Shown here: positions 1 to 64,000 of the stretch, in pieces
How the letters are laid out: the number at the start of each line of letters is the position of its first letter
Position numbering within the stretch: position 1 is the stretch's first letter
Assembly: GCA_025965475.1 (NCBI GenBank)
Contig: JAOPWV010000077.1
Coordinates: 4,313 to 68,312, forward strand
Direction of reading: 5' to 3'
From: Frankiales bacterium
GTDB taxonomy: Bacteria > Actinomycetota > Actinomycetes > Mycobacteriales > SCTD01
DNA: 64,000 bases
Translations under genes and position numbers: made by a program
Notes under the pieces: model-generated
Told to the model about the DNA's origin: nothing
What the model saw: the letters and a program-made list of their open reading frames with translations, nothing else
Databases searched by the model: none

Positions 1-516
1 GGGCTGCACCCGGTCAACCTCGGCCGGCTGGCGCTCGGCATGCCGGGCCCGGTGCCGTGCACGCCGGCGGGCATCGAGGCGCTGCTGGCGCACCACGGGA
101 TCTCGATCGCCGGCCGGGAGGTCTGCATCCTCGGGCGCGGTACGACGCTGGGCCGGCCGCTCGCGCTGCTGCTCACGCAGAAGCGGCCGACCGCGAACGC
201 CGCCGTGACCGTCGTGCACACCGGCGTCCCGAACTGGGGCGACTACACCCGCCGGGCCGAGATCGTCGTCGCGGCCGCCGGGGTGCCGGGGATCCTGCAG
301 CCCGAGCACGTCACGCCGGGTGCGGTCGTCGTGGGCGGCGGCGTCCGGTACGAGGGGCGCCGGCTGCTGCCGGACGTCGACGAGTCGGTGGCGGAGGTGG
401 CCGGGGCCATCACGCCGCGGGTCGGCGGGGTCGGCCCGACCACCGTGGCGATGTTGCTCCGCAACTGCGTCGAGGCCGCCGAACGCCGCCACGCTCCCGC
501 CCCCACTCCCGCGTGA
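1..516 (+). CDS. folD: Bifunctional methylenetetrahydrofolate dehydrogenase/cyclohydrolase FolD, C-terminal part (5' end outside window)
   Basis: Frame 1 is open from base 1 to TGA at 514-516. The translation GLHPVNLGRLALGMPGPVPCTPAGI...ILGRGTTLGRPLALLL...PRVGGVGPTTVAMLL matches conserved FolD motifs. Confidence 0.9.
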   Translation, partial: GLHPVNLGRLALGMPGPVPCTPAGIEALLAHHGISIAGREVCILGRGTTLGRPLALLLTQKRPTANAAVTVVHTGVPNWGDYTRRAEIVVAAAGVPGILQPEHVTPGAVVVGGGVRYEGRRLLPDVDESVAEVAGAITPRVGGVGPTTVAMLLRNCVEAAERRHAPAPTPA

Positions 517-563
517 TCATGGGATTGCTGGGCCCCTCGGCCTAGCAATCCCATGATCACGCG
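510..563. terminator. Bidirectional hairpin between convergent folD and FHA-LuxR genes
   Basis: Perfect 20-bp inverted repeat cgcgtgatcatgggattgct (510-529) / agcaatcccatgatcacgcg (544-563) with a 14-nt loop. The left arm contains the folD stop codon. No U-tract, as is common in high-GC actinobacteria. Confidence 0.55.
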
Positions 564-575
564 TGAAGAGGGCGG

Positions 576-1190
576 TCAGCCGGCGCGGCGGACGTCGGCG
601 TCGCCGTCGGTCGGCAGCGGACGGACCACGCCGGCGCTGATGACCTCGTTGGCGAGCCGGGCCCGGCGGTTGATCCCCTCGGCGATCCGGAACTTCTGGT
701 AGAGGCGCAGCAGGTGCTGCTTCACGGCCGCCTCCGTGACCACGAGCTCCTCGGCGATGTCGCGGGCCGTGGCAGGCGCGACGAAGGCGTCCTGCTGGAG
801 CGCGGGGCGGCAGAGCGCGGTCAGGACCTCGAGCTCGCGCCGGGTCAGGTCGGGCGCGGAGATGCGCCGCAGCTCAACGGTGTCGTCCGAGTCGGGCTGG
901 GCGAGGATGCCGCCGACCCGCGTCCGGGCCATGCCGAACGACAGCACGTCCCCGTCAGCGAGGACGCGCCGGCCGATGGGCCGGCCGTTGACGCGCGTGC
1001 CGTTGATCGACAACCCCAGGTCGGACACGTACACGTGATCGCCGCGGCGGATGATCTCCGCGTGCAGGCGCGAGACGCTCGGGTCCTCGAGGGCGATGTC
1101 CACTCCTGCGCCACGACCGACGGTCGTCAGGTCACCGGCCAGCGGGAACACTTGACCGGTGTCCTCGAGGCGGAGATGGGGCGTGTCCAC
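576..1190 (-). CDS. FHA domain / LuxR-type HTH fusion transcriptional regulator
   Basis: 204 aa. N-terminal FHA signature (TTVGRGAGVDIALEDPSVSRLHAEI...VYVSDLGLSINGTRVNG). C-terminal LuxR/GerE HTH (LTRRELEVLTAL...TARDIAEELVVTEAAVKQHLLRLYQKF). Confidence 0.85.
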   Translation of the reverse strand: MDTPHLRLEDTGQVFPLAGDLTTVGRGAGVDIALEDPSVSRLHAEIIRRGDHVYVSDLGLSINGTRVNGRPIGRRVLADGDVLSFGMARTRVGGILAQPDSDDTVELRRISAPDLTRRELEVLTALCRPALQQDAFVAPATARDIAEELVVTEAAVKQHLLRLYQKFRIAEGINRRARLANEVISAGVVRPLPTDGDADVRRAG

Positions 1191-1216
1191 GGGGCCTCCT
1201 CCTCGGCGTCGGGGGG

Positions 1217-1232
1217 TGTGCGACGGGTCACA
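1217..1232. promoter_or_regulatory. Candidate CRP/GlxR-type operator (TGTGC-N6-TCACA)
   Basis: tgtgcgacgggtcaca matches 9 of 10 half-site positions of TGTGA-N6-TCACA. It lies in the divergent region between the FHA-LuxR gene (start 1190, minus) and the DUF3017/mdh genes (start 1341, plus). Confidence 0.35.
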
Positions 1233-1340
1233 GGCGCTGGGGTCACAACGGCCTGTCCTCCCCGTCGTTCCCCCGTGGCCTGTGCATCACACCCGGGCTA
1301 GGGTCGGGACCGTGAGTGACCCAGCGGGGCCGGCAGTGAC

Positions 1341-1601
1341 GTGCCGGCGGTGAAGGAGCTGCCGACCCTCGCCGTACTGGTCGTGGTGGCGATCGGCTTG
1401 GCGGTCGTGGTGTTCATCGACTGGCAGCCCGGGGCCTTCGTGATCGGCTTGGCGCTGCTGCTCGCGGCCGGCCTCCGCCTGACGCTGCGGGAGCGGCAGG
1501 CCGGCTTCCTCGTCGTACGCAGCCGGGGCTTCGACGCCGCCGTCCTGCTGGTCCTCGGCTTCGTGCTCATCGCGCTGGCCAACACCATCCCGCGGGCCTG
1601 A
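1341..1601 (+). CDS. Small integral membrane protein (DUF3017-like)
   Basis: 86 aa with a GTG start and three hydrophobic segments. Its position between folD and mdh is the usual place for this family in actinobacteria. Confidence 0.7.
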   Translation: MPAVKELPTLAVLVVVAIGLAVVVFIDWQPGAFVIGLALLLAAGLRLTLRERQAGFLVVRSRGFDAAVLLVLGFVLIALANTIPRA

Positions 1602-1658
1602 CCCGCGCGCCCCGCCCGCCACCGGGCGGACCGGGTGCCTCTCGTAGGCTGGCGCTGA

Positions 1659-2687
<1,029 letters not shown>

Positions 2688-2722
2688 CGTCCCGTCCAGA
2701 CCACCACGAGGAGTCCCGCCGC

Positions 2723-3940
2723 ATGGCGAAGATCAAGGTTGCAAACCCCATCGTCGAGATGGACGGCGACGAGATGACCCGGATCATCTGGTCCTTCATC
2801 AAGGACAAGCTGATCCTGCCGTACCTCGACGTCGATCTGAAGTACTACGACCTGTCGATCGAGAACCGCGACGCGACCGACGACCAGGTCACCGTGGATT
2901 CGGCCGAGGCCACCAAGAAGTTCGGCGTCGCCGTGAAGTGCGCGACCATCACTCCGGACGAGGCCCGGGTCGAGGAGTTCGGCCTGAAGAAGATGTGGAA
3001 GTCGCCGAACGGCACGATCCGCAACATCCTCGGCGGTGTCATCTTCCGGGAGCCGATCGTCATCTCGAACGTCCCGCGGCTGGTTCCGGGCTGGACGAAG
3101 CCGATCATCATCGGGCGCCACGCCTTCGGGGACCAGTACCGCGCCACCGACATGGTCGTCCCCGGCAAGGGCCGGCTGACGCTGACCTTCACGCCGGAGG
3201 ACGGCTCGGCGCCGATCGAGCACAACGTGTTCGACTTCCCCGGCGGCGGCGTCGCGATGGCGATGTACAACCTCGACGACTCGATCCGCGACTTCGCGCG
3301 GGCCTCGATGCGTTACGGCCTCGACCGCGGCGTTCCGGTCTACCTCTCGACCAAGAACACGATCATGAAGGCCTACGACGGTCGCTTCAAGGACCTCTTC
3401 GCCGAGGTCTTCGAGAGCGAGTTCAAGGCCGAGTTCGAGGCCGCCGGCATCACCTACGAGCACCGCCTCATCGACGACATGGTGGCGTCCGCCATGAAGT
3501 GGGAGGGCGGCTACGTCTGGGCGTGCAAGAACTACGACGGCGACGTCCAGTCCGACACGGTGGCCCAGGGCTTCGGCTCGCTCGGCCTCATGACGTCGGT
3601 CCTCATGACGCCGGACGGCAGGACGGTCGAGGCCGAGGCGGCCCACGGCACGGTGACCCGCCACTACCGCGAGCACCAGAAGGGCAACAAGACCTCGACC
3701 AACCCGATCGCCTCGATCTTCGCCTGGACCCGCGGGCTCGACTACCGCGGCCGGATGGACGGCACCCCCGAGGTCTCGCAGTTCGCGCAGACCCTCGAGC
3801 GGGTCTGCGTGGAGACCGTCGAGAGCGGCAAGATGACCAAGGACCTGGCCCTGCTCATCAGCCGGGACGCCCCGTGGCTCACCACCGAGGAGTTCCTCGA
3901 CGCCATCGACGAGAACCTCCGGAAGGCCATGTCCTCCTGA
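2723..3940 (+). CDS. icd: NADP-dependent isocitrate dehydrogenase (eukaryote-like homodimeric type)
   Basis: 405 aa. [23 protein letters not shown]...[15 protein letters not shown]...[14 protein letters not shown] is a near-textbook IDH1/2-type sequence. Confidence 0.95.
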
Positions 3941-3967
3941 GGTCAGCCTGAGCTATCCGTCCGTCGT

Positions 3968-3999
3968 ACGAAGGCCGCGCCGCCCGGCGCGGCCTTCGT
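3968..3999 (+). terminator. GC-rich stem-loop downstream of icd
   Basis: acgaaggccgcgcc / ggcgcggccttcgt form a 14-bp perfect stem with a 4-nt loop, 28 nt after the icd stop. Confidence 0.55.
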
Positions 4000-4120
4000 G
4001 CCGTCCGGGGCCGGTCACCGCGCGCTCCCCACCGCCCGGAACCGCCCGTTTTCGCCGCACGCTGCACGCGGCACTACGCTGCATTGCCGTGGAGCCTCCG
4101 AGTACCAGCGTCCCTGCGTC

Positions 4121-5452
4121 ATGACCGACATCCTGGTCAGCTCAGGGATCATCGTCCTGCTCATCATGTTCGGGGCCATCTTCGTGGCCAGCGAGATCGC
4201 CCTCGTCTCCCTGCGCGAGAGCCAGGTCAAGGGCCTCGCCGAGCAGGGGAAGCGGGGCCGGCGGGTCGCCGGGCTGGCGTCCTCGCCGAACCGCTTCCTC
4301 GCCACCGTGCAGCTCGTCGTGACCGCGGCGGGGTTCCTCTCCGCGGCCTTCGGTGAGGCCCGGCTGTCCAGTCACCTGGCACCCGCCCTGGAACGCGCTG
4401 GCCTGTCGCACGGCCTCGCGGACGTCGTCTCGCTGATCATCATCACGCTGATCATCAGCTACTTCGCCATCGTTGCCGGTGAGCTGGTTCCCAAGCGGCT
4501 GGCCCTGCAGCGGGCCGAGAAGACCGCCCTGCTGCTCGCGCCGATCGTCGACCGGGTGGCCCGCATCAGCCGGCCCGCGATCTGGCTGCTGTCCAGGAGC
4601 ACCGACGTGCTCGTCCGCCTGTTCGGCGGTGACCCCGGCGCACAGCGCGAGGCCATCACCGAGGAGGAGCTGCGCGGCCTGGTCGCCTCGCACGAGTCGC
4701 TCAGCAAGGACGAGCGCAAGCTCATCGACGAGGTCTTCGCGGCCGGCGAGCGCCAGCTGCGTGAGGTGATGATCCCGCGCACCGAGGTCGCCTTCCTCGA
4801 GGCGTCGATGCCGGTGGCCCGGGCGCAGAAGCTCACCGCCGACGCGCCGCACTCCCGCTACCCGGTGACGCGGGACTCCCAGGACGACGTGATCGGCTTC
4901 CTGCACGTCCGCGACCTGATGATGCCCGTCGCCAGGGCCCGGACCACGAAGGTCGCCGACATCACCCGCGACGTGAAGCTGCTCCCGGGCACCAAGAGGG
5001 TCCTGCCGGCGATGTCGGAGATGCGCCGTGAGGGCCACCACCTCGCGATCGTCATCGACGAGTACGGCGGCACCGCGGGCATCGTCACGCTCGAAGACCT
5101 CATCGAGGAGGTCATCGGCGACATCCGCGACGAGTACGACGTGGACAGCAGCGACCCGCTGCGCGTCGCAGGCGAGAACATCGAGGCGGACGGCATGCTC
5201 AACCTCGACGAGGTCTACGAGCAGACCGGGGTCCGGCTGCCCGAGGGGCCCTACGAGACGCTCGCCGGCTACGTCATGGCGGCGCTCGGCCACCTGCCGC
5301 GTCCCGGCGAGGCGGTCGAGGCGGACGGCCACCGGCTCACCGTGACCGAGTTGGACGGACGCCGCGTCTCCCGGGTGCGCGTCGACCCGGTGGTCTCCGA
5401 CGAGGATCTCGACAAGCACCTCGACCAGCTCGACAAGCAGGAGGTCTCGTGA
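4121..5452 (+). CDS. Hemolysin-family / CNNM (DUF21)-CBS-CorC_HlyC membrane protein, putative divalent-cation efflux
   Basis: The ORF track starts at 3998. I prefer the ATG at 4121 (MTDILVSSGIIVLLIMFGAIFVASEIALVS, a typical DUF21 N-terminus). The CBS pair and CorC C-terminal domain follow. Confidence 0.85.
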   Translation: MTDILVSSGIIVLLIMFGAIFVASEIALVSLRESQVKGLAEQGKRGRRVAGLASSPNRFLATVQLVVTAAGFLSAAFGEARLSSHLAPALERAGLSHGLADVVSLIIITLIISYFAIVAGELVPKRLALQRAEKTALLLAPIVDRVARISRPAIWLLSRSTDVLVRLFGGDPGAQREAITEEELRGLVASHESLSKDERKLIDEVFAAGERQLREVMIPRTEVAFLEASMPVARAQKLTADAPHSRYPVTRDSQDDVIGFLHVRDLMMPVARARTTKVADITRDVKLLPGTKRVLPAMSEMRREGHHLAIVIDEYGGTAGIVTLEDLIEEVIGDIRDEYDVDSSDPLRVAGENIEADGMLNLDEVYEQTGVRLPEGPYETLAGYVMAALGHLPRPGEAVEADGHRLTVTELDGRRVSRVRVDPVVSDEDLDKHLDQLDKQEVS

Positions 5453-5946
5453 GCAAGGACCTGCAGGCGCGGGTGGACATCCCGGCGTCCGTCGCGGACG
5501 TCGTGGCGCTGCGCACCAGCGAACGCTGGGTCACGCTCAAGGCCGACCGGCTCGGTGACGGCAGTGTGCTCGTGAGCCGCGAGGAACGGCCCGACGGCGG
5601 CGTGGACCTGGCCGTCTCCCGGGAGCTCCCGGACGGTGTGCCGGGCTTCCTGGAGCGCTTCCTGCCCAAGGACGGCCGCGTCGTCCAGCACGAGTCCTGG
5701 GGGCCGGCCGACGGCGCCGGGATCGTTCGCGGTACCTGGTCGGTGGAGATCGACGGCGCGCCCGCGAAGATCGGCGGCACCGGTTCCCTCGAGCCCGCGG
5801 GCACCGGCAGCCTCCAGCTCGTGGAGGGCACCGTGAAGGTGTCCATCCCGCTCATCGGTGGCAAGGCGGAGTCGTTCCTCGTGGACGTCGTCCAGAAGCT
5901 GTTGGCCACCGAGGACGCCCTGCTGGCGGAGACGCTCGCAGGGTGA
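5449..5946 (+). CDS. DUF2505/SRPBCC-like protein of unknown function
   Basis: 165 aa. The GTG start overlaps the upstream stop (GTGA). Codon bias matches the neighbours. Confidence 0.65.
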
Positions 5947-6971
5947 GCGCCGCGGTGGTCGGAAGTGGCAGGATGGACGGCATGTCGCGCCCCCGTGTCC
6001 TGTCCGGGATCCAGCCGACGGGGAGCGGCAAGCACCTCGGCAACTACCTGGGCGCGGTCCGGCACTGGGCCGCCATGCAGGACGAGAACGAGTGCTTCTT
6101 CTTCCTTGCCGACCTGCACGCGCTGACGGTGACGCCGGAACCGGCCGAGCTGCGCACCCGGACCCGCGCCACGACCGCCGAGCTGCTCGCGATGGGCGTC
6201 GACCCCGCACGCAGCGCCCTGTTCGCCCAGAGTCACGTCCCGGAGCACGCCGAGCTGGCGTGGGTCCTGGGTTGCCTGACGGGCTTCGGCGAGGCCAGCC
6301 GGATGACGCAGTTCAAGGACAAGGGCGGCGGCAACGTCGGCCTGTTCACCTACCCGGTCCTGCAGGCGGCCGACATCCTGCTCTACCAGCCGCAGTCGGT
6401 GCCGGTCGGTGAGGACCAGCGCCAGCACCTCGAGCTCACCCGCGACCTCGCGCAGCGCTTCAACAGCCGCTACGGGCACACGTTCACCGTCCCGGCGCCG
6501 TACGTCCAGCGGGCCGCCGAGCGCATCAAGGACCTGGCCGACCCCGACGCGAAGATGAGCACCAGCCGCGGCGGGCCGGGCACCCTGTGGGTCGTCGACG
6601 AGCCGAAGGCCCTCACCAAGAAGATCAAGAGTGCGGTCACCGACACCGGCCGCGAGGTCGTCTACGACGTCGCCGCCAAGCCCGGCATCAGCAACCTGCT
6701 GACCATCCTCTCGGTCGCGACCGGCAAGGGCGTCGAGGAGCTCGAGGCGGCGTACGACGGCAAGGGCTACGGCGACTTCAAGGCCGATGTCGCGGAGGCC
6801 GTGGTCGAGCTGTTCGCGCCGATCCGGGAGCGGTACGCCGCGCTCATCGCCGACCCCGGCCACCTCGACGACGTCCTGGCCGACGGCGCGGCCCGCGCCC
6901 GGGAGGTCGCCGCGACCACGATGGCGACGGTCCGCGATCGGATCGGGCTGCTGCCCCCGCGGGCAGGCTGA
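5943..6971 (+). CDS. trpS: Tryptophan--tRNA ligase
   Basis: [21 protein letters not shown] (HIGH-like region) and a KMSTS motif. The GTG at 5943 overlaps the upstream stop. Alternative ATG starts lie at 5973 and 5982. Confidence 0.93.
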
Positions 6972-7534
6972 TGCCGCGTCGCGACATCGGAGTGGCGATC
7001 GGGCTCCCCGAACCGATCCACTCCGAGCTTCAGGGCTGGCGTGAACGGCTGGGCGATCCGAACGCCTCGTCCATCCCGCCCCACGTGACGCTCCTGCCTC
7101 CTACGGGGCTGGATGACGAGGTGCTCCCGGACGTCGAGGAGTATCTGCGCGAGGTGGCCGCCAGCGAGCGGCCCTTCGAGATCCACCTGCGCGGGTCGTC
7201 GACCTTCCGGCCCGTCTCGCCGGTCGTCTTCGTCCCGCTCGCCGTCGGCATCAGCGCCTGCGAGCTGCTGGAGAGCAAGGTGCGCTCCGGCCCGCTGGCG
7301 CGGCCGCTGAACTTCCCGTACCACCCGCACGTCACCGTCGCGCACGACCTGGCGGAGCCGCAGCTGGACCGGGCGTTCCGCGAGCTGGCGACGTACGACG
7401 CCCGGTTCGAGGTCTGGGGCTTCACCATGTTCGAGCAGGGCCGGGACAAGGTGTGGCGCCCGCAGCGCGACTTCCCCTTCGGCAGGGGCGGACTCCCGGG
7501 CCCGGCGACACCGGGGGATGCCGCCGCGCTCTGA
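6971..7534 (+). CDS. 2H-phosphoesterase (LigT-like 2'-5' RNA ligase family) protein
   Basis: Two H-x-T motifs (PPHVTLLPP and HPHVTVAHD) in a 187-aa protein. The ATG overlaps the trpS stop. Confidence 0.8.
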   Translation: MPRRDIGVAIGLPEPIHSELQGWRERLGDPNASSIPPHVTLLPPTGLDDEVLPDVEEYLREVAASERPFEIHLRGSSTFRPVSPVVFVPLAVGISACELLESKVRSGPLARPLNFPYHPHVTVAHDLAEPQLDRAFRELATYDARFEVWGFTMFEQGRDKVWRPQRDFPFGRGGLPGPATPGDAAAL

Positions 7535-7550
7535 GGGGTAGGGCACGCGC

Positions 7551-8780
7551 GTGTCCCCGATCAGCCAGGCCAAGAACGCGTTCGCCACCGCCAGGAAGCG
7601 GTGGCCCCTCCTCGACCACGTGATCCGCATGTACGGTCGCTACCAGGCCGACGGCGGGGACCGGCTGGCGGCGGCGGTGACCTTCTACTGGTTCCTGTCG
7701 CTGTTCCCCATCCTGCTGCTCGCCATCTCGCTGCTCGGGTACGTGTACGGCGACACAGCGCCCGCACACGTCCAGAGCGCCCTGGGCGGCTACCTGCCCC
7801 CGCAGCTGGTCGAGACCATCGGGACGACGCTCCAGGACGCGAAGGGCAAGGCCGGCGTCATCGGCCTGGTCGGCCTGCTGCTGTCCGGGCTGGGCTGGAT
7901 CGACGGGCTGCGCGCCGCGATCCGCAGCGTCTGGCACCAGAACGTGCAGGCGGGCAATATCGTCACGCAGAAGCTCGCCGACATCGTCGCGCTCCTGGGG
8001 CTGTTCGCGACCGTCGGCGCGTCGGTGGCTGTCACCGGCGCCGCCACCGCGGCCACCGGCTGGGTGCTGCGCCTGCTGGGGCTGGCGGAGACGACGGCGG
8101 CCGGCGTCTTCACCCAGGTGCTGACCTACCTGCTCGCCGGCGTCGTCGACGTCGCGCTGTTCCTCTACCTGTTCACCCGTCTGCCGCGGGTCAAGACGCC
8201 GCTGCGCCGGGTCCTGCGTGCCGCCGTCTTCGGGGCGGTCGGCTTCGAGATCCTCAAGATCGCCGGCGCGTTCTACGTCGCGCGGACGACCACGAACGGG
8301 AAGGCGACGTACGGGACGTTCGCCGTCGTCGTCGGTCTGCTGCTCTTCCTGAACCTGGTGTCCCGCCTGATACTGCTGGCGGCGGCGTACGCCGTGACCG
8401 CCCCCGGCGACAGCGACGTCGCGCCGTCCGGGACGGCGGACAAGGAGCAGGCGCGCAAGGCCGGCATCCCGGAGGAGTACGCCGACAGCGACCCCGGCGA
8501 GCCGGCGGTGCTCTACGACGACGGGGCCCCCACGCCGCTGCGCGCCGCCGTCCAGGGCCGGACGCCGCCTCAGCACGAAGCGACGCAGGACGAAGCGACC
8601 GAGCGCGATCGGGATCCGGACGCGGAGCCCGTTCCCGAGCCGGCCCCGAGAACCGGGCCGAAGCCGGAACACGAGGCGTCGGTACGCAGCGCGGGACGAG
8701 CCGGGCTGGTCGCGATGGGCGCGGTCCTGGCTGGGGTCACGGTCTACGCGCTGCGCACCGTTCGGCAGCTGCGCCGCTGA
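7551..8780 (+). CDS. YihY/BrkB family membrane protein with long acidic C-terminal tail
   Basis: 409 aa. RLAAAVTFYWFLSLFPILLLAISLLG is typical of YihY. About 120 residues of Pro/Glu/Asp-rich tail and a terminal hydrophobic helix follow. Confidence 0.85.
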   Translation: MSPISQAKNAFATARKRWPLLDHVIRMYGRYQADGGDRLAAAVTFYWFLSLFPILLLAISLLGYVYGDTAPAHVQSALGGYLPPQLVETIGTTLQDAKGKAGVIGLVGLLLSGLGWIDGLRAAIRSVWHQNVQAGNIVTQKLADIVALLGLFATVGASVAVTGAATAATGWVLRLLGLAETTAAGVFTQVLTYLLAGVVDVALFLYLFTRLPRVKTPLRRVLRAAVFGAVGFEILKIAGAFYVARTTTNGKATYGTFAVVVGLLLFLNLVSRLILLAAAYAVTAPGDSDVAPSGTADKEQARKAGIPEEYADSDPGEPAVLYDDGAPTPLRAAVQGRTPPQHEATQDEATERDRDPDAEPVPEPAPRTGPKPEHEASVRSAGRAGLVAMGAVLAGVTVYALRTVRQLRR

Positions 8781-8787
8781 GCAGCCG

Positions 8788-9894
8788 CTAGAACCGCGGC
8801 AGGCCGATCCGGTGCGAACGCCGTGACCGGCGCGCGCGACGCCGGCGTACGACGGTGGCGGCGGCCGCCAGCAGACCCGCCGCGGCGACCGTGAGGGGGA
8901 GCGGTACGACGTCCTGCCGGTTGGTCGTGTGCGCGGCGGCCGGTTGGATCCGCGCGCGCTGAGCGGCCCCGTCCGCCTGCCGTGTGACGTCGACCGGATC
9001 CTGCAGCCGGCCGATCGGGGTGACGCCGGCCTTCTGTGCGGCGAAGCCCCAGTCGAGCAGTGCCACCAACTCCGGCCAGATCCTGGGCTGGGCGTGCATC
9101 TCGGTGACGATCAGGGTGTGCCCGCCGCGGGTGGCCGCCCCGATGTACGTCGCGCCGGCGGCGGCGGTGTAGCCGTTCTTGATGCCGATCGCGCCGTCGT
9201 AGTTCCACAGCAGCTTGTCGTGGGTCGCGATCGCCAGCGGCTTGCCCATCTTGCCGATGATCGAGGAGTTCTTGGTCTTCACGTAGTCCCGGAAGTCGGG
9301 CAGCTTCATCGCCGCCCGGCCGATCAGGGCCAGGTCGTACGCCGTGCTCAGCTGCCCGGGCGCGTCCAGGCCGCTCGGGTTGACCGCGTAGGTGTCGTCG
9401 GCCCGGACGCGGCGCGCCTCGTCGTTCATCAGCCGGGCGGCGGCGGCCTGGCCGCCGACGGCGCTGGCCAGGGTGTTGGCCGCGTCGTTGCCGGACGTCA
9501 TCAGCAGCGCCCGGAACAGCTGGTAGATCGGGTAGTTGACCTTCTCGACCAGGCCGACCCGGCTGCCGTCGACGTTGACGTCGTTGAACGTCGGTGCCGC
9601 CGTGGCGTACTTGTCCAGCCGCGGGATGAGCGCGAGCGACGTGAGCACCTTCAGCGTGCTGGCCGGCAGCAGCCGGTGGTGCGCATCCTTGGCGGCCAGG
9701 ATCTCGCCGGTGTCCATGTCGGCCACCAGCCAGGAGGTCCCGGTGAGCGTCGTCGGCAGCGGCGGGGCTCCCGCGGCGGCGACGGTCCCGGCCCCCGGAA
9801 CCGGGCGTTCGTCGGCTACGGCGGGGCCCGCACCGAGAGCCACGGTCAGCAGGGCAGCCGGAAGCAACGCCAGCAGGCGCGGGGGAGTCCGCAT
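8788..9894 (-). CDS. D-alanyl-D-alanine carboxypeptidase (S11 penicillin-binding protein)
   Basis: Taken from inside the merged 8788..10833 ORF. Start MRTPPRLLALLPAALL (signal peptide), then the SxxK motif PASTLKVLT, the SGN motif and the KNGYT (KTG-like) motif, with a C-terminal TM anchor. Confidence 0.9.
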   Translation of the reverse strand: MRTPPRLLALLPAALLTVALGAGPAVADERPVPGAGTVAAAGAPPLPTTLTGTSWLVADMDTGEILAAKDAHHRLLPASTLKVLTSLALIPRLDKYATAAPTFNDVNVDGSRVGLVEKVNYPIYQLFRALLMTSGNDAANTLASAVGGQAAAARLMNDEARRVRADDTYAVNPSGLDAPGQLSTAYDLALIGRAAMKLPDFRDYVKTKNSSIIGKMGKPLAIATHDKLLWNYDGAIGIKNGYTAAAGATYIGAATRGGHTLIVTEMHAQPRIWPELVALLDWGFAAQKAGVTPIGRLQDPVDVTRQADGAAQRARIQPAAAHTTNRQDVVPLPLTVAAAGLLAAAATVVRRRRARRSRRSHRIGLPRF

Positions 9895-9951
9895 GGTGAT
9901 CCGAACGTACCCGACAGGACGCCGTCGGGAGGTTAGGACAGACTGTCCGGT

Positions 9952-10176
9952 GTGGTGCTCACCCGCCGTACTGCGGCCTTCCTCCTCGCCGCCGGGATCT
10001 TCCAGTGGATCGTCTGGCCGACCTTCCTGAAGAACATCTGGGCCGACCCGCGCTCGTTCGACCACGGCCCGACCGGGTTCCTGATCGTGCACGCGGTCCT
10101 CACGGCCGCCTCGCTGGCGCTGGGGACGGCCCTGCTCGTGCTCGGCGCCCGCGGCCTGCGCCGCACCCGCCGGTAG
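9952..10176 (+). CDS. Small membrane protein (SCO4848-like)
   Basis: 74 aa with two TM segments and a GTG start. Conserved position beside the sdh operon in actinomycetes (recalled from memory). Confidence 0.6.
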   Translation: MVLTRRTAAFLLAAGIFQWIVWPTFLKNIWADPRSFDHGPTGFLIVHAVLTAASLALGTALLVLGARGLRRTRR

Positions 10177-10181
10177 AACGG

Positions 10182-10218
10182 CGAGAGGCCGCCGGCCCTC
10201 GCGGGCGGCGGCCTCTCG
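10182..10218. terminator. Bidirectional GC-rich hairpin between convergent genes
   Basis: cgagaggccgccg (10182-10194) pairs with cggcggcctctcg (10206-10218) in a 13-bp perfect stem. It sits between the small membrane gene and sdhB. Confidence 0.5.
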
Positions 10219-10256
10219 GCGGTGCAGGTGTCCTTCGGCGGTGCGGGTGACTGCCG

Positions 10257-11015
10257 TCAGCCGCGGCGGAAGATCAGCGCACGCTTGACCTCCTGGATCG
10301 CCTTCGTGACCTCGATGCCGCGCGGGCAGGCGTCGGTGCAGTTGAAGGTCGTCCGGCAGCGCCAGACGCCCTCCTTGTCGTTGAGGATCTCCAGCCGCTC
10401 GTCGGCGCCGTCGTCGCGGCTGTCGAAGATGAAACGGTGGGCGTTGACGATCGCCGCCGGGCCGAAGTAGCTCTCGTCGTTCCAGAACACCGGGCAGGAC
10501 GTCGTGCACGCCGCGCACAGGATGCACTTGGTCGTGTCGTCGAACCGGGCCCGGTCCTCGGCGGACTGCAGCCGCTCGCGGGTGGGCTCGCGGCCGTCGG
10601 CGATGAGGAACGGCTTCACCGAGCGGTAGGCCTCGAAGAACGGCTCCATGTCGACGATGAGGTCCTTGAGGACCGGCAGGCCCTTGATGGGCTCGACGAG
10701 GATCTCGTCGCCCAGGTCCTTCACCAGCACCTTGCAGGCCAGCCGGTTGACGCCGTTGATGCGCATCGCGTCGGAACCGCAGACGCCGTGCGCGCACGAG
10801 CGGCGGAACGTCAGCGAGCCGTCCTGGTACCACTTGATCTGGTGCAGGGCGTCCAGCAGACGGTCGCCCTTCTCGACAGGCACCTCGAAGGACTGCCAGT
10901 TGGGCTCGGCGTCGACCTCCGGGTCGAAGCGCCGGACCTTGACCGTGACGGTGCGCAGGTGGTCGGCGACGTCGCCGGACGGGCCCGGCACGGGACGCTC
11001 TTCGGTGACGGTCAT
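10257..11015 (-). CDS. sdhB: Succinate dehydrogenase iron-sulfur subunit
   Basis: 252 aa with three Cys clusters: CAHGVCGSDAM, CILCAACTTSCP and CRTTFNCTDACP. Confidence 0.95.
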   Translation of the reverse strand: MTVTEERPVPGPSGDVADHLRTVTVKVRRFDPEVDAEPNWQSFEVPVEKGDRLLDALHQIKWYQDGSLTFRRSCAHGVCGSDAMRINGVNRLACKVLVKDLGDEILVEPIKGLPVLKDLIVDMEPFFEAYRSVKPFLIADGREPTRERLQSAEDRARFDDTTKCILCAACTTSCPVFWNDESYFGPAAIVNAHRFIFDSRDDGADERLEILNDKEGVWRCRTTFNCTDACPRGIEVTKAIQEVKRALIFRRG

Positions 11016-12778
11016 CAGTACTTGCGCTCCATCGGCTTGTAGCGGGTCTCCACGACCGGCTTGTAGTCCAGGCGGATCTCGGCCTGCAGCCCCTCGCCCA
11101 CCCGGTACGCCATCGTGTGGCGCATGAAGTTGATGTCGTCGCGGACGGGATAGTCCTCGCGGAAGTGCCCGCCGCGCGACTCGTTGCGCGCCTTGGCCGA
11201 CACCACGAGCGCCTCGGCGAGGTCGAGCAGGAAGCCGAGCTCGACGGCCTCGAGCAACTCGGTGTTGTACCGCGAGCCGCGGTCGGAGATGCCCACGCGC
11301 TGGTAGCGCTCCTTGAGCCCGGCGATGTCGACCTCGGCCTGCTTCAGCGTGGCCTCGGTCCGGTAGACCATCGCGTTGGTGTCCATCGACTCCTGCAGGG
11401 CCTTGCGGATGGCCGCGACACTCTCGGTGCCACCGCCGTCGCGCAGCCGCTGCAGCATCTCGCGGACGGTCCGGGACGGGTCCTCCGGCAGCTCGACGTA
11501 GTCGTGGCTGTTGGCGTACGCAGCCGCCGACAGGCCCCCACGCCGGCCGAACACGTTGATGTCGAGCAGCGAGTTCGTGCCGAGGCGGTTCGCGCCGTGC
11601 ACCGAGACGCAGGCGACCTCGCCGGCGGCGAACAGGCCGGGAACGATGTCGGTGTTGTTGGCGAGCACCTGGGCGTCGATGTTCGTCGGCACGCCGCCCA
11701 TGGCGTAGTGCGCCGTCGGCTGGATCGGGATCGGGTCCGTGTACGGCTCGATGCCGAGGTAGGTGCGGGCGAACTCGGTGATGTCCGGGAGCTTGGCGTC
11801 GAGCTGCTCCGGCGGCAGGTGCGTCAGGTCGAGGTAGACGTGGTCGCCCTCGGGACCGCAGCCACGACCCTGCCGGATCTCGGTGTAGATGGCGCGGGAG
11901 ACGACGTCGCGGGAGGCGAGGTCCTTCATCACCGGCGCGTAGCGCTCCATGAAGCGCTCGCCGTCCTTGTTGCGCAGGATGCCGCCCTCACCGCGGGCGC
12001 CCTCGGTGAGCAGGATGCCCATCTTCCAGATGCCCGTCGGGTGGAACTGGAAGAACTCCATGTCCTCGAGCGGGAGGCCCTTGCGGTACACGATGCCCAT
12101 GCCGTCACCGGTGAGGGTGTGCGCGTTGGACGTGACCTTGAAGACCTTGCCGAAACCGCCGCTGGCGAACAGCACGGACTTGGCCTGGAAGACGTGGATG
12201 TCACCCGTCGCCAGCTCGTACGCCACGACACCGCTGGTGGTGCGGACGCCGTCGACGTCGGTCAGCGCGAGGTCGAGGACGTAGAACTCGTTGAAGAAGT
12301 CGATGTCCTCCTTGACGCACTGCTGGTACAGCGTCTGGAGGATCATGTGGCCGGTCCGGTCCGCCGCGAAGCAGGCGCGGCGTACGGCGGCCTCACCGTG
12401 GTTGCGGGTGTGGCCACCGAACCGGCGCTGGTCGATCCGGCCCTCGGGCGTGCGGTTGAACGGCAGGCCCATCTTCTCGAGGTCGAGGACCGCGTCGATG
12501 GCCTCCTTGCACATGACCTCGGCGGCGTCCTGGTCGACGAGGTAGTCGCCGCCCTTGACGGTGTCGAAGACGTGCCACTCCCAGTTGTCCTCCTCGACGT
12601 TGGCGAGGGCGGCACACATGCCGCCCTGCGCCGCGCCGGTGTGGGACCGGGTCGGGTACAGCTTGGTCAGCACGGCCGTCCGGCTGCGCTTGCCGGCCTC
12701 GAGAGCCGCACGCATGCCGGCGCCGCCGGCGCCGACGATGACCGTGTCGTACTTGTGGAACTGCACGTTCCCACTCAC
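11015..12778 (-). CDS. sdhA: Succinate dehydrogenase flavoprotein subunit
   Basis: 587 aa. DTVIVGAGGAGMRAA FAD fold, the RSHTGAAQGG covalent-FAD His region, and HGANRLGTNSL. Confidence 0.95.
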   Translation of the reverse strand: MSGNVQFHKYDTVIVGAGGAGMRAALEAGKRSRTAVLTKLYPTRSHTGAAQGGMCAALANVEEDNWEWHVFDTVKGGDYLVDQDAAEVMCKEAIDAVLDLEKMGLPFNRTPEGRIDQRRFGGHTRNHGEAAVRRACFAADRTGHMILQTLYQQCVKEDIDFFNEFYVLDLALTDVDGVRTTSGVVAYELATGDIHVFQAKSVLFASGGFGKVFKVTSNAHTLTGDGMGIVYRKGLPLEDMEFFQFHPTGIWKMGILLTEGARGEGGILRNKDGERFMERYAPVMKDLASRDVVSRAIYTEIRQGRGCGPEGDHVYLDLTHLPPEQLDAKLPDITEFARTYLGIEPYTDPIPIQPTAHYAMGGVPTNIDAQVLANNTDIVPGLFAAGEVACVSVHGANRLGTNSLLDINVFGRRGGLSAAAYANSHDYVELPEDPSRTVREMLQRLRDGGGTESVAAIRKALQESMDTNAMVYRTEATLKQAEVDIAGLKERYQRVGISDRGSRYNTELLEAVELGFLLDLAEALVVSAKARNESRGGHFREDYPVRDDINFMRHTMAYRVGEGLQAEIRLDYKPVVETRYKPMERKY

Positions 12779-12788
12779 GGGTCGGCTC

Positions 12789-13241
12789 CTAGCTCAGGTT
12801 CGGGTCGAACGTGAAGATGACGAGCGTGCCGAGCAGCAGCACGAAGAACGTGGAGGTGTAGAGCAGCATCTTCAGCCAGAAGCGGGTGCCGTCGCGCTCC
12901 GCGTAGTCGTTGATGATGACGCGCAGGCCGTTGGTGCCGTGCAGCTCGGCGAGCCACAGCGTCGCCAGGTCCCAGGTGCGCCAGAACGGTGATGCCCAGC
13001 GACCGGCGACGAACGCGAAGTTCACCCGCTGCACGCCGCCGTCGAGGATGTTCATGATGAGCAGGTGGCCGAGCACGAGGACCAGCAGCAGCAGGCCGGA
13101 CATGCGCATGAAGATCCACGCGTACATCTCGAAGTTGCTGCGCGAACGGCCACGGGCCGGGCGCTGCCGGCGGGTGCGCGGCGGCGCGATGACCGGGCGT
13201 TCGTCGGGGCCGCCGGTGACGGTGACGACGGGGGCGGTCAC
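12789..13241 (-). CDS. sdhD: Succinate dehydrogenase hydrophobic membrane anchor subunit
   Basis: Trimmed from ORF 12789..13586 to the GTG at 13241, which overlaps the sdhC stop (GTGA). Three TM helices. Confidence 0.8.
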   Translation of the reverse strand: MTAPVVTVTGGPDERPVIAPPRTRRQRPARGRSRSNFEMYAWIFMRMSGLLLLVLVLGHLLIMNILDGGVQRVNFAFVAGRWASPFWRTWDLATLWLAELHGTNGLRVIINDYAERDGTRFWLKMLLYTSTFFVLLLGTLVIFTFDPNLS

Positions 13242-13633
13242 GACGCACTCCCGAAGATCGCCTCGACGGTGTGCTTGAGCATGAAGTAGGCGCCCGGCAC
13301 CATGACCACGATGAACACCGCGACGATCGCCCAGGTCATCTGACGCTGGAAGCGCGCGCCCTTGTCCCAGAAGTCGATCGCCATGACCCGCAGGCCGTTC
13401 AGCGCGTGGAACAGCACCGCGCCGACGAGCCCGAGCTCCATGACGTTGACCAGCGGGGTCTTGTAGGTGTCGATCACGCGGTCGTAGCTGTCCGCGGACA
13501 CGCGCACGAGGGCTGTGTCGAGGACGTGCGCGAACAGGAAGAAGAAGATCAGGACGCCGGTGACGCGATGCGCCACCCAGGACCACATGCCTTCACGGCC
13601 GCGGTACAGCGTTCCTGCCGGTGCCTTCGGCAT
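13238..13633 (-). CDS. sdhC: Succinate dehydrogenase cytochrome b subunit
   Basis: 131 aa. WSWVAHRVTGVLIFFFLFAHV is typical of SdhC, and this is the first gene of sdhCDAB. Confidence 0.9.
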   Translation of the reverse strand: MPKAPAGTLYRGREGMWSWVAHRVTGVLIFFFLFAHVLDTALVRVSADSYDRVIDTYKTPLVNVMELGLVGAVLFHALNGLRVMAIDFWDKGARFQRQMTWAIVAVFIVVMVPGAYFMLKHTVEAIFGSAS

Positions 13634-13733
13634 GCCGGTGCGCCTCCAGGAGAAGAAGGAGCCGGGCAGATGCCCGACCGGCTCATGCTAACGACGGTGG
13701 ATCAGCCGGGCACCTCCGCATGGGGCCTGATCC

Positions 13734-13749
13734 TGTGAACAAGGTCACG
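13734..13749. promoter_or_regulatory. Candidate CRP/GlxR-type operator upstream of sdhC (TGTGA-N6-TCACg)
   Basis: tgtgaacaaggtcacg matches 9 of 10 half-site positions of TGTGA-N6-TCACA. The site is centred about 108 nt upstream of the sdhC start codon. Confidence 0.45.
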
Positions 13750-13753
13750 CCTG

Positions 13754-15379
13754 TCAGGCGCTGCTGGCCGGCCGGAACGCCGCTGCCATCCTCTCGAAGT
13801 CCGCCCGGGCGGCGGGCCAGTCGTCGCTGGTGTGGGTCTGGAAGTACAGCGAGTAACCGCGGCCGTTGACGACGAACACCCGGTTCAGCACGCGCAGGGA
13901 TGCCCCGCCCGAGGAGTACGTGAACTCCCAGTCCGCGGCGGGAAAGCCGTGGAAGGTCGTCGCGGTGATGGCGATCTCCTTGTAGGCGGCGTGCGTGCGG
14001 GCGAAGGCGGCGGCCTGGTTGCGGCGGTCCTGCACCGGATCGCTCCGGCCGTTCGGGGTGGTGGAGACGCGCAGCAGCCGTCGGGTGGCCGGGTCCTTGT
14101 ACTCCGGGTCGCCGGTGAAGGTGCCCGGGGCGTAGGCGGCGGGGACCGCGGCAGTCCAGCCGGCCGGGCCGCTGTAGGTCTGCCACCCTGCGGGCGTCGC
14201 GGAGCTGCCGGCGGCCGACGGGGACGCGGGCGGCGCGGCGCTCGTCCTGTCGCCGGCCCCTCCGGCTGTCGTGGCGGGATGGTCATCGCTGCGCAGCATC
14301 GTGGAAACGGCCACGCCGACTGCGGCGACGACGGCGAGCGCGATCCCGGTCAGTACCAGCGGGGTCCGCGAGCGGTGCGCGCCGCGGCCGACCGCCCTCG
14401 CCGGCTGAGCCGGAACGGCGGCGGACTTCTCCTGCCGGACCTCCTCGCGGACGTCCTCGAGCCCGAGCGCCGTGGTCTGCTCCGACCGGCGTACCCCCGC
14501 CGGCACCGGCACCGGCACCGGCGCCGACGCGACGGACGTGACCGGTGCCGAGCGGAGCACCTGCTCCAGCCGTCGCCGGGCCTCGGCCGCGTCGATCCGC
14601 AGTTCCGGGTCGCGCACGAGCAGCCCCTCCAGGAGCGGCACGAGTGGACCGGAGGCGACGAAGGGGGCGTGCTCCCCGGCGACGACGGCCGTCAGCGTCG
14701 ACAGCGGTTCGCCCTTGTCGTACGGGGGGCGCCCCTCGACGGCGGCGAACAGCGTGGCGCCCAGGCACCACAGGTCCGACGCCGGGCCGGGCTGCTGGCC
14801 GCGGGCCCGCTCCGGCGCGATGTAGGACGGCGAGCCGAGGAGCAGTCCGGTGGAGGTGAGGCTGGAGTCGCCGGTGAACGTGGCGATCCCGAAGTCGGTG
14901 AGGACGACGCGGCCCTCCGCCCCCTGGCGAGGAGGCGCTATCAGGACGTTCCCGGGTTTCACGTCGCGGTGGACGATGCCCTGCGCGTGGGCCGCCTCCA
15001 GCGCGCCGAGGACGGCGAGCCCGATGTGGGCCGCCACCCGCGGGCTCAGCGGACCGTCTGTGCGGATGATCTCGGACAGCGTGCGGGCCTCGACGAGTTC
15101 CATGACGAGGTACGGGACGCCGTCCTCCTCGACGACGTCGTACACGGTGACCGCGCTCGGGTGGTCCAGCCGGGCGGCGGCGCGGGCCTCCCGGCGGGTG
15201 CGTTCGCGAAGGACCTCCCGCTCGTCGTCCGAGACGCCGTTGGGGAAGCTGACCTCCTTGACCGCCACGTCACGTCCCAGCACGACGTCCTGGGCACGCC
15301 ACACGGTGCCCATGCCGCCTGATCCCAGGCGGGTGAGCAGCGTGTAGCGGCCGGCCACGGTTCTGCGGTCCTCGCCCAC
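13754..15379 (-). CDS. Serine/threonine protein kinase with one TM helix and an uncharacterised extracellular C-terminal domain
   Basis: 541 aa. [11 protein letters not shown]...[16 protein letters not shown] and DFG motifs. A Pro/Ala linker, a TM helix ([18 protein letters not shown]) and a C-terminal domain of about 150 aa follow. Confidence 0.92.
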
Positions 15380-15475
15380 GCAAGCGCCCTACCCAGGACG
15401 CCGGCCGCATCACCCTCGTACCTGCGCCCTAGGCTCGGCACGCTCACAGGTACCAACCGCATCGAGGGGCAGACC

Positions 15476-17056
15476 ATGGCGCGCGAGTCGGAGTCCGGGT
15501 TCGAGATCGCACCGGTGTACGGGCCGGGGGACGTCGCGCCCGGCCTGGAGGAGCGGCTCGGCGAGCCGGGCAGCTACCCGTACACCCGGGGCGTCTACCC
15601 GACGATGTACACCGGCCGTCCGTGGACGATGCGGCAGTACGCCGGGTTCGGTACCGCCCAGGAGTCCAACGAGCGCTACCGGCACCTGGTCGAGCAGGGG
15701 ACCGGCGGCCTGTCCGTCGCGTTCGACCTGCCGACGCAGATGGGTTACGACTCCGACGACCCGATCGCCCACGGCGAGGTCGGCAAGGTCGGCGTGGCCA
15801 TCGACTCGCTCGACGACATGCGCATCCTGTTCGACCAGATCCCGCTCGACCAGGTGTCGACGTCGATGACCATCAACGCCCCGGCCGCGGTGTTGCTCGT
15901 GCTCTACCAGCTGGTCGGCGAGGAGCAGGGCGTCGACCCCTCGCAGTTGACCGGCACGATCCAGAACGACGTGCTCAAGGAGTACATCGCCCGCGGCACC
16001 TACATCTACCCGCCCCAGCAGTCGCTGCGGCTGATCACCGACATCTTCCGGTACTGCAAGGCGGAGATCCCGCGCTGGAACACGATCTCGATCTCCGGCT
16101 ACCACATGGCCGAGGCCGGCGCGACGCCCGCGCAGGAGATCGCGTTCACCCTCGCGGACGGGATCGAGTACGTCCGCGCGGCCGTGGCGACCGGGCAGGA
16201 CGTCGACGAGTTCGCGCCCCGGCTGGCCTTCTTCTTCGTGAGCCGCACGACGATCCTCGAGGAGGTGGCGAAGTTCCGCGCCGCCCGGCGGATCTGGGCC
16301 GACGTGATGAAGAACGAGTTCGGCGCGAAGGACCCGAAGTCGCACATGCTGCGTTTCCACACCCAGACGGCGGGGGTGCAGCTGACCGCGCAGCAGCCGG
16401 AGGTCAACCTCATCCGGGTCGCCGTCCAGGGGCTGGCCGCCGTCCTGGGTGGCACCCAGTCGCTGCACACGAACTCCTACGACGAGGCGATCGCGCTGCC
16501 GACGGTCAAGGCGGCCACGCTCGCGCTGCGCACCCAGCAGGTGCTGGCGTACGAGACCGACGTGACGGCGACGGTCGACCCGTTCGCGGGCTCGTACGTG
16601 GTCGAGGCGATGACCGACGAGGTGGAGGCGGCGGCCCGCGCGCTCATGGGCCGGGTCGAGGAGATGGGCGGCGCGGTGGCCGCCATCGAGAAGGGCTTCC
16701 AGAAGAGCGAGATCGAGCGGTCGGCGTACGACGTCACCAAGGGCATCGACAGCGGCGAGCGCGTCGTGGTCGGCGTGAACCGCTACCAGTCCAAGCAGGA
16801 GGAGCGGTACGAGCCGCTGCGCGTCAACCCGACGATCGAGCAGGACCAGCGCGACCGGCTGGCCGACCTGCGGGCGCGGCGCGACAACGACGCGGTGCAG
16901 CGGGCGCTCGCCGACCTGAAGAAGGCGGCGGCGACGCCGAGCGAGAACGTGCTCTACCCGATGCGCGAGGCCCTCAGGGAGCTCGCGACGGTCGGCGAGG
17001 TGTGCGGCGCGCTGCGCGAGGTGTGGGGGGTCTACAGCCCCCAGGAGTTCTTCTGA
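15476..17056 (+). CDS. Methylmalonyl-CoA mutase family catalytic (substrate-binding barrel) subunit, no B12-binding domain
   Basis: 526 aa. [33 protein letters not shown]...[17 protein letters not shown]...[20 protein letters not shown]. The protein ends before any DxHxxG cobalamin domain. Confidence 0.9.
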
Positions 17057-17114
17057 CCCGGGTCTTCTGGCACAGTGGTCCTGGGGGGACTTTCTCAGTC
17101 CTGGAGGGCTTTTC

Positions 17115-17297
17115 GTGGTCTCGGTGCTCATTGCCGCAGTGGTCGTCGTGGTCCTCGTGCTGGTCGGGGCGCCGTTGCTCCGTCGCCGTGGCAGGCCGGA
17201 CGAGGTCGACCGCTTTTCGAACGCCCGCTCGCTGACCACCACCTGGTCGAAGGGCGACGCGCCCAAGCCGGTCGCGCCCGAGCGCACGGACGACTGA
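17115..17297 (+). CDS. Hypothetical small membrane protein
   Basis: 60 aa. N-terminal TM helix (VSVLIAAVVVVVLVLVGAPLL) followed by a charged tail. No recognisable family. Confidence 0.4.
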   Translation: MVSVLIAAVVVVVLVLVGAPLLRRRGRPDEVDRFSNARSLTTTWSKGDAPKPVAPERTDD

Positions 17298-17328
17298 GCG
17301 GCCGGGTGCCCGGCCGGACCGGGCCGGG

Positions 17329-18027
17329 GTGGTGACGCCGTTCGGCTTCGCGCACCGCGGCGCCAGCGCCCACGCGCCCGAGAACACCCTGCCGGCGTTC
17401 CGGCTCGCCCTCGATCTGGGCGCCCCGGGTCTCGAGAGCGACGTGTGGCTGACGGCGGACGGTGTGCCGGTCCTGCATCACGGCGGCCGGCTGCGCCGCC
17501 GGCCGATCGACCGCATCGCCTCGGACGACCTGCCCGGCCGGCTGCCGCGGCTGTCGGAGCTGTTCGCCGCGTGCGGCACCGAGTACGACCTGTCGCTGGA
17601 CATCCGGGACCGGGGGGCCGCCGAGGTCGTCCTCGCCGTCGCGCGGGCGGCGGGCCACGATCCGTCCCGGCTGTGGCTGGTGGGCGGCGGGCTGGCGGGC
17701 TCGGGCTGGCGTGAGGTGGATCCGGACGTCCGGCTCGTCTCGGGAACACACCCGGCTGATCTGGCAGGGGGCAACTGGTCCGAGCACCTCGAGCGGTTCC
17801 GGGAGGCCGGCGGGGGAGCCGTGAACCTGCGCAGGCGCCGGTGGACGCGGCCGCTCGTCGACAGCGTGCACGCGGCCGGGCTGCTGGCCTTCGGGTGGGA
17901 CGCACAGACCACCCGCCGGATCCGGGGCCTGCTGGACCTGGGCTGCGACGCCGTCTACAGCGACCACGTCGACCGGATGGTCGCCGTCCTCCGCAGTTGG
18001 TCGGCGCAGACCGAAGGCCGTCGGTAG
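17329..18027 (+). CDS. Glycerophosphodiester phosphodiesterase family protein
   Basis: 232 aa with the GDPD signature FAHRGASAHAPENTLPAF...ESDVWLTADGVPVLHH. Confidence 0.85.
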   Translation: MVTPFGFAHRGASAHAPENTLPAFRLALDLGAPGLESDVWLTADGVPVLHHGGRLRRRPIDRIASDDLPGRLPRLSELFAACGTEYDLSLDIRDRGAAEVVLAVARAAGHDPSRLWLVGGGLAGSGWREVDPDVRLVSGTHPADLAGGNWSEHLERFREAGGGAVNLRRRRWTRPLVDSVHAAGLLAFGWDAQTTRRIRGLLDLGCDAVYSDHVDRMVAVLRSWSAQTEGRR

Positions 18028-18036
18028 GGTCGAGGA

Positions 18037-19227
18037 GTGCAGATTCCGTTCGAGTCCTCCGCACGCTCGAGCCTGGGCATCGAGTGGGAACTCGAGCTGG
18101 TGGACCGCGAGACCCGCCAGCTGCGTTCGGGTGCCTCGGAGATCCTCGGGCGGATGGCGCCGGACGGCGAGGAGCACCCCAAGGCCAAGCACGAACTGCT
18201 CGAGTGCTGCATCGAGGTCATCACCGGTGTCTGCGGGACGGTGGACGAGGCGCTGGCCGACCTGGCCGGCACGATCGCCGAGGTGACCGAGCACGCGGAC
18301 CGGCTCGGGCTCGGGCTGATGTGCTCGGGATCGCACCCGACGACGGACCCGATGACGCAGCAGATCAGCCCGAAGCCGCGGTATGCCGAGCTCGTGGAGC
18401 AGATGCAGTGGCTCGCCCGGCAGCTGCAGATCTTCGGGGTCCACGTGCACGTCGGGGTGCGCTCGCCCGACAAGGCGATCCCCATCGTGAACGCGCTGAC
18501 GGCGTACATCCCGCACTTCCTCGCGCTGTCGGCCTCGTCGCCGTACTGGATCGGCAACGACACCGGCCTCGCGTCCGCGCGCTCGAAGGTGTTCGAGCAG
18601 CTCCCGACGGCCGGCCTGCCGTATCAGCTGTCGGGCTGGCCGCAGTTCGAGGAGTACATGGAGACGCTGATCTCCACCAAGACCATCGGCTCGATCAAGG
18701 AGGTCTGGTGGGACATCCGTCCGCACCCGACCTACGGGACGGTCGAGCTGCGCATCTGTGACGGGCTGCCGACGCTCGGCGAGGTCGGCATGGTCGCCGC
18801 GCTCTCGCACTGCCTCGTCGACATGTTCGACCGCGAGATCGACAAGGGCTACACGCTGCCGACGCCGAAGGGCTGGGTGATCCGCGAGAACAAGTGGCGG
18901 GCCGCGCGCTACGGCCTCGACGCCGAGGTCATCTCCGGGGAGCAGGACAGCACGATGCCGCTGCGGGAGTCGCTGGCCGAGCTGGTCAGTGAGCTCGGCC
19001 CGACCGCGGACCGGCTGGGTTGCAGCGAGCAGCTGGCGCTCGTCCAGCAGGTCGTCGACGGGGGCGCGTCGTACCAGCGGCAGCGGGCCGTCGCCGCGGC
19101 CAGCGGTGGGGACCTGACCGCGGTGGTGGACAGCCTGCTGCAGGAGTTCACGACGAACACGCGCACGTCGCTGCCGACGCTGCAGCCGCCGGTCGGGGCG
19201 CCCGCGGCGCCGGGTGCCGCGTCATGA
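18037..19227 (+). CDS. Carboxylate-amine ligase, glutamate--cysteine ligase family 2 (YbdK-like)
   Basis: 396 aa. SLGIEWELELVD...HELLECCIEVITG...GVHVHVGV is typical of the GCS2 family. Confidence 0.88.
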   Translation: MQIPFESSARSSLGIEWELELVDRETRQLRSGASEILGRMAPDGEEHPKAKHELLECCIEVITGVCGTVDEALADLAGTIAEVTEHADRLGLGLMCSGSHPTTDPMTQQISPKPRYAELVEQMQWLARQLQIFGVHVHVGVRSPDKAIPIVNALTAYIPHFLALSASSPYWIGNDTGLASARSKVFEQLPTAGLPYQLSGWPQFEEYMETLISTKTIGSIKEVWWDIRPHPTYGTVELRICDGLPTLGEVGMVAALSHCLVDMFDREIDKGYTLPTPKGWVIRENKWRAARYGLDAEVISGEQDSTMPLRESLAELVSELGPTADRLGCSEQLALVQQVVDGGASYQRQRAVAAASGGDLTAVVDSLLQEFTTNTRTSLPTLQPPVGAPAAPGAAS

Positions 19228-20411
19228 CGAGCGCCGGACCACAGATCGCCGATGCCTGGCTGGCGAGTCACGAGGCCGAGCTGTCCGTCGTACGCCGGAG
19301 GCTGCACGCGCACCCCGAGCTCAGCCGCCGGGAGTACGAGACCACCGCCCTGCTGGTCGACCGGCTCGAGCAGGCTGGGCTGTCGCCCAAGGTGCTGGAC
19401 GCCGGAACCGGCCTCGTCTGCGACGTCGGCACGGGGGACGGCCCGGTCGTCGTGCTGCGTGCCGACATCGACGCGCTGCCGCTGACCGACGAGAAGGACG
19501 TGTCCTACCGGTCCCAGGTCCCCGGTGTCTGCCATGCCTGCGGGCACGACGTGCACACCGCCGTGCTGCTCGGGGCCGGACTCGCGCTGGCCGCGGTCGC
19601 CGACCGGCTCCCGGGGCGGGTGCGCCTGGTCTTCCAGCCGGCCGAGGAGCTCATGCCCGGCGGCGCGCTCGACGTCGTCGCCCAGGGCTGGATCAAGGAC
19701 GCGTCGGCCATCTTCGGCCTGCACTGCGACCCGACGCTCGAGGTCGGCCGGATCGGGCTGAAGGCGGGCGCGATCACCGCAGCCGCGGACTCGGTCGAGG
19801 TCCGCCTGACCGGCCCAGGCGGCCACACGTCGCGCCCGCACAACACCGTCGATCTCGTGCACGCGCTGGCCACGGTCGCCACCGGCCTGCCCGACGCGCT
19901 GTCCCGGCTGGTCGACCCGCGGGCCGGCCTGTGCCTGGTCTGGGGTCATGTGTCCGCGGGGGTGGCGCGCAACGCGATCCCCCGGGAGGGGGTGCTTCAG
20001 GGCACCCTGCGGGTGCTCGACACGTCCGCCTGGCAGGCGGCGCCCGACCTGGTCCGCCGGGTCGTGGACGGCCTCGTGGCGCCGTACGGCGCGCGGGCCG
20101 ACGTCACCTACGAGCGCGGCGTTCCGCCGGTGGTCAACGACGTGGCGGCCACGGCGCTGTTCGCGGCGGCGGTGGAGGCGGCCCTCGGCCCCGGCGCCGC
20201 GGTGCCGACCGTGCAGTCGCTGGGGGGCGAGGACTTCTCCTGGTACCTCGAGCACGTACCCGGCGCGATGGCCCGCCTCGGTGTGCGGCCGCCCGGGCTG
20301 GACCGCCCGCTGGACCTGCACCAGGGGATGTTCGACGTGGACGAGGCGGCGCTGGCCGTGGGCGTGCGTGTCCTGGTGACGGCCGCGGTGGCCGCGCTGA
20401 CCGCGTCCTGA
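19224..20411 (+). CDS. M20D-family amidohydrolase (N-acyl-amino-acid / hippurate hydrolase-like)
   Basis: The ATG at 19224 overlaps the ybdK stop (ATGA). RRRLHAHPELSRREYETT...CHACGHDVHTA...GGEDFSWY motifs. Confidence 0.88.
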   Translation: MTSAGPQIADAWLASHEAELSVVRRRLHAHPELSRREYETTALLVDRLEQAGLSPKVLDAGTGLVCDVGTGDGPVVVLRADIDALPLTDEKDVSYRSQVPGVCHACGHDVHTAVLLGAGLALAAVADRLPGRVRLVFQPAEELMPGGALDVVAQGWIKDASAIFGLHCDPTLEVGRIGLKAGAITAAADSVEVRLTGPGGHTSRPHNTVDLVHALATVATGLPDALSRLVDPRAGLCLVWGHVSAGVARNAIPREGVLQGTLRVLDTSAWQAAPDLVRRVVDGLVAPYGARADVTYERGVPPVVNDVAATALFAAAVEAALGPGAAVPTVQSLGGEDFSWYLEHVPGAMARLGVRPPGLDRPLDLHQGMFDVDEAALAVGVRVLVTAAVAALTAS

Positions 20412-20435
20412 CCGGCCGCTCCTAGGCTGCGCCGC

Positions 20436-21434
20436 ATGCGCCCTGCTCCCCGCGCCGCCCCGCCGGGCTGGCAGGTCTGGACCGCGCTCGGGATCGTCTA
20501 CGTCGTCTGGGGTTCGACCTACCTCGCCATCCGGTACGTCGTCGGGTCGCTGCCCCCGATGTTCTCGGCCTGCACCCGGTTCGCGCTGGCCGGCCTGGTC
20601 CTCGCCACCTTCCTCGCCGTACGCCACCGGCCCGGTGCCTGGCGGGCGACCCGCCGGCAGTGGCTCAACGCCGGGCTGATCGGGGTGATGCTCCTGTGCG
20701 GCGGCAACGGCGGGGTGACGCTGGCCGAGGACCGCGGGCTGCCATCGGGGCTCACGGCGCTGCTCGTGGCCGCCGTACCGCTCTGGGTGGTGCTGCTGCG
20801 GCTGCTCGACGGCGACCGGCCGGCCCGGCGCACGCTCATCGGGGTGGGTATCGGCTTCGTCGGGCTGGCGGTGCTGCTCGGCCCCGGCGCGCGGCCGTCC
20901 GCCGTGAGCGCCGGCGCGGCGGCGCTGGTGCTGGGTTCGAGCCTGCTGTGGGCGGCCGGGTCGTACCTCGCCACCCGCCTGGAGCTGCCCGCCGAGCCGC
21001 TCCTGGCGACGGTGGCCCAGATGGCCGGCGGGGCGATCGGTTTCGCGCTGATCGGGTCGATCCGGCACGAGACGCTCGATCCCGCGCATGTGCAGACCTC
21101 CTCGCTCGTGGCGCTGGCCTACCTGGTCGTGTTCGGCTCCGTCGTGGCCTTCACGGCGTACTCCTGGCTGCTGGGCGTGGCGCCGGTGTCCAAGGTCGCG
21201 ACCTACGCGTACGTGAACCCGGTGGTGGCGGTGCTGCTGGGATCACTGTTCGTCGGCGAGACGGTCACCGGGACGGCCCTTTTCGGCGGCGCCCTGACCC
21301 TGCTCGCGGTCGCCGTCGTGGTGTCGGAGGAGGGGCGACGGCGCGGGGACCTGCCGCTGGAGGTGCCGGCCGATGCGCCGGTGGCTCAGACCCCCGACGA
21401 CGTACAGGGGCGCGAACGCAGCTCGAGGACGTAG
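20436..21434 (+). CDS. EamA/DMT-family transporter
   Basis: 332 aa, about 10 TM helices. VVWGSTYLAIRY marks the start of the duplicated EamA domains. Confidence 0.85.
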   Translation: MRPAPRAAPPGWQVWTALGIVYVVWGSTYLAIRYVVGSLPPMFSACTRFALAGLVLATFLAVRHRPGAWRATRRQWLNAGLIGVMLLCGGNGGVTLAEDRGLPSGLTALLVAAVPLWVVLLRLLDGDRPARRTLIGVGIGFVGLAVLLGPGARPSAVSAGAAALVLGSSLLWAAGSYLATRLELPAEPLLATVAQMAGGAIGFALIGSIRHETLDPAHVQTSSLVALAYLVVFGSVVAFTAYSWLLGVAPVSKVATYAYVNPVVAVLLGSLFVGETVTGTALFGGALTLLAVAVVVSEEGRRRGDLPLEVPADAPVAQTPDDVQGRERSSRT

Positions 21435-21838
21435 TCGTCCGGGGCGCCGGCCGCCTCGGCCGCGGCGGCCAGGACGCCGAGATAGCGCGCGGAGGGGAGG
21501 CCGCCCTCGTAGCCGTTCAGCACGTAGACCCAGGCCAGGCGCTCGTCGTCGAGGGTGTGCACGCGCACGCGCAGCTTGCGGTACAGCCCGTTGTCGGCGC
21601 CCTCCCAGGCGTCGAGCTGGCGGACGTCGCCGTCGGTCAGGTCGTAGAGCGCGACGAACACGTGCTCGCCGGGAGCCTCGACCAGCGTCGCCAGGGCGCC
21701 CTCCCAGCCCAGGTCCTCGCCGCCGAACGTCAGCCGCCAGCCCTCGATCCAACCGGTTCCCGCAAGCGGCGAGTGGGGGCACCGCTCGTGCATCTGGGTG
21801 GGGTCACAGTTGCTGCCATACGCGGCATAGAGCGCCAT
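21386..21838 (-). CDS. Gamma-glutamylcyclotransferase (AIG2/GGCT-like) family protein
   Basis: 150 aa. The MALYAAYGSNCDPTQMHERCP start (YGSN motif) is typical of the GGCT fold. Its 3' end overlaps the EamA gene by 49 nt (convergent). Confidence 0.8.
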   Translation of the reverse strand: MALYAAYGSNCDPTQMHERCPHSPLAGTGWIEGWRLTFGGEDLGWEGALATLVEAPGEHVFVALYDLTDGDVRQLDAWEGADNGLYRKLRVRVHTLDDERLAWVYVLNGYEGGLPSARYLGVLAAAAEAAGAPDDYVLELRSRPCTSSGV

Positions 21839-21879
21839 GCGCCGGAGACTAGCCGGGCCCGGAATGGGACCATGTACCC

Positions 21880-23253
21880 GTGACTCGCATCGCGATCGTC
21901 GGAGGCGGCCCGGCCGGCTACGAGGCGGCCCTGGTGGCTGTGCAGCTCGGCGCGACCGTGACCGTCGTCGAACGCGACGGCGTCGGCGGCCAGTGCGTGC
22001 TGGCCGACTGCGTGCCCTCCAAGACGTTCATCGCCACGAGCGAGGCGATGACGGAGTTGTCCGAGGCGGACCGCGTCGGCGTGCACGCCGGCGAGGTCGT
22101 CTCGGTGCGCACCCCGGAGGTGCACGCCCGCGTCAAGGCGCTCGCGCTCGCGCAGTCGGCGGACATCAGCCGCAGCCTCGGCCGGGCCGGCGTCCAGGTC
22201 CTGCTCGGCAGCGCGTGCCTCAAGGGCGGCGGCAAGGTCGAGGTGACGGGCGAGGACGGCGAGCAGCAGCTGCTGGAGGCCGACGTCATCCTGCTCGCGA
22301 CGGGTGCGCACCCTCGCGTCGTGCCGGGCGCCGAGCCCGACGGCGAGCGGATCCTCGACTGGCGCCAGCTCTACGACCTGCCGGAGCTGCCCGAGCGGCT
22401 GGTGGTCGTCGGCTCGGGTGTCACCGGTGCCGAGTTCGCCAGCGCGTACCTCGCGATGGGCTCACAGGTCTCCCTCGTCTCCAGCCGCGAGCGCGTGCTC
22501 CCCGGCGAGGACAGCGACGCCGCAGAGGTGCTGCAGGCCGTGTTCGAGCGCCGCGGGATGAACGTCGTGCGCGGACGCGCGGCCGGTGTGGAGCGGACCG
22601 CCGACGGCGTCGTCGTACGCCTGACCGACGGCTCGACCGTCGAGGGCAGCCACGCGCTGATGACCGTCGGGTCGATCCCGAACACCGACGACCTGGGGCT
22701 CGAGAACGCCGGCGTGACGCTGACCGAGGGCGGGTTCGTCCAGGTCGACCGGGTGTCGCGGACGACCGCGCCCGGGATCTACGCCGCCGGCGACTGCACG
22801 GGCGTGCTGATGCTCGCGTCGGTCGCGGCGATGCAGGGCCGGATCGCAATGTGGCACGCGCTCGGCGAGGCGGTCGCCCCGATGCGTCTCGGCACGGTGG
22901 CGGCGAACGTGTTCACCGACCCGGAGGTCGCCTCCGTCGGGGTGACGCAGAAGCAGGTGGAGTCGGGCACCGTGCAGGCGCAGGGCGTGCGGCTGCCGCT
23001 CGCGACCAACGCCCGCGCGAAGATGCAGGGGATCACCGACGGCTTCGTGAAGCTGTTCTGCCGCCCCGGCTCCGGGACGATCGTCGGCGGCGTCGTCGTC
23101 GCCCCCAAGGCGAGCGAGCTGATCCTGGCGGTGTCGCTGGCGGTCCAGAACGGCTTGACGGTGGACCAGGTCGCCCACACGTTCGCGATCTACCCGTCGC
23201 TGTCCGGCTCGCTCACGGAGGCGGCCCGCCAGCTCATGCTGCACGAGTCCTGA
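21880..23253 (+). CDS. Pyridine nucleotide-disulfide oxidoreductase, dihydrolipoyl dehydrogenase-like (NAD(P)H-quinone dehydrogenase type)
   Basis: 457 aa. IVGGGPAGYEAA FAD motif, redox-active GGQCVLADCVPSK, and a C-terminal dimerisation domain. Confidence 0.88.
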   Translation: MTRIAIVGGGPAGYEAALVAVQLGATVTVVERDGVGGQCVLADCVPSKTFIATSEAMTELSEADRVGVHAGEVVSVRTPEVHARVKALALAQSADISRSLGRAGVQVLLGSACLKGGGKVEVTGEDGEQQLLEADVILLATGAHPRVVPGAEPDGERILDWRQLYDLPELPERLVVVGSGVTGAEFASAYLAMGSQVSLVSSRERVLPGEDSDAAEVLQAVFERRGMNVVRGRAAGVERTADGVVVRLTDGSTVEGSHALMTVGSIPNTDDLGLENAGVTLTEGGFVQVDRVSRTTAPGIYAAGDCTGVLMLASVAAMQGRIAMWHALGEAVAPMRLGTVAANVFTDPEVASVGVTQKQVESGTVQAQGVRLPLATNARAKMQGITDGFVKLFCRPGSGTIVGGVVVAPKASELILAVSLAVQNGLTVDQVAHTFAIYPSLSGSLTEAARQLMLHES

Positions 23254-23311
23254 GCCGCGGTACCGCTACCTGCCGCGGGTCAGCACCTGTCCCCGCGCCG
23301 CACCATCCCGC

Positions 23312-23354
23312 TGCGTCCGGCTGATCGTGGCTCAGGAGCCACCGTTGCCCGGAC
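23312..23354. repeat. 43-bp palindromic element, copy 1
   Basis: tgcgtccggctgatcgtggctcaggagccaccgttgcccggac is identical to the sequence at 23386-23428. Internal inverted repeats: gtccgg/ccggac and gtggc/gccac. Confidence 0.85.
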
Positions 23355-23385
23355 ACAGCCCGATCCGGTCGCCGCGCTAGGGCGT

Positions 23386-23428
23386 TGCGTCCGGCTGATC
23401 GTGGCTCAGGAGCCACCGTTGCCCGGAC
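23386..23428. repeat. 43-bp palindromic element, copy 2
   Basis: Perfect copy, 74 bp downstream of copy 1. Here the outer stem extends to 9 bp (tgcgtccgg / ccggacgca, ending at 23431). gcccggac (23421-23428) can also pair with gtccgggc (23439-23446). Confidence 0.85.
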
Positions 23429-23455
23429 GCAAGCACTTGTCCGGGCGCGGGTCGG

Positions 23456-25201
23456 TCAGTCCTTGATCTCGCAGATGACGGCGCCGCTGGTCACGGTCTC
23501 GCCGACGGCGGCGGCCAGCCCCGTGACGGTGCCGGCCTTGTGCGCGTTCAGCGGCTGCTCCATCTTCATCGCCTCGAGCACGACGATGAGGTCGCCCGCG
23601 GCGACAGTCGCGCCGTCCTCGACGGCGACCTTCACGATGGTGCCCTGCATCGGCGAGGTCAGCGTGTCGCCGGAGGCCTGCGCCGCGCCCCCGCCGCCGC
23701 CGGCCTTGCGCGGCGCGTTCTTCTTGCGGGCCGGACCGGACGGGGCGCCGAGACCGGCGGGCAGGGTGACCTCGAGCCGCTTGCCCCCGACCTCCACGAC
23801 GACCGTCTCGCGCGGCTCGGTCTCCTCCGCGTCGGCCTCGCCGCCGGCGTACGGCGGGATGTCGTTGTCGAACTCGGTCTCGATCCAGCGGTTGTGCACC
23901 GAGAACGGCTCGGCGGTGAAAGCCGGGTCCTGGACCACCTTGCGGTGGAAGGGGATCAGCGTGGCCATCCCCTCCACCTCCATCTCGGCGAGCGCGCGGG
24001 CCGAGCGCTCCAGCGCCTCCTGGCGGGTGGCGCCGGTCACGATCAGCTTGGCGAGCAGCGAGTCGAAGGCGCCACCGATGACCGAGCCGGACTCGACGCC
24101 GCTGTCGACGCGTACGCCGGGGCCGAGCGGGGGGACGAGCCGGGTGACCGTGCCCGGTGCGGGCAGGAACCCGCGGCCCGGGTCCTCGCCGTTGATGCGG
24201 AACTCGAACGCGTGCCCGCGCGGCTGCGGGTCGCCGAAGGACAGCTCGAGGCCGTCGGCGATGCGGAACTGCTCGCGCACCAGGTCGACGCCGGTGGTCT
24301 CCTCGGTGACCGGGTGCTCCACCTGCAGGCGGGTGTTGACCTCGAGGAAGGAGATGAGGCCGTCCTGCGCGACGAGGAACTCGCACGTGCCGGCGCCGAC
24401 GTAGTTCGCCTCCCGGATGATCTTCTTGGAGGCGTCGTACAGGGTCGCGAGCTGCTCGTCGGTCAGGAAGGGCGCGGGCGCCTCCTCCACGACCTTCTGG
24501 TAGCGGCGCTGCAGCGAGCAGTCGCGGGTACCCACGACGACCACGTTGCCGTGGCTGTCGGCGAGCACCTGGGTCTCGACGTGGCGCGGCTTGTCCAGGT
24601 AGCGCTCGACGAAGCACTCGCCCCGGCCGAAGGCGGCGACGGCCTCGCGGACGGCCGACTCGTACAGCTCCGGGATCTCCTCCATCGTGCGGGCGATCTT
24701 CAGCCCGCGGCCACCACCGCCGAAGGCGGCCTTGATGGCGACAGGGACGCCGTACTCCTCGGCGAACGCGATGACCTCGTCGACGCCCTTCACGGGGTCG
24801 GCGGTCCCGGGCGCAAGCGGGGCACCGATCTTCAGCGCGATGTGCCGCGCGGTGGTCTTGTCGCCGAGCGCGGCGATCGCCTCGGGCGACGGGCCGATCC
24901 AGGTCACGCCCGCGTCGATGACCGCCTGCGCGAACTCGGCGTTCTCCGAGAGGAACCCGTAGCCGGGGTGGACGGCGTCGGCACCGGACTGCTTGACCGC
25001 GTCGAGGACCTTGTCGATGCGCAGGTACGAGTCGCCGGGAGTGGTCCCGCCCAGCGCGATGGCCTCGTCGGCGACGCGGACGTGCAGCGCATCGAGGTCG
25101 GGCTCTGCGTAGACCGCGACCGACTGCAGTCCGGCATCTCGGCAGGCACGGGCGACACGGACGGCGATCTCGCCACGGTTGGCGATCAGGACCTTCTGCA
25201 C
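23456..25201 (-). CDS. accA: Acetyl/propionyl-CoA carboxylase alpha subunit (biotin carboxylase + BCCP)
   Basis: 581 aa. [20 protein letters not shown], an ATP-grasp region, and a C-terminal biotinyl domain with the EAMKME motif. Confidence 0.93.
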
Positions 25202-25286
25202 GGTGGCCGGTCTCCGCAGGTCTCGGGGGGCTCCTACCGGGTCCGGGGGATCCGGGGGGAGAGCGCCGAGGAGGCGCGTCCGGAGC

Positions 25287-25997
25287 CTAGCGAGGGCGCT
25301 GCGCAGCTGTGTCGGCCGGTAGGTCGGCCGGTAGGTCGGCCGCTGGCCCGGCCGGTGCGCAGGGCGGCAGCGCCACCGAGCCCGGACTGCGGTCCTCGGC
25401 GTTCCCCGCGGCGGTCACCACCAGGCCGATGGCGACCCCGATGGTCCACGCGGTGAGGTGGCCGAGGTCGGTGAACGTGTCGGACACGGCCAGGCGGGCG
25501 ACCAGCAGCAGCGTCCCGGCGAGGACCCAACGGAGCCGGTGCTCGGGGCGGCGGGCGGTGAGAACGCCGAGCACCGCGGCGACGCCGTAGCTGACGCCGA
25601 CGTCGGGCTGCTGGGCGATCGACCGGTCGAGCTGGTGGTGGGCGATGCCGGTGGCGAGCAGCACCGCCACGAACAGCGTCGCCCCGACGTGACCGAAGAC
25701 CGCGACGACGAGTGTGGCGAGCCGGCCGACCCAGCGCTGCGCGGCGCCGTAGGCGACGACCAGCGGGGCCAGGACCCACAGGCCGGCGGGCGTGGCGACG
25801 ACGAACGCGCTCAGTCCGAGCACGAACAGCGGGCGCTGACGCAGGTTCGCGAGGTTGGTGCTGCTGTCCAGGACCAGCTGGTGGCCGTGCGCGGCCGGCA
25901 GCGCGGAGATCGCGACGGCGATCACCAGGACGACGACGGCGTACCCGACGGCCAGGTCGCGGCCGGCCAGGGCCCGGCGGACGCGAGTGCCCTGCAT
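25287..25997 (-). CDS. Polytopic membrane protein (rhomboid-like fold possible), unknown function
   Basis: About 236 aa from MQGTRV, with 6-7 TM helices. The C-terminal [11 protein letters not shown] is encoded by a tandem 12-bp repeat at 25311-25342. Confidence 0.6.
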
Positions 25998-26004
25998 GCC
26001 TGAC

Positions 26005-26228
26005 CTACCGGGGCAGCCCGGAGGCCCGCCAGGCACCCGGCCCGTGCGGCAGGTGGCCGCGCAGCGTCGGGATCGACCACAGCGAGCGGGGCGCGGGGGC
26101 CGGCTCCTCGTCGGCCCCCCGGGCGAGGAGCACCGTGACCACCGCGGCCAGCTCCTCGGCCGTGGGCTCGCCGCGCACGACCCGCAGGATCGGGCGGGAC
26201 GGCTGCTCCGGGGTGGCGCCGGCGTCCG

Positions 26229-26232
<4 letters not shown>
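26005..26232 (-). CDS. Acyl-CoA carboxylase epsilon subunit
   Basis: 75 aa. The GTG overlaps the pccB stop (GTGA). [22 protein letters not shown] is the hallmark of actinobacterial AccE/PccE peptides. Confidence 0.8.
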
Positions 26233-27833
<1,601 letters not shown>

Positions 27834-27873
27834 GCGGCGGAGGCTACTCGGCGGTTCTGGCACTCTGCTGAGG

Positions 27874-28641
27874 GTGTACGACGACCTCGCGCGGCCGCCC
27901 CTTCGTCCCGCCTCCCTGAACCGGGCGCTGGCGTCGGACGGGTGGCGGGTCGAGGTGCTGCCGGAGACGGAGTCCACGAACGCCGTCGTGGCCGGGCGCG
28001 CCCGCGCGGGCGAGCCGGCGGGCCTGGTCGTCGTCGCCGAACAGCAGACCGCGGGACGCGGGCGTCTCGGCCGGTCGTGGGTCTCGCCGCCCCGGGCCGG
28101 CCTCACGTTCTCGGTGCTCCTGCGGCCGACCCTGCCGCTGGCCCACTGGGGCTGGGTGCCGCTGCTGAGCGGCCTCGCGGTCGCCCGTGCGCTGCGTGGG
28201 CAGACCGGCCTGGACGCGCTGCTCAAGTGGCCGAACGACGTCCTCGTGTCCGGCCGGAAGGTGTGCGGCGTGCTCGCCGAGGTCGCGGCCCCCGGGGCGG
28301 CGGTGGTCGGCATCGGGCTCAACGTCACGACCCGGCGCGAGGAGCTGCCGCACGACGGGGCCAGCTCGCTGCAGCTGGAGGGCTCCGGCACGACCGATCG
28401 CGACACGATCCTGCGCGCGGTGCTGCGCGAGCTGTCGGCCGTGACGGCTGACGACGCGGCCGCGCGGGCCGACTACCGGCGGCTGTGCGCCACCCTCGGC
28501 GCGCCGGTCCGCGTCGAACTGCCCGCGGGACCCCCCGTCATCGGCACCGCCGACGGGGTGGACGACGACGGACGGCTCATCGTCGACGGGACGCCGTACG
28601 GCGCCGGCGACGTGGTGCACCTGCGACCCGCCACGCCCTGA
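27874..28641 (+). CDS. birA: Biotin--[acetyl-CoA-carboxylase] ligase
   Basis: ETESTNAVV...[15 protein letters not shown]...LKWPNDVL...KVCGVLAE motifs. The start is uncertain: GTG 27874 is chosen, with CTG 27868 as an alternative. Confidence 0.88.
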
Positions 28642-28684
28642 CGCGGGCTCCCGGTGGCGGGTGGTCTGAGCCACACTGGGGATC

Positions 28685-29200
28685 ATGGCGTTCCCCGCGA
28701 AACTGCTGGCCGAGGACGAGCGGCTGGTGCTCGACCTGCACCCGCACTGGAAGGCGCTCGTCAGCCCGGCGGTGACGCTGGTCCTGGTGCTGGGCGCCGC
28801 CGGGTTCGCCGCCGCCGCGCTGCCCGAGGGCAGGTACCAGGGCTGGGGCCGGCTCGGCGTGGTCGTCGTGGCGGTCGCCCTGCTCGGGGCGTACGCGCTG
28901 CGGCCGTTCCTGCGGTGGGTCACGACGCACTTCGTGGTCACCGACCGGCGGGTGCTGGTGCGCACCGGGATCCTGGCCCGCACCGGCCGCGACGTGCCGC
29001 TGTCGCGGATCAACGACATCACGTTCAGCCACACGCTGCTCGAGCGCATGCTCGGCTGCGGGACGCTCGTCGTCGAGTCGGCAGGGGAACGCGGGCAGGT
29101 CGTGCTGCACGAGGTGCCGGCCGTCGAGAGCGTGCAGCGACGGCTCTACGACCTCGTCGAGCGGACGGACGAGCGGATGCGCGGGTTCAGGGCGGAGTGA
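28685..29200 (+). CDS. Bacterial PH-domain (bPH_2/YdbS-like) membrane protein
   Basis: 171 aa. Two TM helices are followed by VVTDRRVLVRTGILARTGRDVPLSRINDITF...GTLVVES. Confidence 0.8.
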   Translation: MAFPAKLLAEDERLVLDLHPHWKALVSPAVTLVLVLGAAGFAAAALPEGRYQGWGRLGVVVVAVALLGAYALRPFLRWVTTHFVVTDRRVLVRTGILARTGRDVPLSRINDITFSHTLLERMLGCGTLVVESAGERGQVVLHEVPAVESVQRRLYDLVERTDERMRGFRAE

Positions 29201-29507
29201 GCCGGTCCCGCCGGCCGAGCACCTCACCGTCGACGATCCGGTCCGGGTCGAACGGCGGCCAGTCGCCCTGTGGAGGGCGGACCCGCTCGTAGACGTCGGT
29301 CTGCCGGCGGGCTCCGGCCTGCTCACCCGGTCCACCGGCGTTCACGCCGATGCCGGAGAGCACCGCCACGAGCCCGGCGGCGACGCAGACCGCGGCGGCC
29401 GCCGCCCCGGAGGGCATGACGAAGGCCGACAGGACGAAGGCGAGCAGGGCCACCGCGCGCAGGGAGAGGTAGGTCACCTGCCTACGGCCCATCCGGCGCA
29501 TGCCCAC
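29187..29507 (-). CDS. Small membrane protein (DUF3099-like)
   Basis: 106 aa with two TM helices and a basic N-terminus. Convergent with the PH-domain gene, overlapping it by 14 nt. Confidence 0.55.
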   Translation of the reverse strand: MGMRRMGRRQVTYLSLRAVALLAFVLSAFVMPSGAAAAAVCVAAGLVAVLSGIGVNAGGPGEQAGARRQTDVYERVRPPQGDWPPFDPDRIVDGEVLGRRDRLTPP

Positions 29508-29568
29508 GACGGTACGCCGATCACGGGCACCGGGCAGGCCGTCTCTGCCGCCCCGTTAGCCTGCGCGC

Positions 29569-30537
29569 ATGGGGGCTGACCGCCAGGAGCTCGCGGGTCT
29601 CGACGAGGCGCTGCTGGGCGCGCCCTGCACCCTGACCCGCGACGAGGTGACGGCCCGGGCGGGCGTGGGCACCGACGAGGCGCGGGCGGTCTGGGCGGCC
29701 ATGGGCTTCGCCGAGGTGCCGCCGGACGAGCGGGTGTTCACCGAGCGGGACGTCGAGGCGCTGCGGACGGCGTTCGCCCTGCGCGCCACCGGCCTGGTGG
29801 ACCCCGACACCCTGCTCGTGCTGGCCCGGGCGATGGGCCAGGGCCTCGCCCGGCTCGCGGAGGCGCAGGTCGAGGTGTTCCGCGGCCAGGCCGACGGGAT
29901 GACGGTCGAGCAGGCGTACGAGGCGGCGACGGCTGCGGCGGACGACGTGGTGCCCGGGCTGGAACGGCTGCTGGTGCACGTGTGGCGGCGCCAGTTCGCC
30001 GCGGCCACCGAGCGGTCCCTGGCCACCCTCACCGTCGGGCATCCGGTGCTGGCGGTCGGGTTCGTCGACCTGGTCGGCTTCACCCAGACCAGCCGGGAGT
30101 ACGACGCCGGGCAGCTGCAGCGACTGCTGGAGCGGTTCGAGCGCGAGACGTCGCTGCGCGTCACCGCCTGCGGTGGCCGCGTGATCAAGATGCTCGGCGA
30201 CGAGGTGCTGTACGTGACCGACGACGTGGCCGGGGCCGCGGAGGTCGCGCTCGAGACGGTGGCGCTGCACGAGCAGGACGACTCGCTGCCCGAGGTGCGC
30301 GCCGGCGTGGCCCTGGGCCCGGTGCTGGCCAGGCTGGGCGACGTGTTCGGCGAACCGGTCAATCTTGCCAGCCGGCTGACCACGGAGGCGCGGCCCAGCA
30401 GCGTGCTCGTCGACCGGGTGGCGGCCGACGCGCTGCGGGACGACCCGGCGTACGAGCTGGTCCGGCTCAAGCACCGGTCGGTCCGCGGTTACCGCGCGCT
30501 GCGTCCGTACCTGCTCCGCAGGGCCGCCGCGTCGTAG
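29569..30537 (+). CDS. Class III adenylate/guanylate cyclase domain protein
   Basis: 322 aa. The C-terminal CHD has VGFVDLVGFT and GRVIKMLGDEVLYV. The N-terminal helical region of about 150 aa is uncharacterised. Confidence 0.88.
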   Translation: MGADRQELAGLDEALLGAPCTLTRDEVTARAGVGTDEARAVWAAMGFAEVPPDERVFTERDVEALRTAFALRATGLVDPDTLLVLARAMGQGLARLAEAQVEVFRGQADGMTVEQAYEAATAAADDVVPGLERLLVHVWRRQFAAATERSLATLTVGHPVLAVGFVDLVGFTQTSREYDAGQLQRLLERFERETSLRVTACGGRVIKMLGDEVLYVTDDVAGAAEVALETVALHEQDDSLPEVRAGVALGPVLARLGDVFGEPVNLASRLTTEARPSSVLVDRVAADALRDDPAYELVRLKHRSVRGYRALRPYLLRRAAAS

Positions 30538-30547
30538 CCTGGCGCGC

Positions 30548-31459
30548 ATGAGCGATCTGCCGGAGCGGATCAGCCTGCGCGAGGTGGGTCCCCGCGACGG
30601 GCTGCAGAACGAAGCGCCCGTCCCGACGGCCGCCAAGGTCGCCCTCATCGACGCGCTGTCCCGGACCGGCGTGGGCCGGATCGAGGCCGTCTCCTTCGTG
30701 CACCCGAAGGCGATCCCGTCGATGGCCGACGCCGCCGAGGTGTGGGTCGCGGTCGAGAAGTCCGACGCCGTCCGCTACTCCGCGCTGGTGCCCAACCTGC
30801 GCGGTGCCCAGCGTGCCCTGGACGCGGGCTTCCGGGAGATCGAGGTCGTCGTGTCGGCGTCGGACACGCACAACCGCAAGAACGTCAACCGGTCCACCGA
30901 GGAGTCGCTGGACGACATCGCCGTCCTGTTGCAGGCGGCCCACGACGCGGGTGCCATCTGTCAGGTCGTCGTGTCGACGGCGTTCGGCTGCCCCTACGAG
31001 GGCGACGTGCCGGTGCAGCGGGTGCTCGATGTCGCGGCGCGCGCGCTGGCGGACGGCGCGGACAGCCTGTCGTACGGCGACACCACCGGGATGGCCACGC
31101 CGTCCCGCGTCACCGCCCTCGTCGGCGCGACCCGCATGCGCCTGCCGGACGCGGACCTGAACCTGCACTTCCACAACACCCGCGGCACCGGGCTCGCCAA
31201 CGTGCTGGCCGCGCTGCAGCTCGGCATCGTCGACTACGACGCCTCGGTGGGCGGCCTCGGCGGCTGCCCGTACGCGCCCGGTGCGACCGGCAACGTCTGC
31301 ACGGAGGACCTGGTGCACATGGTCGAGGACATGGGGGTCGACACCGGCGTCGACCTCGACGCGCTGCTCGACGCGGCCCGCGAGGCCGAGCGCCTGGTCG
31401 GACGCACCCTGCCGTCCCAGGTGCTCCGTGCGGGACCCCGCACCCGGCTCGCCACCTGA
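30548..31459 (+). CDS. Hydroxymethylglutaryl-CoA lyase
   Basis: 303 aa. VGPRDGLQNE, EAVSFVHPKAIP, HFHNTRGTGLAN and GLGGCPYAPGATGN motifs. Confidence 0.92.
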   Translation: MSDLPERISLREVGPRDGLQNEAPVPTAAKVALIDALSRTGVGRIEAVSFVHPKAIPSMADAAEVWVAVEKSDAVRYSALVPNLRGAQRALDAGFREIEVVVSASDTHNRKNVNRSTEESLDDIAVLLQAAHDAGAICQVVVSTAFGCPYEGDVPVQRVLDVAARALADGADSLSYGDTTGMATPSRVTALVGATRMRLPDADLNLHFHNTRGTGLANVLAALQLGIVDYDASVGGLGGCPYAPGATGNVCTEDLVHMVEDMGVDTGVDLDALLDAAREAERLVGRTLPSQVLRAGPRTRLAT

Positions 31460-31515
31460 GCCAGCCATGCTGAACGGCACGTCCCTGACCCGCACGTACT
31501 CGTAGAGGAGCACAC

Positions 31516-32016
31516 ATGGCACTGACCGATCTCGACGTCGAAACCCTGCAGGGCGAGCGCACCACGCTCGGTGCGCTGACCGGCGGCCGCGCCGCTCTGG
31601 TCGTCAACGTCGCCTCGAAGTGCGGGCTCACGCCGCAGTACACGGGGCTCGAGCAGCTGCACGAGGAGCTGGCGGACCGCGGCTTCACCGTCCTCGGCGT
31701 GCCCTCCAACCAGTTCGGCGGCCAGGAGCCCGGGTCCGCCGACGAGATCGCGGAGTTCTGCTCGGCGACGTACGGCGTGACGTTCCCGATGCTGGCCAAG
31801 ACCGACGTGAACGGACCCGACCGGCACCCGCTGTTCGACACGCTGACGACGCAGCCGGATGCGGCCGGCGAGACCGGTGACGTGCGGTGGAACTTCGAGA
31901 AGTGGGTGCTGTCGCGCGACGGCGAGGTGCTGGCCCGCTTCCACCCGAAGACCGAGCCGTCCGACCCGGCGCTGCGCGAGGCCCTCGAGCGCGCCCTGAG
32001 CCCTGAGCGGCGCTAA
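31516..32016 (+). CDS. Glutathione peroxidase family protein (Cys-type)
   Basis: 166 aa. VNVASKCGLTPQY with a TGC Cys codon at 31621 (not TGA), LGVPSNQFGGQEPG, and WNFEKWV. Confidence 0.92.
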   Translation: MALTDLDVETLQGERTTLGALTGGRAALVVNVASKCGLTPQYTGLEQLHEELADRGFTVLGVPSNQFGGQEPGSADEIAEFCSATYGVTFPMLAKTDVNGPDRHPLFDTLTTQPDAAGETGDVRWNFEKWVLSRDGEVLARFHPKTEPSDPALREALERALSPERR

Positions 32017-32702
32017 GGCGCCAGTGCCAGCCGCAGGACCTGCTCGGCCGACCGGCGGTCCCCGGCCCAGCGCAGCCGGGGGTCGCCGGGGTCGAGCCGG
32101 TGCCACAACAGGAGCAGCAGGAGCTCGGCCGGTGCCGTGACGGTTGCGACCGGGTCGCCGTCGCCCAGGATCCAGGCGCCCGGCCCGTCGAGCGCCCGCA
32201 GCTCAAGGCCGACGGACGGAGCGGCGGTGCGGCCGAGCTCGATCTGCCGCGGCGCGAGCAGCTCGACGACCTCGGCCACGCCGTCCGCGGCCAGGGCCGG
32301 GTCGATGCCCGACGGCTCACCGACGGCCTGCTCCGCGTCCCACCGGTGCACGACCGTCTCGAGCGCCTGCCGGCGTACCCAGAACCCGGCCGTGCGGTCC
32401 GCCGTGAACGACCAGCAGGACGCGGACGGATCGGCCGTGGACAGGGCCGCCAGCAGGTCGTCGGCGCCGTCGGCGAACCAGGCCGCGAGGTCGTCGGCGC
32501 CGTCAGGGGCCGACTGCCCCTGCCGCTCCCCGGTGCTGACGATCAGGGTCGCCCAGCGGTGCACGCTGCCGAGGTGCAGCGTCAGGTCGCGCACCGACCA
32601 GCCGGGGCAGCCGGCCACCGGCTCGGTGAGCTCGGCGCGGGCGAGGACGCCGAGGACGGCGTCCGCGTCCCGGCGCAGGTGCTGCAGGTGATCCACCGTC
32701 AT
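32013..32702 (-). CDS. Maleylpyruvate isomerase family mycothiol-dependent enzyme (DinB-like, TIGR03083-type)
   Basis: 229 aa. The N-terminus CPGWSVRDLTLHLGSVHRW is typical of the family. Confidence 0.8.
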   Translation of the reverse strand: MTVDHLQHLRRDADAVLGVLARAELTEPVAGCPGWSVRDLTLHLGSVHRWATLIVSTGERQGQSAPDGADDLAAWFADGADDLLAALSTADPSASCWSFTADRTAGFWVRRQALETVVHRWDAEQAVGEPSGIDPALAADGVAEVVELLAPRQIELGRTAAPSVGLELRALDGPGAWILGDGDPVATVTAPAELLLLLLWHRLDPGDPRLRWAGDRRSAEQVLRLALAP

Positions 32703-32712
32703 CGATCCACCG

Positions 32713-33918
32713 TCATCCCGATCTCCTGGCCGCGACCCGCGCCACGACGAACAGCCCGGCGCCGGACAGTACGCCGAGCAGCAGGCAGCCGCCCCACAAC
32801 GCGTTCTCGCCCAGCCGGTCGAGGGTGGCCGTGCCGAGCGCAGGACCGACGAAAGCGGCGACGCCGTACGACAGCCCGTACATCCCCATGTAGCGACCGC
32901 GCAGGTGGGGCGGCGCGATGCTCGCGATGAGCGCCCCGAGCTGGCCGGCGCCGACGAGCTCGCCGAGCGTCCACACCGTGACCGCGGCGAGGTGGGTGGG
33001 CAGGGTGTCCGCGAAGGCCGTCAGGGCGAGACCGGCGCCGATCACGACGCCGCTGGCCAGGAGCAGCGGAGCGCGGCCGCGGCGGCCGAGCGCACCCAGC
33101 AGCAACGGCTGCAGCAGGACGATCAGCACGCAGTTCAGGCTGATGGCGATGCCGTACCCCCTGGTGCCCAGGCCGTCGGCCGTGATCGCCAGGGGCAGCG
33201 TGAAGAAGGCCTGCAGGTAGGCCACGCTCTGCAGGACCACGGATGCCACCAGCAGGAGCATCAGCCGGTCCCGGGCCACGTCCCGCAGCCTGCCGGGCTC
33301 GCGGTGGTGCTGCGGGCGGGTCTCCGGCACGCCGCGCAGGATGACCGCCGCGAAGACCAGCGAGGTGGCGGCGTCGCCGAGGAACAGCAGCCAGTAGCCG
33401 TGGTCGGCCAGGAGTCCGGCCAGCAGGGTGGCGACCGCGAAGCCCAGGTTGATCGCCCAGAACAGCAGGGCGTACGCCCGCGGCCGGTGCTTCTCGTCGA
33501 CCAGGTCGGCGATGGCGGCCTGCGAGGCCGGCCGGTACAGGTCGGCCGAGATCCCGTAGACGAAGACCGCCAGGCACAGCAGCGGCAGGCTGGTCGCTGC
33601 CCCGACCAGGACCAGGGTGGTGGCGGCGGCCACGAGCCCGCCGACCATGGTGCGCCGGCGCCCGACCCGGTCGGCCAGGACCCCACCGACGGGCTGGCTG
33701 ATCGCCAGCCCGAGCCCGTGGGCGGACAGCACCAGACCGGCCTGCGAGATCGACAGGCCGCGGGTGCGGGTGAGGTACAGGACCAGGAACGGGGCCACGA
33801 AGGCGCCGAGCCGGTTGACGAGGGCCCCGGTCCACAGCGCCCAGAACGCGCGGGGCAGGCCCCCGACCCGCGTCTCCCACCGGCCCGGCAGAGCCTCGGT
33901 GGGGGCGGGGATGTTCAT
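32713..33918 (-). CDS. MFS transporter
   Basis: Trimmed from the merged ORF 32713..35523 to the ATG at 33918 (MNIPAPTE). GGVLADRVGRRRTM is MFS motif A. About 12 TM helices. Confidence 0.88.
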   Translation of the reverse strand: MNIPAPTEALPGRWETRVGGLPRAFWALWTGALVNRLGAFVAPFLVLYLTRTRGLSISQAGLVLSAHGLGLAISQPVGGVLADRVGRRRTMVGGLVAAATTLVLVGAATSLPLLCLAVFVYGISADLYRPASQAAIADLVDEKHRPRAYALLFWAINLGFAVATLLAGLLADHGYWLLFLGDAATSLVFAAVILRGVPETRPQHHREPGRLRDVARDRLMLLLVASVVLQSVAYLQAFFTLPLAITADGLGTRGYGIAISLNCVLIVLLQPLLLGALGRRGRAPLLLASGVVIGAGLALTAFADTLPTHLAAVTVWTLGELVGAGQLGALIASIAPPHLRGRYMGMYGLSYGVAAFVGPALGTATLDRLGENALWGGCLLLGVLSGAGLFVVARVAARRSG

Positions 33919-33996
33919 GTTGTCGAGGTTGCCACGGCTGTCAGCCGGTTTGCGGTCGTTGGGCGCCTGGCCGTAGAGGTGGCAGGCTCCGGCGGC

Positions 33997-35541
33997 GTGA
34001 CGACTGACGCGACGGCCGACCCGGGCCATGCCCACCTGTCCGACCTGCGGGCCCTGGTCGAGAAGGGTGGGGCGGAGAAGTACCACGACGCCAACACCGC
34101 CAAAGGCAAGCTGTTCGCCCGCGACCGGGTGGCGCTGCTCGTCGACGCGGGCTCGTTCGTCGAGGACGGCCTGTACGCCAACGCGCTGGCCGGTGACCTG
34201 CCCGCGGACGGCGTGATGACCGGGACGGCGACCGTCGACGGCCGCCCCGTCTGCGTGATGGCCAACGACTCGACGGTCAAGGCCGGCTCGTGGGGCGCCC
34301 GCACCGTGGAGAAGATCATCCGGATCATCGAGACGGCGTACCGGACCGGCGTCCCGATGGTGTGGCTCGTCGACTCGGCGGGCGCGCGCATCACGGACCA
34401 GGTCGACCTGTTCCCGGGGCGCCGCGGGGCCGGCCGGATCTTCCACACGCAGGTCCGTGCCAGCGGGTCGATCCCTCAGGTGTGCGCCCTGTTCGGGCCG
34501 TCGGCAGCCGGGGGTGCCTACATCCCGGCGTTCTGCGACGTCGTGATCATGGTCGAGGGCAACGCATCGATGTACCTCGGCTCGGACCGCATGGTGGAGA
34601 TGGTCACCGGCGAGAAGACGACGCTGGAGGCGATGGGCGGTGCCAAGGTGCACTGCAGCGAGAGCGGCGTCGGGCACTTCCTGGTCAAGACCGAGCAGGA
34701 CGCGCTCGCGACCGTCCGGCGCTACCTGTCGTACTTCCCGTCGAACTGGGAGCAGCCCGCGCCCGAGGCGGCCCCGGCTCCCGCCAGGGACGTCGACCTG
34801 CGGGCGCTCGTGCCGGTGAGCGAGCGGCAGGCGTTCGACATGCGCCGCTACATCGCCGGGCTGGTCGACGAGGGCTCGTGGCTCGAGGTGCAGGCCCTGT
34901 GGGCCAGGGAGTTGACGGTCGGCTACGGGCGGCTCGACGGCAGGGTCGTCGGCGTCGTCGCCAACAACCCGATGTTCAAGGGCGGGGTGCTGTTCACCGA
35001 CAGCGCCGACAAGGCGGCCCGCTTCATCCAGACCTGCGACGCGTTCAACATCCCGCTGCTGTTCCTGTCCGACGTACCCGGCTTCATGGTCGGCTCGGTC
35101 GTCGAGAAGCAGGGCATCATCCGGCACGGCGCCAAGATGATCAGCGCGGTCAGCGAGGCGACGGTCCCGAAGATCAGCGTCATCGTGCGCAAGGCCTACG
35201 GCGCCGGGCTCTACGCCATGGCCGGACCGGGTTTCGAGCCGGATGCCGTGCTCGCGCTGCCGACCGCGAAGATCGCCGTGATGGGGGCGGAGGCGGCGGT
35301 CAACGCCGTGTACGCCAACAAGATCGCCGCGTTGCCGGAGGGCGAGCGGGAGGCGTTCGTCGCGGCCAAGCGGACCGAGTACGAGGTGGACATCGACATC
35401 GTGCGGCTCGCCAGCGAGCTGGTCGTCGACGGGCTCGTCGAGCCGGAGGACCTGCGGGACCAGCTGATCCGGCGCTACGCCGGGCTGCGCGGCAAGGACC
35501 GGACGTTCTCGCGCCGGCGCCACGGGATCACGCCCGTCTGA
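33997..35541 (+). CDS. Acyl-CoA carboxylase carboxyltransferase subunit (methylcrotonyl-CoA carboxylase beta-like)
   Basis: From the 32905..35541 frame. AKGKLFARDRVALLVDAGSF...VMANDSTVKAGSWG...FLSDVPGFMVG. The start is GTG 33997, or GTG 33979. Confidence 0.9.
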   Translation: MTTDATADPGHAHLSDLRALVEKGGAEKYHDANTAKGKLFARDRVALLVDAGSFVEDGLYANALAGDLPADGVMTGTATVDGRPVCVMANDSTVKAGSWGARTVEKIIRIIETAYRTGVPMVWLVDSAGARITDQVDLFPGRRGAGRIFHTQVRASGSIPQVCALFGPSAAGGAYIPAFCDVVIMVEGNASMYLGSDRMVEMVTGEKTTLEAMGGAKVHCSESGVGHFLVKTEQDALATVRRYLSYFPSNWEQPAPEAAPAPARDVDLRALVPVSERQAFDMRRYIAGLVDEGSWLEVQALWARELTVGYGRLDGRVVGVVANNPMFKGGVLFTDSADKAARFIQTCDAFNIPLLFLSDVPGFMVGSVVEKQGIIRHGAKMISAVSEATVPKISVIVRKAYGAGLYAMAGPGFEPDAVLALPTAKIAVMGAEAAVNAVYANKIAALPEGEREAFVAAKRTEYEVDIDIVRLASELVVDGLVEPEDLRDQLIRRYAGLRGKDRTFSRRRHGITPV

Positions 35542-35544
35542 GGT

Positions 35545-36093
35545 CTACAGACGCGTGGAGGCGATGGTGCCGTCCTCCACATCCTCCAGGGCGGCGGCGG
35601 CGGCAGGGTCGCCGTCGGCGGCAGCGCCCTGGACGGACTCCGGGGCGGCCCACACGAACCGCCGGTAGGACCAGAAGCGGAACGTCGTGCCGAGCACCAG
35701 CCCGACGCCGTTGGCCGAGATGTTGTCGGCGAGCTTGCTGTCGAGCCCGAGGACGTAGTGCGAGATCGCGAGGCAGCCGACCGCGATCACCAGGCCGATG
35801 GCGTTGAGGACGAAGAACATCGTGTACTCGCGCCGCACGCTGCTGCGCTGGCGGTGCCGGAACGACCAGGCCCGGTTGAGGAAGAAGGCCATCGTCGCGG
35901 CGACGATCGTCGAGAGGATCTTCGCGGTGACAGGCTTGCCGGTCGTGTGCAGCAGCAGGTTGAACAGGCCGATGTCGACGACGAAGGAGGCGGCCCCGAC
36001 GGTGCCGAACTTGGCCAGCTCGTGGAACGCCGCGCGCAGCCGTACCTCGAGGGACCGCAGGAGGCTGGGGCGCCCGGGCGCGGTCGTGGACAT
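35545..36093 (-). CDS. GtrA-family membrane protein
   Basis: About 182 aa from MSTTAPG. ELAKFGTVGAASFVVDIGLFNLL and FLNRAWSFR are GtrA hallmarks. An alternative start lies at 36114. Confidence 0.82.
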   Translation of the reverse strand: MSTTAPGRPSLLRSLEVRLRAAFHELAKFGTVGAASFVVDIGLFNLLLHTTGKPVTAKILSTIVAATMAFFLNRAWSFRHRQRSSVRREYTMFFVLNAIGLVIAVGCLAISHYVLGLDSKLADNISANGVGLVLGTTFRFWSYRRFVWAAPESVQGAAADGDPAAAAALEDVEDGTIASTRL

Positions 36094-36120
36094 CGGATCA
36101 GAATAGCGGCGCATGGGAGC

Positions 36121-37314
36121 ATGGCCCCAGCCCCGTTTCGCGGCCCCGGACTGGAGGACGACGTGCTCGACACCCGGCTCACCGAGGAGCAGGAGCAGCT
36201 GCGCAAGACCGTCGAGTCCTTCGCCCGAGAGGTCGTCGCTCCCGTCGCCGCACACCATGACGCGACCAAGACGTTCCCGTACGACGTCGTGCAGCAGATG
36301 GGTCAGATGGGGCTTTTCGGGCTGCCGTTCCCGGAGGCGTACGGCGGGATGGGCGGTGACTACTTCGCGCTGTGCCTGGCCCTGGAGGAGCTCGGGCGGG
36401 TCGACCAGTCGGTGGCCATCACGCTGGAGGCCGGTGTCTCCCTCGGCGCCATGCCGGTGTTCCGCTTCGGGACCGAGGAGCAGAAGCAGGAGTGGTTGCC
36501 GCGGCTGTGCTCGGCTGAGGTGCTCGGGGCGTTCGGGCTGACCGAGCCGGGCGCCGGGAGCGACGCCGGCGGTACCCGGACGACCGCGAAGCTCGTCGAG
36601 GGGCAGTGGGTCATCAACGGTTCCAAGGCGTTCATCACCAACTCGGGCACGGGCATCACCCGGCTGGTGACGGTGACCGCCGTGACGGCCGAGCAGCCGG
36701 GCGGCCGCAAGGAGATCAGTGCGATCCTGGTGCCGGTCCCCACTCCCGGGTTCACCGCCGAACCGCCGTACAACAAGGTCGGGTGGAACGCCTCGGACAC
36801 CCATCCGCTGACCTTCGACGACGTGCGCGTGCCGGAGCAGAACCTGCTCGGCGAGCGCGGCCGGGGCTACGCGAACTTCCTGCAGATCCTCGACGAGGGC
36901 CGCATCGCGATCGCCGCGCTGTCGGTCGGCGCCGCGCAGGGTTGCGTCGACGAGAGCGTGAAGTACGCCAAGGAGCGCGAGGCGTTCGGCCGCCCGATCG
37001 GGCAGAACCAGGCCATCGCCTTCAAGATCGCCGAGATGGAGGCGCGGGCCCACGTCGCGCGGTGTACCTACTACGACGCTGCCGCCAGGATGCTGGCCGG
37101 TCTGCCGTTCAAGAAGCAGGCGGCGATCGCCAAGCTGGTGTCCTCGAACGCCGCGATGGACAACGCCCGCGACGCCACGCAGATCCATGGGGGCTACGGG
37201 TTCATGAACGACTATCCGGTCGCCCGGCACTACCGCGACTCGAAGATCCTCGAGATCGGCGAGGGGACCAGCGAGGTCCAGAAGATGCTCATCGCACGGG
37301 AGCTGGGGCTGTGA
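36121..37314 (+). CDS. Acyl-CoA dehydrogenase (isovaleryl/short-branched-chain type)
   Basis: 397 aa from the ATG at 36121. GLTEPGAGSDAGG, the IHGGYGFMNDYP...RDSKILEIGEGTSEVQ tail. Confidence 0.9.
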   Translation: MAPAPFRGPGLEDDVLDTRLTEEQEQLRKTVESFAREVVAPVAAHHDATKTFPYDVVQQMGQMGLFGLPFPEAYGGMGGDYFALCLALEELGRVDQSVAITLEAGVSLGAMPVFRFGTEEQKQEWLPRLCSAEVLGAFGLTEPGAGSDAGGTRTTAKLVEGQWVINGSKAFITNSGTGITRLVTVTAVTAEQPGGRKEISAILVPVPTPGFTAEPPYNKVGWNASDTHPLTFDDVRVPEQNLLGERGRGYANFLQILDEGRIAIAALSVGAAQGCVDESVKYAKEREAFGRPIGQNQAIAFKIAEMEARAHVARCTYYDAAARMLAGLPFKKQAAIAKLVSSNAAMDNARDATQIHGGYGFMNDYPVARHYRDSKILEIGEGTSEVQKMLIARELGL

Positions 37315-38108
37315 GCCAGGCTCTCCCTGTCACCGAAGGAGACGCAGTGCCTGACCGCTGGCTCGAGTTCGACGGGCTGGTCAACGTCCGGGACGTGGGC
37401 GGGCTGCCGACCGCCGACGGCGCGAAGACGGCGCCTGGCGTGCTGCTGCGCTCGGACAACCTGCAGGGCCTGAGCGAGCGGGACGTGCGCCGGCTCGTGG
37501 ACGAGTTCGGGCTGCAGACCGTCCTGGATCTGCGTACGCCGGGCGAGATCGCGGGCGAAGGACCCGGGCCGCTGCACGCGCGCGAGGTCCGGCACGTCGC
37601 CCTCAACCTGATCCCGCACTGGGACCCGCGCGAGCCGGATGCCGCCGACCGGATCGTCCCGCACGAGAAGCGCGAGGCGGGCGACCTGTCGCACCACTAC
37701 GTCGGGTATCTCGAGGAGGCGCCGGAGAACGTCGTGCAGGCGCTGCGCCTGCTGGCCGACCCGGCCACCGGTCCCGCGGTCGTGCACTGCGCGGCCGGCA
37801 AGGACCGCACCGGTGTCGTGGTCGCGCTGGCGCTCCTCGTGGCCGGTGTCCCCCGCGACGAGGTCGTCGCGGACTACGCGCTGACCGACCAGCGGATCGC
37901 GGCGATCCGCGCCCGGCTGGAGGCCTCGCCGACGTACGCCGACGACATGCGGCACCGCACCCTCGACGACATGCGGCCGCACGCGCTGTCCATGTGGCAC
38001 TTCCTCGACCGCCTCGACGAGCGCGGCGGGCTGGAGGCCTGGCTGGAGCGGCACGGGTTCGCGGCCGCCGAGCAGGCCGCGCTGCGGGCCAGGTTGACGG
38101 CGGCGTGA
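37311..38108 (+). CDS. Tyrosine-protein phosphatase (Y_phosphatase3 family)
   Basis: The GTG overlaps the ACAD stop. The catalytic loop is VHCAAGKDRTG (CX5R(T/S)). NVRDVGGL is typical of the N-terminus. Confidence 0.82.
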   Translation: MSQALPVTEGDAVPDRWLEFDGLVNVRDVGGLPTADGAKTAPGVLLRSDNLQGLSERDVRRLVDEFGLQTVLDLRTPGEIAGEGPGPLHAREVRHVALNLIPHWDPREPDAADRIVPHEKREAGDLSHHYVGYLEEAPENVVQALRLLADPATGPAVVHCAAGKDRTGVVVALALLVAGVPRDEVVADYALTDQRIAAIRARLEASPTYADDMRHRTLDDMRPHALSMWHFLDRLDERGGLEAWLERHGFAAAEQAALRARLTAA

Positions 38109-39265
38109 CGATCCGCGGCGCGATGGGCCTGCCGGTCGTCGGCATGGTCGGCGGCGGTCAGCTCTCCCGGATGACCCATCAGGCGGCGATCGCCCTCGGC
38201 CTGTCGCTGCGGGTGCTCGCCGACGCGACGCACGACAGCGCGGCGCTGGTCGCCAACGGCGTCGTGCTCGGCGAGCACACCTCGCTGGCGGATCTGCGGT
38301 CGTTCGCCGCCGACTGCGAGGTCGTGACCTTCGACCACGAGCACGTCCCCGGCGAGCTCATCGAGGCGCTCGAGGCCGACGGCGTGCAGGTCTACCCCAG
38401 CTCGGCGGCCCTGCGGCATGCGCAGGACAAGCTGGTGATGCGCGAGCGGCTGGCCGGTCTGGGTGCGCCGGTGCCGCCGTTCTGCCCGATCGCGACCCTC
38501 GCGGACGTCGAGGGCTTCGGGCGGCACGTCGGCTGGCCGCTGGTCCTCAAGGCGGCCACCGGCGGCTACGACGGCAAGGGTGTCTGGGTGGTGCGGACGC
38601 CCGAGGAGGCCGCCGAGATCATCAGTTCCGGCGTACGCCTGATGGCCGAGCAGCTCGTGCCGCTCCAGCGCGAGCTCGCCGCGGTGGTGGCGCGCTCGCC
38701 GTACGGCCAGGCGGCGGCGTGGCCGGTCGTGGAGACGGTCCAGGAGGACGGGATGTGCGTCGAGGTCGTGGCGCCCGCGCCGGGGCTGTCGGAGGAGCGG
38801 GCCCTCGAGGCCCAGGGGCTGGCGCTGCGTCTCGCGCAGGAGCTTGACGTGGTGGGCGTGCTCGCCGTCGAGCTGTTCGAGACCGCCGACGGACTGCTGG
38901 TCAACGAGCTGGCGATGCGGCCGCACAACTCCGCGCACTGGACGATCGAGGGCTCACGGACCTCCCAGTTCGAGCAGCACCTGCGGGCGGTGCTCGACTA
39001 CCCGCTCGGCACCACGCAGCTGACCGCGCCCTGGGTCGTGATGGCCAACGTGCTGGGCGGGCCGGACGCGGAGGGCTTCGACGAGCGGCTGCACATGCTG
39101 TTCGCCAAGGACCCGTCGCTGAAGGTGCACCTGTACGGCAAGGAGGTCCGGCCCGGCCGCAAGATCGGGCACGTGACCGCGCTCGCGGCGCCGGGGGAGG
39201 GCCTGGACGACGTACGACGGCGCGCCCGGGAGGGTGCGGACCATCTGAGGGGCGGAACAGCGTGA
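38105..39265 (+). CDS. purK: 5-(carboxyamino)imidazole ribonucleotide synthase
   Basis: [13 protein letters not shown], an ATP-grasp region, [14 protein letters not shown]. The GTG at 38105 overlaps the upstream stop, and an alternative ATG lies at 38123. Confidence 0.92.
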
Positions 39266-39756
39266 TCGTCGGGATCGTCATGGGCAGCGACTCGGACTGG
39301 CCGGTCATGCAGGGCGCGTCGGAGGCGCTGACGGAGTTCGACGTCTCCCACGAGGTACGGGTCGTCTCCGCCCACCGGACTCCGCGCGACATGCTCGACT
39401 GGGCGGCGGCCGCGGCCGGTCGCGGGTTACGGGTGGTCATCGCCGGGGCCGGCGGCGCGGCGCACCTGCCGGGCATGGTCGCGTCGATGACGCCACTGCC
39501 GGTGATCGGCGTACCCGTCCCGCTCAAGCACCTCGACGGCATGGACTCGCTCCTGTCGATCGTGCAGATGCCGGCGGGTGTCCCCGTCGCGACGGTCGGG
39601 GTCGCGGGCGCGCGCAACGCGGGCCTGCTCGCGGTGCGGATCCTGGCCGCGTCGGACGAGGGGCTGCGCAAACGTATGGAGGCGTTCCAGGCCGAGCTGG
39701 CCGACAGTGCCCGCGCGAAGGACGCGGCCCTGCAGGAGCGGCTACGCGGCAGTTGA
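39262..39756 (+). CDS. purE: 5-(carboxyamino)imidazole ribonucleotide mutase
   Basis: 164 aa. [13 protein letters not shown]...VSAHRTP...[13 protein letters not shown]. Confidence 0.95.
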
Positions 39757-39928
39757 GCGGCTGAGCAGTCGCGCGACGCTCTCGCGCGCGGCCGCGTCGT
39801 GCAGGCCGCTGGTCACCGTGGCCAGGTCCAGTACCGGGCACGGCGGAACCAGGACGCTCAGCGGGTCCGGGTGGTCCTCCATGGGCCCATGATCGACCGG
39901 AGAGCCCGCCTCCTGAGCGTTCTCCGCC

Positions 39929-40330
39929 TCACTGTGGTGACAGTGGGCCGTGCGCGCCCCATTCGATCTTCGGGCAGACGTTCATGACGACGTCCAGCCC
40001 CGCGTTGCGGGCCCGCTCGGCGGCGTCGTCGTCGACCACGCCGAGCTGCATCCAGACCGCCTTGGCGCCGACCGCGACGGCCTGGTCGACGAGCGGCCCG
40101 ACGAGTTCCGAGCGCACGAAGCAGTCGACGACGTCGACGGGGAACGGGATCTCGGCGAGCGTCGCGTAGCCCTGCTCGCCGTGTACGACGGGAGCCGTCG
40201 GGTGCACCGGAACGATCCGCTTGCCCTGGGCCTGCAGGAAGGCGGCGACCCCGTACGCCGCCCGGCTCGTGTCGTTGGACAGCCCCACGACCGCCCAGGT
40301 ACCCATGGCCAGCTGGCTCGCGACAGTCAT
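39929..40330 (-). CDS. CoA-binding domain protein (YccU-like)
   Basis: 133 aa from MTVASQLAMGTWAVVGLSND...VPVHP...VDVVDCFVRSE...GAKAVWMQLG. Confidence 0.82.
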   Translation of the reverse strand: MTVASQLAMGTWAVVGLSNDTSRAAYGVAAFLQAQGKRIVPVHPTAPVVHGEQGYATLAEIPFPVDVVDCFVRSELVGPLVDQAVAVGAKAVWMQLGVVDDDAAERARNAGLDVVMNVCPKIEWGAHGPLSPQ

Positions 40331-40383
40331 GGGCCCGACACTAGGCGGCGGGGCGGGGCGGGGTCCGGGCGGCGGGGCCGAGA

Positions 40384-41721
40384 TCAGGGGCGGCCGAGGG
40401 CGCGGTAGGTCCAGCCGGCCTGGCGCCAGGCGACCGGGTCGAGGGCGTTGCGGCCGTCGAGGATGTTGCGGCCGGCGACGACCTCGGACAGGGTCGCCGG
40501 GTCCATCTCCCGGAACTCCGACCACTCGGTCAGGTGCAGGACGAGGTCGGCGCCTCGGGCGGCCTCGACCGCCGAGCTGCGGTAGCCGAGCTCGGGGTGC
40601 TGGACCTTGGCGTTCTCCATCGCCGCCGGGTCGTACACGCACACCGCGGCGCCCTGGCGCTGGATCGTGGCCGCCACGTCGAGGGCAGGGCTGTCGCGGA
40701 TGTCGTCGCTGTTCGGCTTGAAGGCGGCGCCGAGGACGGCGACCTTCATCCCGCCGAACGAGCCCCCCGCAACCTCGCGGGCGAGTTCGACCATCCGGGT
40801 CCGCCGGCGCAGGTTGATCGCGTCGACCTCCTTGAGGAACGACAGCGCCTGGTCGACGCCGAGCTCCCCGGCCCGGGCCATGAACGCGCGGATGTCCTTG
40901 GGCAGGCAGCCGCCGCCGAAGCCGAGCCCGGCGTGCAGGAACCGTCCGCCGATTCGGCTGTCGTACGACAGCGCCTTGCTCAGCAGGGTCACGTCCCCGC
41001 CGACCGCCTCGCAGACCTCGGCCATCGCGTTGATGAAGGAGATCTTGGTGGCGAGGAACGCGTTGGCCGCGACCTTCACGAGCTGCGCCGTGGCGAAGTC
41101 GGTCACGACGACGGGGGTCGGCAGGTCGATCACCGGCGCGAAGGCCGCGCGCAGCTTGGCCTCGGCCTGCTCGGACCGCACGCCGAACACCAGCCGGTCG
41201 GGGGTGAGGGTGTCCTCGACCGCGAAGCCTTCGCGCAGGAACTCGGGGTTCCAGGTCAGCTCGACGCCCACGGCCGTCGCGTCCCGCTCGAGCTGGGCGG
41301 CGAGGCGCTCCGCCGTCCCGGCCGGCACCGTCGACTTGCCCGCCACGAGCGCACCGTCGCGCAGGTGCGGGAGCAGGGCGGTGAACGCGGCGTCGACGTA
41401 GACCATGTCGGCCGCCATCTCGCCCTTCTTCTGCGGCGTGCCGACGCACAGGAAGTGCACGTCCCCGAAGGCGCCCACCTCCGCGTACGACGTGGTGAAG
41501 CGCAGCCGGCCGGAGTCGAGGTTCTTCTGCAGGAGCTCCGGCAGCCCGGGCTCGAAGAACGGCACCTCACCGTTGTTGAGCCGGTCGACCTTGCTCCGGT
41601 CCACGTCGAGCCCGAGCACCTCGAAGCCGAGTTCGGCCATGCACACGGCGTGGGTGGCACCGAGGTAGCCGGTCCCGATCACGGTCAGGCGGGGCCGGGT
41701 GGCGACGGAGGGCGAGCTCAT
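40384..41721 (-). CDS. UDP-glucose 6-dehydrogenase family protein
   Basis: LTVIGTGYLGATHAVCMAELG, GFGGGCLPKD (catalytic Cys). I prefer the ATG at 41721 over the ORF-track start at 41829. Confidence 0.9.
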   Translation of the reverse strand: MSSPSVATRPRLTVIGTGYLGATHAVCMAELGFEVLGLDVDRSKVDRLNNGEVPFFEPGLPELLQKNLDSGRLRFTTSYAEVGAFGDVHFLCVGTPQKKGEMAADMVYVDAAFTALLPHLRDGALVAGKSTVPAGTAERLAAQLERDATAVGVELTWNPEFLREGFAVEDTLTPDRLVFGVRSEQAEAKLRAAFAPVIDLPTPVVVTDFATAQLVKVAANAFLATKISFINAMAEVCEAVGGDVTLLSKALSYDSRIGGRFLHAGLGFGGGCLPKDIRAFMARAGELGVDQALSFLKEVDAINLRRRTRMVELAREVAGGSFGGMKVAVLGAAFKPNSDDIRDSPALDVAATIQRQGAAVCVYDPAAMENAKVQHPELGYRSSAVEAARGADLVLHLTEWSEFREMDPATLSEVVAGRNILDGRNALDPVAWRQAGWTYRALGRP

Positions 41722-41785
41722 GAGGCTGGAGCGTAGTGGGGCCATGGCAGTCAGTCGCCGCGCCGCGCGTCTTACCATTCCCGGC

Positions 41786-42952
41786 ATGGCCGATGTCACG
41801 GATTCGTCGTACGCGCTGTACTCCCTCACCGAGGAGCACGAGCTCCTGCGCCAGGCGGTGCGTCAGCTCGCCGAGGACAAGATCGCCCCGCGGGCGGCGG
41901 AGATCGACGAGACGGCCGAGTACCCGTGGGACGTGCACGAGGCCATCAAGCAGGCCGACCTGCTGGCGATCCACGTGCCGGAGGCGTACGGCGGCGCCGG
42001 GGCCGACCGGATCGCGCACAGCATCGTCGTGGAGGAGATTGCCCGGGTCTGCGCGTCGAGCTCGCTCATCGTGGCCGGCAACAAGCTCGGGACGATGGGG
42101 CTGATCCTGTCCGGCTCGGAGGACCTCAAAGCGCGCTACCTGCCGCTCGTGGCCCGGGGCGAGGCGACGTTCTCCTACGCGCTCAGTGAGCGCGAGGCAG
42201 GCTCGGACGCTGCGTCCATGCGCACCCGCGCGGTCCGCGACGGCGACTCGTACGTCCTCAACGGCACGAAGTGCTGGATCACCGGGGCCGGCGTCAACAC
42301 GCACTACACGGTGATGGTGAGCACCGACCCCAGCAAGGGCGCGAAGGGTGTTTCGGCGTTCGTCGTGCACGCCGACGACCCCGGCTTCTCGGTCGGCACG
42401 AAGGAGCGCAAGCTCGGCATCAAGGGTTCCCCGACCTGCGAGATCTACTTCGAGGACTGCCGCATCCCGGCGGACCGGATGATCGGCGAGGAGGGCACCG
42501 GGTTCGTCACGGCGCTCAAGACCCTCGACCACACCCGGTCGATGATCGGCGCCCAGGCCGTCGGCATCGCGCAGGGTGCGCTCGACGCGGCGGTGGCGTA
42601 CGTCAAGGAGCGCCAGCAGTTCGGCAAGGCCGTCGCCGAGTTCCAGGGCGTCCAGTTCATGATCGCGGACATGGCGATGAAGGTCGCTGCCGCGCGCACC
42701 CTGGTCTACGCGGCGAACGCCAGCGCCGAGCGCGGCGACAAGGATCTGACCTTCCTGTCCAGCGCGTCGAAGACCTTCGCGTCGGACACGGCGATGGAGG
42801 TCACCACGGACGCCGTCCAGTTGTTCGGCGGCTACGGCTACACCAAGGACTTCCCGGTCGAGCGGATGATGCGCGACGCGAAGATCACCCAGATCTACGA
42901 GGGCACCAACCAGATCCAGCGCATGGTGATGGCACGGCAGATCCTGAAGTAG
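41786..42952 (+). CDS. Acyl-CoA dehydrogenase (short/medium-chain type)
   Basis: 388 aa from MADVTDSSYALYSLTEEHELLRQ. ALSEREAGSDAASM, QLFGGYGYTKDFPVERMMRDAKITQIYEGTNQIQ. Confidence 0.92.
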   Translation: MADVTDSSYALYSLTEEHELLRQAVRQLAEDKIAPRAAEIDETAEYPWDVHEAIKQADLLAIHVPEAYGGAGADRIAHSIVVEEIARVCASSSLIVAGNKLGTMGLILSGSEDLKARYLPLVARGEATFSYALSEREAGSDAASMRTRAVRDGDSYVLNGTKCWITGAGVNTHYTVMVSTDPSKGAKGVSAFVVHADDPGFSVGTKERKLGIKGSPTCEIYFEDCRIPADRMIGEEGTGFVTALKTLDHTRSMIGAQAVGIAQGALDAAVAYVKERQQFGKAVAEFQGVQFMIADMAMKVAAARTLVYAANASAERGDKDLTFLSSASKTFASDTAMEVTTDAVQLFGGYGYTKDFPVERMMRDAKITQIYEGTNQIQRMVMARQILK

Positions 42953-43071
42953 CCCTGCTCCGCCTACGCCACGGGCGGAGGTTGCGGTGGGGTGCCCGTG
43001 GTGCTGCTCGCAACGTCCGCACGTGCAGGCGGGACGAGGCCGGGAGGGCGGACACTGTGGTGGGTGAGGGG

Positions 43072-43701
43072 CTAGAGCAACCCCTTGCTCCGGGCCAGTT
43101 GGAGCTGGGTGAAGACGAACTGGCGGATGCGGTCACCGTCGGAGATCCGGACGCCGGTGAACCGCAGACTCACGTCAGCCGGTTCCTCTTTGGCTCCTGG
43201 CCTCACGCGGACCGCGTGCGCGGCCAGGGTCAGCGGCGCGCCGACGTCCAGGTCGACGTTCATGGTGCGCCCCGGGGCCAGCTCCGGCCAGTCGGGCACG
43301 CGACAACGCAACCCGCCCTCGCTGATGTCCACCGCGACGGCGGCGTAGCTGTTCTCCTCGTGATGTAGCACGAGGGGAAGCAGGATGTCGGTGCGCACGA
43401 ACGCACGCCGCTGGCGTCTGGCGGGAGTTCCCCTGAGCTGGACGTGCCAGGTCGGCGACGGCGGAGGGGTCACCTTCGCGATGGTCACCGGCACCTCCAG
43501 GAGCCCTCCCGTTCCGCGCCAGACCATGAGGCCGGTCATGCCCACCGGAGGAAGGACGTAGCGGCCTGTCGCATCCGTCGGTGCCTCGAGCCCCAGGCCC
43601 TCATCGGTCACGGCAGTCACCGCCGCGACGAACGTATCGGCAGGCTCGTCCAACGTGATGTCGACGAGGTCGCGCACATCGACGAACTTCACTATGGACA
43701 C
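43072..43701 (-). CDS. PilZ-domain c-di-GMP receptor, YcgR-like two-domain architecture
   Basis: 209 aa with a GTG start. RRQRRAFVR (RxxxR) and DISEGGLRC (DxSxxG) motifs follow an N-terminal beta-rich domain of about 95 aa. It has noticeably more A/T-ending codons than its neighbours. Confidence 0.8.
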   Translation of the reverse strand: MSIVKFVDVRDLVDITLDEPADTFVAAVTAVTDEGLGLEAPTDATGRYVLPPVGMTGLMVWRGTGGLLEVPVTIAKVTPPPSPTWHVQLRGTPARRQRRAFVRTDILLPLVLHHEENSYAAVAVDISEGGLRCRVPDWPELAPGRTMNVDLDVGAPLTLAAHAVRVRPGAKEEPADVSLRFTGVRISDGDRIRQFVFTQLQLARSKGLL

Positions 43702-43743
43702 GGACGCACGCTAAGTCGCGTGGCTCGTCTTCGTGATCATTGA

Positions 43744-43917
43744 GACGCCGAAGCTGCCGTGTGTCGTGTCACATTCGCCGGACCACGGGCCCGCGATCCG
43801 CGTTTCGGCACTGCCACAGCAGCAGACGACGCCATCGCCGAGTCACGGCGTACGTCCGAGGACCTCGCGCGGATGAGCAGCGGACTCCAGGAGCTGGTCT
43901 CCCGCTTCCGCTACTGA
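43744..43917 (+). pseudogene. Relic of a methyl-accepting chemotaxis protein C-terminus
   Basis: Frame-1 translation ...GTATAADDAIAESRRTSEDLARMSSGLQELVSRFRY* resembles the conserved extreme C-terminus of MCP signalling domains (…ASEELSxQAEQLQxLVxRFRL). A stop at 43741 and the divergent PilZ gene leave no room for the rest of an MCP. Confidence 0.5.
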
Positions 43918-43954
43918 CACCTCGCCGGGTGCGGTCGCGTACCCGCCGGGCATA

Positions 43955-44509
43955 GTGCCGGGCATGTACGAGTATCGCCCGCCGGCGTCGGTGGGTTCCC
44001 TGGACCCGAAGCCGAACGCAGCGGCCCGCACGACGCTGAGCCGGATCATGACGACGACCGACACCAACCTGCACGGCAACGTGCACGGCGGCGTGATCAT
44101 GAAGCTGGTGGACGACGTCGGCGGGGCCGTCGCGGCCCGGCACTCCGGGGGCCGGGCCGTGACCGTCTCCATGGACGAGATGGTCTTCCTGGTGCCGGTC
44201 AACGTCGGCGACCTCGTCCACGCGCATGCCCAGGTCAACTGGACCGGGCGCAGCTCGATGGAGGTCGGGGTCCGCGTCGTGTCGGAGCGCTGGGACGACA
44301 GCTCGACGCCGACGGTGCACACCGGGTCGGCGTACCTCGTCTACGTCGCACTCGACGAGGGCGGCAACCCCCGTGCGGTGCCGCCGGTCGTGCCGGAGAC
44401 ACCGAAGGACCGTCAGCGGTACCGGGAGGCGGAGATCCGCCGGCAGACCCGGCTGGCCCGGCGCGAGGCGATCCTGCGGCTGCGCGAGCAGGAGTCGGAC
44501 GAGCGCTAG
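43955..44509 (+). CDS. Acyl-CoA thioesterase (hotdog fold, YciA-like)
   Basis: 184 aa. TNLHGNVHGGVIMKLVDDVGG...VTVSMDEMVFLVPVNVGDLV. An alternative ATG lies at 43964. Confidence 0.85.
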   Translation: MPGMYEYRPPASVGSLDPKPNAAARTTLSRIMTTTDTNLHGNVHGGVIMKLVDDVGGAVAARHSGGRAVTVSMDEMVFLVPVNVGDLVHAHAQVNWTGRSSMEVGVRVVSERWDDSSTPTVHTGSAYLVYVALDEGGNPRAVPPVVPETPKDRQRYREAEIRRQTRLARREAILRLREQESDER

Positions 44510-44522
44510 GCAGAAGGCCTGG

Positions 44523-45230
44523 CTAGGGCTTGGGCGCCAGTCGCCGCAGCCCCGCCACGTCCACTCCTGCCGTGAGCGTGACCCGCTCGGCGGCCGCCAC
44601 GGCGGCAGCGTCCCCCTCGCGCAGCAGCACCAGGCTTGCGCCGGCGGCCAGTGCCGTCAGCAGCACCGACGCGCCCAGGGGGTCGCCCGGGACCAGGCTG
44701 GTGAGCAGCCGGTCGCCGCGACCGACCCCGTCCAGGAGGCGGACCGGCCGGCCGCCGGCCTCGACCACCGGAGCGGCCGGCCGCGGGCCGCCGTAGTGGT
44801 CGGCGTACGACGGAACCTCGCGGGCGTAGTCGAGCACCGAGCCCGGCAGGTCGCCCGCCGGGGCGCCCAGAGGGTGACCGGACAACGCGAGGACGTCATC
44901 CACCCCGGCGTCCAGTGCCGCCTCGGCGTCCTGCGCGGCGACGAAGGCCGCGCCGCAGCCGGCCAGGTCACCGGCGTCCTCGACCAGGACGACGGTCGCG
45001 CCCGTGGCCGCGCCGGCGAGCAGCAGCGCCACCGTCTGCCAGTGCAGCGGCAGGAGCAGGCCGACCCGGTCCGGGCGCCCGAGCGCGTCGACGAGCAGGT
45101 TGGCGGACTTGGCCACCCAGTTGGCGGTGGTCGCGCCGGACAGCTCGACCCGCCCCGGCCCGTCGTACAGGGTCAGGAGGGGTTGCGCGGGATCCCGGTC
45201 ACCGGCCAGTCCGCCGGTGAGCTCGGTCAG
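44523..45230 (-). CDS. TIGR03089-family protein (acyl-adenylate-enzyme-like remnant fold, conserved next to LCP)
   Basis: LLTLYDGPGRVELSGATTANWVAKSANLL is typical of the family. There is no ATG/GTG/TTG near the expected N-terminus. The best candidate start is the CTG at 45230, overlapping the LCP stop (CTGA). Confidence 0.7.
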   Translation of the reverse strand: MTELTGGLAGDRDPAQPLLTLYDGPGRVELSGATTANWVAKSANLLVDALGRPDRVGLLLPLHWQTVALLLAGAATGATVVLVEDAGDLAGCGAAFVAAQDAEAALDAGVDDVLALSGHPLGAPAGDLPGSVLDYAREVPSYADHYGGPRPAAPVVEAGGRPVRLLDGVGRGDRLLTSLVPGDPLGASVLLTALAAGASLVLLREGDAAAVAAAERVTLTAGVDVAGLRRLAPKP

Positions 45231-46894
45231 GGTGCGCAGGGGTCGTCCAGGGCGGTGCTGACCTTCGGCGGCGTGCTCGCGGTCGCGCTGGAGGTGCCGG
45301 TCGGGGTGCCGCTCAGGGTGACCGCCTGCGCCGCGGTGTACGACGTGCCGAGCACGACCTGCAGGACGTTGCCCAGCGCCGGGTCGGACTGCAGGGCGGC
45401 GCCCGGGATGGCGGCGGCCAGGGTACGTGCCGAGTCGGCCTTGGTCGGGCCGTACGACACGATCGTGCCCGTGGCGCCGGACCCGCGGGTCTGCGGGTCG
45501 CCGACCACCTGGAAGCCGAGCTGGCCCAGCTCGCCGGCCGCGCGGCGGCCCAGGCCGTTGATGCCGGAGCCGTTGTAGACCTGCACGCGGATCGCGGAGG
45601 GCGGCACGATCAGGCCGGCGGGCGCGGTGCTGGCGGACGCCTTCGGGGCCGGCGTGCCCGGCGCGATGTCCTGGCGGATCTCGGAGAACAGTTCGTCGTT
45701 CTTGGTTTTGTCGAGCAGCACGACCGAGCCGAGGCCAGGCAGGTAGCCGTCGATGGTGCTGACGTGGACCGTCGTGAAGATGACGTTGCCGGCGCCGAGG
45801 TTGCGCATCCGCAGGGCCAGCGAGCGCATGGTGCCGAAGTCGAGGTTCTCGTCGGCTTGCAGCGACGCCGTGGCGACGTTGAGGAACCCGTTGAGCTTGA
45901 ACGGGTTGGCCAGCGTGCCGGCCGAGAGCACCTTGCGCACCATGGCGCCGATGAACTGCTGCTGCCGTTTGATCCGGTCGATGTCGCCGTTGGCCAGGCC
46001 CTTGCGCTGCCGGACGAAGGACAGGGCGACCGCGCCGCTGATGTGGTGCTTGCCCGCGGTGAGGTTGATGCCCGAGTCGTGCTCGACCGCCGGCTTGGAC
46101 AGACACACGTCGACGCCGCCGAGCTTGTCGACCATCGACTGGAAGCCCTGGAAGTCCACCTGCAGGTAGTGGTCGATCTGTACGCCGGTGAACTGCTGCA
46201 CGGTGGCGATGAGCAGTTTGGGGCCGCCCGTGGCGAACGCGGAGTTGATCCGGTCCTGGCGGGCGTTGTGGACCTTCCCGGTCGTGGGGTCGGTGAACTC
46301 AGGGATGTCCACGATCGAGTCGCGCGGGAAGCTGACCAGCTGCACCTTGTCGCTGTTTCCGCCGTACAGGTGCGCGAGGATCACGGTGTCCGAACGCTGC
46401 CCGGTCACGAACGTGGCGCCGGAGCCCTGCACGCCCTGGCCGGCCTTGAGGTTGCCGCGGCTGTCGGAGCCGACGATGAGGAAGTTCTGCGCGTTGTTCG
46501 GCGCGGCGGCAACCGGCTGCTGGCCCGGCAGGGTGCCGAGGATGCCCTTGAGCTTGGTGATGTTGCCCTCGTAGTGGCCGACGAGGAAGTACCCGGTGAC
46601 CGCGACGGCCAGCACGCTGATCGAGGCCAGCACGGCGATCCACGAGAGCACCCGGGCGGCGCGGCGGTGGCGCTTGCCCTTGGGACCCTCCGGGGCGACC
46701 TGCCGCGTCGGAGGCCGCAGCGGCGGACGGGGCGACGCGTGACGCCCGGGCGTGCCCGGCGGGCGCGGCGGGACGCCGCCGCGACCACGCGGGTCGAGGT
46801 GGGGCGGCAGTGGTCGGGGCGACGGCGGGTACGGCTCGGAGGACGGCTGCGACGGGTTGCTTCCGCCCGCCCTCCAGTCCCGTGGGTCGCTCAC
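45227..46894 (-). CDS. LytR-CpsA-Psr (LCP) family glycopolymer ligase with C-terminal LytR_C domain
   Basis: 555 aa. Pro-rich cytoplasmic N-terminus, one TM helix, NFLIVGSDSR...RSDTVILAHL...SFPRDS core, and a C-terminal LytR_C-like region. Confidence 0.9.
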   Translation of the reverse strand: MSDPRDWRAGGSNPSQPSSEPYPPSPRPLPPHLDPRGRGGVPPRPPGTPGRHASPRPPLRPPTRQVAPEGPKGKRHRRAARVLSWIAVLASISVLAVAVTGYFLVGHYEGNITKLKGILGTLPGQQPVAAAPNNAQNFLIVGSDSRGNLKAGQGVQGSGATFVTGQRSDTVILAHLYGGNSDKVQLVSFPRDSIVDIPEFTDPTTGKVHNARQDRINSAFATGGPKLLIATVQQFTGVQIDHYLQVDFQGFQSMVDKLGGVDVCLSKPAVEHDSGINLTAGKHHISGAVALSFVRQRKGLANGDIDRIKRQQQFIGAMVRKVLSAGTLANPFKLNGFLNVATASLQADENLDFGTMRSLALRMRNLGAGNVIFTTVHVSTIDGYLPGLGSVVLLDKTKNDELFSEIRQDIAPGTPAPKASASTAPAGLIVPPSAIRVQVYNGSGINGLGRRAAGELGQLGFQVVGDPQTRGSGATGTIVSYGPTKADSARTLAAAIPGAALQSDPALGNVLQVVLGTSYTAAQAVTLSGTPTGTSSATASTPPKVSTALDDPCAP

Positions 46895-47033
46895 CGGCAG
46901 TGCTCTCCTCGTGTCGGGGTCTCATCCCGAGGACGTGCGATAGCGCGGCAGGGTTCCCTCAGCGCGCACCCCAGGTTACCGGGGGTGACCTGAGGTGGCG
47001 CTGTGCCGCGCCAGGGCGGCTAACCTGCGGCGC

Positions 47034-48098
47034 ATGAAGGCACTGGTCCTGTCCGGTGGCGCCGGCACGCGTCTGCGCCCCATCACCCACACGAGCGCCA
47101 AGCAGCTGGTCCCGGTCGCGAACAAGCCGGTGCTGTTCTACGGCCTCGAGGCGATCCGCGATGCGGGGGTCACGGACGTCGGCATCATCGTCGGCGACAC
47201 GGCCGCCGAGATCGAGGCCGCGGTCGGCGACGGCAGCGCGCTCGGGATCCGGGTGACCTACATCCGCCAGGAGGCACCCCTCGGGCTGGCGCACTGCGTG
47301 CTCATCGCCCGTGACTTCCTCGGCGACGACGACTTCGTCATGTACCTCGGCGACAACTTCATCATCGGCGGCATCACCGAGCTCGTCGCGGAGTTCCAGG
47401 CCGAGCGGTACGACGCCCAGATCCTGCTGACCCGCGTCGACAACCCGTCGCAGTTCGGCGTCGCGGAGCTCGGGCCCGACGGGCAGGTCTGCACGCTCGT
47501 CGAGAAGCCCCAGGAGCCCAAGAGCGACCTGGCCCTGGTCGGCGTCTACATGTTCACGCCGGTGATCCACGACGCCGTCATGGCGATCAAGCCGTCCGGG
47601 CGGGGCGAGCTGGAGATCACCGACGCCATCCAGTGGCTGATCGACGAGGGCAGGACCGTCAGCCCGCACCTGGTCACCGGCTACTGGAAGGACACCGGCC
47701 GGCTCGAGGACATGCTCGAGTGCAACCGCAAGGTGCTCGAGTCGCTCGAGCCGTCGGTGCGCGGGACGGTCGACGCCGAGTCCCGGGTGATCGGCCGGGT
47801 GGTCGTCGAGGAGGGCGCCGTCATCGAGCGGTCCACGGTCCGGGGGCCGGCGATCATCGGCCGCGACACGGTCATCCGCGACACGTACGTCGGCCCGTTC
47901 ACGTCGATCTACTTCGGGTGCACCCTCGAGGACACCGAGATCGAGCACTCCATCGTGCTGGAGCAGTCGACGATCCGGGGCGTCCGCCGGATCGAGGACT
48001 CGCTGATCGGCAAGGAGGTGGAGGTCGCCCCGTCGTCCGCCCGCCCGCGGGCGCACCGGCTCATGCTCGGCGACCACTCCAAGGTCTCCATCGCCTGA
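47034..48098 (+). CDS. rmlA: Glucose-1-phosphate thymidylyltransferase (long form)
   Basis: MKALVLSGGAGTRLRPITHTSAKQLVPVANKP, with a left-handed beta-helix C-terminal half. 354 aa from the ATG at 47034. Confidence 0.9.
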   Translation: MKALVLSGGAGTRLRPITHTSAKQLVPVANKPVLFYGLEAIRDAGVTDVGIIVGDTAAEIEAAVGDGSALGIRVTYIRQEAPLGLAHCVLIARDFLGDDDFVMYLGDNFIIGGITELVAEFQAERYDAQILLTRVDNPSQFGVAELGPDGQVCTLVEKPQEPKSDLALVGVYMFTPVIHDAVMAIKPSGRGELEITDAIQWLIDEGRTVSPHLVTGYWKDTGRLEDMLECNRKVLESLEPSVRGTVDAESRVIGRVVVEEGAVIERSTVRGPAIIGRDTVIRDTYVGPFTSIYFGCTLEDTEIEHSIVLEQSTIRGVRRIEDSLIGKEVEVAPSSARPRAHRLMLGDHSKVSIA

Positions 48099-48128
48099 GC
48101 GCACTGCGATCTCTGGGATACTGAGCCG

Positions 48129-49115
48129 ATGCGTGTCTTCGTGACCGGCGGCGCCGGCTTCATCGGGTCCCACTTCGTGCGTCAGCTGCTGACTGACGCC
48201 TACCCGGCGTACGCGGGCGCCGAGGTGACCGTCTACGACAAGCTCACCTATGCCGGGAACCTCGAGAACCTCGTGCCGGTGGCCGACTCGCCGCGGTACC
48301 GGTTCGTGCAGGGCGACATCGTCGACGGTGCCCAGCTCGACAAGGAGCTGCCCGGTCACGACCTGGTCGTCAACTTCGCCGCCGAGACCCACGTCGACCG
48401 GTCCATCACCGGCGCGCAGGACTTCGTCGTCACCAACGTGCTCGGCGCGCAGACCCTGTTCGACGCCTGCCTGCGCAACGGGATCCCGCGGGTCGTGCAG
48501 ATCGGCACCGACGAGGTCTACGGCTCGATCTCCGCGGGCTCGTGGACCGAGAACGAGCCGCTGCTGCCGAACTCGCCGTACTCCGCCGCGAAGGCGGGCG
48601 CGGAGCTGCTCGCCCGCGCGTACGCCGTGACGTACGGGCTCAACATCTCGACGACGCGCTGCTCCAACAACTACGGGCCGTACCACTTCCCGGAGAAGGT
48701 CATCCCGCTGTTCGTGACCAACCTCATCGACGGCAAGAAGGTGCCGCTGTACGGCGAGGGGCTCAACGTCCGCGACTGGCTGCACGTCGACGACCACTGC
48801 CGCGGCATCGCACTGGTCGCCGAGAAGGGCGACAAGGGCGAGAGCTACAACATCGGCGGTGGCCGCGAGCTGTCCAACCGGGAGCTCACCGAGGCGCTGC
48901 TCGCGGCCTTCGGGGTCGGCTGGGAGATGGTCGAGCACGTCGAGGACCGCAAGGGCCACGACCTGCGCTACTCGGTGGACCACTCGAAGCTCGGCGCCAT
49001 GGGCTACGCGCCGCAGCACACCTTCGAGGACGGGCTGGCGGAGACGATCGCCTGGTTCCGCGCCAACGAGGCCTGGTGGCGGCCGCTCAAGGAGAAGGCG
49101 GCGCTCGGCTCGTGA
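48129..49115 (+). CDS. rmlB: dTDP-glucose 4,6-dehydratase
   Basis: 328 aa. VTGGAGFIGSHF, TDEVYG, YSAAKAG (YxxxK). Confidence 0.95.
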   Translation: MRVFVTGGAGFIGSHFVRQLLTDAYPAYAGAEVTVYDKLTYAGNLENLVPVADSPRYRFVQGDIVDGAQLDKELPGHDLVVNFAAETHVDRSITGAQDFVVTNVLGAQTLFDACLRNGIPRVVQIGTDEVYGSISAGSWTENEPLLPNSPYSAAKAGAELLARAYAVTYGLNISTTRCSNNYGPYHFPEKVIPLFVTNLIDGKKVPLYGEGLNVRDWLHVDDHCRGIALVAEKGDKGESYNIGGGRELSNRELTEALLAAFGVGWEMVEHVEDRKGHDLRYSVDHSKLGAMGYAPQHTFEDGLAETIAWFRANEAWWRPLKEKAALGS

Positions 49116-50017
49116 GCCTCGCCCTCCTCGTCACCGGGGCCGGCGGACAGCTGGGCAGCGACCTGCTCGAGGCGGTCCGGACCTCGCGGGACGTCTTCGC
49201 CCGGGGGCTCCTGCGCAAGGACCTCGAGCTCACCGACCCGGCAGCCGTGCAGGACATGCTCCTGGGCTGGGAGCGGATCGTGCGCGCCGACAACCCCGAG
49301 CACCGGCTCGTCGTCATCAACGCGGCGGCCTACACGGCCGTCGACGCGGCGGAGACCGACGAGGACATGGCGTACGCCGTGAACGCCACCGCACCCGCGT
49401 TGCTCGCGGCGTCCTGCGCCCGCATCGGCGCCCGGCTCGTGCACGTCAGCACCGACTACGTGTTCCCCGGTGACGCCGCCCGGCCGTACGAGGTCGGCGA
49501 CCCGACCGGCCCGAAGAGCGCCTACGGGCGCACCAAGCTGGCCGGTGAGCTGGCGGTCCGCGAGATCCTGCCCGACGCGTCCCACGTGGTGCGCACGGCG
49601 TGGGTGTACGGCGCCACCGGGCAGAACTTCGTCAAGACGATGGTCCGGCTGGAGAAGGAACGCGAGACGGTCAGCGTGGTCGACGACCAGCGCGGCTCGC
49701 CCACCTGGTCACGGGACCTGGCGAACGGGCTGCTCGCCCTTGCCGGCTCGGACGCACCGGCCGGGACCTACCACGCGACGAACGCGGGCGACACCACCTG
49801 GCACGGGTTCACCCGCGCCGTCTTCGAGGAGCTGGGCGCCGACCCGGGGCGGGTGCTCGCCACGACGACCGACGCGTTCCCGCGGCCCGCGCCCCGCCCG
49901 GCATACAGCGTGCTGTCGCCGAGCGCCTGGGAGCAGGCCGGTCTGCCGCCGCTGCAGGGTTGGCGGGAGGCCCTCGCCGAGGCGTTCAGCACCTCAGGGA
50001 CGGCGCTGCGCGGCTGA
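49112..50017 (+). CDS. rmlD: dTDP-4-dehydrorhamnose reductase
   Basis: The GTG overlaps the rmlB stop. LLVTGAGGQLG, STDYVFPG, YGRTKLAGE. Confidence 0.88.
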   Translation: MSLALLVTGAGGQLGSDLLEAVRTSRDVFARGLLRKDLELTDPAAVQDMLLGWERIVRADNPEHRLVVINAAAYTAVDAAETDEDMAYAVNATAPALLAASCARIGARLVHVSTDYVFPGDAARPYEVGDPTGPKSAYGRTKLAGELAVREILPDASHVVRTAWVYGATGQNFVKTMVRLEKERETVSVVDDQRGSPTWSRDLANGLLALAGSDAPAGTYHATNAGDTTWHGFTRAVFEELGADPGRVLATTTDAFPRPAPRPAYSVLSPSAWEQAGLPPLQGWREALAEAFSTSGTALRG

Positions 50018-50029
50018 CGCCGCCGGACG

Positions 50030-51208
50030 TCAGCGCCGGCGGCCGAGCAGGCGGCGCAGCCCGCGCAGCAGCCGCATCGCCAGGTGGGCACGCTCGTCGA
50101 GGGTGCGCACCAGCACCGGCCGCAGCGCGACCCGCCGGTCGAGGAGCGCGGCCTTCTCGTCCGTGGTGCGGTGCAGGTCGGCCAGCAGGTGGCTGTTGTG
50201 CATCCGGAGCGTCTCGAGCTCCTGGGTCAGCTGCTGCAGGACGGTGAGCGGGTAGTACCGGCCCTCCGCGGCCGCGGCCGCCTGCTCGCGGGCCTCCTCC
50301 TCGCGCGCCCACGCGGCGAGGGTGTCCTGCTCGTCGAGGACGGCCTTCATCGGGTGACCCCAGAAGAAGGCGAACAGCGTCCGGTCGGGGTCCTCCGTCG
50401 TCCACGCCTCGTCGGCGGCGAGGACCTGCTCGACGACGGCGTCCCGCTCCGGGCCCGGGGTCCCGTGCACCGCGCTGTTGAACGACAGGACCGGGTAGGC
50501 GAGGGCGCCCCCGATCGGGTTGAGCTCCTCGAGCCGGAAGTACCGCCGGACCGTGTCGAGGATCAGCTCGGAGTGGATCGCCTCGGTCGGGTCGCCGGCC
50601 AGCATGGTCGGCAGGTGCGGGTAGTTCGGGGCGGAGCGGAACGCCTCCGGCAGCTGCTCGACGAGTTCCTGCGCGGCCTGCCACTGCGCATACCCGTACT
50701 GGTTGCGGTGCGGCCCGACGTAGTCGACGGAGGCGAAGACGCCGTCCGCCGGCAGCACCTCGCAGACCCGCCTGAGCACCTTGTCGAGGTAGGCGATGTG
50801 GTGCGCGGCGGCGAAGTTGACGACGAGGTCGTAGCCGTCCTCGGGCAGGTCGGCGGTGTTGATGTCGCGGGCGTAGTAGCGCGCGGGCAGGCCCGCGACG
50901 GCCGCCGCCTTGCGCGCCTGGTCGAGCAGCTCGTCGGAGATGTCGGTGCCGACCGCCTCCTCGACGATCCCCGCCTCGAGCAGCTGACGCTCCACCCAGC
51001 CGTTGCCGCAGTTCAGGAACAGCGCCTTGCGGAACGTCCGCCCGCCGGTGACGTCCTTGAGGTGGGTGTACCAGTCGGTGTCCGGCTTGCCGGTGGCGCG
51101 ACGTTCGATGTACGCCGCCACCTGCGGGAGGTCGTTCCAGTAGCCGCCGCCGTAGTACACCGACGAGTCCTGGGCGACGGTGTAGCTGCGGGTGTCCGGT
51201 TCGGCCAT
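50030..51208 (-). CDS. Class I SAM-dependent methyltransferase with ~100-aa C-terminal coiled-coil and basic amphipathic terminus (WbdD-like candidate)
   Basis: 392 aa. The FLNCGNGWVER...GTDIS...DLVVNF Rossmann methyltransferase core is followed by heptad-like EEEAREQAAAAAE...LQQLTQELETLRMHNSHLLADLHRTTDEKAALLDRR and a terminal LLRGLRRLLGRRR. Confidence 0.8.
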   Translation of the reverse strand: MAEPDTRSYTVAQDSSVYYGGGYWNDLPQVAAYIERRATGKPDTDWYTHLKDVTGGRTFRKALFLNCGNGWVERQLLEAGIVEEAVGTDISDELLDQARKAAAVAGLPARYYARDINTADLPEDGYDLVVNFAAAHHIAYLDKVLRRVCEVLPADGVFASVDYVGPHRNQYGYAQWQAAQELVEQLPEAFRSAPNYPHLPTMLAGDPTEAIHSELILDTVRRYFRLEELNPIGGALAYPVLSFNSAVHGTPGPERDAVVEQVLAADEAWTTEDPDRTLFAFFWGHPMKAVLDEQDTLAAWAREEEAREQAAAAAEGRYYPLTVLQQLTQELETLRMHNSHLLADLHRTTDEKAALLDRRVALRPVLVRTLDERAHLAMRLLRGLRRLLGRRR

Positions 51209-51272
51209 GGACGCACGCTACCGGCGCAGGTGCGGTCGAGCGGCCACCACGACGGTGCCGCCGGAGGTGGCC

Positions 51273-51587
51273 TCACTGCGCCGTCGGCGGCCCGGAGGTC
51301 TGCGACCTGGCGCGCCGGTTCCACAGGGTGACGGCGCCGAGCGCGACCCCGAGGCCCGCCCCGACCGACGCCGCGAGGAAGGGGAGGGCCATGCCGGTGT
51401 GCTGCGGCGCATACAGGAAGGCGAGCGGGAACGACAGCACGATGCCGACGACGAGCCCGCCCAGTGCCGCGACGCCCAGGAAGAAGAGCACCGCGAGGGG
51501 CTTGCCGCCGCGCGGGACCGGGACGTCGCCGGTCAGCACGCCGCGGTCCAGCTGGCGGAGCCACGGTTGGACGCGCATGTTCGGCAT
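51273..51587 (-). CDS. Hypothetical membrane protein
   Basis: 104 aa with 2-3 TM helices and codon bias like the neighbours. No family recognised. Confidence 0.5.
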   Translation of the reverse strand: MPNMRVQPWLRQLDRGVLTGDVPVPRGGKPLAVLFFLGVAALGGLVVGIVLSFPLAFLYAPQHTGMALPFLAASVGAGLGVALGAVTLWNRRARSQTSGPPTAQ

Positions 51588-51633
51588 CTTCTACCGCCGT
51601 GGGCCGGTTGGACAGCGATGCGTCAGCTCGTCG

Positions 51634-52200
51634 TCAGCGCAGGCCCTGGACGATCAGCAGCAGTCCGAAGACGACGAACGCGGCGGCTGCGCCGTACTTG
51701 ATGACCCGCTCCGGCAGGTGCTTGCCCAGCAGGGCGCCGACGAGGATCGCCAGCGCATCGGCTGCCACCATGCCGACGGTGCTGCCGAGCCAGGTGCCCA
51801 GCCAGCCCTCGCGGGTCGCCAGCGTGACCGTGGCGAGCATGGTCTTGTCGCCCAGCTCGGCGAGGAAGAAGGCGACCGCGACCGCGACGATGGCGTTGCG
51901 CGTCGTACGGCTCGCCTTCGCCTGCTCCTCCTCGTCGAGGCTGTCGCCGCGCAGCGTCCAGGCCGCGAACGCGAGGAAGGCCACGCCGGCGAGGACCGCG
52001 ATCGGCTTGGTCGGCAGCGCGGTGCCCACGACCACGCCCAGGCCGACCGAAGCCAGGTGCACGACGGCGGTGGCGACGGTGATGCCGATCAGCACGTGCA
52101 GGATCTTGAAGCGGGTGGCGAACGTCATGGCCATCAACTGGCTCTTGTCGCCGAGCTCCGCCAGGAAGATGACTCCGGTGCTGAGCAGGAAGGCGTACAT
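51634..52200 (-). CDS. GDT1/TMEM165 (UPF0016) family cation (Mn2+/Ca2+) transporter
   Basis: 188 aa from MYAFLLSTG (ATG at 52200). It has two E-x-G-D-K-(S/T) motifs, LAELGDKSQL and LAELGDKTML. The ORF-track start at 52368 would run through the riboswitch. Confidence 0.88.
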   Translation of the reverse strand: MYAFLLSTGVIFLAELGDKSQLMAMTFATRFKILHVLIGITVATAVVHLASVGLGVVVGTALPTKPIAVLAGVAFLAFAAWTLRGDSLDEEEQAKASRTTRNAIVAVAVAFFLAELGDKTMLATVTLATREGWLGTWLGSTVGMVAADALAILVGALLGKHLPERVIKYGAAAAFVVFGLLLIVQGLR

Positions 52201-52285
52201 CTGCGGGGGTGTCCTGTCCGCCCGGCCGCAGCACCCGTCAGAGGACGCCTTCGACCAGGCACGTCTCGATGAGTGGGTGCCGGTC

Positions 52286-52386
52286 GAAGGTCTCGTCCGC
52301 CTGCCGACGTGAATCGGCGGGCTGCCGGCACCGGGTTCCCGCGGGAACCAGCATGTCGATGCCGGCATTGAGGACTACTCCCCTTC
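52286..52386 (-). promoter_or_regulatory. yybP-ykoY (Mn2+) riboswitch aptamer
   Basis: Minus-strand RNA: GAAGGGGAGUAGUCCUCAAU-[GCCGGCA-UCGACAUGCU-GGUUCCCGCGGGAACC-CGG-UGCCGGC]-AGC-[CCGCCGAUUCACGUCGGCAGG]-CGGACGAGACCUUC. It has the conserved GGGGAGUAG, the UCGNCA.../CGG internal loop, and GAGACCUUC closing P1 with GAAGG. A 14-bp hairpin at 52248-52290 re-uses CCUUC and would serve as the expression platform. Confidence 0.8.
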
Positions 52387-52502
52387 GCGCAAGATCGTAG
52401 CGGCTCGCCCCCCGGGCTCCCCTTTGTGGAACGTCCACAGCACCAGGGTGCTGAGGAAGTTCCGAAAGCCCGTGGGAGGAGGGAGGCGGGCAGACTGGTG
52501 CG

Positions 52503-52952
52503 ATGCCGTTGTGGGGGGAGTACGCGCCGAGCAGCGAGCAGTGGGTGCGCGACGAGGTGGAGCACTACGAGCGCACCGACGGGACCGCGTGGGGCGACCG
52601 GCCGGTCGTCGTCCTCACCAGCCGTGGTGCCGTCTCCGGCAAGCTCCGCAAGACGCCGTTGATGCGCGTCGAGCACAAGGGGATCTACGCCGCTGTGGCC
52701 TCGATGGCGGGCGCGGGCAGCCACCCGGCCTGGTACCACAACGTGCTCGCCGAGCCGCGGGTCGAGCTGCAGGACGGCCCGCGCCGGCAGGACATGATCG
52801 CCCGGGAGCTGTCCGGCCCGGAGCGGGCGGCCTGGTGGTCGCGCGCCTGCACGGTCTTCCCGTCGTACGTGGACTACCAGAGCAGGACCCGGCGCCGGAT
52901 CCCGGTGTTTCTGCTGGAGCCGCTGCCTCAGGAGCCCAGCGCGAGCCGGTAG
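52503..52952 (+). CDS. Deazaflavin (F420)-dependent nitroreductase family oxidoreductase (Ddn/DUF385-like)
   Basis: 149 aa. LTSRGAVSGKLRKTPLM...GSHPAWYHNVLAEPRVELQ...IPVFLLEP. Confidence 0.85.
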   Translation: MPLWGEYAPSSEQWVRDEVEHYERTDGTAWGDRPVVVLTSRGAVSGKLRKTPLMRVEHKGIYAAVASMAGAGSHPAWYHNVLAEPRVELQDGPRRQDMIARELSGPERAAWWSRACTVFPSYVDYQSRTRRRIPVFLLEPLPQEPSASR

Positions 52953-53992
52953 GCCTGCCGGGTCAGCTCGGCGCACCGCTCCCAGGTGAACTGTGCGGCA
53001 TGCCGGCGCCGGGCCCGCGGGTCGCCCGGGTCGCCCAGCACCCGTTCCAGGGCGGCGGCGAAGGCGGCGGGGGAGCCCTGCTCGGCGTACGACGTGACCG
53101 TGCCGCCGACCTCGCGCAGCACCGGCAGGTCGCTTGCGACCACGGGCGTGCCGGCCGCCAGCGCCTCGACGACCGGGATGCCGAATCCCTCGTCGCGGCT
53201 GGGCAGGACGAGCGCCGAGGCGCCCGCGACGACGGCGCGCAGGCGCTCGTCGTCCAGGAACCCGGGGGTGACGCAACCGGAGACGTCCACCTGCTCGCCC
53301 CAGCCCGTGGGCCCCACCAGGACGAGCGGAGGCGCGTCGGGGAGGAGCCGGTGCGCGGCGAGCAGCGTGCCCAGGTCCTTGCGTGGCTCGAGGGTCCCGA
53401 CGAAGACGAGGTACGACGGGGGCAGCCCGAGCGACGCGCGCAGGGCCTCGTCGGGCGGTGCGGCGGTGTACCACTCGGGGTCCACGCCGAGCGGCGTCAC
53501 GACGATCGGGGCGCGGACGTCGTACTCCTCGCGCACCTGCTCGGCGACCGCGGTGCTCGGCGTGATCACGACCGACGCGCGGCGCAGCGACCGGGGGACG
53601 AGCGTGCGGTAGCGGGCGCTGGCACTGCTGACGGTCTCGGGCATCCGCAGGTACGACAGGTCGTGGATGGTCACGACCCCGGCGGCGCGGCGCAGCGGCG
53701 GGAGCACGAAGTTGGTGGCGTGGAAGACGTCCAGCTTGCCGGCGAGCAGCTCGACGGGCGGCCACTCGACCCGGGCCCAGGCCTCCTGGAGGCCGCGGGC
53801 CGGCGCCGGTCGGGCGGCCACCCGGACGCCTTCGGGTACGACGGCCGGCAGCGCCTCGCGGCCGCGGAAGGTGAACGCCGTGGCCACGAGCTCGTCGTCG
53901 TGTGCGGCCAGCGCCCGCAGCAGCGCGAGGGTGTAGCGGCCGACCCCGGTCCTGTTGCCCAGCAGCGGGGTGGCGTCGAGCCCGATCCGCAT
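52928..53992 (-). CDS. GT4-family (GT-B) glycosyltransferase
   Basis: 354 aa from MRIGLDATPLLGNRTGVGRY, ending with PSRDEGFGIPVVEALAAGTPVV (E-x7-E). Confidence 0.88.
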   Translation of the reverse strand: MRIGLDATPLLGNRTGVGRYTLALLRALAAHDDELVATAFTFRGREALPAVVPEGVRVAARPAPARGLQEAWARVEWPPVELLAGKLDVFHATNFVLPPLRRAAGVVTIHDLSYLRMPETVSSASARYRTLVPRSLRRASVVITPSTAVAEQVREEYDVRAPIVVTPLGVDPEWYTAAPPDEALRASLGLPPSYLVFVGTLEPRKDLGTLLAAHRLLPDAPPLVLVGPTGWGEQVDVSGCVTPGFLDDERLRAVVAGASALVLPSRDEGFGIPVVEALAAGTPVVASDLPVLREVGGTVTSYAEQGSPAAFAAALERVLGDPGDPRARRRHAAQFTWERCAELTRQAYRLALGS

Positions 53993-54002
53993 GGCCGCCA
54001 CG

Positions 54003-55559
54003 TCAGTCGAGCAGCCGGTGCTTGTCGACGATGTCGTGCCACCGGTCGGCGAAGGCGTCCTCGCTGTACTCCTGCGCGCGGTGGGTCGCTGCGGCGGACA
54101 GGCGCGCGCGCAGGTGCTCGTCCTCGGCGACCTCCGCGGTGCGGGCCAGCAGCTGGGCCGGCGTCGTCCACCGGAAACCGTCGACGTTCTCGCGCACGAT
54201 CTCCTTCTGCCCGGCTCGGTCGATGACGACGGGCACGCAGCCACCGGCCATCGCCTCGACGGTCGTCATGCCGAAGTGCTCGTTGGCCCAGGGCGTCTTG
54301 TGCTCGTCCTCGCTGTAGCCGGTGGCGGACCAGAACACCGACGACGTCGACAGCAGCTGCTCGACGAGCTTGCGCGGGACGTTGGCGATCACCTCGACCG
54401 GCAGGCCGGCGCCGGCGGCCCGCACCTGGTCGACGTAGTTCTGCTGTGAGTCCTCCATGCCGCCGAGGACGTACATCCGCCAGTCCCGCGGGATGACCCC
54501 GGACCGGATGCCCTCGGCGAAGAACTGCACCATCTCGAGCTGGCGCTTGGCGTGGCCGAGGCCGGGCGAGAAGAACCGGCCCACGGTGATGACGGCCTTC
54601 TCGCGCTCCGGCGCGGGATGCAGCCGCTGGACCTGGATGGGCGGGAACAGCAGTTCGGCCTCGGTCTTCCACAGCTGCTGGATGTAGCCCCGGGTGTATT
54701 CGCTGTTGGCCATCACCGTGTCGTAGCCCTCGAGGAACGACAGGTTCCGCGGGTCGCGCATGAGCCACGGGAAGCGCTGCGCCACCCGGGCCCGCGGGCC
54801 GTAGTGGCCGCCCTCCAGGCGCATCCGGCTCACCGCGACGCCCAGCCGGCGCCGGTCGTCGCCGCCCGGGGAGAACGTCTCGGTCCGGAAGTGCAGCTCG
54901 GTGCCCCGGACGGAGGCCGGGAAGTCCAGATGGTGCGTGGTGAACTGCGAGCCCACCTCGATCTCGGCGAGCACGTGGCCCTGCTCGTCGCCGATGGTCA
55001 GCACCCGGGGCTCCGGCATGCCGGGGCCGCCGAGCTCCATCCGGATGCGCCGGGCCTTCGCGTCGGGCGACAGCGTCAGGACCGCGTCCTCCGTGGTCCA
55101 GGCCCACTGCCGCAGCCGACCGCCCTCGGGGGGGAACCAGCCGACCCCGTAGTCGACCCCGCCGGTGTGCGCGCGCAGCAGCGGCCCGAGGTTCCGGGTG
55201 GCGGCTCGCCGCCAGGGCGACAGGTCGGCGTCGAACGGCGTCGGGAAGTAGCAGAGGTACGCCGCGTGCCTGGCCCTCGGCCGCAGCCGGCTGGTGTACG
55301 TCCCGTTGACGAACAGGTCGTACTCCTCGGACACCGCGGCCAGGTGCAGGTCGCCGCGGTCCGGCTCGACACGCAGGGTGCACCGCGACAGGTCGAGGCC
55401 GAGGTGGTCGGCGAGCTCGTCCTTGTCGACCTCGGTGTGGCCGATGAGGTCGACCTGGACGCCGTCCTGGGACAGCACTTCGGCGATCATCCCGGAGTGG
55501 CGTTCGCCGCCACCCTGGCTGTGCCAGAAGCGGTCGTAGATCGCGGCCCGCTTGGTCAT
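54003..55559 (-). CDS. Glycosyltransferase with GT4-type C-terminal half and uncharacterised N-terminal ~250 aa
   Basis: 518 aa from MTKRAAIYDRFWHSQGGGERH. The C-terminal EHFGMTTVEAMAGGCVPVV motif is present. The ATG overlaps the upstream GT2 stop (ATGA). Confidence 0.85.
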   Translation of the reverse strand: MTKRAAIYDRFWHSQGGGERHSGMIAEVLSQDGVQVDLIGHTEVDKDELADHLGLDLSRCTLRVEPDRGDLHLAAVSEEYDLFVNGTYTSRLRPRARHAAYLCYFPTPFDADLSPWRRAATRNLGPLLRAHTGGVDYGVGWFPPEGGRLRQWAWTTEDAVLTLSPDAKARRIRMELGGPGMPEPRVLTIGDEQGHVLAEIEVGSQFTTHHLDFPASVRGTELHFRTETFSPGGDDRRRLGVAVSRMRLEGGHYGPRARVAQRFPWLMRDPRNLSFLEGYDTVMANSEYTRGYIQQLWKTEAELLFPPIQVQRLHPAPEREKAVITVGRFFSPGLGHAKRQLEMVQFFAEGIRSGVIPRDWRMYVLGGMEDSQQNYVDQVRAAGAGLPVEVIANVPRKLVEQLLSTSSVFWSATGYSEDEHKTPWANEHFGMTTVEAMAGGCVPVVIDRAGQKEIVRENVDGFRWTTPAQLLARTAEVAEDEHLRARLSAAATHRAQEYSEDAFADRWHDIVDKHRLLD

Positions 55560-56902
55560 CGGGTCGCCACCAGCCACTCCTCGAGCCGCCGGCGCGACAC
55601 GACGGACTGCCGTGCGAGGGCCCGGCGCTTGAGGATCATGACGGGTAAGAGTCGCAGGAACGACGCGAGCACCTTCAACCGCATGAGGGTCGGCCGGACG
55701 GCGGGCCGGCTGCGTGCCTTGAGGGACTGCCGCACGCTGCGCAGCGCGATGGACCCCGTCGTCAGCGGGTAGCGCAGGACCTCCCTGACCGCGAACCGCA
55801 GGCTCGCGTCCTTCACCAGCATCAGCAGGCGGTTGCGGTCGGTGTGGAAGACGAACGTCGGGGACCATTCGACGCTGCTGGCCGAGTGGATGTGCCGGAC
55901 GACGGCCTTGGGCTCGTAGCGGATCGACCAGCCCGCCGCGCGCAGCCGCCACGACAGGTCGGTGTCCTCGTAGTACAGGAAGAAGTCGTCGTCGAACCAG
56001 TCAGCCTGGCGGCCGGCCTCGGTGCGGAAAGCGACCGCGCAGCCGCACAGTGCGAAGACCTCGGTGGGCTCGTCGTACTGACCGGTGTCGACGTCCTGGT
56101 AGCCGCGGTCGGCGCCGTAGCCGGCGGTCAGGACGATGCTGCCGACGTTGTTGACGACGTCCACGACCGGTACGCCGGCCGGCACCTCGACGGTGTGCTC
56201 CGCCGGTACTGCCGTGACCGGCAGGGTGGCCGCGCCGCCGTCCCAGGACAGGGTGGCGGTCTTCTCGCGCTCGCCGGCCCAGCGGACCGAGATGCGGACC
56301 GGCCCGGCTGCGTCCGGCAGCGGGACCAGCAGCTCGCCCTCCGGACGTGCCCAGCGGAACCGGCCCTCGCCGCTGCCCTCCGGTCCCCAGGTGAGCCGCT
56401 CCATGAGAACCCGCTCGGTGACGTCCTCGTCGCCGACACGGATCCGGAACAACTGCAGCCCGAGGTCGCGGGGGTCGTGCGGGCCGGGGGAGAAGCCGGT
56501 GGTCTGCAGGCGCAGCCGCAGGAACCGCGGCTGGAAGACCACCTTGCTCGTCACGGCGGCGAGCCGCTCGTTGCCCGGCTCCTCCAGCGGGGCGAGCAGT
56601 TTCTCCAGCCAGTCGGGCTCGGGGGTCGCGTCGTTGTTGAGCAGAACGGCATACGGCGTCGTGATCTGACGCAGCGCGGTGTTGTTGCCGCCGGCGAAGC
56701 CGAGGTTCTCGCTGTTGCGCAGGATCCGGACGTCCGGGTACTCGCGTTCGAGCAGGGCCACCGACCCGTCCGCCGAGGCGTTGTCGACGACCCACACGTC
56801 GAACGGCGCACCGGTCTGCTGGCGGGCCAGCGCGTCCAGGCAGGGCCGAAGCAGGCGCTCGCCGTTCCAGTTGACGATGACGACGGTGGCGCGCGGCGTC
56901 AT
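55556..56902 (-). CDS. GT2-family glycosyltransferase (rhamnosyltransferase-like) with internal insertion
   Basis: 448 aa. VVIVNWNGERLLRPCLDAL...VVDNASADGS...LLNNDA, with an insert of about 150 aa before the CGCAVAFR...ED(T)DLSWR region. Confidence 0.88.
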   Translation of the reverse strand: MTPRATVVIVNWNGERLLRPCLDALARQQTGAPFDVWVVDNASADGSVALLEREYPDVRILRNSENLGFAGGNNTALRQITTPYAVLLNNDATPEPDWLEKLLAPLEEPGNERLAAVTSKVVFQPRFLRLRLQTTGFSPGPHDPRDLGLQLFRIRVGDEDVTERVLMERLTWGPEGSGEGRFRWARPEGELLVPLPDAAGPVRISVRWAGEREKTATLSWDGGAATLPVTAVPAEHTVEVPAGVPVVDVVNNVGSIVLTAGYGADRGYQDVDTGQYDEPTEVFALCGCAVAFRTEAGRQADWFDDDFFLYYEDTDLSWRLRAAGWSIRYEPKAVVRHIHSASSVEWSPTFVFHTDRNRLLMLVKDASLRFAVREVLRYPLTTGSIALRSVRQSLKARSRPAVRPTLMRLKVLASFLRLLPVMILKRRALARQSVVSRRRLEEWLVATR

Positions 56903-58098
56903 GCGGCCCCGCTCCGGGGCAGGACCGCGCTCGTGGCCGGTACGGCGAGGATGCCCGGCAGGTCGCCGCCGCGGCCCTTCACGGCCTCGTCGAACCGGGC
57001 CACCGCAAGCGGGTAGCCGGTCTCCGGGTCCTCGACCTGGACGGCGAGGATGAACGAGCCGTTCAGGGCCGGGGCGTGCTCGACCACGAACTCGACCGTG
57101 TAACGGCCGGGCACGGCCGGCACGCCCTGCCCGGGTGGGGTCCGCATCGAGAAGATCGGGATGTCACCGGCGCCGACGAGCACGACGATCACGTCGCCGG
57201 CGAACACGTCGGCGGCAGCGAGCACCTCGACCTCGACGCAGACGTGCAGCGGCTGCCCGGCGAGCACCTCCGCCGTACGCGGGCCGCCAGCGGTCAGCGA
57301 CGGGATCGCGGCGTGCACGTACGCGCCGCGCGGCTCGGGGGCGGGCGGCTCGCCGACCGGCCGGTCGGTGCCGAGGATCTTGCGCAGCGTGCCGACGGCG
57401 TACGACGGGTCGCCGTCGTACTGCACGCGGCCGTGGTCCACGACGATGCCGCGCGTGCACAGCTGCTCGACGAGGTCGAGCGCGTGCGTGACGAACAGGA
57501 TGGTCTTGCCGGCCTGCTGGAACTCGGTGATCTTCGCGAGGCACTTGCGGGCGAAGGCCTCGTCCCCGACCGCGAGGACCTCGTCGACGAGCAGGACGTC
57601 CGGGTCGACGTGCACGGCGATGGAGAAGGCCAGCTTGACGTACTCACCGGACGAGTAGTGCTTCACCGGGTCGTCGATGCGCTCGCCCTGCTCGGAGAAC
57701 TCGACGATCGAGTCGAGGAGCCCGTCGACCTCCTTGCGCGACAGCCCCAGCAGGGCCGCGTTGAGGTAGACGTTCTCCCGGCCGGTCAGCTCGCCGTTGA
57801 AGCCGGCGCCGAGTTCGAGCAGGGAGGCGATCCGGCCCTCCACCTGCACCTCGCCGGAGGTCGCCCGCAGGATGCCGGCGAGCACCTTGAGCAGCGTGGA
57901 CTTGCCGGCGCCGTTGGGCCCGATGAGCCCGACGGTCTCGCCCTGCCCCACCGTGATGTCGACGTCGCGCAGCGCCCAGAACTCGCCCTCCGTCACGGCC
58001 TTGCGCCGCACGATGCGCTCCTTGAGCGACGTCGCCCGCTGCTTGTGCGTGACGAAGCGCTTGGAGACGCCCCGCGCGCTGATGACCGGCTGCGTCAC
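56899..58098 (-). CDS. Polysaccharide ABC exporter ATP-binding protein (Wzt/TagH-like) with ~150-aa C-terminal extra domain
   Basis: The GTG at 58098 overlaps the permease stop. Walker A GPNGAGKST, signature YSSGEYVKL, Walker B LLVDEVLAVGD. A beta-rich C-terminal domain follows (residues ~250-399). Confidence 0.9.
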   Translation of the reverse strand: MTQPVISARGVSKRFVTHKQRATSLKERIVRRKAVTEGEFWALRDVDITVGQGETVGLIGPNGAGKSTLLKVLAGILRATSGEVQVEGRIASLLELGAGFNGELTGRENVYLNAALLGLSRKEVDGLLDSIVEFSEQGERIDDPVKHYSSGEYVKLAFSIAVHVDPDVLLVDEVLAVGDEAFARKCLAKITEFQQAGKTILFVTHALDLVEQLCTRGIVVDHGRVQYDGDPSYAVGTLRKILGTDRPVGEPPAPEPRGAYVHAAIPSLTAGGPRTAEVLAGQPLHVCVEVEVLAAADVFAGDVIVVLVGAGDIPIFSMRTPPGQGVPAVPGRYTVEFVVEHAPALNGSFILAVQVEDPETGYPLAVARFDEAVKGRGGDLPGILAVPATSAVLPRSGAA

Positions 58099-59006
58099 AG
58101 CTCTTCCGCGAAGTCCGCCTGCATCCGGGTGAACACCCGGCGCGCGAACAGGAAGAGCAGCCCGGCGATGACGAACCCGATCGCCAGGTTGCGCAGGTAG
58201 AAGGCGTAGCCGGGATCGGCCAGGGCGTGGCCGATGGCGTGGGGTGGCTTGGTGTTGACGTAGCCGTCCTTGACGAAGATGGCCCGCTGGAAGGTCGTCA
58301 CGACCGTGGCCATCGGGTTGAGGAAGTACGCCCAGAACAGGTGGTACTGGTCGAGCTTGTCCTTCACCAGTGTCGAGGTGTAGAGGATCGGGTTGAGCCA
58401 GAACCAGACCAGCAGGGCGATCTCGACGGCGTGCGCGGTGTCGCGGTACCGGACGTTCAGCGCCGAGACCAGGTAGCTGAAGGCGGTCGAGAACAGCAGG
58501 AGCAGCGCCAGCGCCGGGACGATGAGCAGGAAGGCCGGGCTGAAGTCGTGCCGGAAGATCGTGGTGACGAGCAGCAGAACGACCAGCTGCAGGACGAAGT
58601 GCACGAGGGCATAGCCGACCGCCGACAGCGGCAGGACCTGGAGCGGGAAGCGCACCTTCTTCACCAGACCGGCGTTGCCGACGACGGTGCCGGACGCGGT
58701 CGACACCGCGGCGGAGAAGGCCGTCCAGGGCAGCAGGCCGCACATCAGGAAGATGGCGAAACCCGGGACGCCGTTGTTGAGCACCACGCCGAAGATCAGG
58801 TAGTAGATGCCCATGAGCAGCAGCGGATTGGCCAGGCTCCACGCGAAGCCGAGCACGGACCCCTGGTACTTGACCTTCAGGTCCTTGCGCACGAGCTGAC
58901 TGAGCAGCTCCCAGCTGACCCGGCTCTGCGCCCGGGCGCGGCGGCGCGCCAGTTCGCTCCGGTCGCCGAGCGGTGGGACGGCCGCGCCAGGAGCCTCAGT
59001 GGCCAC
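58095..59006 (-). CDS. ABC-2 type polysaccharide exporter permease (Wzm/TagG-like)
   Basis: 303 aa. VRKDLKVKYQGSVLGFAWSLANPLL is the hallmark start of Wzm/TagG. 6 TM helices. Confidence 0.9.
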   Translation of the reverse strand: MATEAPGAAVPPLGDRSELARRRARAQSRVSWELLSQLVRKDLKVKYQGSVLGFAWSLANPLLLMGIYYLIFGVVLNNGVPGFAIFLMCGLLPWTAFSAAVSTASGTVVGNAGLVKKVRFPLQVLPLSAVGYALVHFVLQLVVLLLVTTIFRHDFSPAFLLIVPALALLLLFSTAFSYLVSALNVRYRDTAHAVEIALLVWFWLNPILYTSTLVKDKLDQYHLFWAYFLNPMATVVTTFQRAIFVKDGYVNTKPPHAIGHALADPGYAFYLRNLAIGFVIAGLLFLFARRVFTRMQADFAEEL

Positions 59007-59149
59007 GCGGGTCAGCCTCCAGGGCGTCTATCCGGGGTGCCGTCCGGCAGGACAGCCGGAGCGGGCAGCAGGCGCACGAGCCGGTCGCCGGGCTTGCCGT
59101 GGAGCATAACCAGGCGTTCGCGCCGCGGCCGGTCGCTACCCTTTGCGCC

Positions 59150-61240
59150 GTGACCTCGACGCTGGCCGGTCCCACCTCGTCCGGCGCACTCGGGGACGAG
59201 GCGCCCGCCGCCGACCACCGGGTCCTGACCGGTACCGATCTGCTCGCCGGTGGTGCGGTGCTGGCCGTGGCGCTGCTCGCCTGGGCGAGCCTGGTGCTGG
59301 CCCATCTGGGGGTCCACTCGCTTGCCGGTGCCGTCGGCCTCGGCCTCGCGATGCTCGGCGTGGTCGGGGTGCTGGCCGTGCTGGCCAGTCGCCGGCACAG
59401 GGTGCGCGTGGCCGCGGACCCGGCCGGGATCGTGGTGGCGGTCCTGTGTGCCGCGGTCGCCGCGGCCCTGACCTTCCCGGGCTTCTCCTACGGCGTGACC
59501 GACAAGGATCCCGGCGGCTACGTCGCGCACGCGGTCGAGATCGCGCACAGCGGCGACTACACGTTCACCGATCCCCTGCTCGCCGATCGCCTGCCGAACG
59601 GCCAGCCCCTCGACGTGCAGTTGGCTTCGCCGGGCGCCCGGTTCCCCGGCGTGTGGATCAAGGACGCGCCCACCGGCAAGATCGTTCCGCAGTTCTACCA
59701 CCTGTGGCCCGCCCTGCTGGCGACCGCGTACGACGTCGGCGGGTACGACGGGATCCGCTTCGCCGTACCGCTGATGGGCGTCCTCGCGGTGCTCCTGCTG
59801 GTCGCCCTCCTGCGGCGGCTGGGCGATGCCGTCGCCGGTCCGACGGCGGGGCTCGTCGCCGCGGGGGCAGGCGGATTGCTGCTCGCGACGAACATGCTGC
59901 AGGTCTGGCAGGCGCGGTACCCCACGACAGAGGTCCTGGCGGAGGCGCTGTACCTCGCCTCCCTGCTCGGCATCGTCATCGCCCTGCAGACCGGGTGGCG
60001 ACCCGCCGCCGGCCTGGCCGGGCTGTTCGTCGGCATCGGCTGGCTCAACCGCGCGGATGCCCTCCTGCTGGTCCTGCTCTCGGTCGGCGTGGGCGCCGCT
60101 CTGCTCGCGACCCGGCGCTGGGACAGCCGGGCGACCTGGTACGCCGCCGGCCTCGCCGTCGTCGTGCCGCACGCCGTGCTCCAGGCGTACGACCTCGCCC
60201 GGTTCTACACGCTCGGCAACAACGTCCCGACCCTGTCCACGGTCGTCGCGGTCACCGTCGGGCTGTTCGCGGCCGCGCTGGTCTGCCGGCTCCTCCTCCG
60301 CCGGCCGATCGCCTGGCTGCTGGGGCTGCTGGAGCACCGCTCCACCCAGGTCGTGGCGGGGCTCGTGGTCCTGGTGGGAGCCACCGGGCTGATGGCGCTC
60401 GGGTTCCTGCGGGCCCGGCTCTTCGGCGCCGACTACTTCCTCTACAACGGCGCGAGCGTCCGCTCGTACGACGAGCAGATCCTGACCCGGCTGGCCTGGT
60501 TCTTCACCGTGCCGGGGTTCGTCCTCATGCTGCTCGGGCTCGCCGTGGTGGCTGTCCGGCGGTGGAGCGGCGCGGTCTGGGCCGTCGTCGTCCCGTCGCT
60601 GCTGCTGTTCGCCGTCTACGCGTACACCGCCAAGAACTCCACGCGGCTGCTGTGGTGGACGCGTCGCTACGTCCCGACCGTCCTGCCCGGGATCCTGGTG
60701 CTCGTCGCGCTCGCCCTCGCGTTCGCGTTCGTCTGGCGGTTCCGCGGGCGCGCGGTCCTGCGCGTGCCGTCCGTGCTGGCGCTGGTCGCGTTGGTCGCCG
60801 TCTTCCTCTCCCAGTCCTGGCCGCTGCGGGCGCACGACGAGTGGAAGGGCTCCCTCGAGATCTCCCAGCAGATCGCCGACCTGTCCGGTCACGCCCGTGG
60901 CGTCTACCTCTGGGAGTACCAGCCCTGCTGCAACGGCACGACCCAGCTGTTCGCGACCCCGGTGTGGCTCGCCCACGGCGAGCTGTCGGTGCTGCTGCCC
61001 CTGGCCGTCGAGAACCGCACCCCGATCGTCAAGGAGTACGCCGCCCACTTCACGGGCGAGCCGCTGTTCATCGTGGCCGGCAAGAGCGGCCTGCCCGCCG
61101 GTCTCGATCCCGCCAGCGTCACGCAGGTCGCGCACATCACCGCGGCCCTGCCGATGTGGGACGAGAGCGACACCGAACGGCCGTCGAAGGCACGCCGGGT
61201 CCCGGTCGAGCTCCGGGTCTGGCGCGTCAACGGCACGTGA
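59150..61240 (+). CDS. Large polytopic membrane protein, possible GT-C fold glycosyltransferase (ArnT/PMT-like)
   Basis: 696 aa from the GTG at 59150, taken from inside the merged ORFs. About 12-14 TM helices. The first loop carries VTDKDPGGY. A soluble C-terminal domain of about 130 aa follows. Confidence 0.75.
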   Translation: MTSTLAGPTSSGALGDEAPAADHRVLTGTDLLAGGAVLAVALLAWASLVLAHLGVHSLAGAVGLGLAMLGVVGVLAVLASRRHRVRVAADPAGIVVAVLCAAVAAALTFPGFSYGVTDKDPGGYVAHAVEIAHSGDYTFTDPLLADRLPNGQPLDVQLASPGARFPGVWIKDAPTGKIVPQFYHLWPALLATAYDVGGYDGIRFAVPLMGVLAVLLLVALLRRLGDAVAGPTAGLVAAGAGGLLLATNMLQVWQARYPTTEVLAEALYLASLLGIVIALQTGWRPAAGLAGLFVGIGWLNRADALLLVLLSVGVGAALLATRRWDSRATWYAAGLAVVVPHAVLQAYDLARFYTLGNNVPTLSTVVAVTVGLFAAALVCRLLLRRPIAWLLGLLEHRSTQVVAGLVVLVGATGLMALGFLRARLFGADYFLYNGASVRSYDEQILTRLAWFFTVPGFVLMLLGLAVVAVRRWSGAVWAVVVPSLLLFAVYAYTAKNSTRLLWWTRRYVPTVLPGILVLVALALAFAFVWRFRGRAVLRVPSVLALVALVAVFLSQSWPLRAHDEWKGSLEISQQIADLSGHARGVYLWEYQPCCNGTTQLFATPVWLAHGELSVLLPLAVENRTPIVKEYAAHFTGEPLFIVAGKSGLPAGLDPASVTQVAHITAALPMWDESDTERPSKARRVPVELRVWRVNGT

Positions 61241-62943
61241 CGTCCCTCCTCCGGCCGCTCCTGGCCCGCTGGTACGCCCCGCTCGTCTACCTCCTGCTCG
61301 CCCTCGTCGGCCACGCGCAGGCCCTTCGTTCGCTCGGCGGCACGACCCGCTGTGCCTGCCGGGACGCGCCCGAGACGGACTGGTTCCTCGGCTGGACCCC
61401 GTACGCCGTGCTGCACGGCCACGCGCCGTGGACCAGTGCCCACCTCGCGGCCCCCGAGGGCGTGAACCTCATGTGGAACACGCTCATGCCGCTACCCGGG
61501 CTGCTCATGACGCCGGTGACGCTGCTGGCCGGACCGCTCGCCACCCACACCCTGCTGGCCGTCCTCGGTATGACGCTGTCGGCCACCGCGATGTGGTGGG
61601 TGGCCGGCCGGTGGGTGCCCTGGGGGCCGGCCCGGTTCGTCGCCGGGCTGCTCTACGGGTTCTCCCCGTACCTCGTCGGCCAGGCGACCGACCACCTGCA
61701 TCTGTCCCTCGTCGCGCTGCCGCCGCTCGTGCTGCTCTGCCTCGACGAGCTGCTGGTGCGCCAGCGTCGTCGCGCGCTGCTCGCGGGGTCGCTGCTCGGG
61801 CTGCTGGCCCTGGCCCAGTTGCTGACGGCCGAGGAGGTCCTCGCCTCGATGTTCGTCGTCTGCGTCGCCGGCCTCGCGGTACTGCTCGCCCAGCAGTGGC
61901 GCCGCCTCGACCGGGGACGGGTCCGGCACGCCGCCGTCGGCCTGAGCGCCGCCGCCGGGGTGCTGGTCGTGGGCGCTGCCTGGCCGCTGGGCGTGCAGTT
62001 CTTCGGGCCGCGGCGGCTCAGCGGACCGGCGACCGGTGCGGCGCCGTTCGCGGCGGACCTGCTCGGCGCCGTCGTGCCCGGCCCGCACCAGCTGCTGGGC
62101 CTCCAGTCGATCGCGTCCTGGGGCGGCGGCCCGACGGAGAACGGCAGCTACCTCGGCATCCCGCTCCTGCTCCTGCTCGCCGCTCTCGCGTGGCGCCTGC
62201 GGTCCGTCGCCGTCGTGCGGTTCGCGACCGTGCTCGGAGCCGTCACCCTGGTGCTCTCGCTCGGCGAACGCCTGCACGTCGCCGGGACGGCGTACGGCCT
62301 GCCGCTGCCCTTCGCCGCGGTCGCGGCGCTGCCCGTGCTGCACGACCTGGCGGCGGTGCGGTTCTCCCTCTACGTCGCGCTGTTCGCGGCGCTCGTCGCC
62401 GCCGTCGGAGTGGACCGCCTGCACGCCTCCGGTGCGCTGCGCCGTCGTCCCGGGCTGGCCGTCGTGGCGACCCTCGCCGTGGCCGTGCCGCTGTTGCCCG
62501 CCTGGCCGTACGCGTACCAGGACGCGCGGACGCCGGCGTACTTCACGACCGCCACCGTCGAGCGCGTGCCCGAGGGGGCGCTGGCCCTGACCTACCCCGT
62601 GCCGCGGTTCCCGACGAGCGCACCGATGGCGTGGCAGGCGGTGGCCGGCTACCGCTACCGGTCGGTCGGCGGCTACGTCATCACCCCCGACGCGCAGGGC
62701 CACGGCACGTTCACCGGCGGGGTCACCCTCTGGGAACGGACGGTCCTGCACGCCGCCGTCGGGCGACCGATGCGGCTGACGCCCCGGCTGAGCAGCCGGC
62801 TCGCGGCGGAGATCGCCCGGCTGCGCGTGCGGGCGGTGCTCGTCGCGGACACCCGGGGCTCCGCGGAGGTGGTGCGGCTCGTGACCGCCGTCCTGGGGCG
62901 GCCGGGGGAGCACGCCGGCGGCGTGACCGCCTGGTACCTCTAG
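61237..62943 (+). CDS. Polytopic membrane protein of unknown family with C-terminal extracytoplasmic domain
   Basis: 568 aa. The GTG at 61237 overlaps the upstream stop (GTGA). About 11 TM helices and a C-terminal soluble region of about 140 aa. No motif I can name. Confidence 0.7.
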
Positions 62944-63578
62944 TGCCAGCTGTCGGCGCGGCCGACGACCTTCGCGGGTACGCCCGCGACGACCGCGCCG
63001 GCCGGGACGTCCTTCGTGACGACCGCGCCCGCGGCGACGACAGCGCCGTCGCCGATCGTGACGCCCTTGAGGATGATCGCGCGGGTGCCGACCCAGACCC
63101 GGTCGCCGATCACCACCGGCGCGGCGGACGGCTGCTCGACGCCGTCGACGGTGAGGGCGTGGAAGTCGTTGTCGAGCACCTGGACGTCCCAGCTGAACGT
63201 GCAGGCGGCACCGATCGTCACGGCCTGGGCGCAGAGGATCTTCGTGCCCAGCCCGTTGACGTTGGTCGCATGACCGATCTGCAGCCGGCCGCCGTCGACC
63301 ACGACGCGGATGCCGCGCTGCAGGGAGACGACGCCCTCGCAGTGGAAGGTGGCCCCCTCCCGCACCCGGACGACCGAGGTGTCGCCTTCGCTGGTGAGGC
63401 CGAACGGCCCGAGGCCGATGCGCAGCGCACCGCCGGGGGACACGGTGATGCGGTCGGCGCCGTCCAGCACGGTGTCGGAGCCGATCCAGATCGCGCGCCT
63501 GGCCAGTACCCGATGGCGGAGCACGCCGCCGTAGAAGGCGCGGGCGGAGGTCTCCTTCGCCCCGCGCAGGGACGTCAT
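62940..63578 (-). CDS. Hexapeptide-repeat (LbH) O-acyltransferase
   Basis: 212 aa from MTSLRGAK. The C-terminus [49 protein letters not shown] is a classic hexapeptide acetyltransferase sequence. Confidence 0.85.
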
Positions 63579-63703
63579 GGCGCGGCGGTAGCCACGGAAC
63601 TCGGCAGCGGGCACGGGTAGCAGGCTAGGGCGCGGCCCGCCGGGCCGGGCGTCCGGCGCGGCTAGGATCGGCGTACCGCCTGCCAGCCCGGGAGTCCCCT
63701 GTC

Positions 63704-64000
63704 GTGACCGCGCCTGTCCGCACGTCCGCCCAGAAGGCCGCCAAGAAGGCGGCCCCCTCACGCCCCGCCGCCGCCCGCCTCGCCGCGGCGGCGGCGGAGA
63801 TCGTCGAGCTCGACGAACAGGTTGACGTCACCGTCGTCCTGCCCTGCTTCAACGAGGTCGGGCACGTCGAGGAGGAGATCGTCCGCATCGCCGCGGCCCT
63901 CGACGCCAGCGGCTACACGTACGACCTGGACGTGTACGACGACTGCTCGACCGACGGCACCCGCGAGCTGCTCAAGGACATCAGCGAGTCCGGCCGCTTC
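63704..64000 (+). CDS. GT2-family glycosyltransferase (polyprenol-phosphate sugar synthase-like), N-terminal part; 3' end outside window
   Basis: Not in the ORF track because it runs off the window end. My translation from the GTG at 63704: [19 protein letters not shown]...[20 protein letters not shown]...[14 protein letters not shown]. Confidence 0.75.

Follow-up and report, generated by a model that had tools for sequence, protein, structure and literature searches.

Two candidate GT-C-fold membrane glycosyltransferases encoded divergently from a polysaccharide ABC exporter in a Frankiales bacterium

Introduction

Two polytopic membrane proteins, here called P1 and P2, are encoded beside a polysaccharide ABC exporter in the window, i.e., the whole 64,000-nucleotide stretch of Frankiales DNA that was analysed, and the question is what they do there. 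Both are annotated as hypothetical in every source, and the present work gives them a predicted fold and a testable role. We consider it reasonably probable that P1 and P2 are a pair of unrelated integral-membrane glycosyltransferases of the GT-C fold that act on the exported polymer, in the pathway proposed below. The mechanism itself, in which a GT-C enzyme uses a lipid-phosphate-sugar donor on an ABC-exported polymer, is ordinary; it is already well established and would not surprise a specialist. What is new is the two uncharacterised protein families that carry it. Their study would clarify how wall polysaccharides are finished in Actinomycetota outside the mycolate group.

Gene structure of P1 and P2

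The two genes and their start signals are the following.

59150..61240, + strand: P1, 696 aa, candidate GT-C-fold membrane glycosyltransferase (AF2 model and Foldseek)
61237..62943, + strand: P2, 568 aa, candidate GT-C-fold membrane glycosyltransferase (AF2 model and Foldseek)
61237..61240, + strand: GTGA overlap of the P2 start codon and the P1 stop codon, read directly in the sequence
59137..59142, + strand: TACCCT, putative -10 box (TANNNT), 7 nt 5' of the P1 start codon

The ORF list fuses this region into ORFs of 755 aa (58973-61240) and 1266 aa (59143-62943). Both were rejected as genes, being frame artefacts according to the GC3 frame plot, which gives two coding frames on the + strand (59221-61260 and 61201-63000). 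The GC content at codon positions 1, 2, and 3 is 0.74, 0.50, and 0.95 in P1 (59150-61240), and 0.78, 0.54, and 0.96 in P2 (61237-62943; GC3 0.956). Over 59143-61236, the 5' part of the 1266-aa ORF, GC3 is just 0.50, so this ORF is non-coding there in that frame. An earlier sequence-only reading had already dismissed the fused ORFs in favour of a 696-aa and a 568-aa protein joined by a GTGA overlap, and both the GC3 frames and the sequence agree with it, although the same reading called the proteins giant, which does not suit these lengths. By homology, P1 and P2 are real genes, with 482 and 494 homologues, respectively, at E ≤ 1e-3; among the best 120 listed for each protein, identity does not fall below 56%.

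Sequence comparison supports 59150 as the start of P1. The homologue consensus N-terminus, MTSTLAGP, begins at the equivalent residue, and a TANNNT hexamer stands at -12 or -13 in each of the 16 distinct upstream regions of orthologous loci, its sole occurrence within the 70 nt examined. The TANNNT box resembles an actinobacterial leaderless-type promoter, and TACCCT in this position suggests a leaderless P1–P2 transcript. Thus, both genes are probably expressed from one transcript of this type. The GTGA overlap is kept in 19 of the 22 orthologous loci in which it was counted, and we infer from it that translation of P1 and P2 is coupled.

Predicted topology and fold

To predict the topology of both proteins, the positive-inside rule was applied to the AF2 secondary structure. 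P1 (pLDDT 86.7, pTM 0.89) would have 15 TM helices, i.e., two N-terminal helices and a 13-TM core, with the N-terminus inside and the C-terminus outside, and an outside C-terminal domain of 136 aa (561-696). P2 (pLDDT 80.5, pTM 0.85) would span the membrane with 11 TM helices and end outside in a single small alpha/beta domain of 149 aa (420-568). The models therefore bear out the earlier description of more than 10 TM helices and a soluble C-terminal domain in each protein.

The Foldseek search of the AF2 models against the PDB, which the sequence-only reading had named as a check, returned GT-C enzymes at ranks 1–20 for P1 (15 at E ≤ 1e-3) and at ranks 1–32 for P2 (9 at E ≤ 1e-3), and the GT-C likeness that had been surmised for P1 was upheld. 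All significant matches of either protein are GT-C enzymes; unrelated folds start beneath these ranks, with a probability of about 0.5 or less. The TM-scores are moderate (0.43-0.56) and the rmsd is high. P1 is matched by STT3/AglB/PglB at an E of about 1e-6, and also by ALG9/12, ArnT, and Emb. The best matches of P2 are AftD (PDB 6w98; E 1.8e-5, TMq 0.54-0.56) and AftA, and STT3, PglB, and ArnT are also found.

At the sequence level, profile searches of P1 and P2 against PDB sequences gave no match, every match in Pfam and NCBIfam fell below its curated cut-off, and no homology was detectable between P1 and P2. The P2-family profiles, run against all PDB sequences, did not match AftD or AftA (PDB 6w98, 8if8), the mycobacterial arabinofuranosyltransferases of arabinogalactan and LAM, at E ≤ 10. 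In Pfam, P2 and members of its family matched DUF2079, GT87, DUF6541, DUF6311, PTPS_related, and TgpA_N weakly, none of them at the gathering threshold (TgpA_N reached 19.2 bits against a cut-off of 30). Among 41 members of the P2 family, DUF2079 was matched by seven (E at least 2e-4) and GT87 by one or two. The sequence-only reading could not assign P2, and it does stay outside every named family at curated thresholds, but its fold is that of GT-C enzymes, most like AftD/AftA in the Foldseek search. With 8465 cluster representatives at E ≤ 1e-3, the P2 family is very large. It occurs in Frankiales-like, Acidimicrobiales, and Solirubrobacterales genomes and has neither a Pfam nor an NCBIfam model. 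Characterising one of its members could found a new CAZy GT-C family.

The only Pfam signal of P1 is PMT_2 (PF13231), the GT39/GT83-like ArnT/PMT group, with 22.4 bits and E 1.6e-4, under the curated gathering threshold of 26.1 bits. It is matched weakly (E ≤ 0.01) by 11 of the 43 P1-family members, at best with 7.8e-5. Since PMT_2 is a protein O-mannosyltransferase-like family, and oligosaccharyltransferases (STT3, AglB, and PglB) top the P1 Foldseek list, P1 and/or P2 might instead glycosylate proteins in an OST- or PMT-like manner. We regard this as distinctly improbable because the PMT_2 score is sub-threshold, P1 matches ArnT, ALG9/12, and Emb as well, which use lipid or glycan acceptors, and a glycan as acceptor is favoured by the close association, conserved across loci, with the operon of a polysaccharide ABC exporter and its GTs. 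P1 shares with STT3/AglB/PglB (GT66) and ArnT (GT83) the 13-TM core, the acidic outside loop, and the C-terminal outside domain, but it differs from them in two extra N-terminal TM helices and in lacking a sequence-level match, and its genomic context points to a polysaccharide rather than to protein or lipid A.

Conserved outside-facing residues

Judged from the AF2 models, the cores of both P1 and P2 have the GT-C helix arrangement, and both proteins appear to have, after the first TM helix of the core, an outside loop in which juxtamembrane helices and a conserved acidic residue lie. In P1, the motif VTDKDPGGY (residues 116-124) lies in the predicted loop 109-198, where D118 is nearly invariant in the family and K119-D120-P121-G122 are invariant. 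The sequence-only reading had rightly taken this motif for part of an acidic loop; however, the loop in question follows the third TM helix and is the first large one outside, not the first loop of the protein. In P2, D43 lies in the outside loop EL1 (about 29-99). It is kept without exception even in relatives of 34-45% identity, as are P73, N77, P144, E200, G257, D274, G307, G343, P358, R375, P454, and Q467. The predicted topology places invariant residues such as D43, E200, D274, and R375 on the outside face or at an outside-facing helix end. D118/D120 of P1 and D43 of P2 are thus candidates for the catalytic Asp, placed by topology and conservation and not by structural superposition.

The GT-C hallmarks listed with the AftD structure include juxtamembrane helices between TM1 and TM2, a proline-broken TM3, a long TM7 and the long loop behind it, and a periplasmic domain (AftD structure paper). 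The P2 model appears to carry these hallmarks: short juxtamembrane helices lie between TM1 and TM2, TM3 is broken at the invariant P144 into helices 130-141 and 144-151, and a long flexible loop (257-307) comes after the long TM7. The likeness to AftD (PDB 6w98) extends to the 11 TM helices, the same number as in the AftD GT-C super-domain, and to an Asp just after TM1 (D43 in P2, D41 in AftD), besides the proline-kinked TM3, TM7 with its loop, and the periplasmic domain. By analogy, the outside-facing invariant residues of P2 would parallel K39, D41, E251, K361, and D474, which are essential in AftD (AftD structure paper). On the other hand, P2 is of 568 aa against about 1400 aa and has neither of the accessory parts of AftD, which are three carbohydrate-binding modules (CBMs) and an ACP-binding C-terminal helix bundle (AftD structure paper).

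As P1 and P2 belong by sequence to no characterised GT family and their GT activity is a prediction, they could also be non-enzymes, such as membrane scaffolds, flippases, or chain-release factors that retained a GT-C-like fold. This is very improbable, given that the invariant acidic and polar residues cluster outside at positions used by GT-C enzymes and that the module keeps a GT2 resembling donor synthases.

Genomic neighbourhood and conserved synteny

The genes of the window with a bearing on P1 and P2 are listed below.

58095..59006, - strand: Wzm-type ABC-2 permease, divergent from P1 (Pfam ABC2_membrane, E 3e-16)
56899..58098, - strand: Wzt-type ABC ATPase, extended at the C-terminus by about 150 aa (Pfam ABC_tran, E 1.8e-19)
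55556..56902, - strand: cytoplasmic GT2 glycosyltransferase of the exporter operon (Pfam Glycos_transf_2, E 3.7e-25)
54003..55577, - strand: GT1/GT4-type glycosyltransferase (Pfam Glycos_transf_1, E 4e-14)
52928..54001, - strand: GT4 glycosyltransferase (Pfam Glyco_trans_1_4, E 7e-21; Glyco_transf_4, E 3.5e-16)
62940..63614, - strand: hexapeptide-repeat acyltransferase, convergent with P2 (Pfam Hexapep)
63704..64000, + strand: GT2 gene that runs past the window end, with its 5' part (98 aa) inside (Pfam Glycos_transf_2, E 6e-6)
45227..46894, - strand: LCP (LytR-CpsA-Psr) ligase (Pfam LytR_cpsA_psr, E 1.4e-48; NCBIfam LCP domain, E 2.6e-45, above cut-off)
46995..50017, + strand: nucleotidyltransferase, RmlB/GDP-Man-dehydratase-type epimerase/dehydratase, and RmlD (Pfam NTP_transferase, GDP_Man_Dehyd/Epimerase, RmlD_sub_bind, the last with E 8.5e-97)
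35545..36240, - strand: GtrA-family small membrane protein (Pfam GtrA_DPMS_TM, E 1.9e-25)

Synteny was counted in 24 orthologous loci. The gene wzm adjoins P1 in 20 of these close loci and wzt is kept in 19, while the GT2 of the exporter operon is kept in 17 and the GT1/GT4-type gene in 14. The hexapeptide acyltransferase follows P2 directly in 19 of 24; here its stop codon and that of P2 share CTAG at 62940-62943, and its sub-threshold NCBIfam matches are WbbJ, WcaF, and maltose O-acetyltransferase. The whole block, with wzm-wzt-GT2-GT1, the divergent P1–P2 pair, and the convergent acyltransferase, is kept in about 20 orthologous loci, which come from Frankiales/Mycobacteriales MAGs.

P1 and P2 had been described as lying downstream of the exporter, but wzm and wzt are on the minus strand and the pair diverges from them. 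The opposite strand and the apparent promoter of their own mean that P1 and P2 are not co-transcribed with the exporter operon, which, taken literally, is one of the findings that the sequence-only reading had named as speaking against it. The divergent arrangement of the exporter and P1–P2 is nonetheless strongly conserved.

Donor synthase and flippase candidates

In 18 of 24 orthologous loci, the block is followed by a GT2 of 337 aa that has two TM helices at its C-terminus. In one of them (L001), its best NCBIfam matches are AglJ, Dol-P-hexose transferase, PpgS, PgfS, and ArnC, all below cut-offs. These are all polyprenyl-P-sugar synthases. The presence of this GtrB/ArnC-like GT2 fits the proposed use of a lipid-phosphate-sugar donor by P1 and P2. 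The gene is absent from the window, in which a GT2 is cut by the end. The homologues found for the latter are all truncated and NCBIfam gave no clear match to the 98-aa stub; P0391, which is 69% identical to it, has its best matches in ArnC and PgfS, far below cut-offs. A flippase-like gene of the LPG_synthase_TM type occurs in 14 of 24 orthologous loci and is likewise absent from the window. The GtrA-family protein is a lipid-sugar flippase candidate by its sequence. Its gene, which the sequence-only reading had included in the module, is real; however, it lies 23 kb from P1–P2 among carboxyltransferase, acyl-CoA dehydrogenase, and purK/purE genes, and therefore cannot be tied to the module.

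The conserved synteny of the exporter, the cytoplasmic GTs, the acyltransferase, and, in orthologous loci, the GtrB/ArnC-like GT2 fits an extracytoplasmic glycosylation module. What stands of the earlier proposal of a decoration or polymerisation module is thus its core, carried by the GT-C folds and the synteny, and not its place in the exporter transcription unit, the inclusion of GtrA, or the likeness of the cut GT2 to a polyprenol-phosphate sugar synthase.

Proposed pathway and its relation to known systems

Starting from the gene structure, the folds, the conserved outside-facing residues, and the synteny, we infer the donor type, the acceptor, and the step order as follows. In the cytoplasm, a polysaccharide would be assembled on a polyprenyl carrier by the GT2 and GT4 enzymes that the divergent operon encodes. 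Its sugars would include dTDP-rhamnose-type precursors, supplied by the nucleotidyltransferase, dehydratase, and RmlD encoded nearby. The polymer would then be exported by Wzm/Wzt. At the outer face of the membrane, P1 and P2 would each move a sugar from a polyprenyl-monophosphate-sugar onto the exported polymer, with D118/D120 of P1 and D43 of P2, in the first large loop outside, as the catalytic Asp and with the outside C-terminal domains aiding acceptor binding. The donor may come from the membrane-anchored GtrB/ArnC-type GT2 and be flipped by a small flippase. Finally, the LCP enzyme (45227..46894) is likely to act in the last step, the attachment of the finished glycopolymer to peptidoglycan.

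It is an established arrangement that ABC-exported polymers are glycosylated by a GT-C enzyme together with a lipid-P-sugar synthase and a flippase, and such multi-component, or three-component, transmembrane glycosylation is exemplified by GtrA/GtrB/Gtr*, CsbB/GtcA/YfhO, GacI/J/K/L, and C. youngae ORF12-15 (PMC11127046, PMC8035078). As in those systems, a polytopic GT-C is encoded with an ABC-exporter polysaccharide locus, orthologous loci carry a membrane-anchored GT2 of the polyprenyl-P-sugar synthase type, and the acceptor, presumably, is already exported. Unlike them, the P1–P2 locus has two unrelated GT-C genes in an overlapping operon and not one, the module in this window has no flippase gene inside, and P1 and P2, known from sequence and models, fall outside YfhO, PMT_2, GT136, and other named families at curated thresholds. 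In M. tuberculosis, PpgS (Rv3631), Rv3632, and Rv3779 decorate arabinogalactan with galactosamine (PMC3485146). That system is also actinobacterial, with a GT2 that makes the polyprenyl-P-sugar and a polytopic GT that transfers it to a wall polysaccharide outside, as P1 and P2 would do. The GT2 in orthologous loci has PpgS among its best matches, although below cut-off. The gene order differs from that of the P1–P2 locus.

Rather than attaching decorations as side chains, P1 and P2 may add a second glycan domain to the exported chain, by polymerising or priming it, much as AftA, EmbA/B, and AftB-D of mycobacteria build arabinan on galactan. AftD and AftA, both arabinan builders, are the best structural matches of P2, the two different GT-C enzymes are always encoded together, and P2-family genes form tandem paralogue arrays in other Actinomycetota. 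Mycobacterial emb genes likewise lie in tandem arrays. We nevertheless find this rather unlikely. The window genes that were scanned include no DprE1/E2 or UbiA-like genes for making a donor of the decaprenyl-P-arabinose type, P2 with its 568 aa has none of the carbohydrate-binding modules present in AftD and Emb, and a single GtrB-like donor synthase per orthologous locus fits simple glycosylation better.

A stronger form of the second-domain idea is doubtful: P1 and P2 would be the founders of two CAZy-unclassified GT families and form an obligate hetero-complex that assembles the second domain outside the membrane on the ABC-exported backbone. Emb proteins and the Pmt1-Pmt2 pair work in complexes, and their partners are paralogues, unlike P1 and P2, which belong to unrelated GT-C lineages. 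Such a complex would mean an arabinogalactan-style two-stage wall assembly in uncultured Frankia-like relatives of mycolate bacteria.

Gene structure of the P1–P2 pair

Long spurious ORFs are frequent in high-GC actinobacterial DNA, and therefore the coding frames were checked first, as the GC content of the window is 72%. The ORF list contains two fused ORFs, at 58973–61240 (755 aa) and 59143–62943 (1266 aa). The GC3 frame plot resolved this stretch into two plus-strand genes in separate frames (59221–61260 and 61201–63000), and GC3 was 0.95 for 59150–61240 (P1, 696 aa) and 0.956 for 61237–62943 (P2, 568 aa). The portion of the 1266-aa ORF 5′ of 61237 is non-coding in its frame because its GC3 is 0.50. 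The sequence-only reading had already split the fused ORFs into two genes in different frames joined by a GTGA overlap at 61237–61240; the frame plot and the GC3 values bore out the split, and the overlap is present in the sequence and is shared by 19 of 22 orthologous loci. The two genes are thus probably translationally coupled. An origin of both ORFs as chance products of high-GC DNA was ruled out by the GC3 of 0.95 and by hundreds of homologues.

Two observations favour the P1 start at 59150. The consensus N-terminus of the P1 homologues (MTSTLAGP) coincides with this position. Upstream of it, a TANNNT hexamer (TACCCT, 59137–59142) is located at –12 or –13, i.e., 6–7 nt before the start codon, in 16/16 distinct loci (compared were the window and the homologous loci L001, L004, L006, L007, L009–L011, L014, L016, and L018–L024). 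It occurs only once within 70 nt upstream in the 16 distinct orthologous regions, and the remainder of the intergenic region varies in sequence and length among the loci, unlike the fixed hexamer. A –10-like box at a fixed position immediately 5′ of the start codon is a mark of actinobacterial leaderless transcripts. Judged from sequence, the hexamer looks like the promoter of a leaderless P1–P2 transcript. A scan of 58900–63900 for sigma-70-type promoters and intrinsic terminators returned none, which is uninformative because an empty scan is expected for DNA with 72% GC.

Predicted fold and topology

On sequence, neither P1 nor P2 belongs to a named family; PMT_2, the DUF families, and AftD/AftA were each rejected at this level. 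The sole Pfam match of P1 was PMT_2 (22.4 bits, below the cut-off of 26.1), and that of P2 was TgpA_N, also sub-threshold. Neither protein matched NCBIfam, and profile searches of all PDB sequences with three alignments (A1, and A2 and A3 for P2) gave no relevant match. P2 is 100% identical to JWN35_1420 of “MAG: Frankiales bacterium”, and the named homologues among the matches listed were all “hypothetical protein” except for one “glycosyl transferase”. P1 and P2 were also considered as paralogues, which was rejected with an hhalign probability of 0.6%.

AlphaFold2 models were built from 43-sequence alignments and reached pLDDT 86.7 and pTM 0.89 for P1, and pLDDT 80.5 and pTM 0.85 for P2. In Foldseek searches against the PDB, the significant matches of both models were GT-C glycosyltransferases (membrane enzymes) without exception, so the relation to GT-C enzymes suspected for P1 held for its predicted structure and was also seen for that of P2; unrelated folds entered lower in the lists, with probabilities no higher than about 0.5. 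P2 matched AftD first (E 1.8e-5, TMq 0.54–0.56, 18% identity), followed by STT3, AftA, PglB, ArnT, and DPY19. P1 matched STT3, AglB, and PglB (E ~1e-6, TM 0.43–0.45) ahead of ALG9, ALG12, and ArnT, with weaker matches to Emb proteins. Because these best P1 matches are oligosaccharyltransferases, a protein acceptor is kept as a minor alternative to a glycan acceptor.

The topology was derived by applying the positive-inside rule to the helices of the models. P1 is predicted to start inside, to cross the membrane with 15 TM helices, of which two are extra N-terminal helices preceding a 13-helix core, and to end in an outside domain of 136 aa. The third helix is followed by a large outside loop (109–198) with D118, K119, D120, P121, and G122, which are invariant or nearly so. 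P2 is also predicted to start inside, with 11 TM helices, an outside loop at ~29–99 with short juxtamembrane helices, TM3 broken at P144, a TM7 of 31 residues followed by a long low-confidence loop (257–307), and an outside C-terminal domain of 149 aa. Among 40 relatives with 34–45% identity, the invariant residues of P2 are D43, P73, N77, P144, E200, G257, D274, G307, G343, P358, R375, P454, and Q467. All except P144 are placed by the model at the outside face or at an outside-facing helix end, and the conserved residues are consistent with the topology.

The likeness of P2 to AftD consists of common GT-C features listed for AftD, namely juxtamembrane helices, a broken TM3, a long TM7 with its loop, and an outside domain. 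The GT-C super-domain of AftD (~600 residues) also has 11 TM helices, whereas the accessory domains of AftD are lacking in P2. In AftD, residues K39, D41, E251, K361, and D474 are essential, and the placement of the invariant residues of P2 parallels theirs, with a putative correspondence of individual residues. Taken from the models, P1 and P2 probably work like GT-C enzymes.

The outside C-terminal domain of P1 also contains invariant vicinal cysteines, C593–C594 (window ~60926–60931). P2 has an invariant CxC, C39 and C41 (window ~61351–61359), two residues ahead of the catalytic-candidate D43; conservation of this motif is limited to the close clade, and it varies across the wider family. 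These cysteines may form disulfides or bind metal.

Genomic context

The neighbours of the pair in the window are as follows:

52928–54001, minus strand, GT4
54003–55577, minus strand, GT1/GT4
55556–56902, minus strand, GT2
56899–58098, minus strand, wzt
58095–59006, minus strand, wzm
62940–63614 (62940–63761 in the ORF list), minus strand, hexapeptide acyltransferase, convergent with P2
from 63704, plus strand, GT2, cut by the window end
left of the exporter operon, LCP (LytR-CpsA-Psr) ligase, sugar nucleotidyltransferase, RmlB-type dehydratase, RmlD, and methyltransferase

The remaining window holds mostly housekeeping-type genes. The sequence-only reading had placed P1 and P2 downstream of the exporter (Wzm/Wzt); this is not so, since the exporter genes are on the minus strand and P1 and P2 are therefore divergent from them. 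The stop codons of P2 and the acyltransferase overlap in a common CTAG, and the same 4-nt convergent overlap is found in the orthologous locus L001 (13830–13833). There is no space for a terminator between these two genes.

Synteny was counted over 24 close loci, the window included. P1 and P2 were each present in 21/24, Wzm in 20/24, and Wzt in 19/24, with the hexapeptide acyltransferase immediately 3′ of P2 in 19/24. A 337-aa GT2 with two C-terminal TM helices adjoins the acyltransferase in 18/24; its best NCBIfam matches, all below cut-offs, were polyprenyl-phosphate-sugar synthases (AglJ, dolichyl-P-hexose transferase, PpgS, PgfS, and ArnC). An LPG_synthase_TM gene is present in 14/24 loci (L001, 17907–18887, plus strand, ~3.6 kb downstream of P2), it has an MprF-like flippase domain and is a candidate for flipping the lipid-linked donor. 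Proteins encoded in the right flanks of the orthologous loci (LPG_synthase_TM, methyltransferase, BNR, and SpoIID) had no tblastn match in the window; the window extends 1 kb beyond P2. The GtrB-like GT2 of the orthologous loci is likewise absent from the window, where a different, truncated GT2 begins. Only two homologues of this truncated GT2 were found, partial proteins of 163 and 124 aa, and its 98-aa fragment had no informative NCBIfam match; P0391, a partial homologue with 69% identity, matched ArnC and PgfS best, far under the cut-offs.

Several other features of the window were noted. Wzt extends ~150 aa past its ABC ATPase domain, a part with no Pfam family at E ≤ 0.01, and in orthologous loci a methyltransferase gene is located between wzt and GT2 (L001, 6949–7767). 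We take this combination to be reminiscent of chain-terminator recognition by the carbohydrate-binding domain of Wzt. A GtrA-family gene (35545–36240, minus strand) lies between an acyl-CoA carboxyltransferase gene (33931–35541) on one side and acyl-CoA dehydrogenase, tyrosine phosphatase, and purK/purE genes on the other, an arrangement similar to the accD5...purK/purE region of M. tuberculosis. In this housekeeping neighbourhood, it may serve a pathway other than the P1/P2 module. A PilZ-domain protein of the cyclic-di-GMP receptor type (43072–43701, minus strand) is encoded immediately upstream of the wall-polysaccharide region, close to the LCP gene.

Proposed pathway

We hypothesize that the cytoplasmic GT2 and GT4 enzymes would assemble a polymer on a polyprenyl carrier, which would then be exported by Wzm/Wzt. 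At the outer face, P1 and P2 would each transfer a sugar from a polyprenyl-P-sugar donor, and the product would be joined to peptidoglycan by the LCP enzyme. The analysis shows the fold, conserved residues in keeping with the topology, and the synteny; the donor, the acceptor, and catalysis itself are putative, and the data fit decoration and polymerisation alike. The proposed steps follow the established scheme of multi-component transmembrane glycosylation (PMC11127046; PMC8035078), and the mycobacterial PpgS/Rv3779 system has the same mode of action (PMC3485146). P1 and P2 are uncharacterised additions to this known type of system.

Family distribution

When 1.84 billion cluster representatives were searched with a profile, 8465 members of the P2 family were found at E ≤ 1e-3, of which 2236 reached E ≤ 1e-30. 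Among species-representative genomes, 301 carriers of P2 were found, including Frankiales/Mycobacteriales MAGs (56–66% identity), many Acidimicrobiales (33–45%), two Frankia sp. assemblies, and one Solirubrobacterales MAG. No Pfam model matched the wider P2 family above threshold, the weak matches being DUF2079, TgpA_N, DUF6541, GT87, and PTPS_related. The main value of these results is in annotation, as they provide a big GT-C family without a model, together with a clean conserved locus for tests.

P1 relatives, among the matches listed, were confined to a Frankiales-like clade. The distant P2 homologues had no conserved neighbour gene, and P1-like genes were absent there even by HMM search; in distant lineages, P2 genes occur without P1, often as tandem paralogues. 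One P1 homologue, P0118 (56% identity; L002 7586–9676 and L003 7989–10079), is not followed by a called P2 gene, and wzm/wzt are not adjacent to it. Pairing of P1 with P2 is therefore specific to the clade and not obligate. In L002 and L003, a GT4-like stretch follows the P1 homologue, and a second partial P1-like ORF is located at the contig start. Two or three tandem or nearby P2 paralogues with no P1-like gene close by were observed in L027, L037, L043, L060, L061, L064, and L080 (Acidimicrobiales and other Actinomycetes MAGs), and some genomes, e.g., RYN_46 (L042, L055, and L078), have at least three P2 copies on separate contigs. In L017 (10001–11596), the P2 orthologue P0232 (791 aa) adjoins wzm-wzt with no separate P1 match, which could reflect P1 loss, a fused gene, or an artefact of assembly or of a frameshift.
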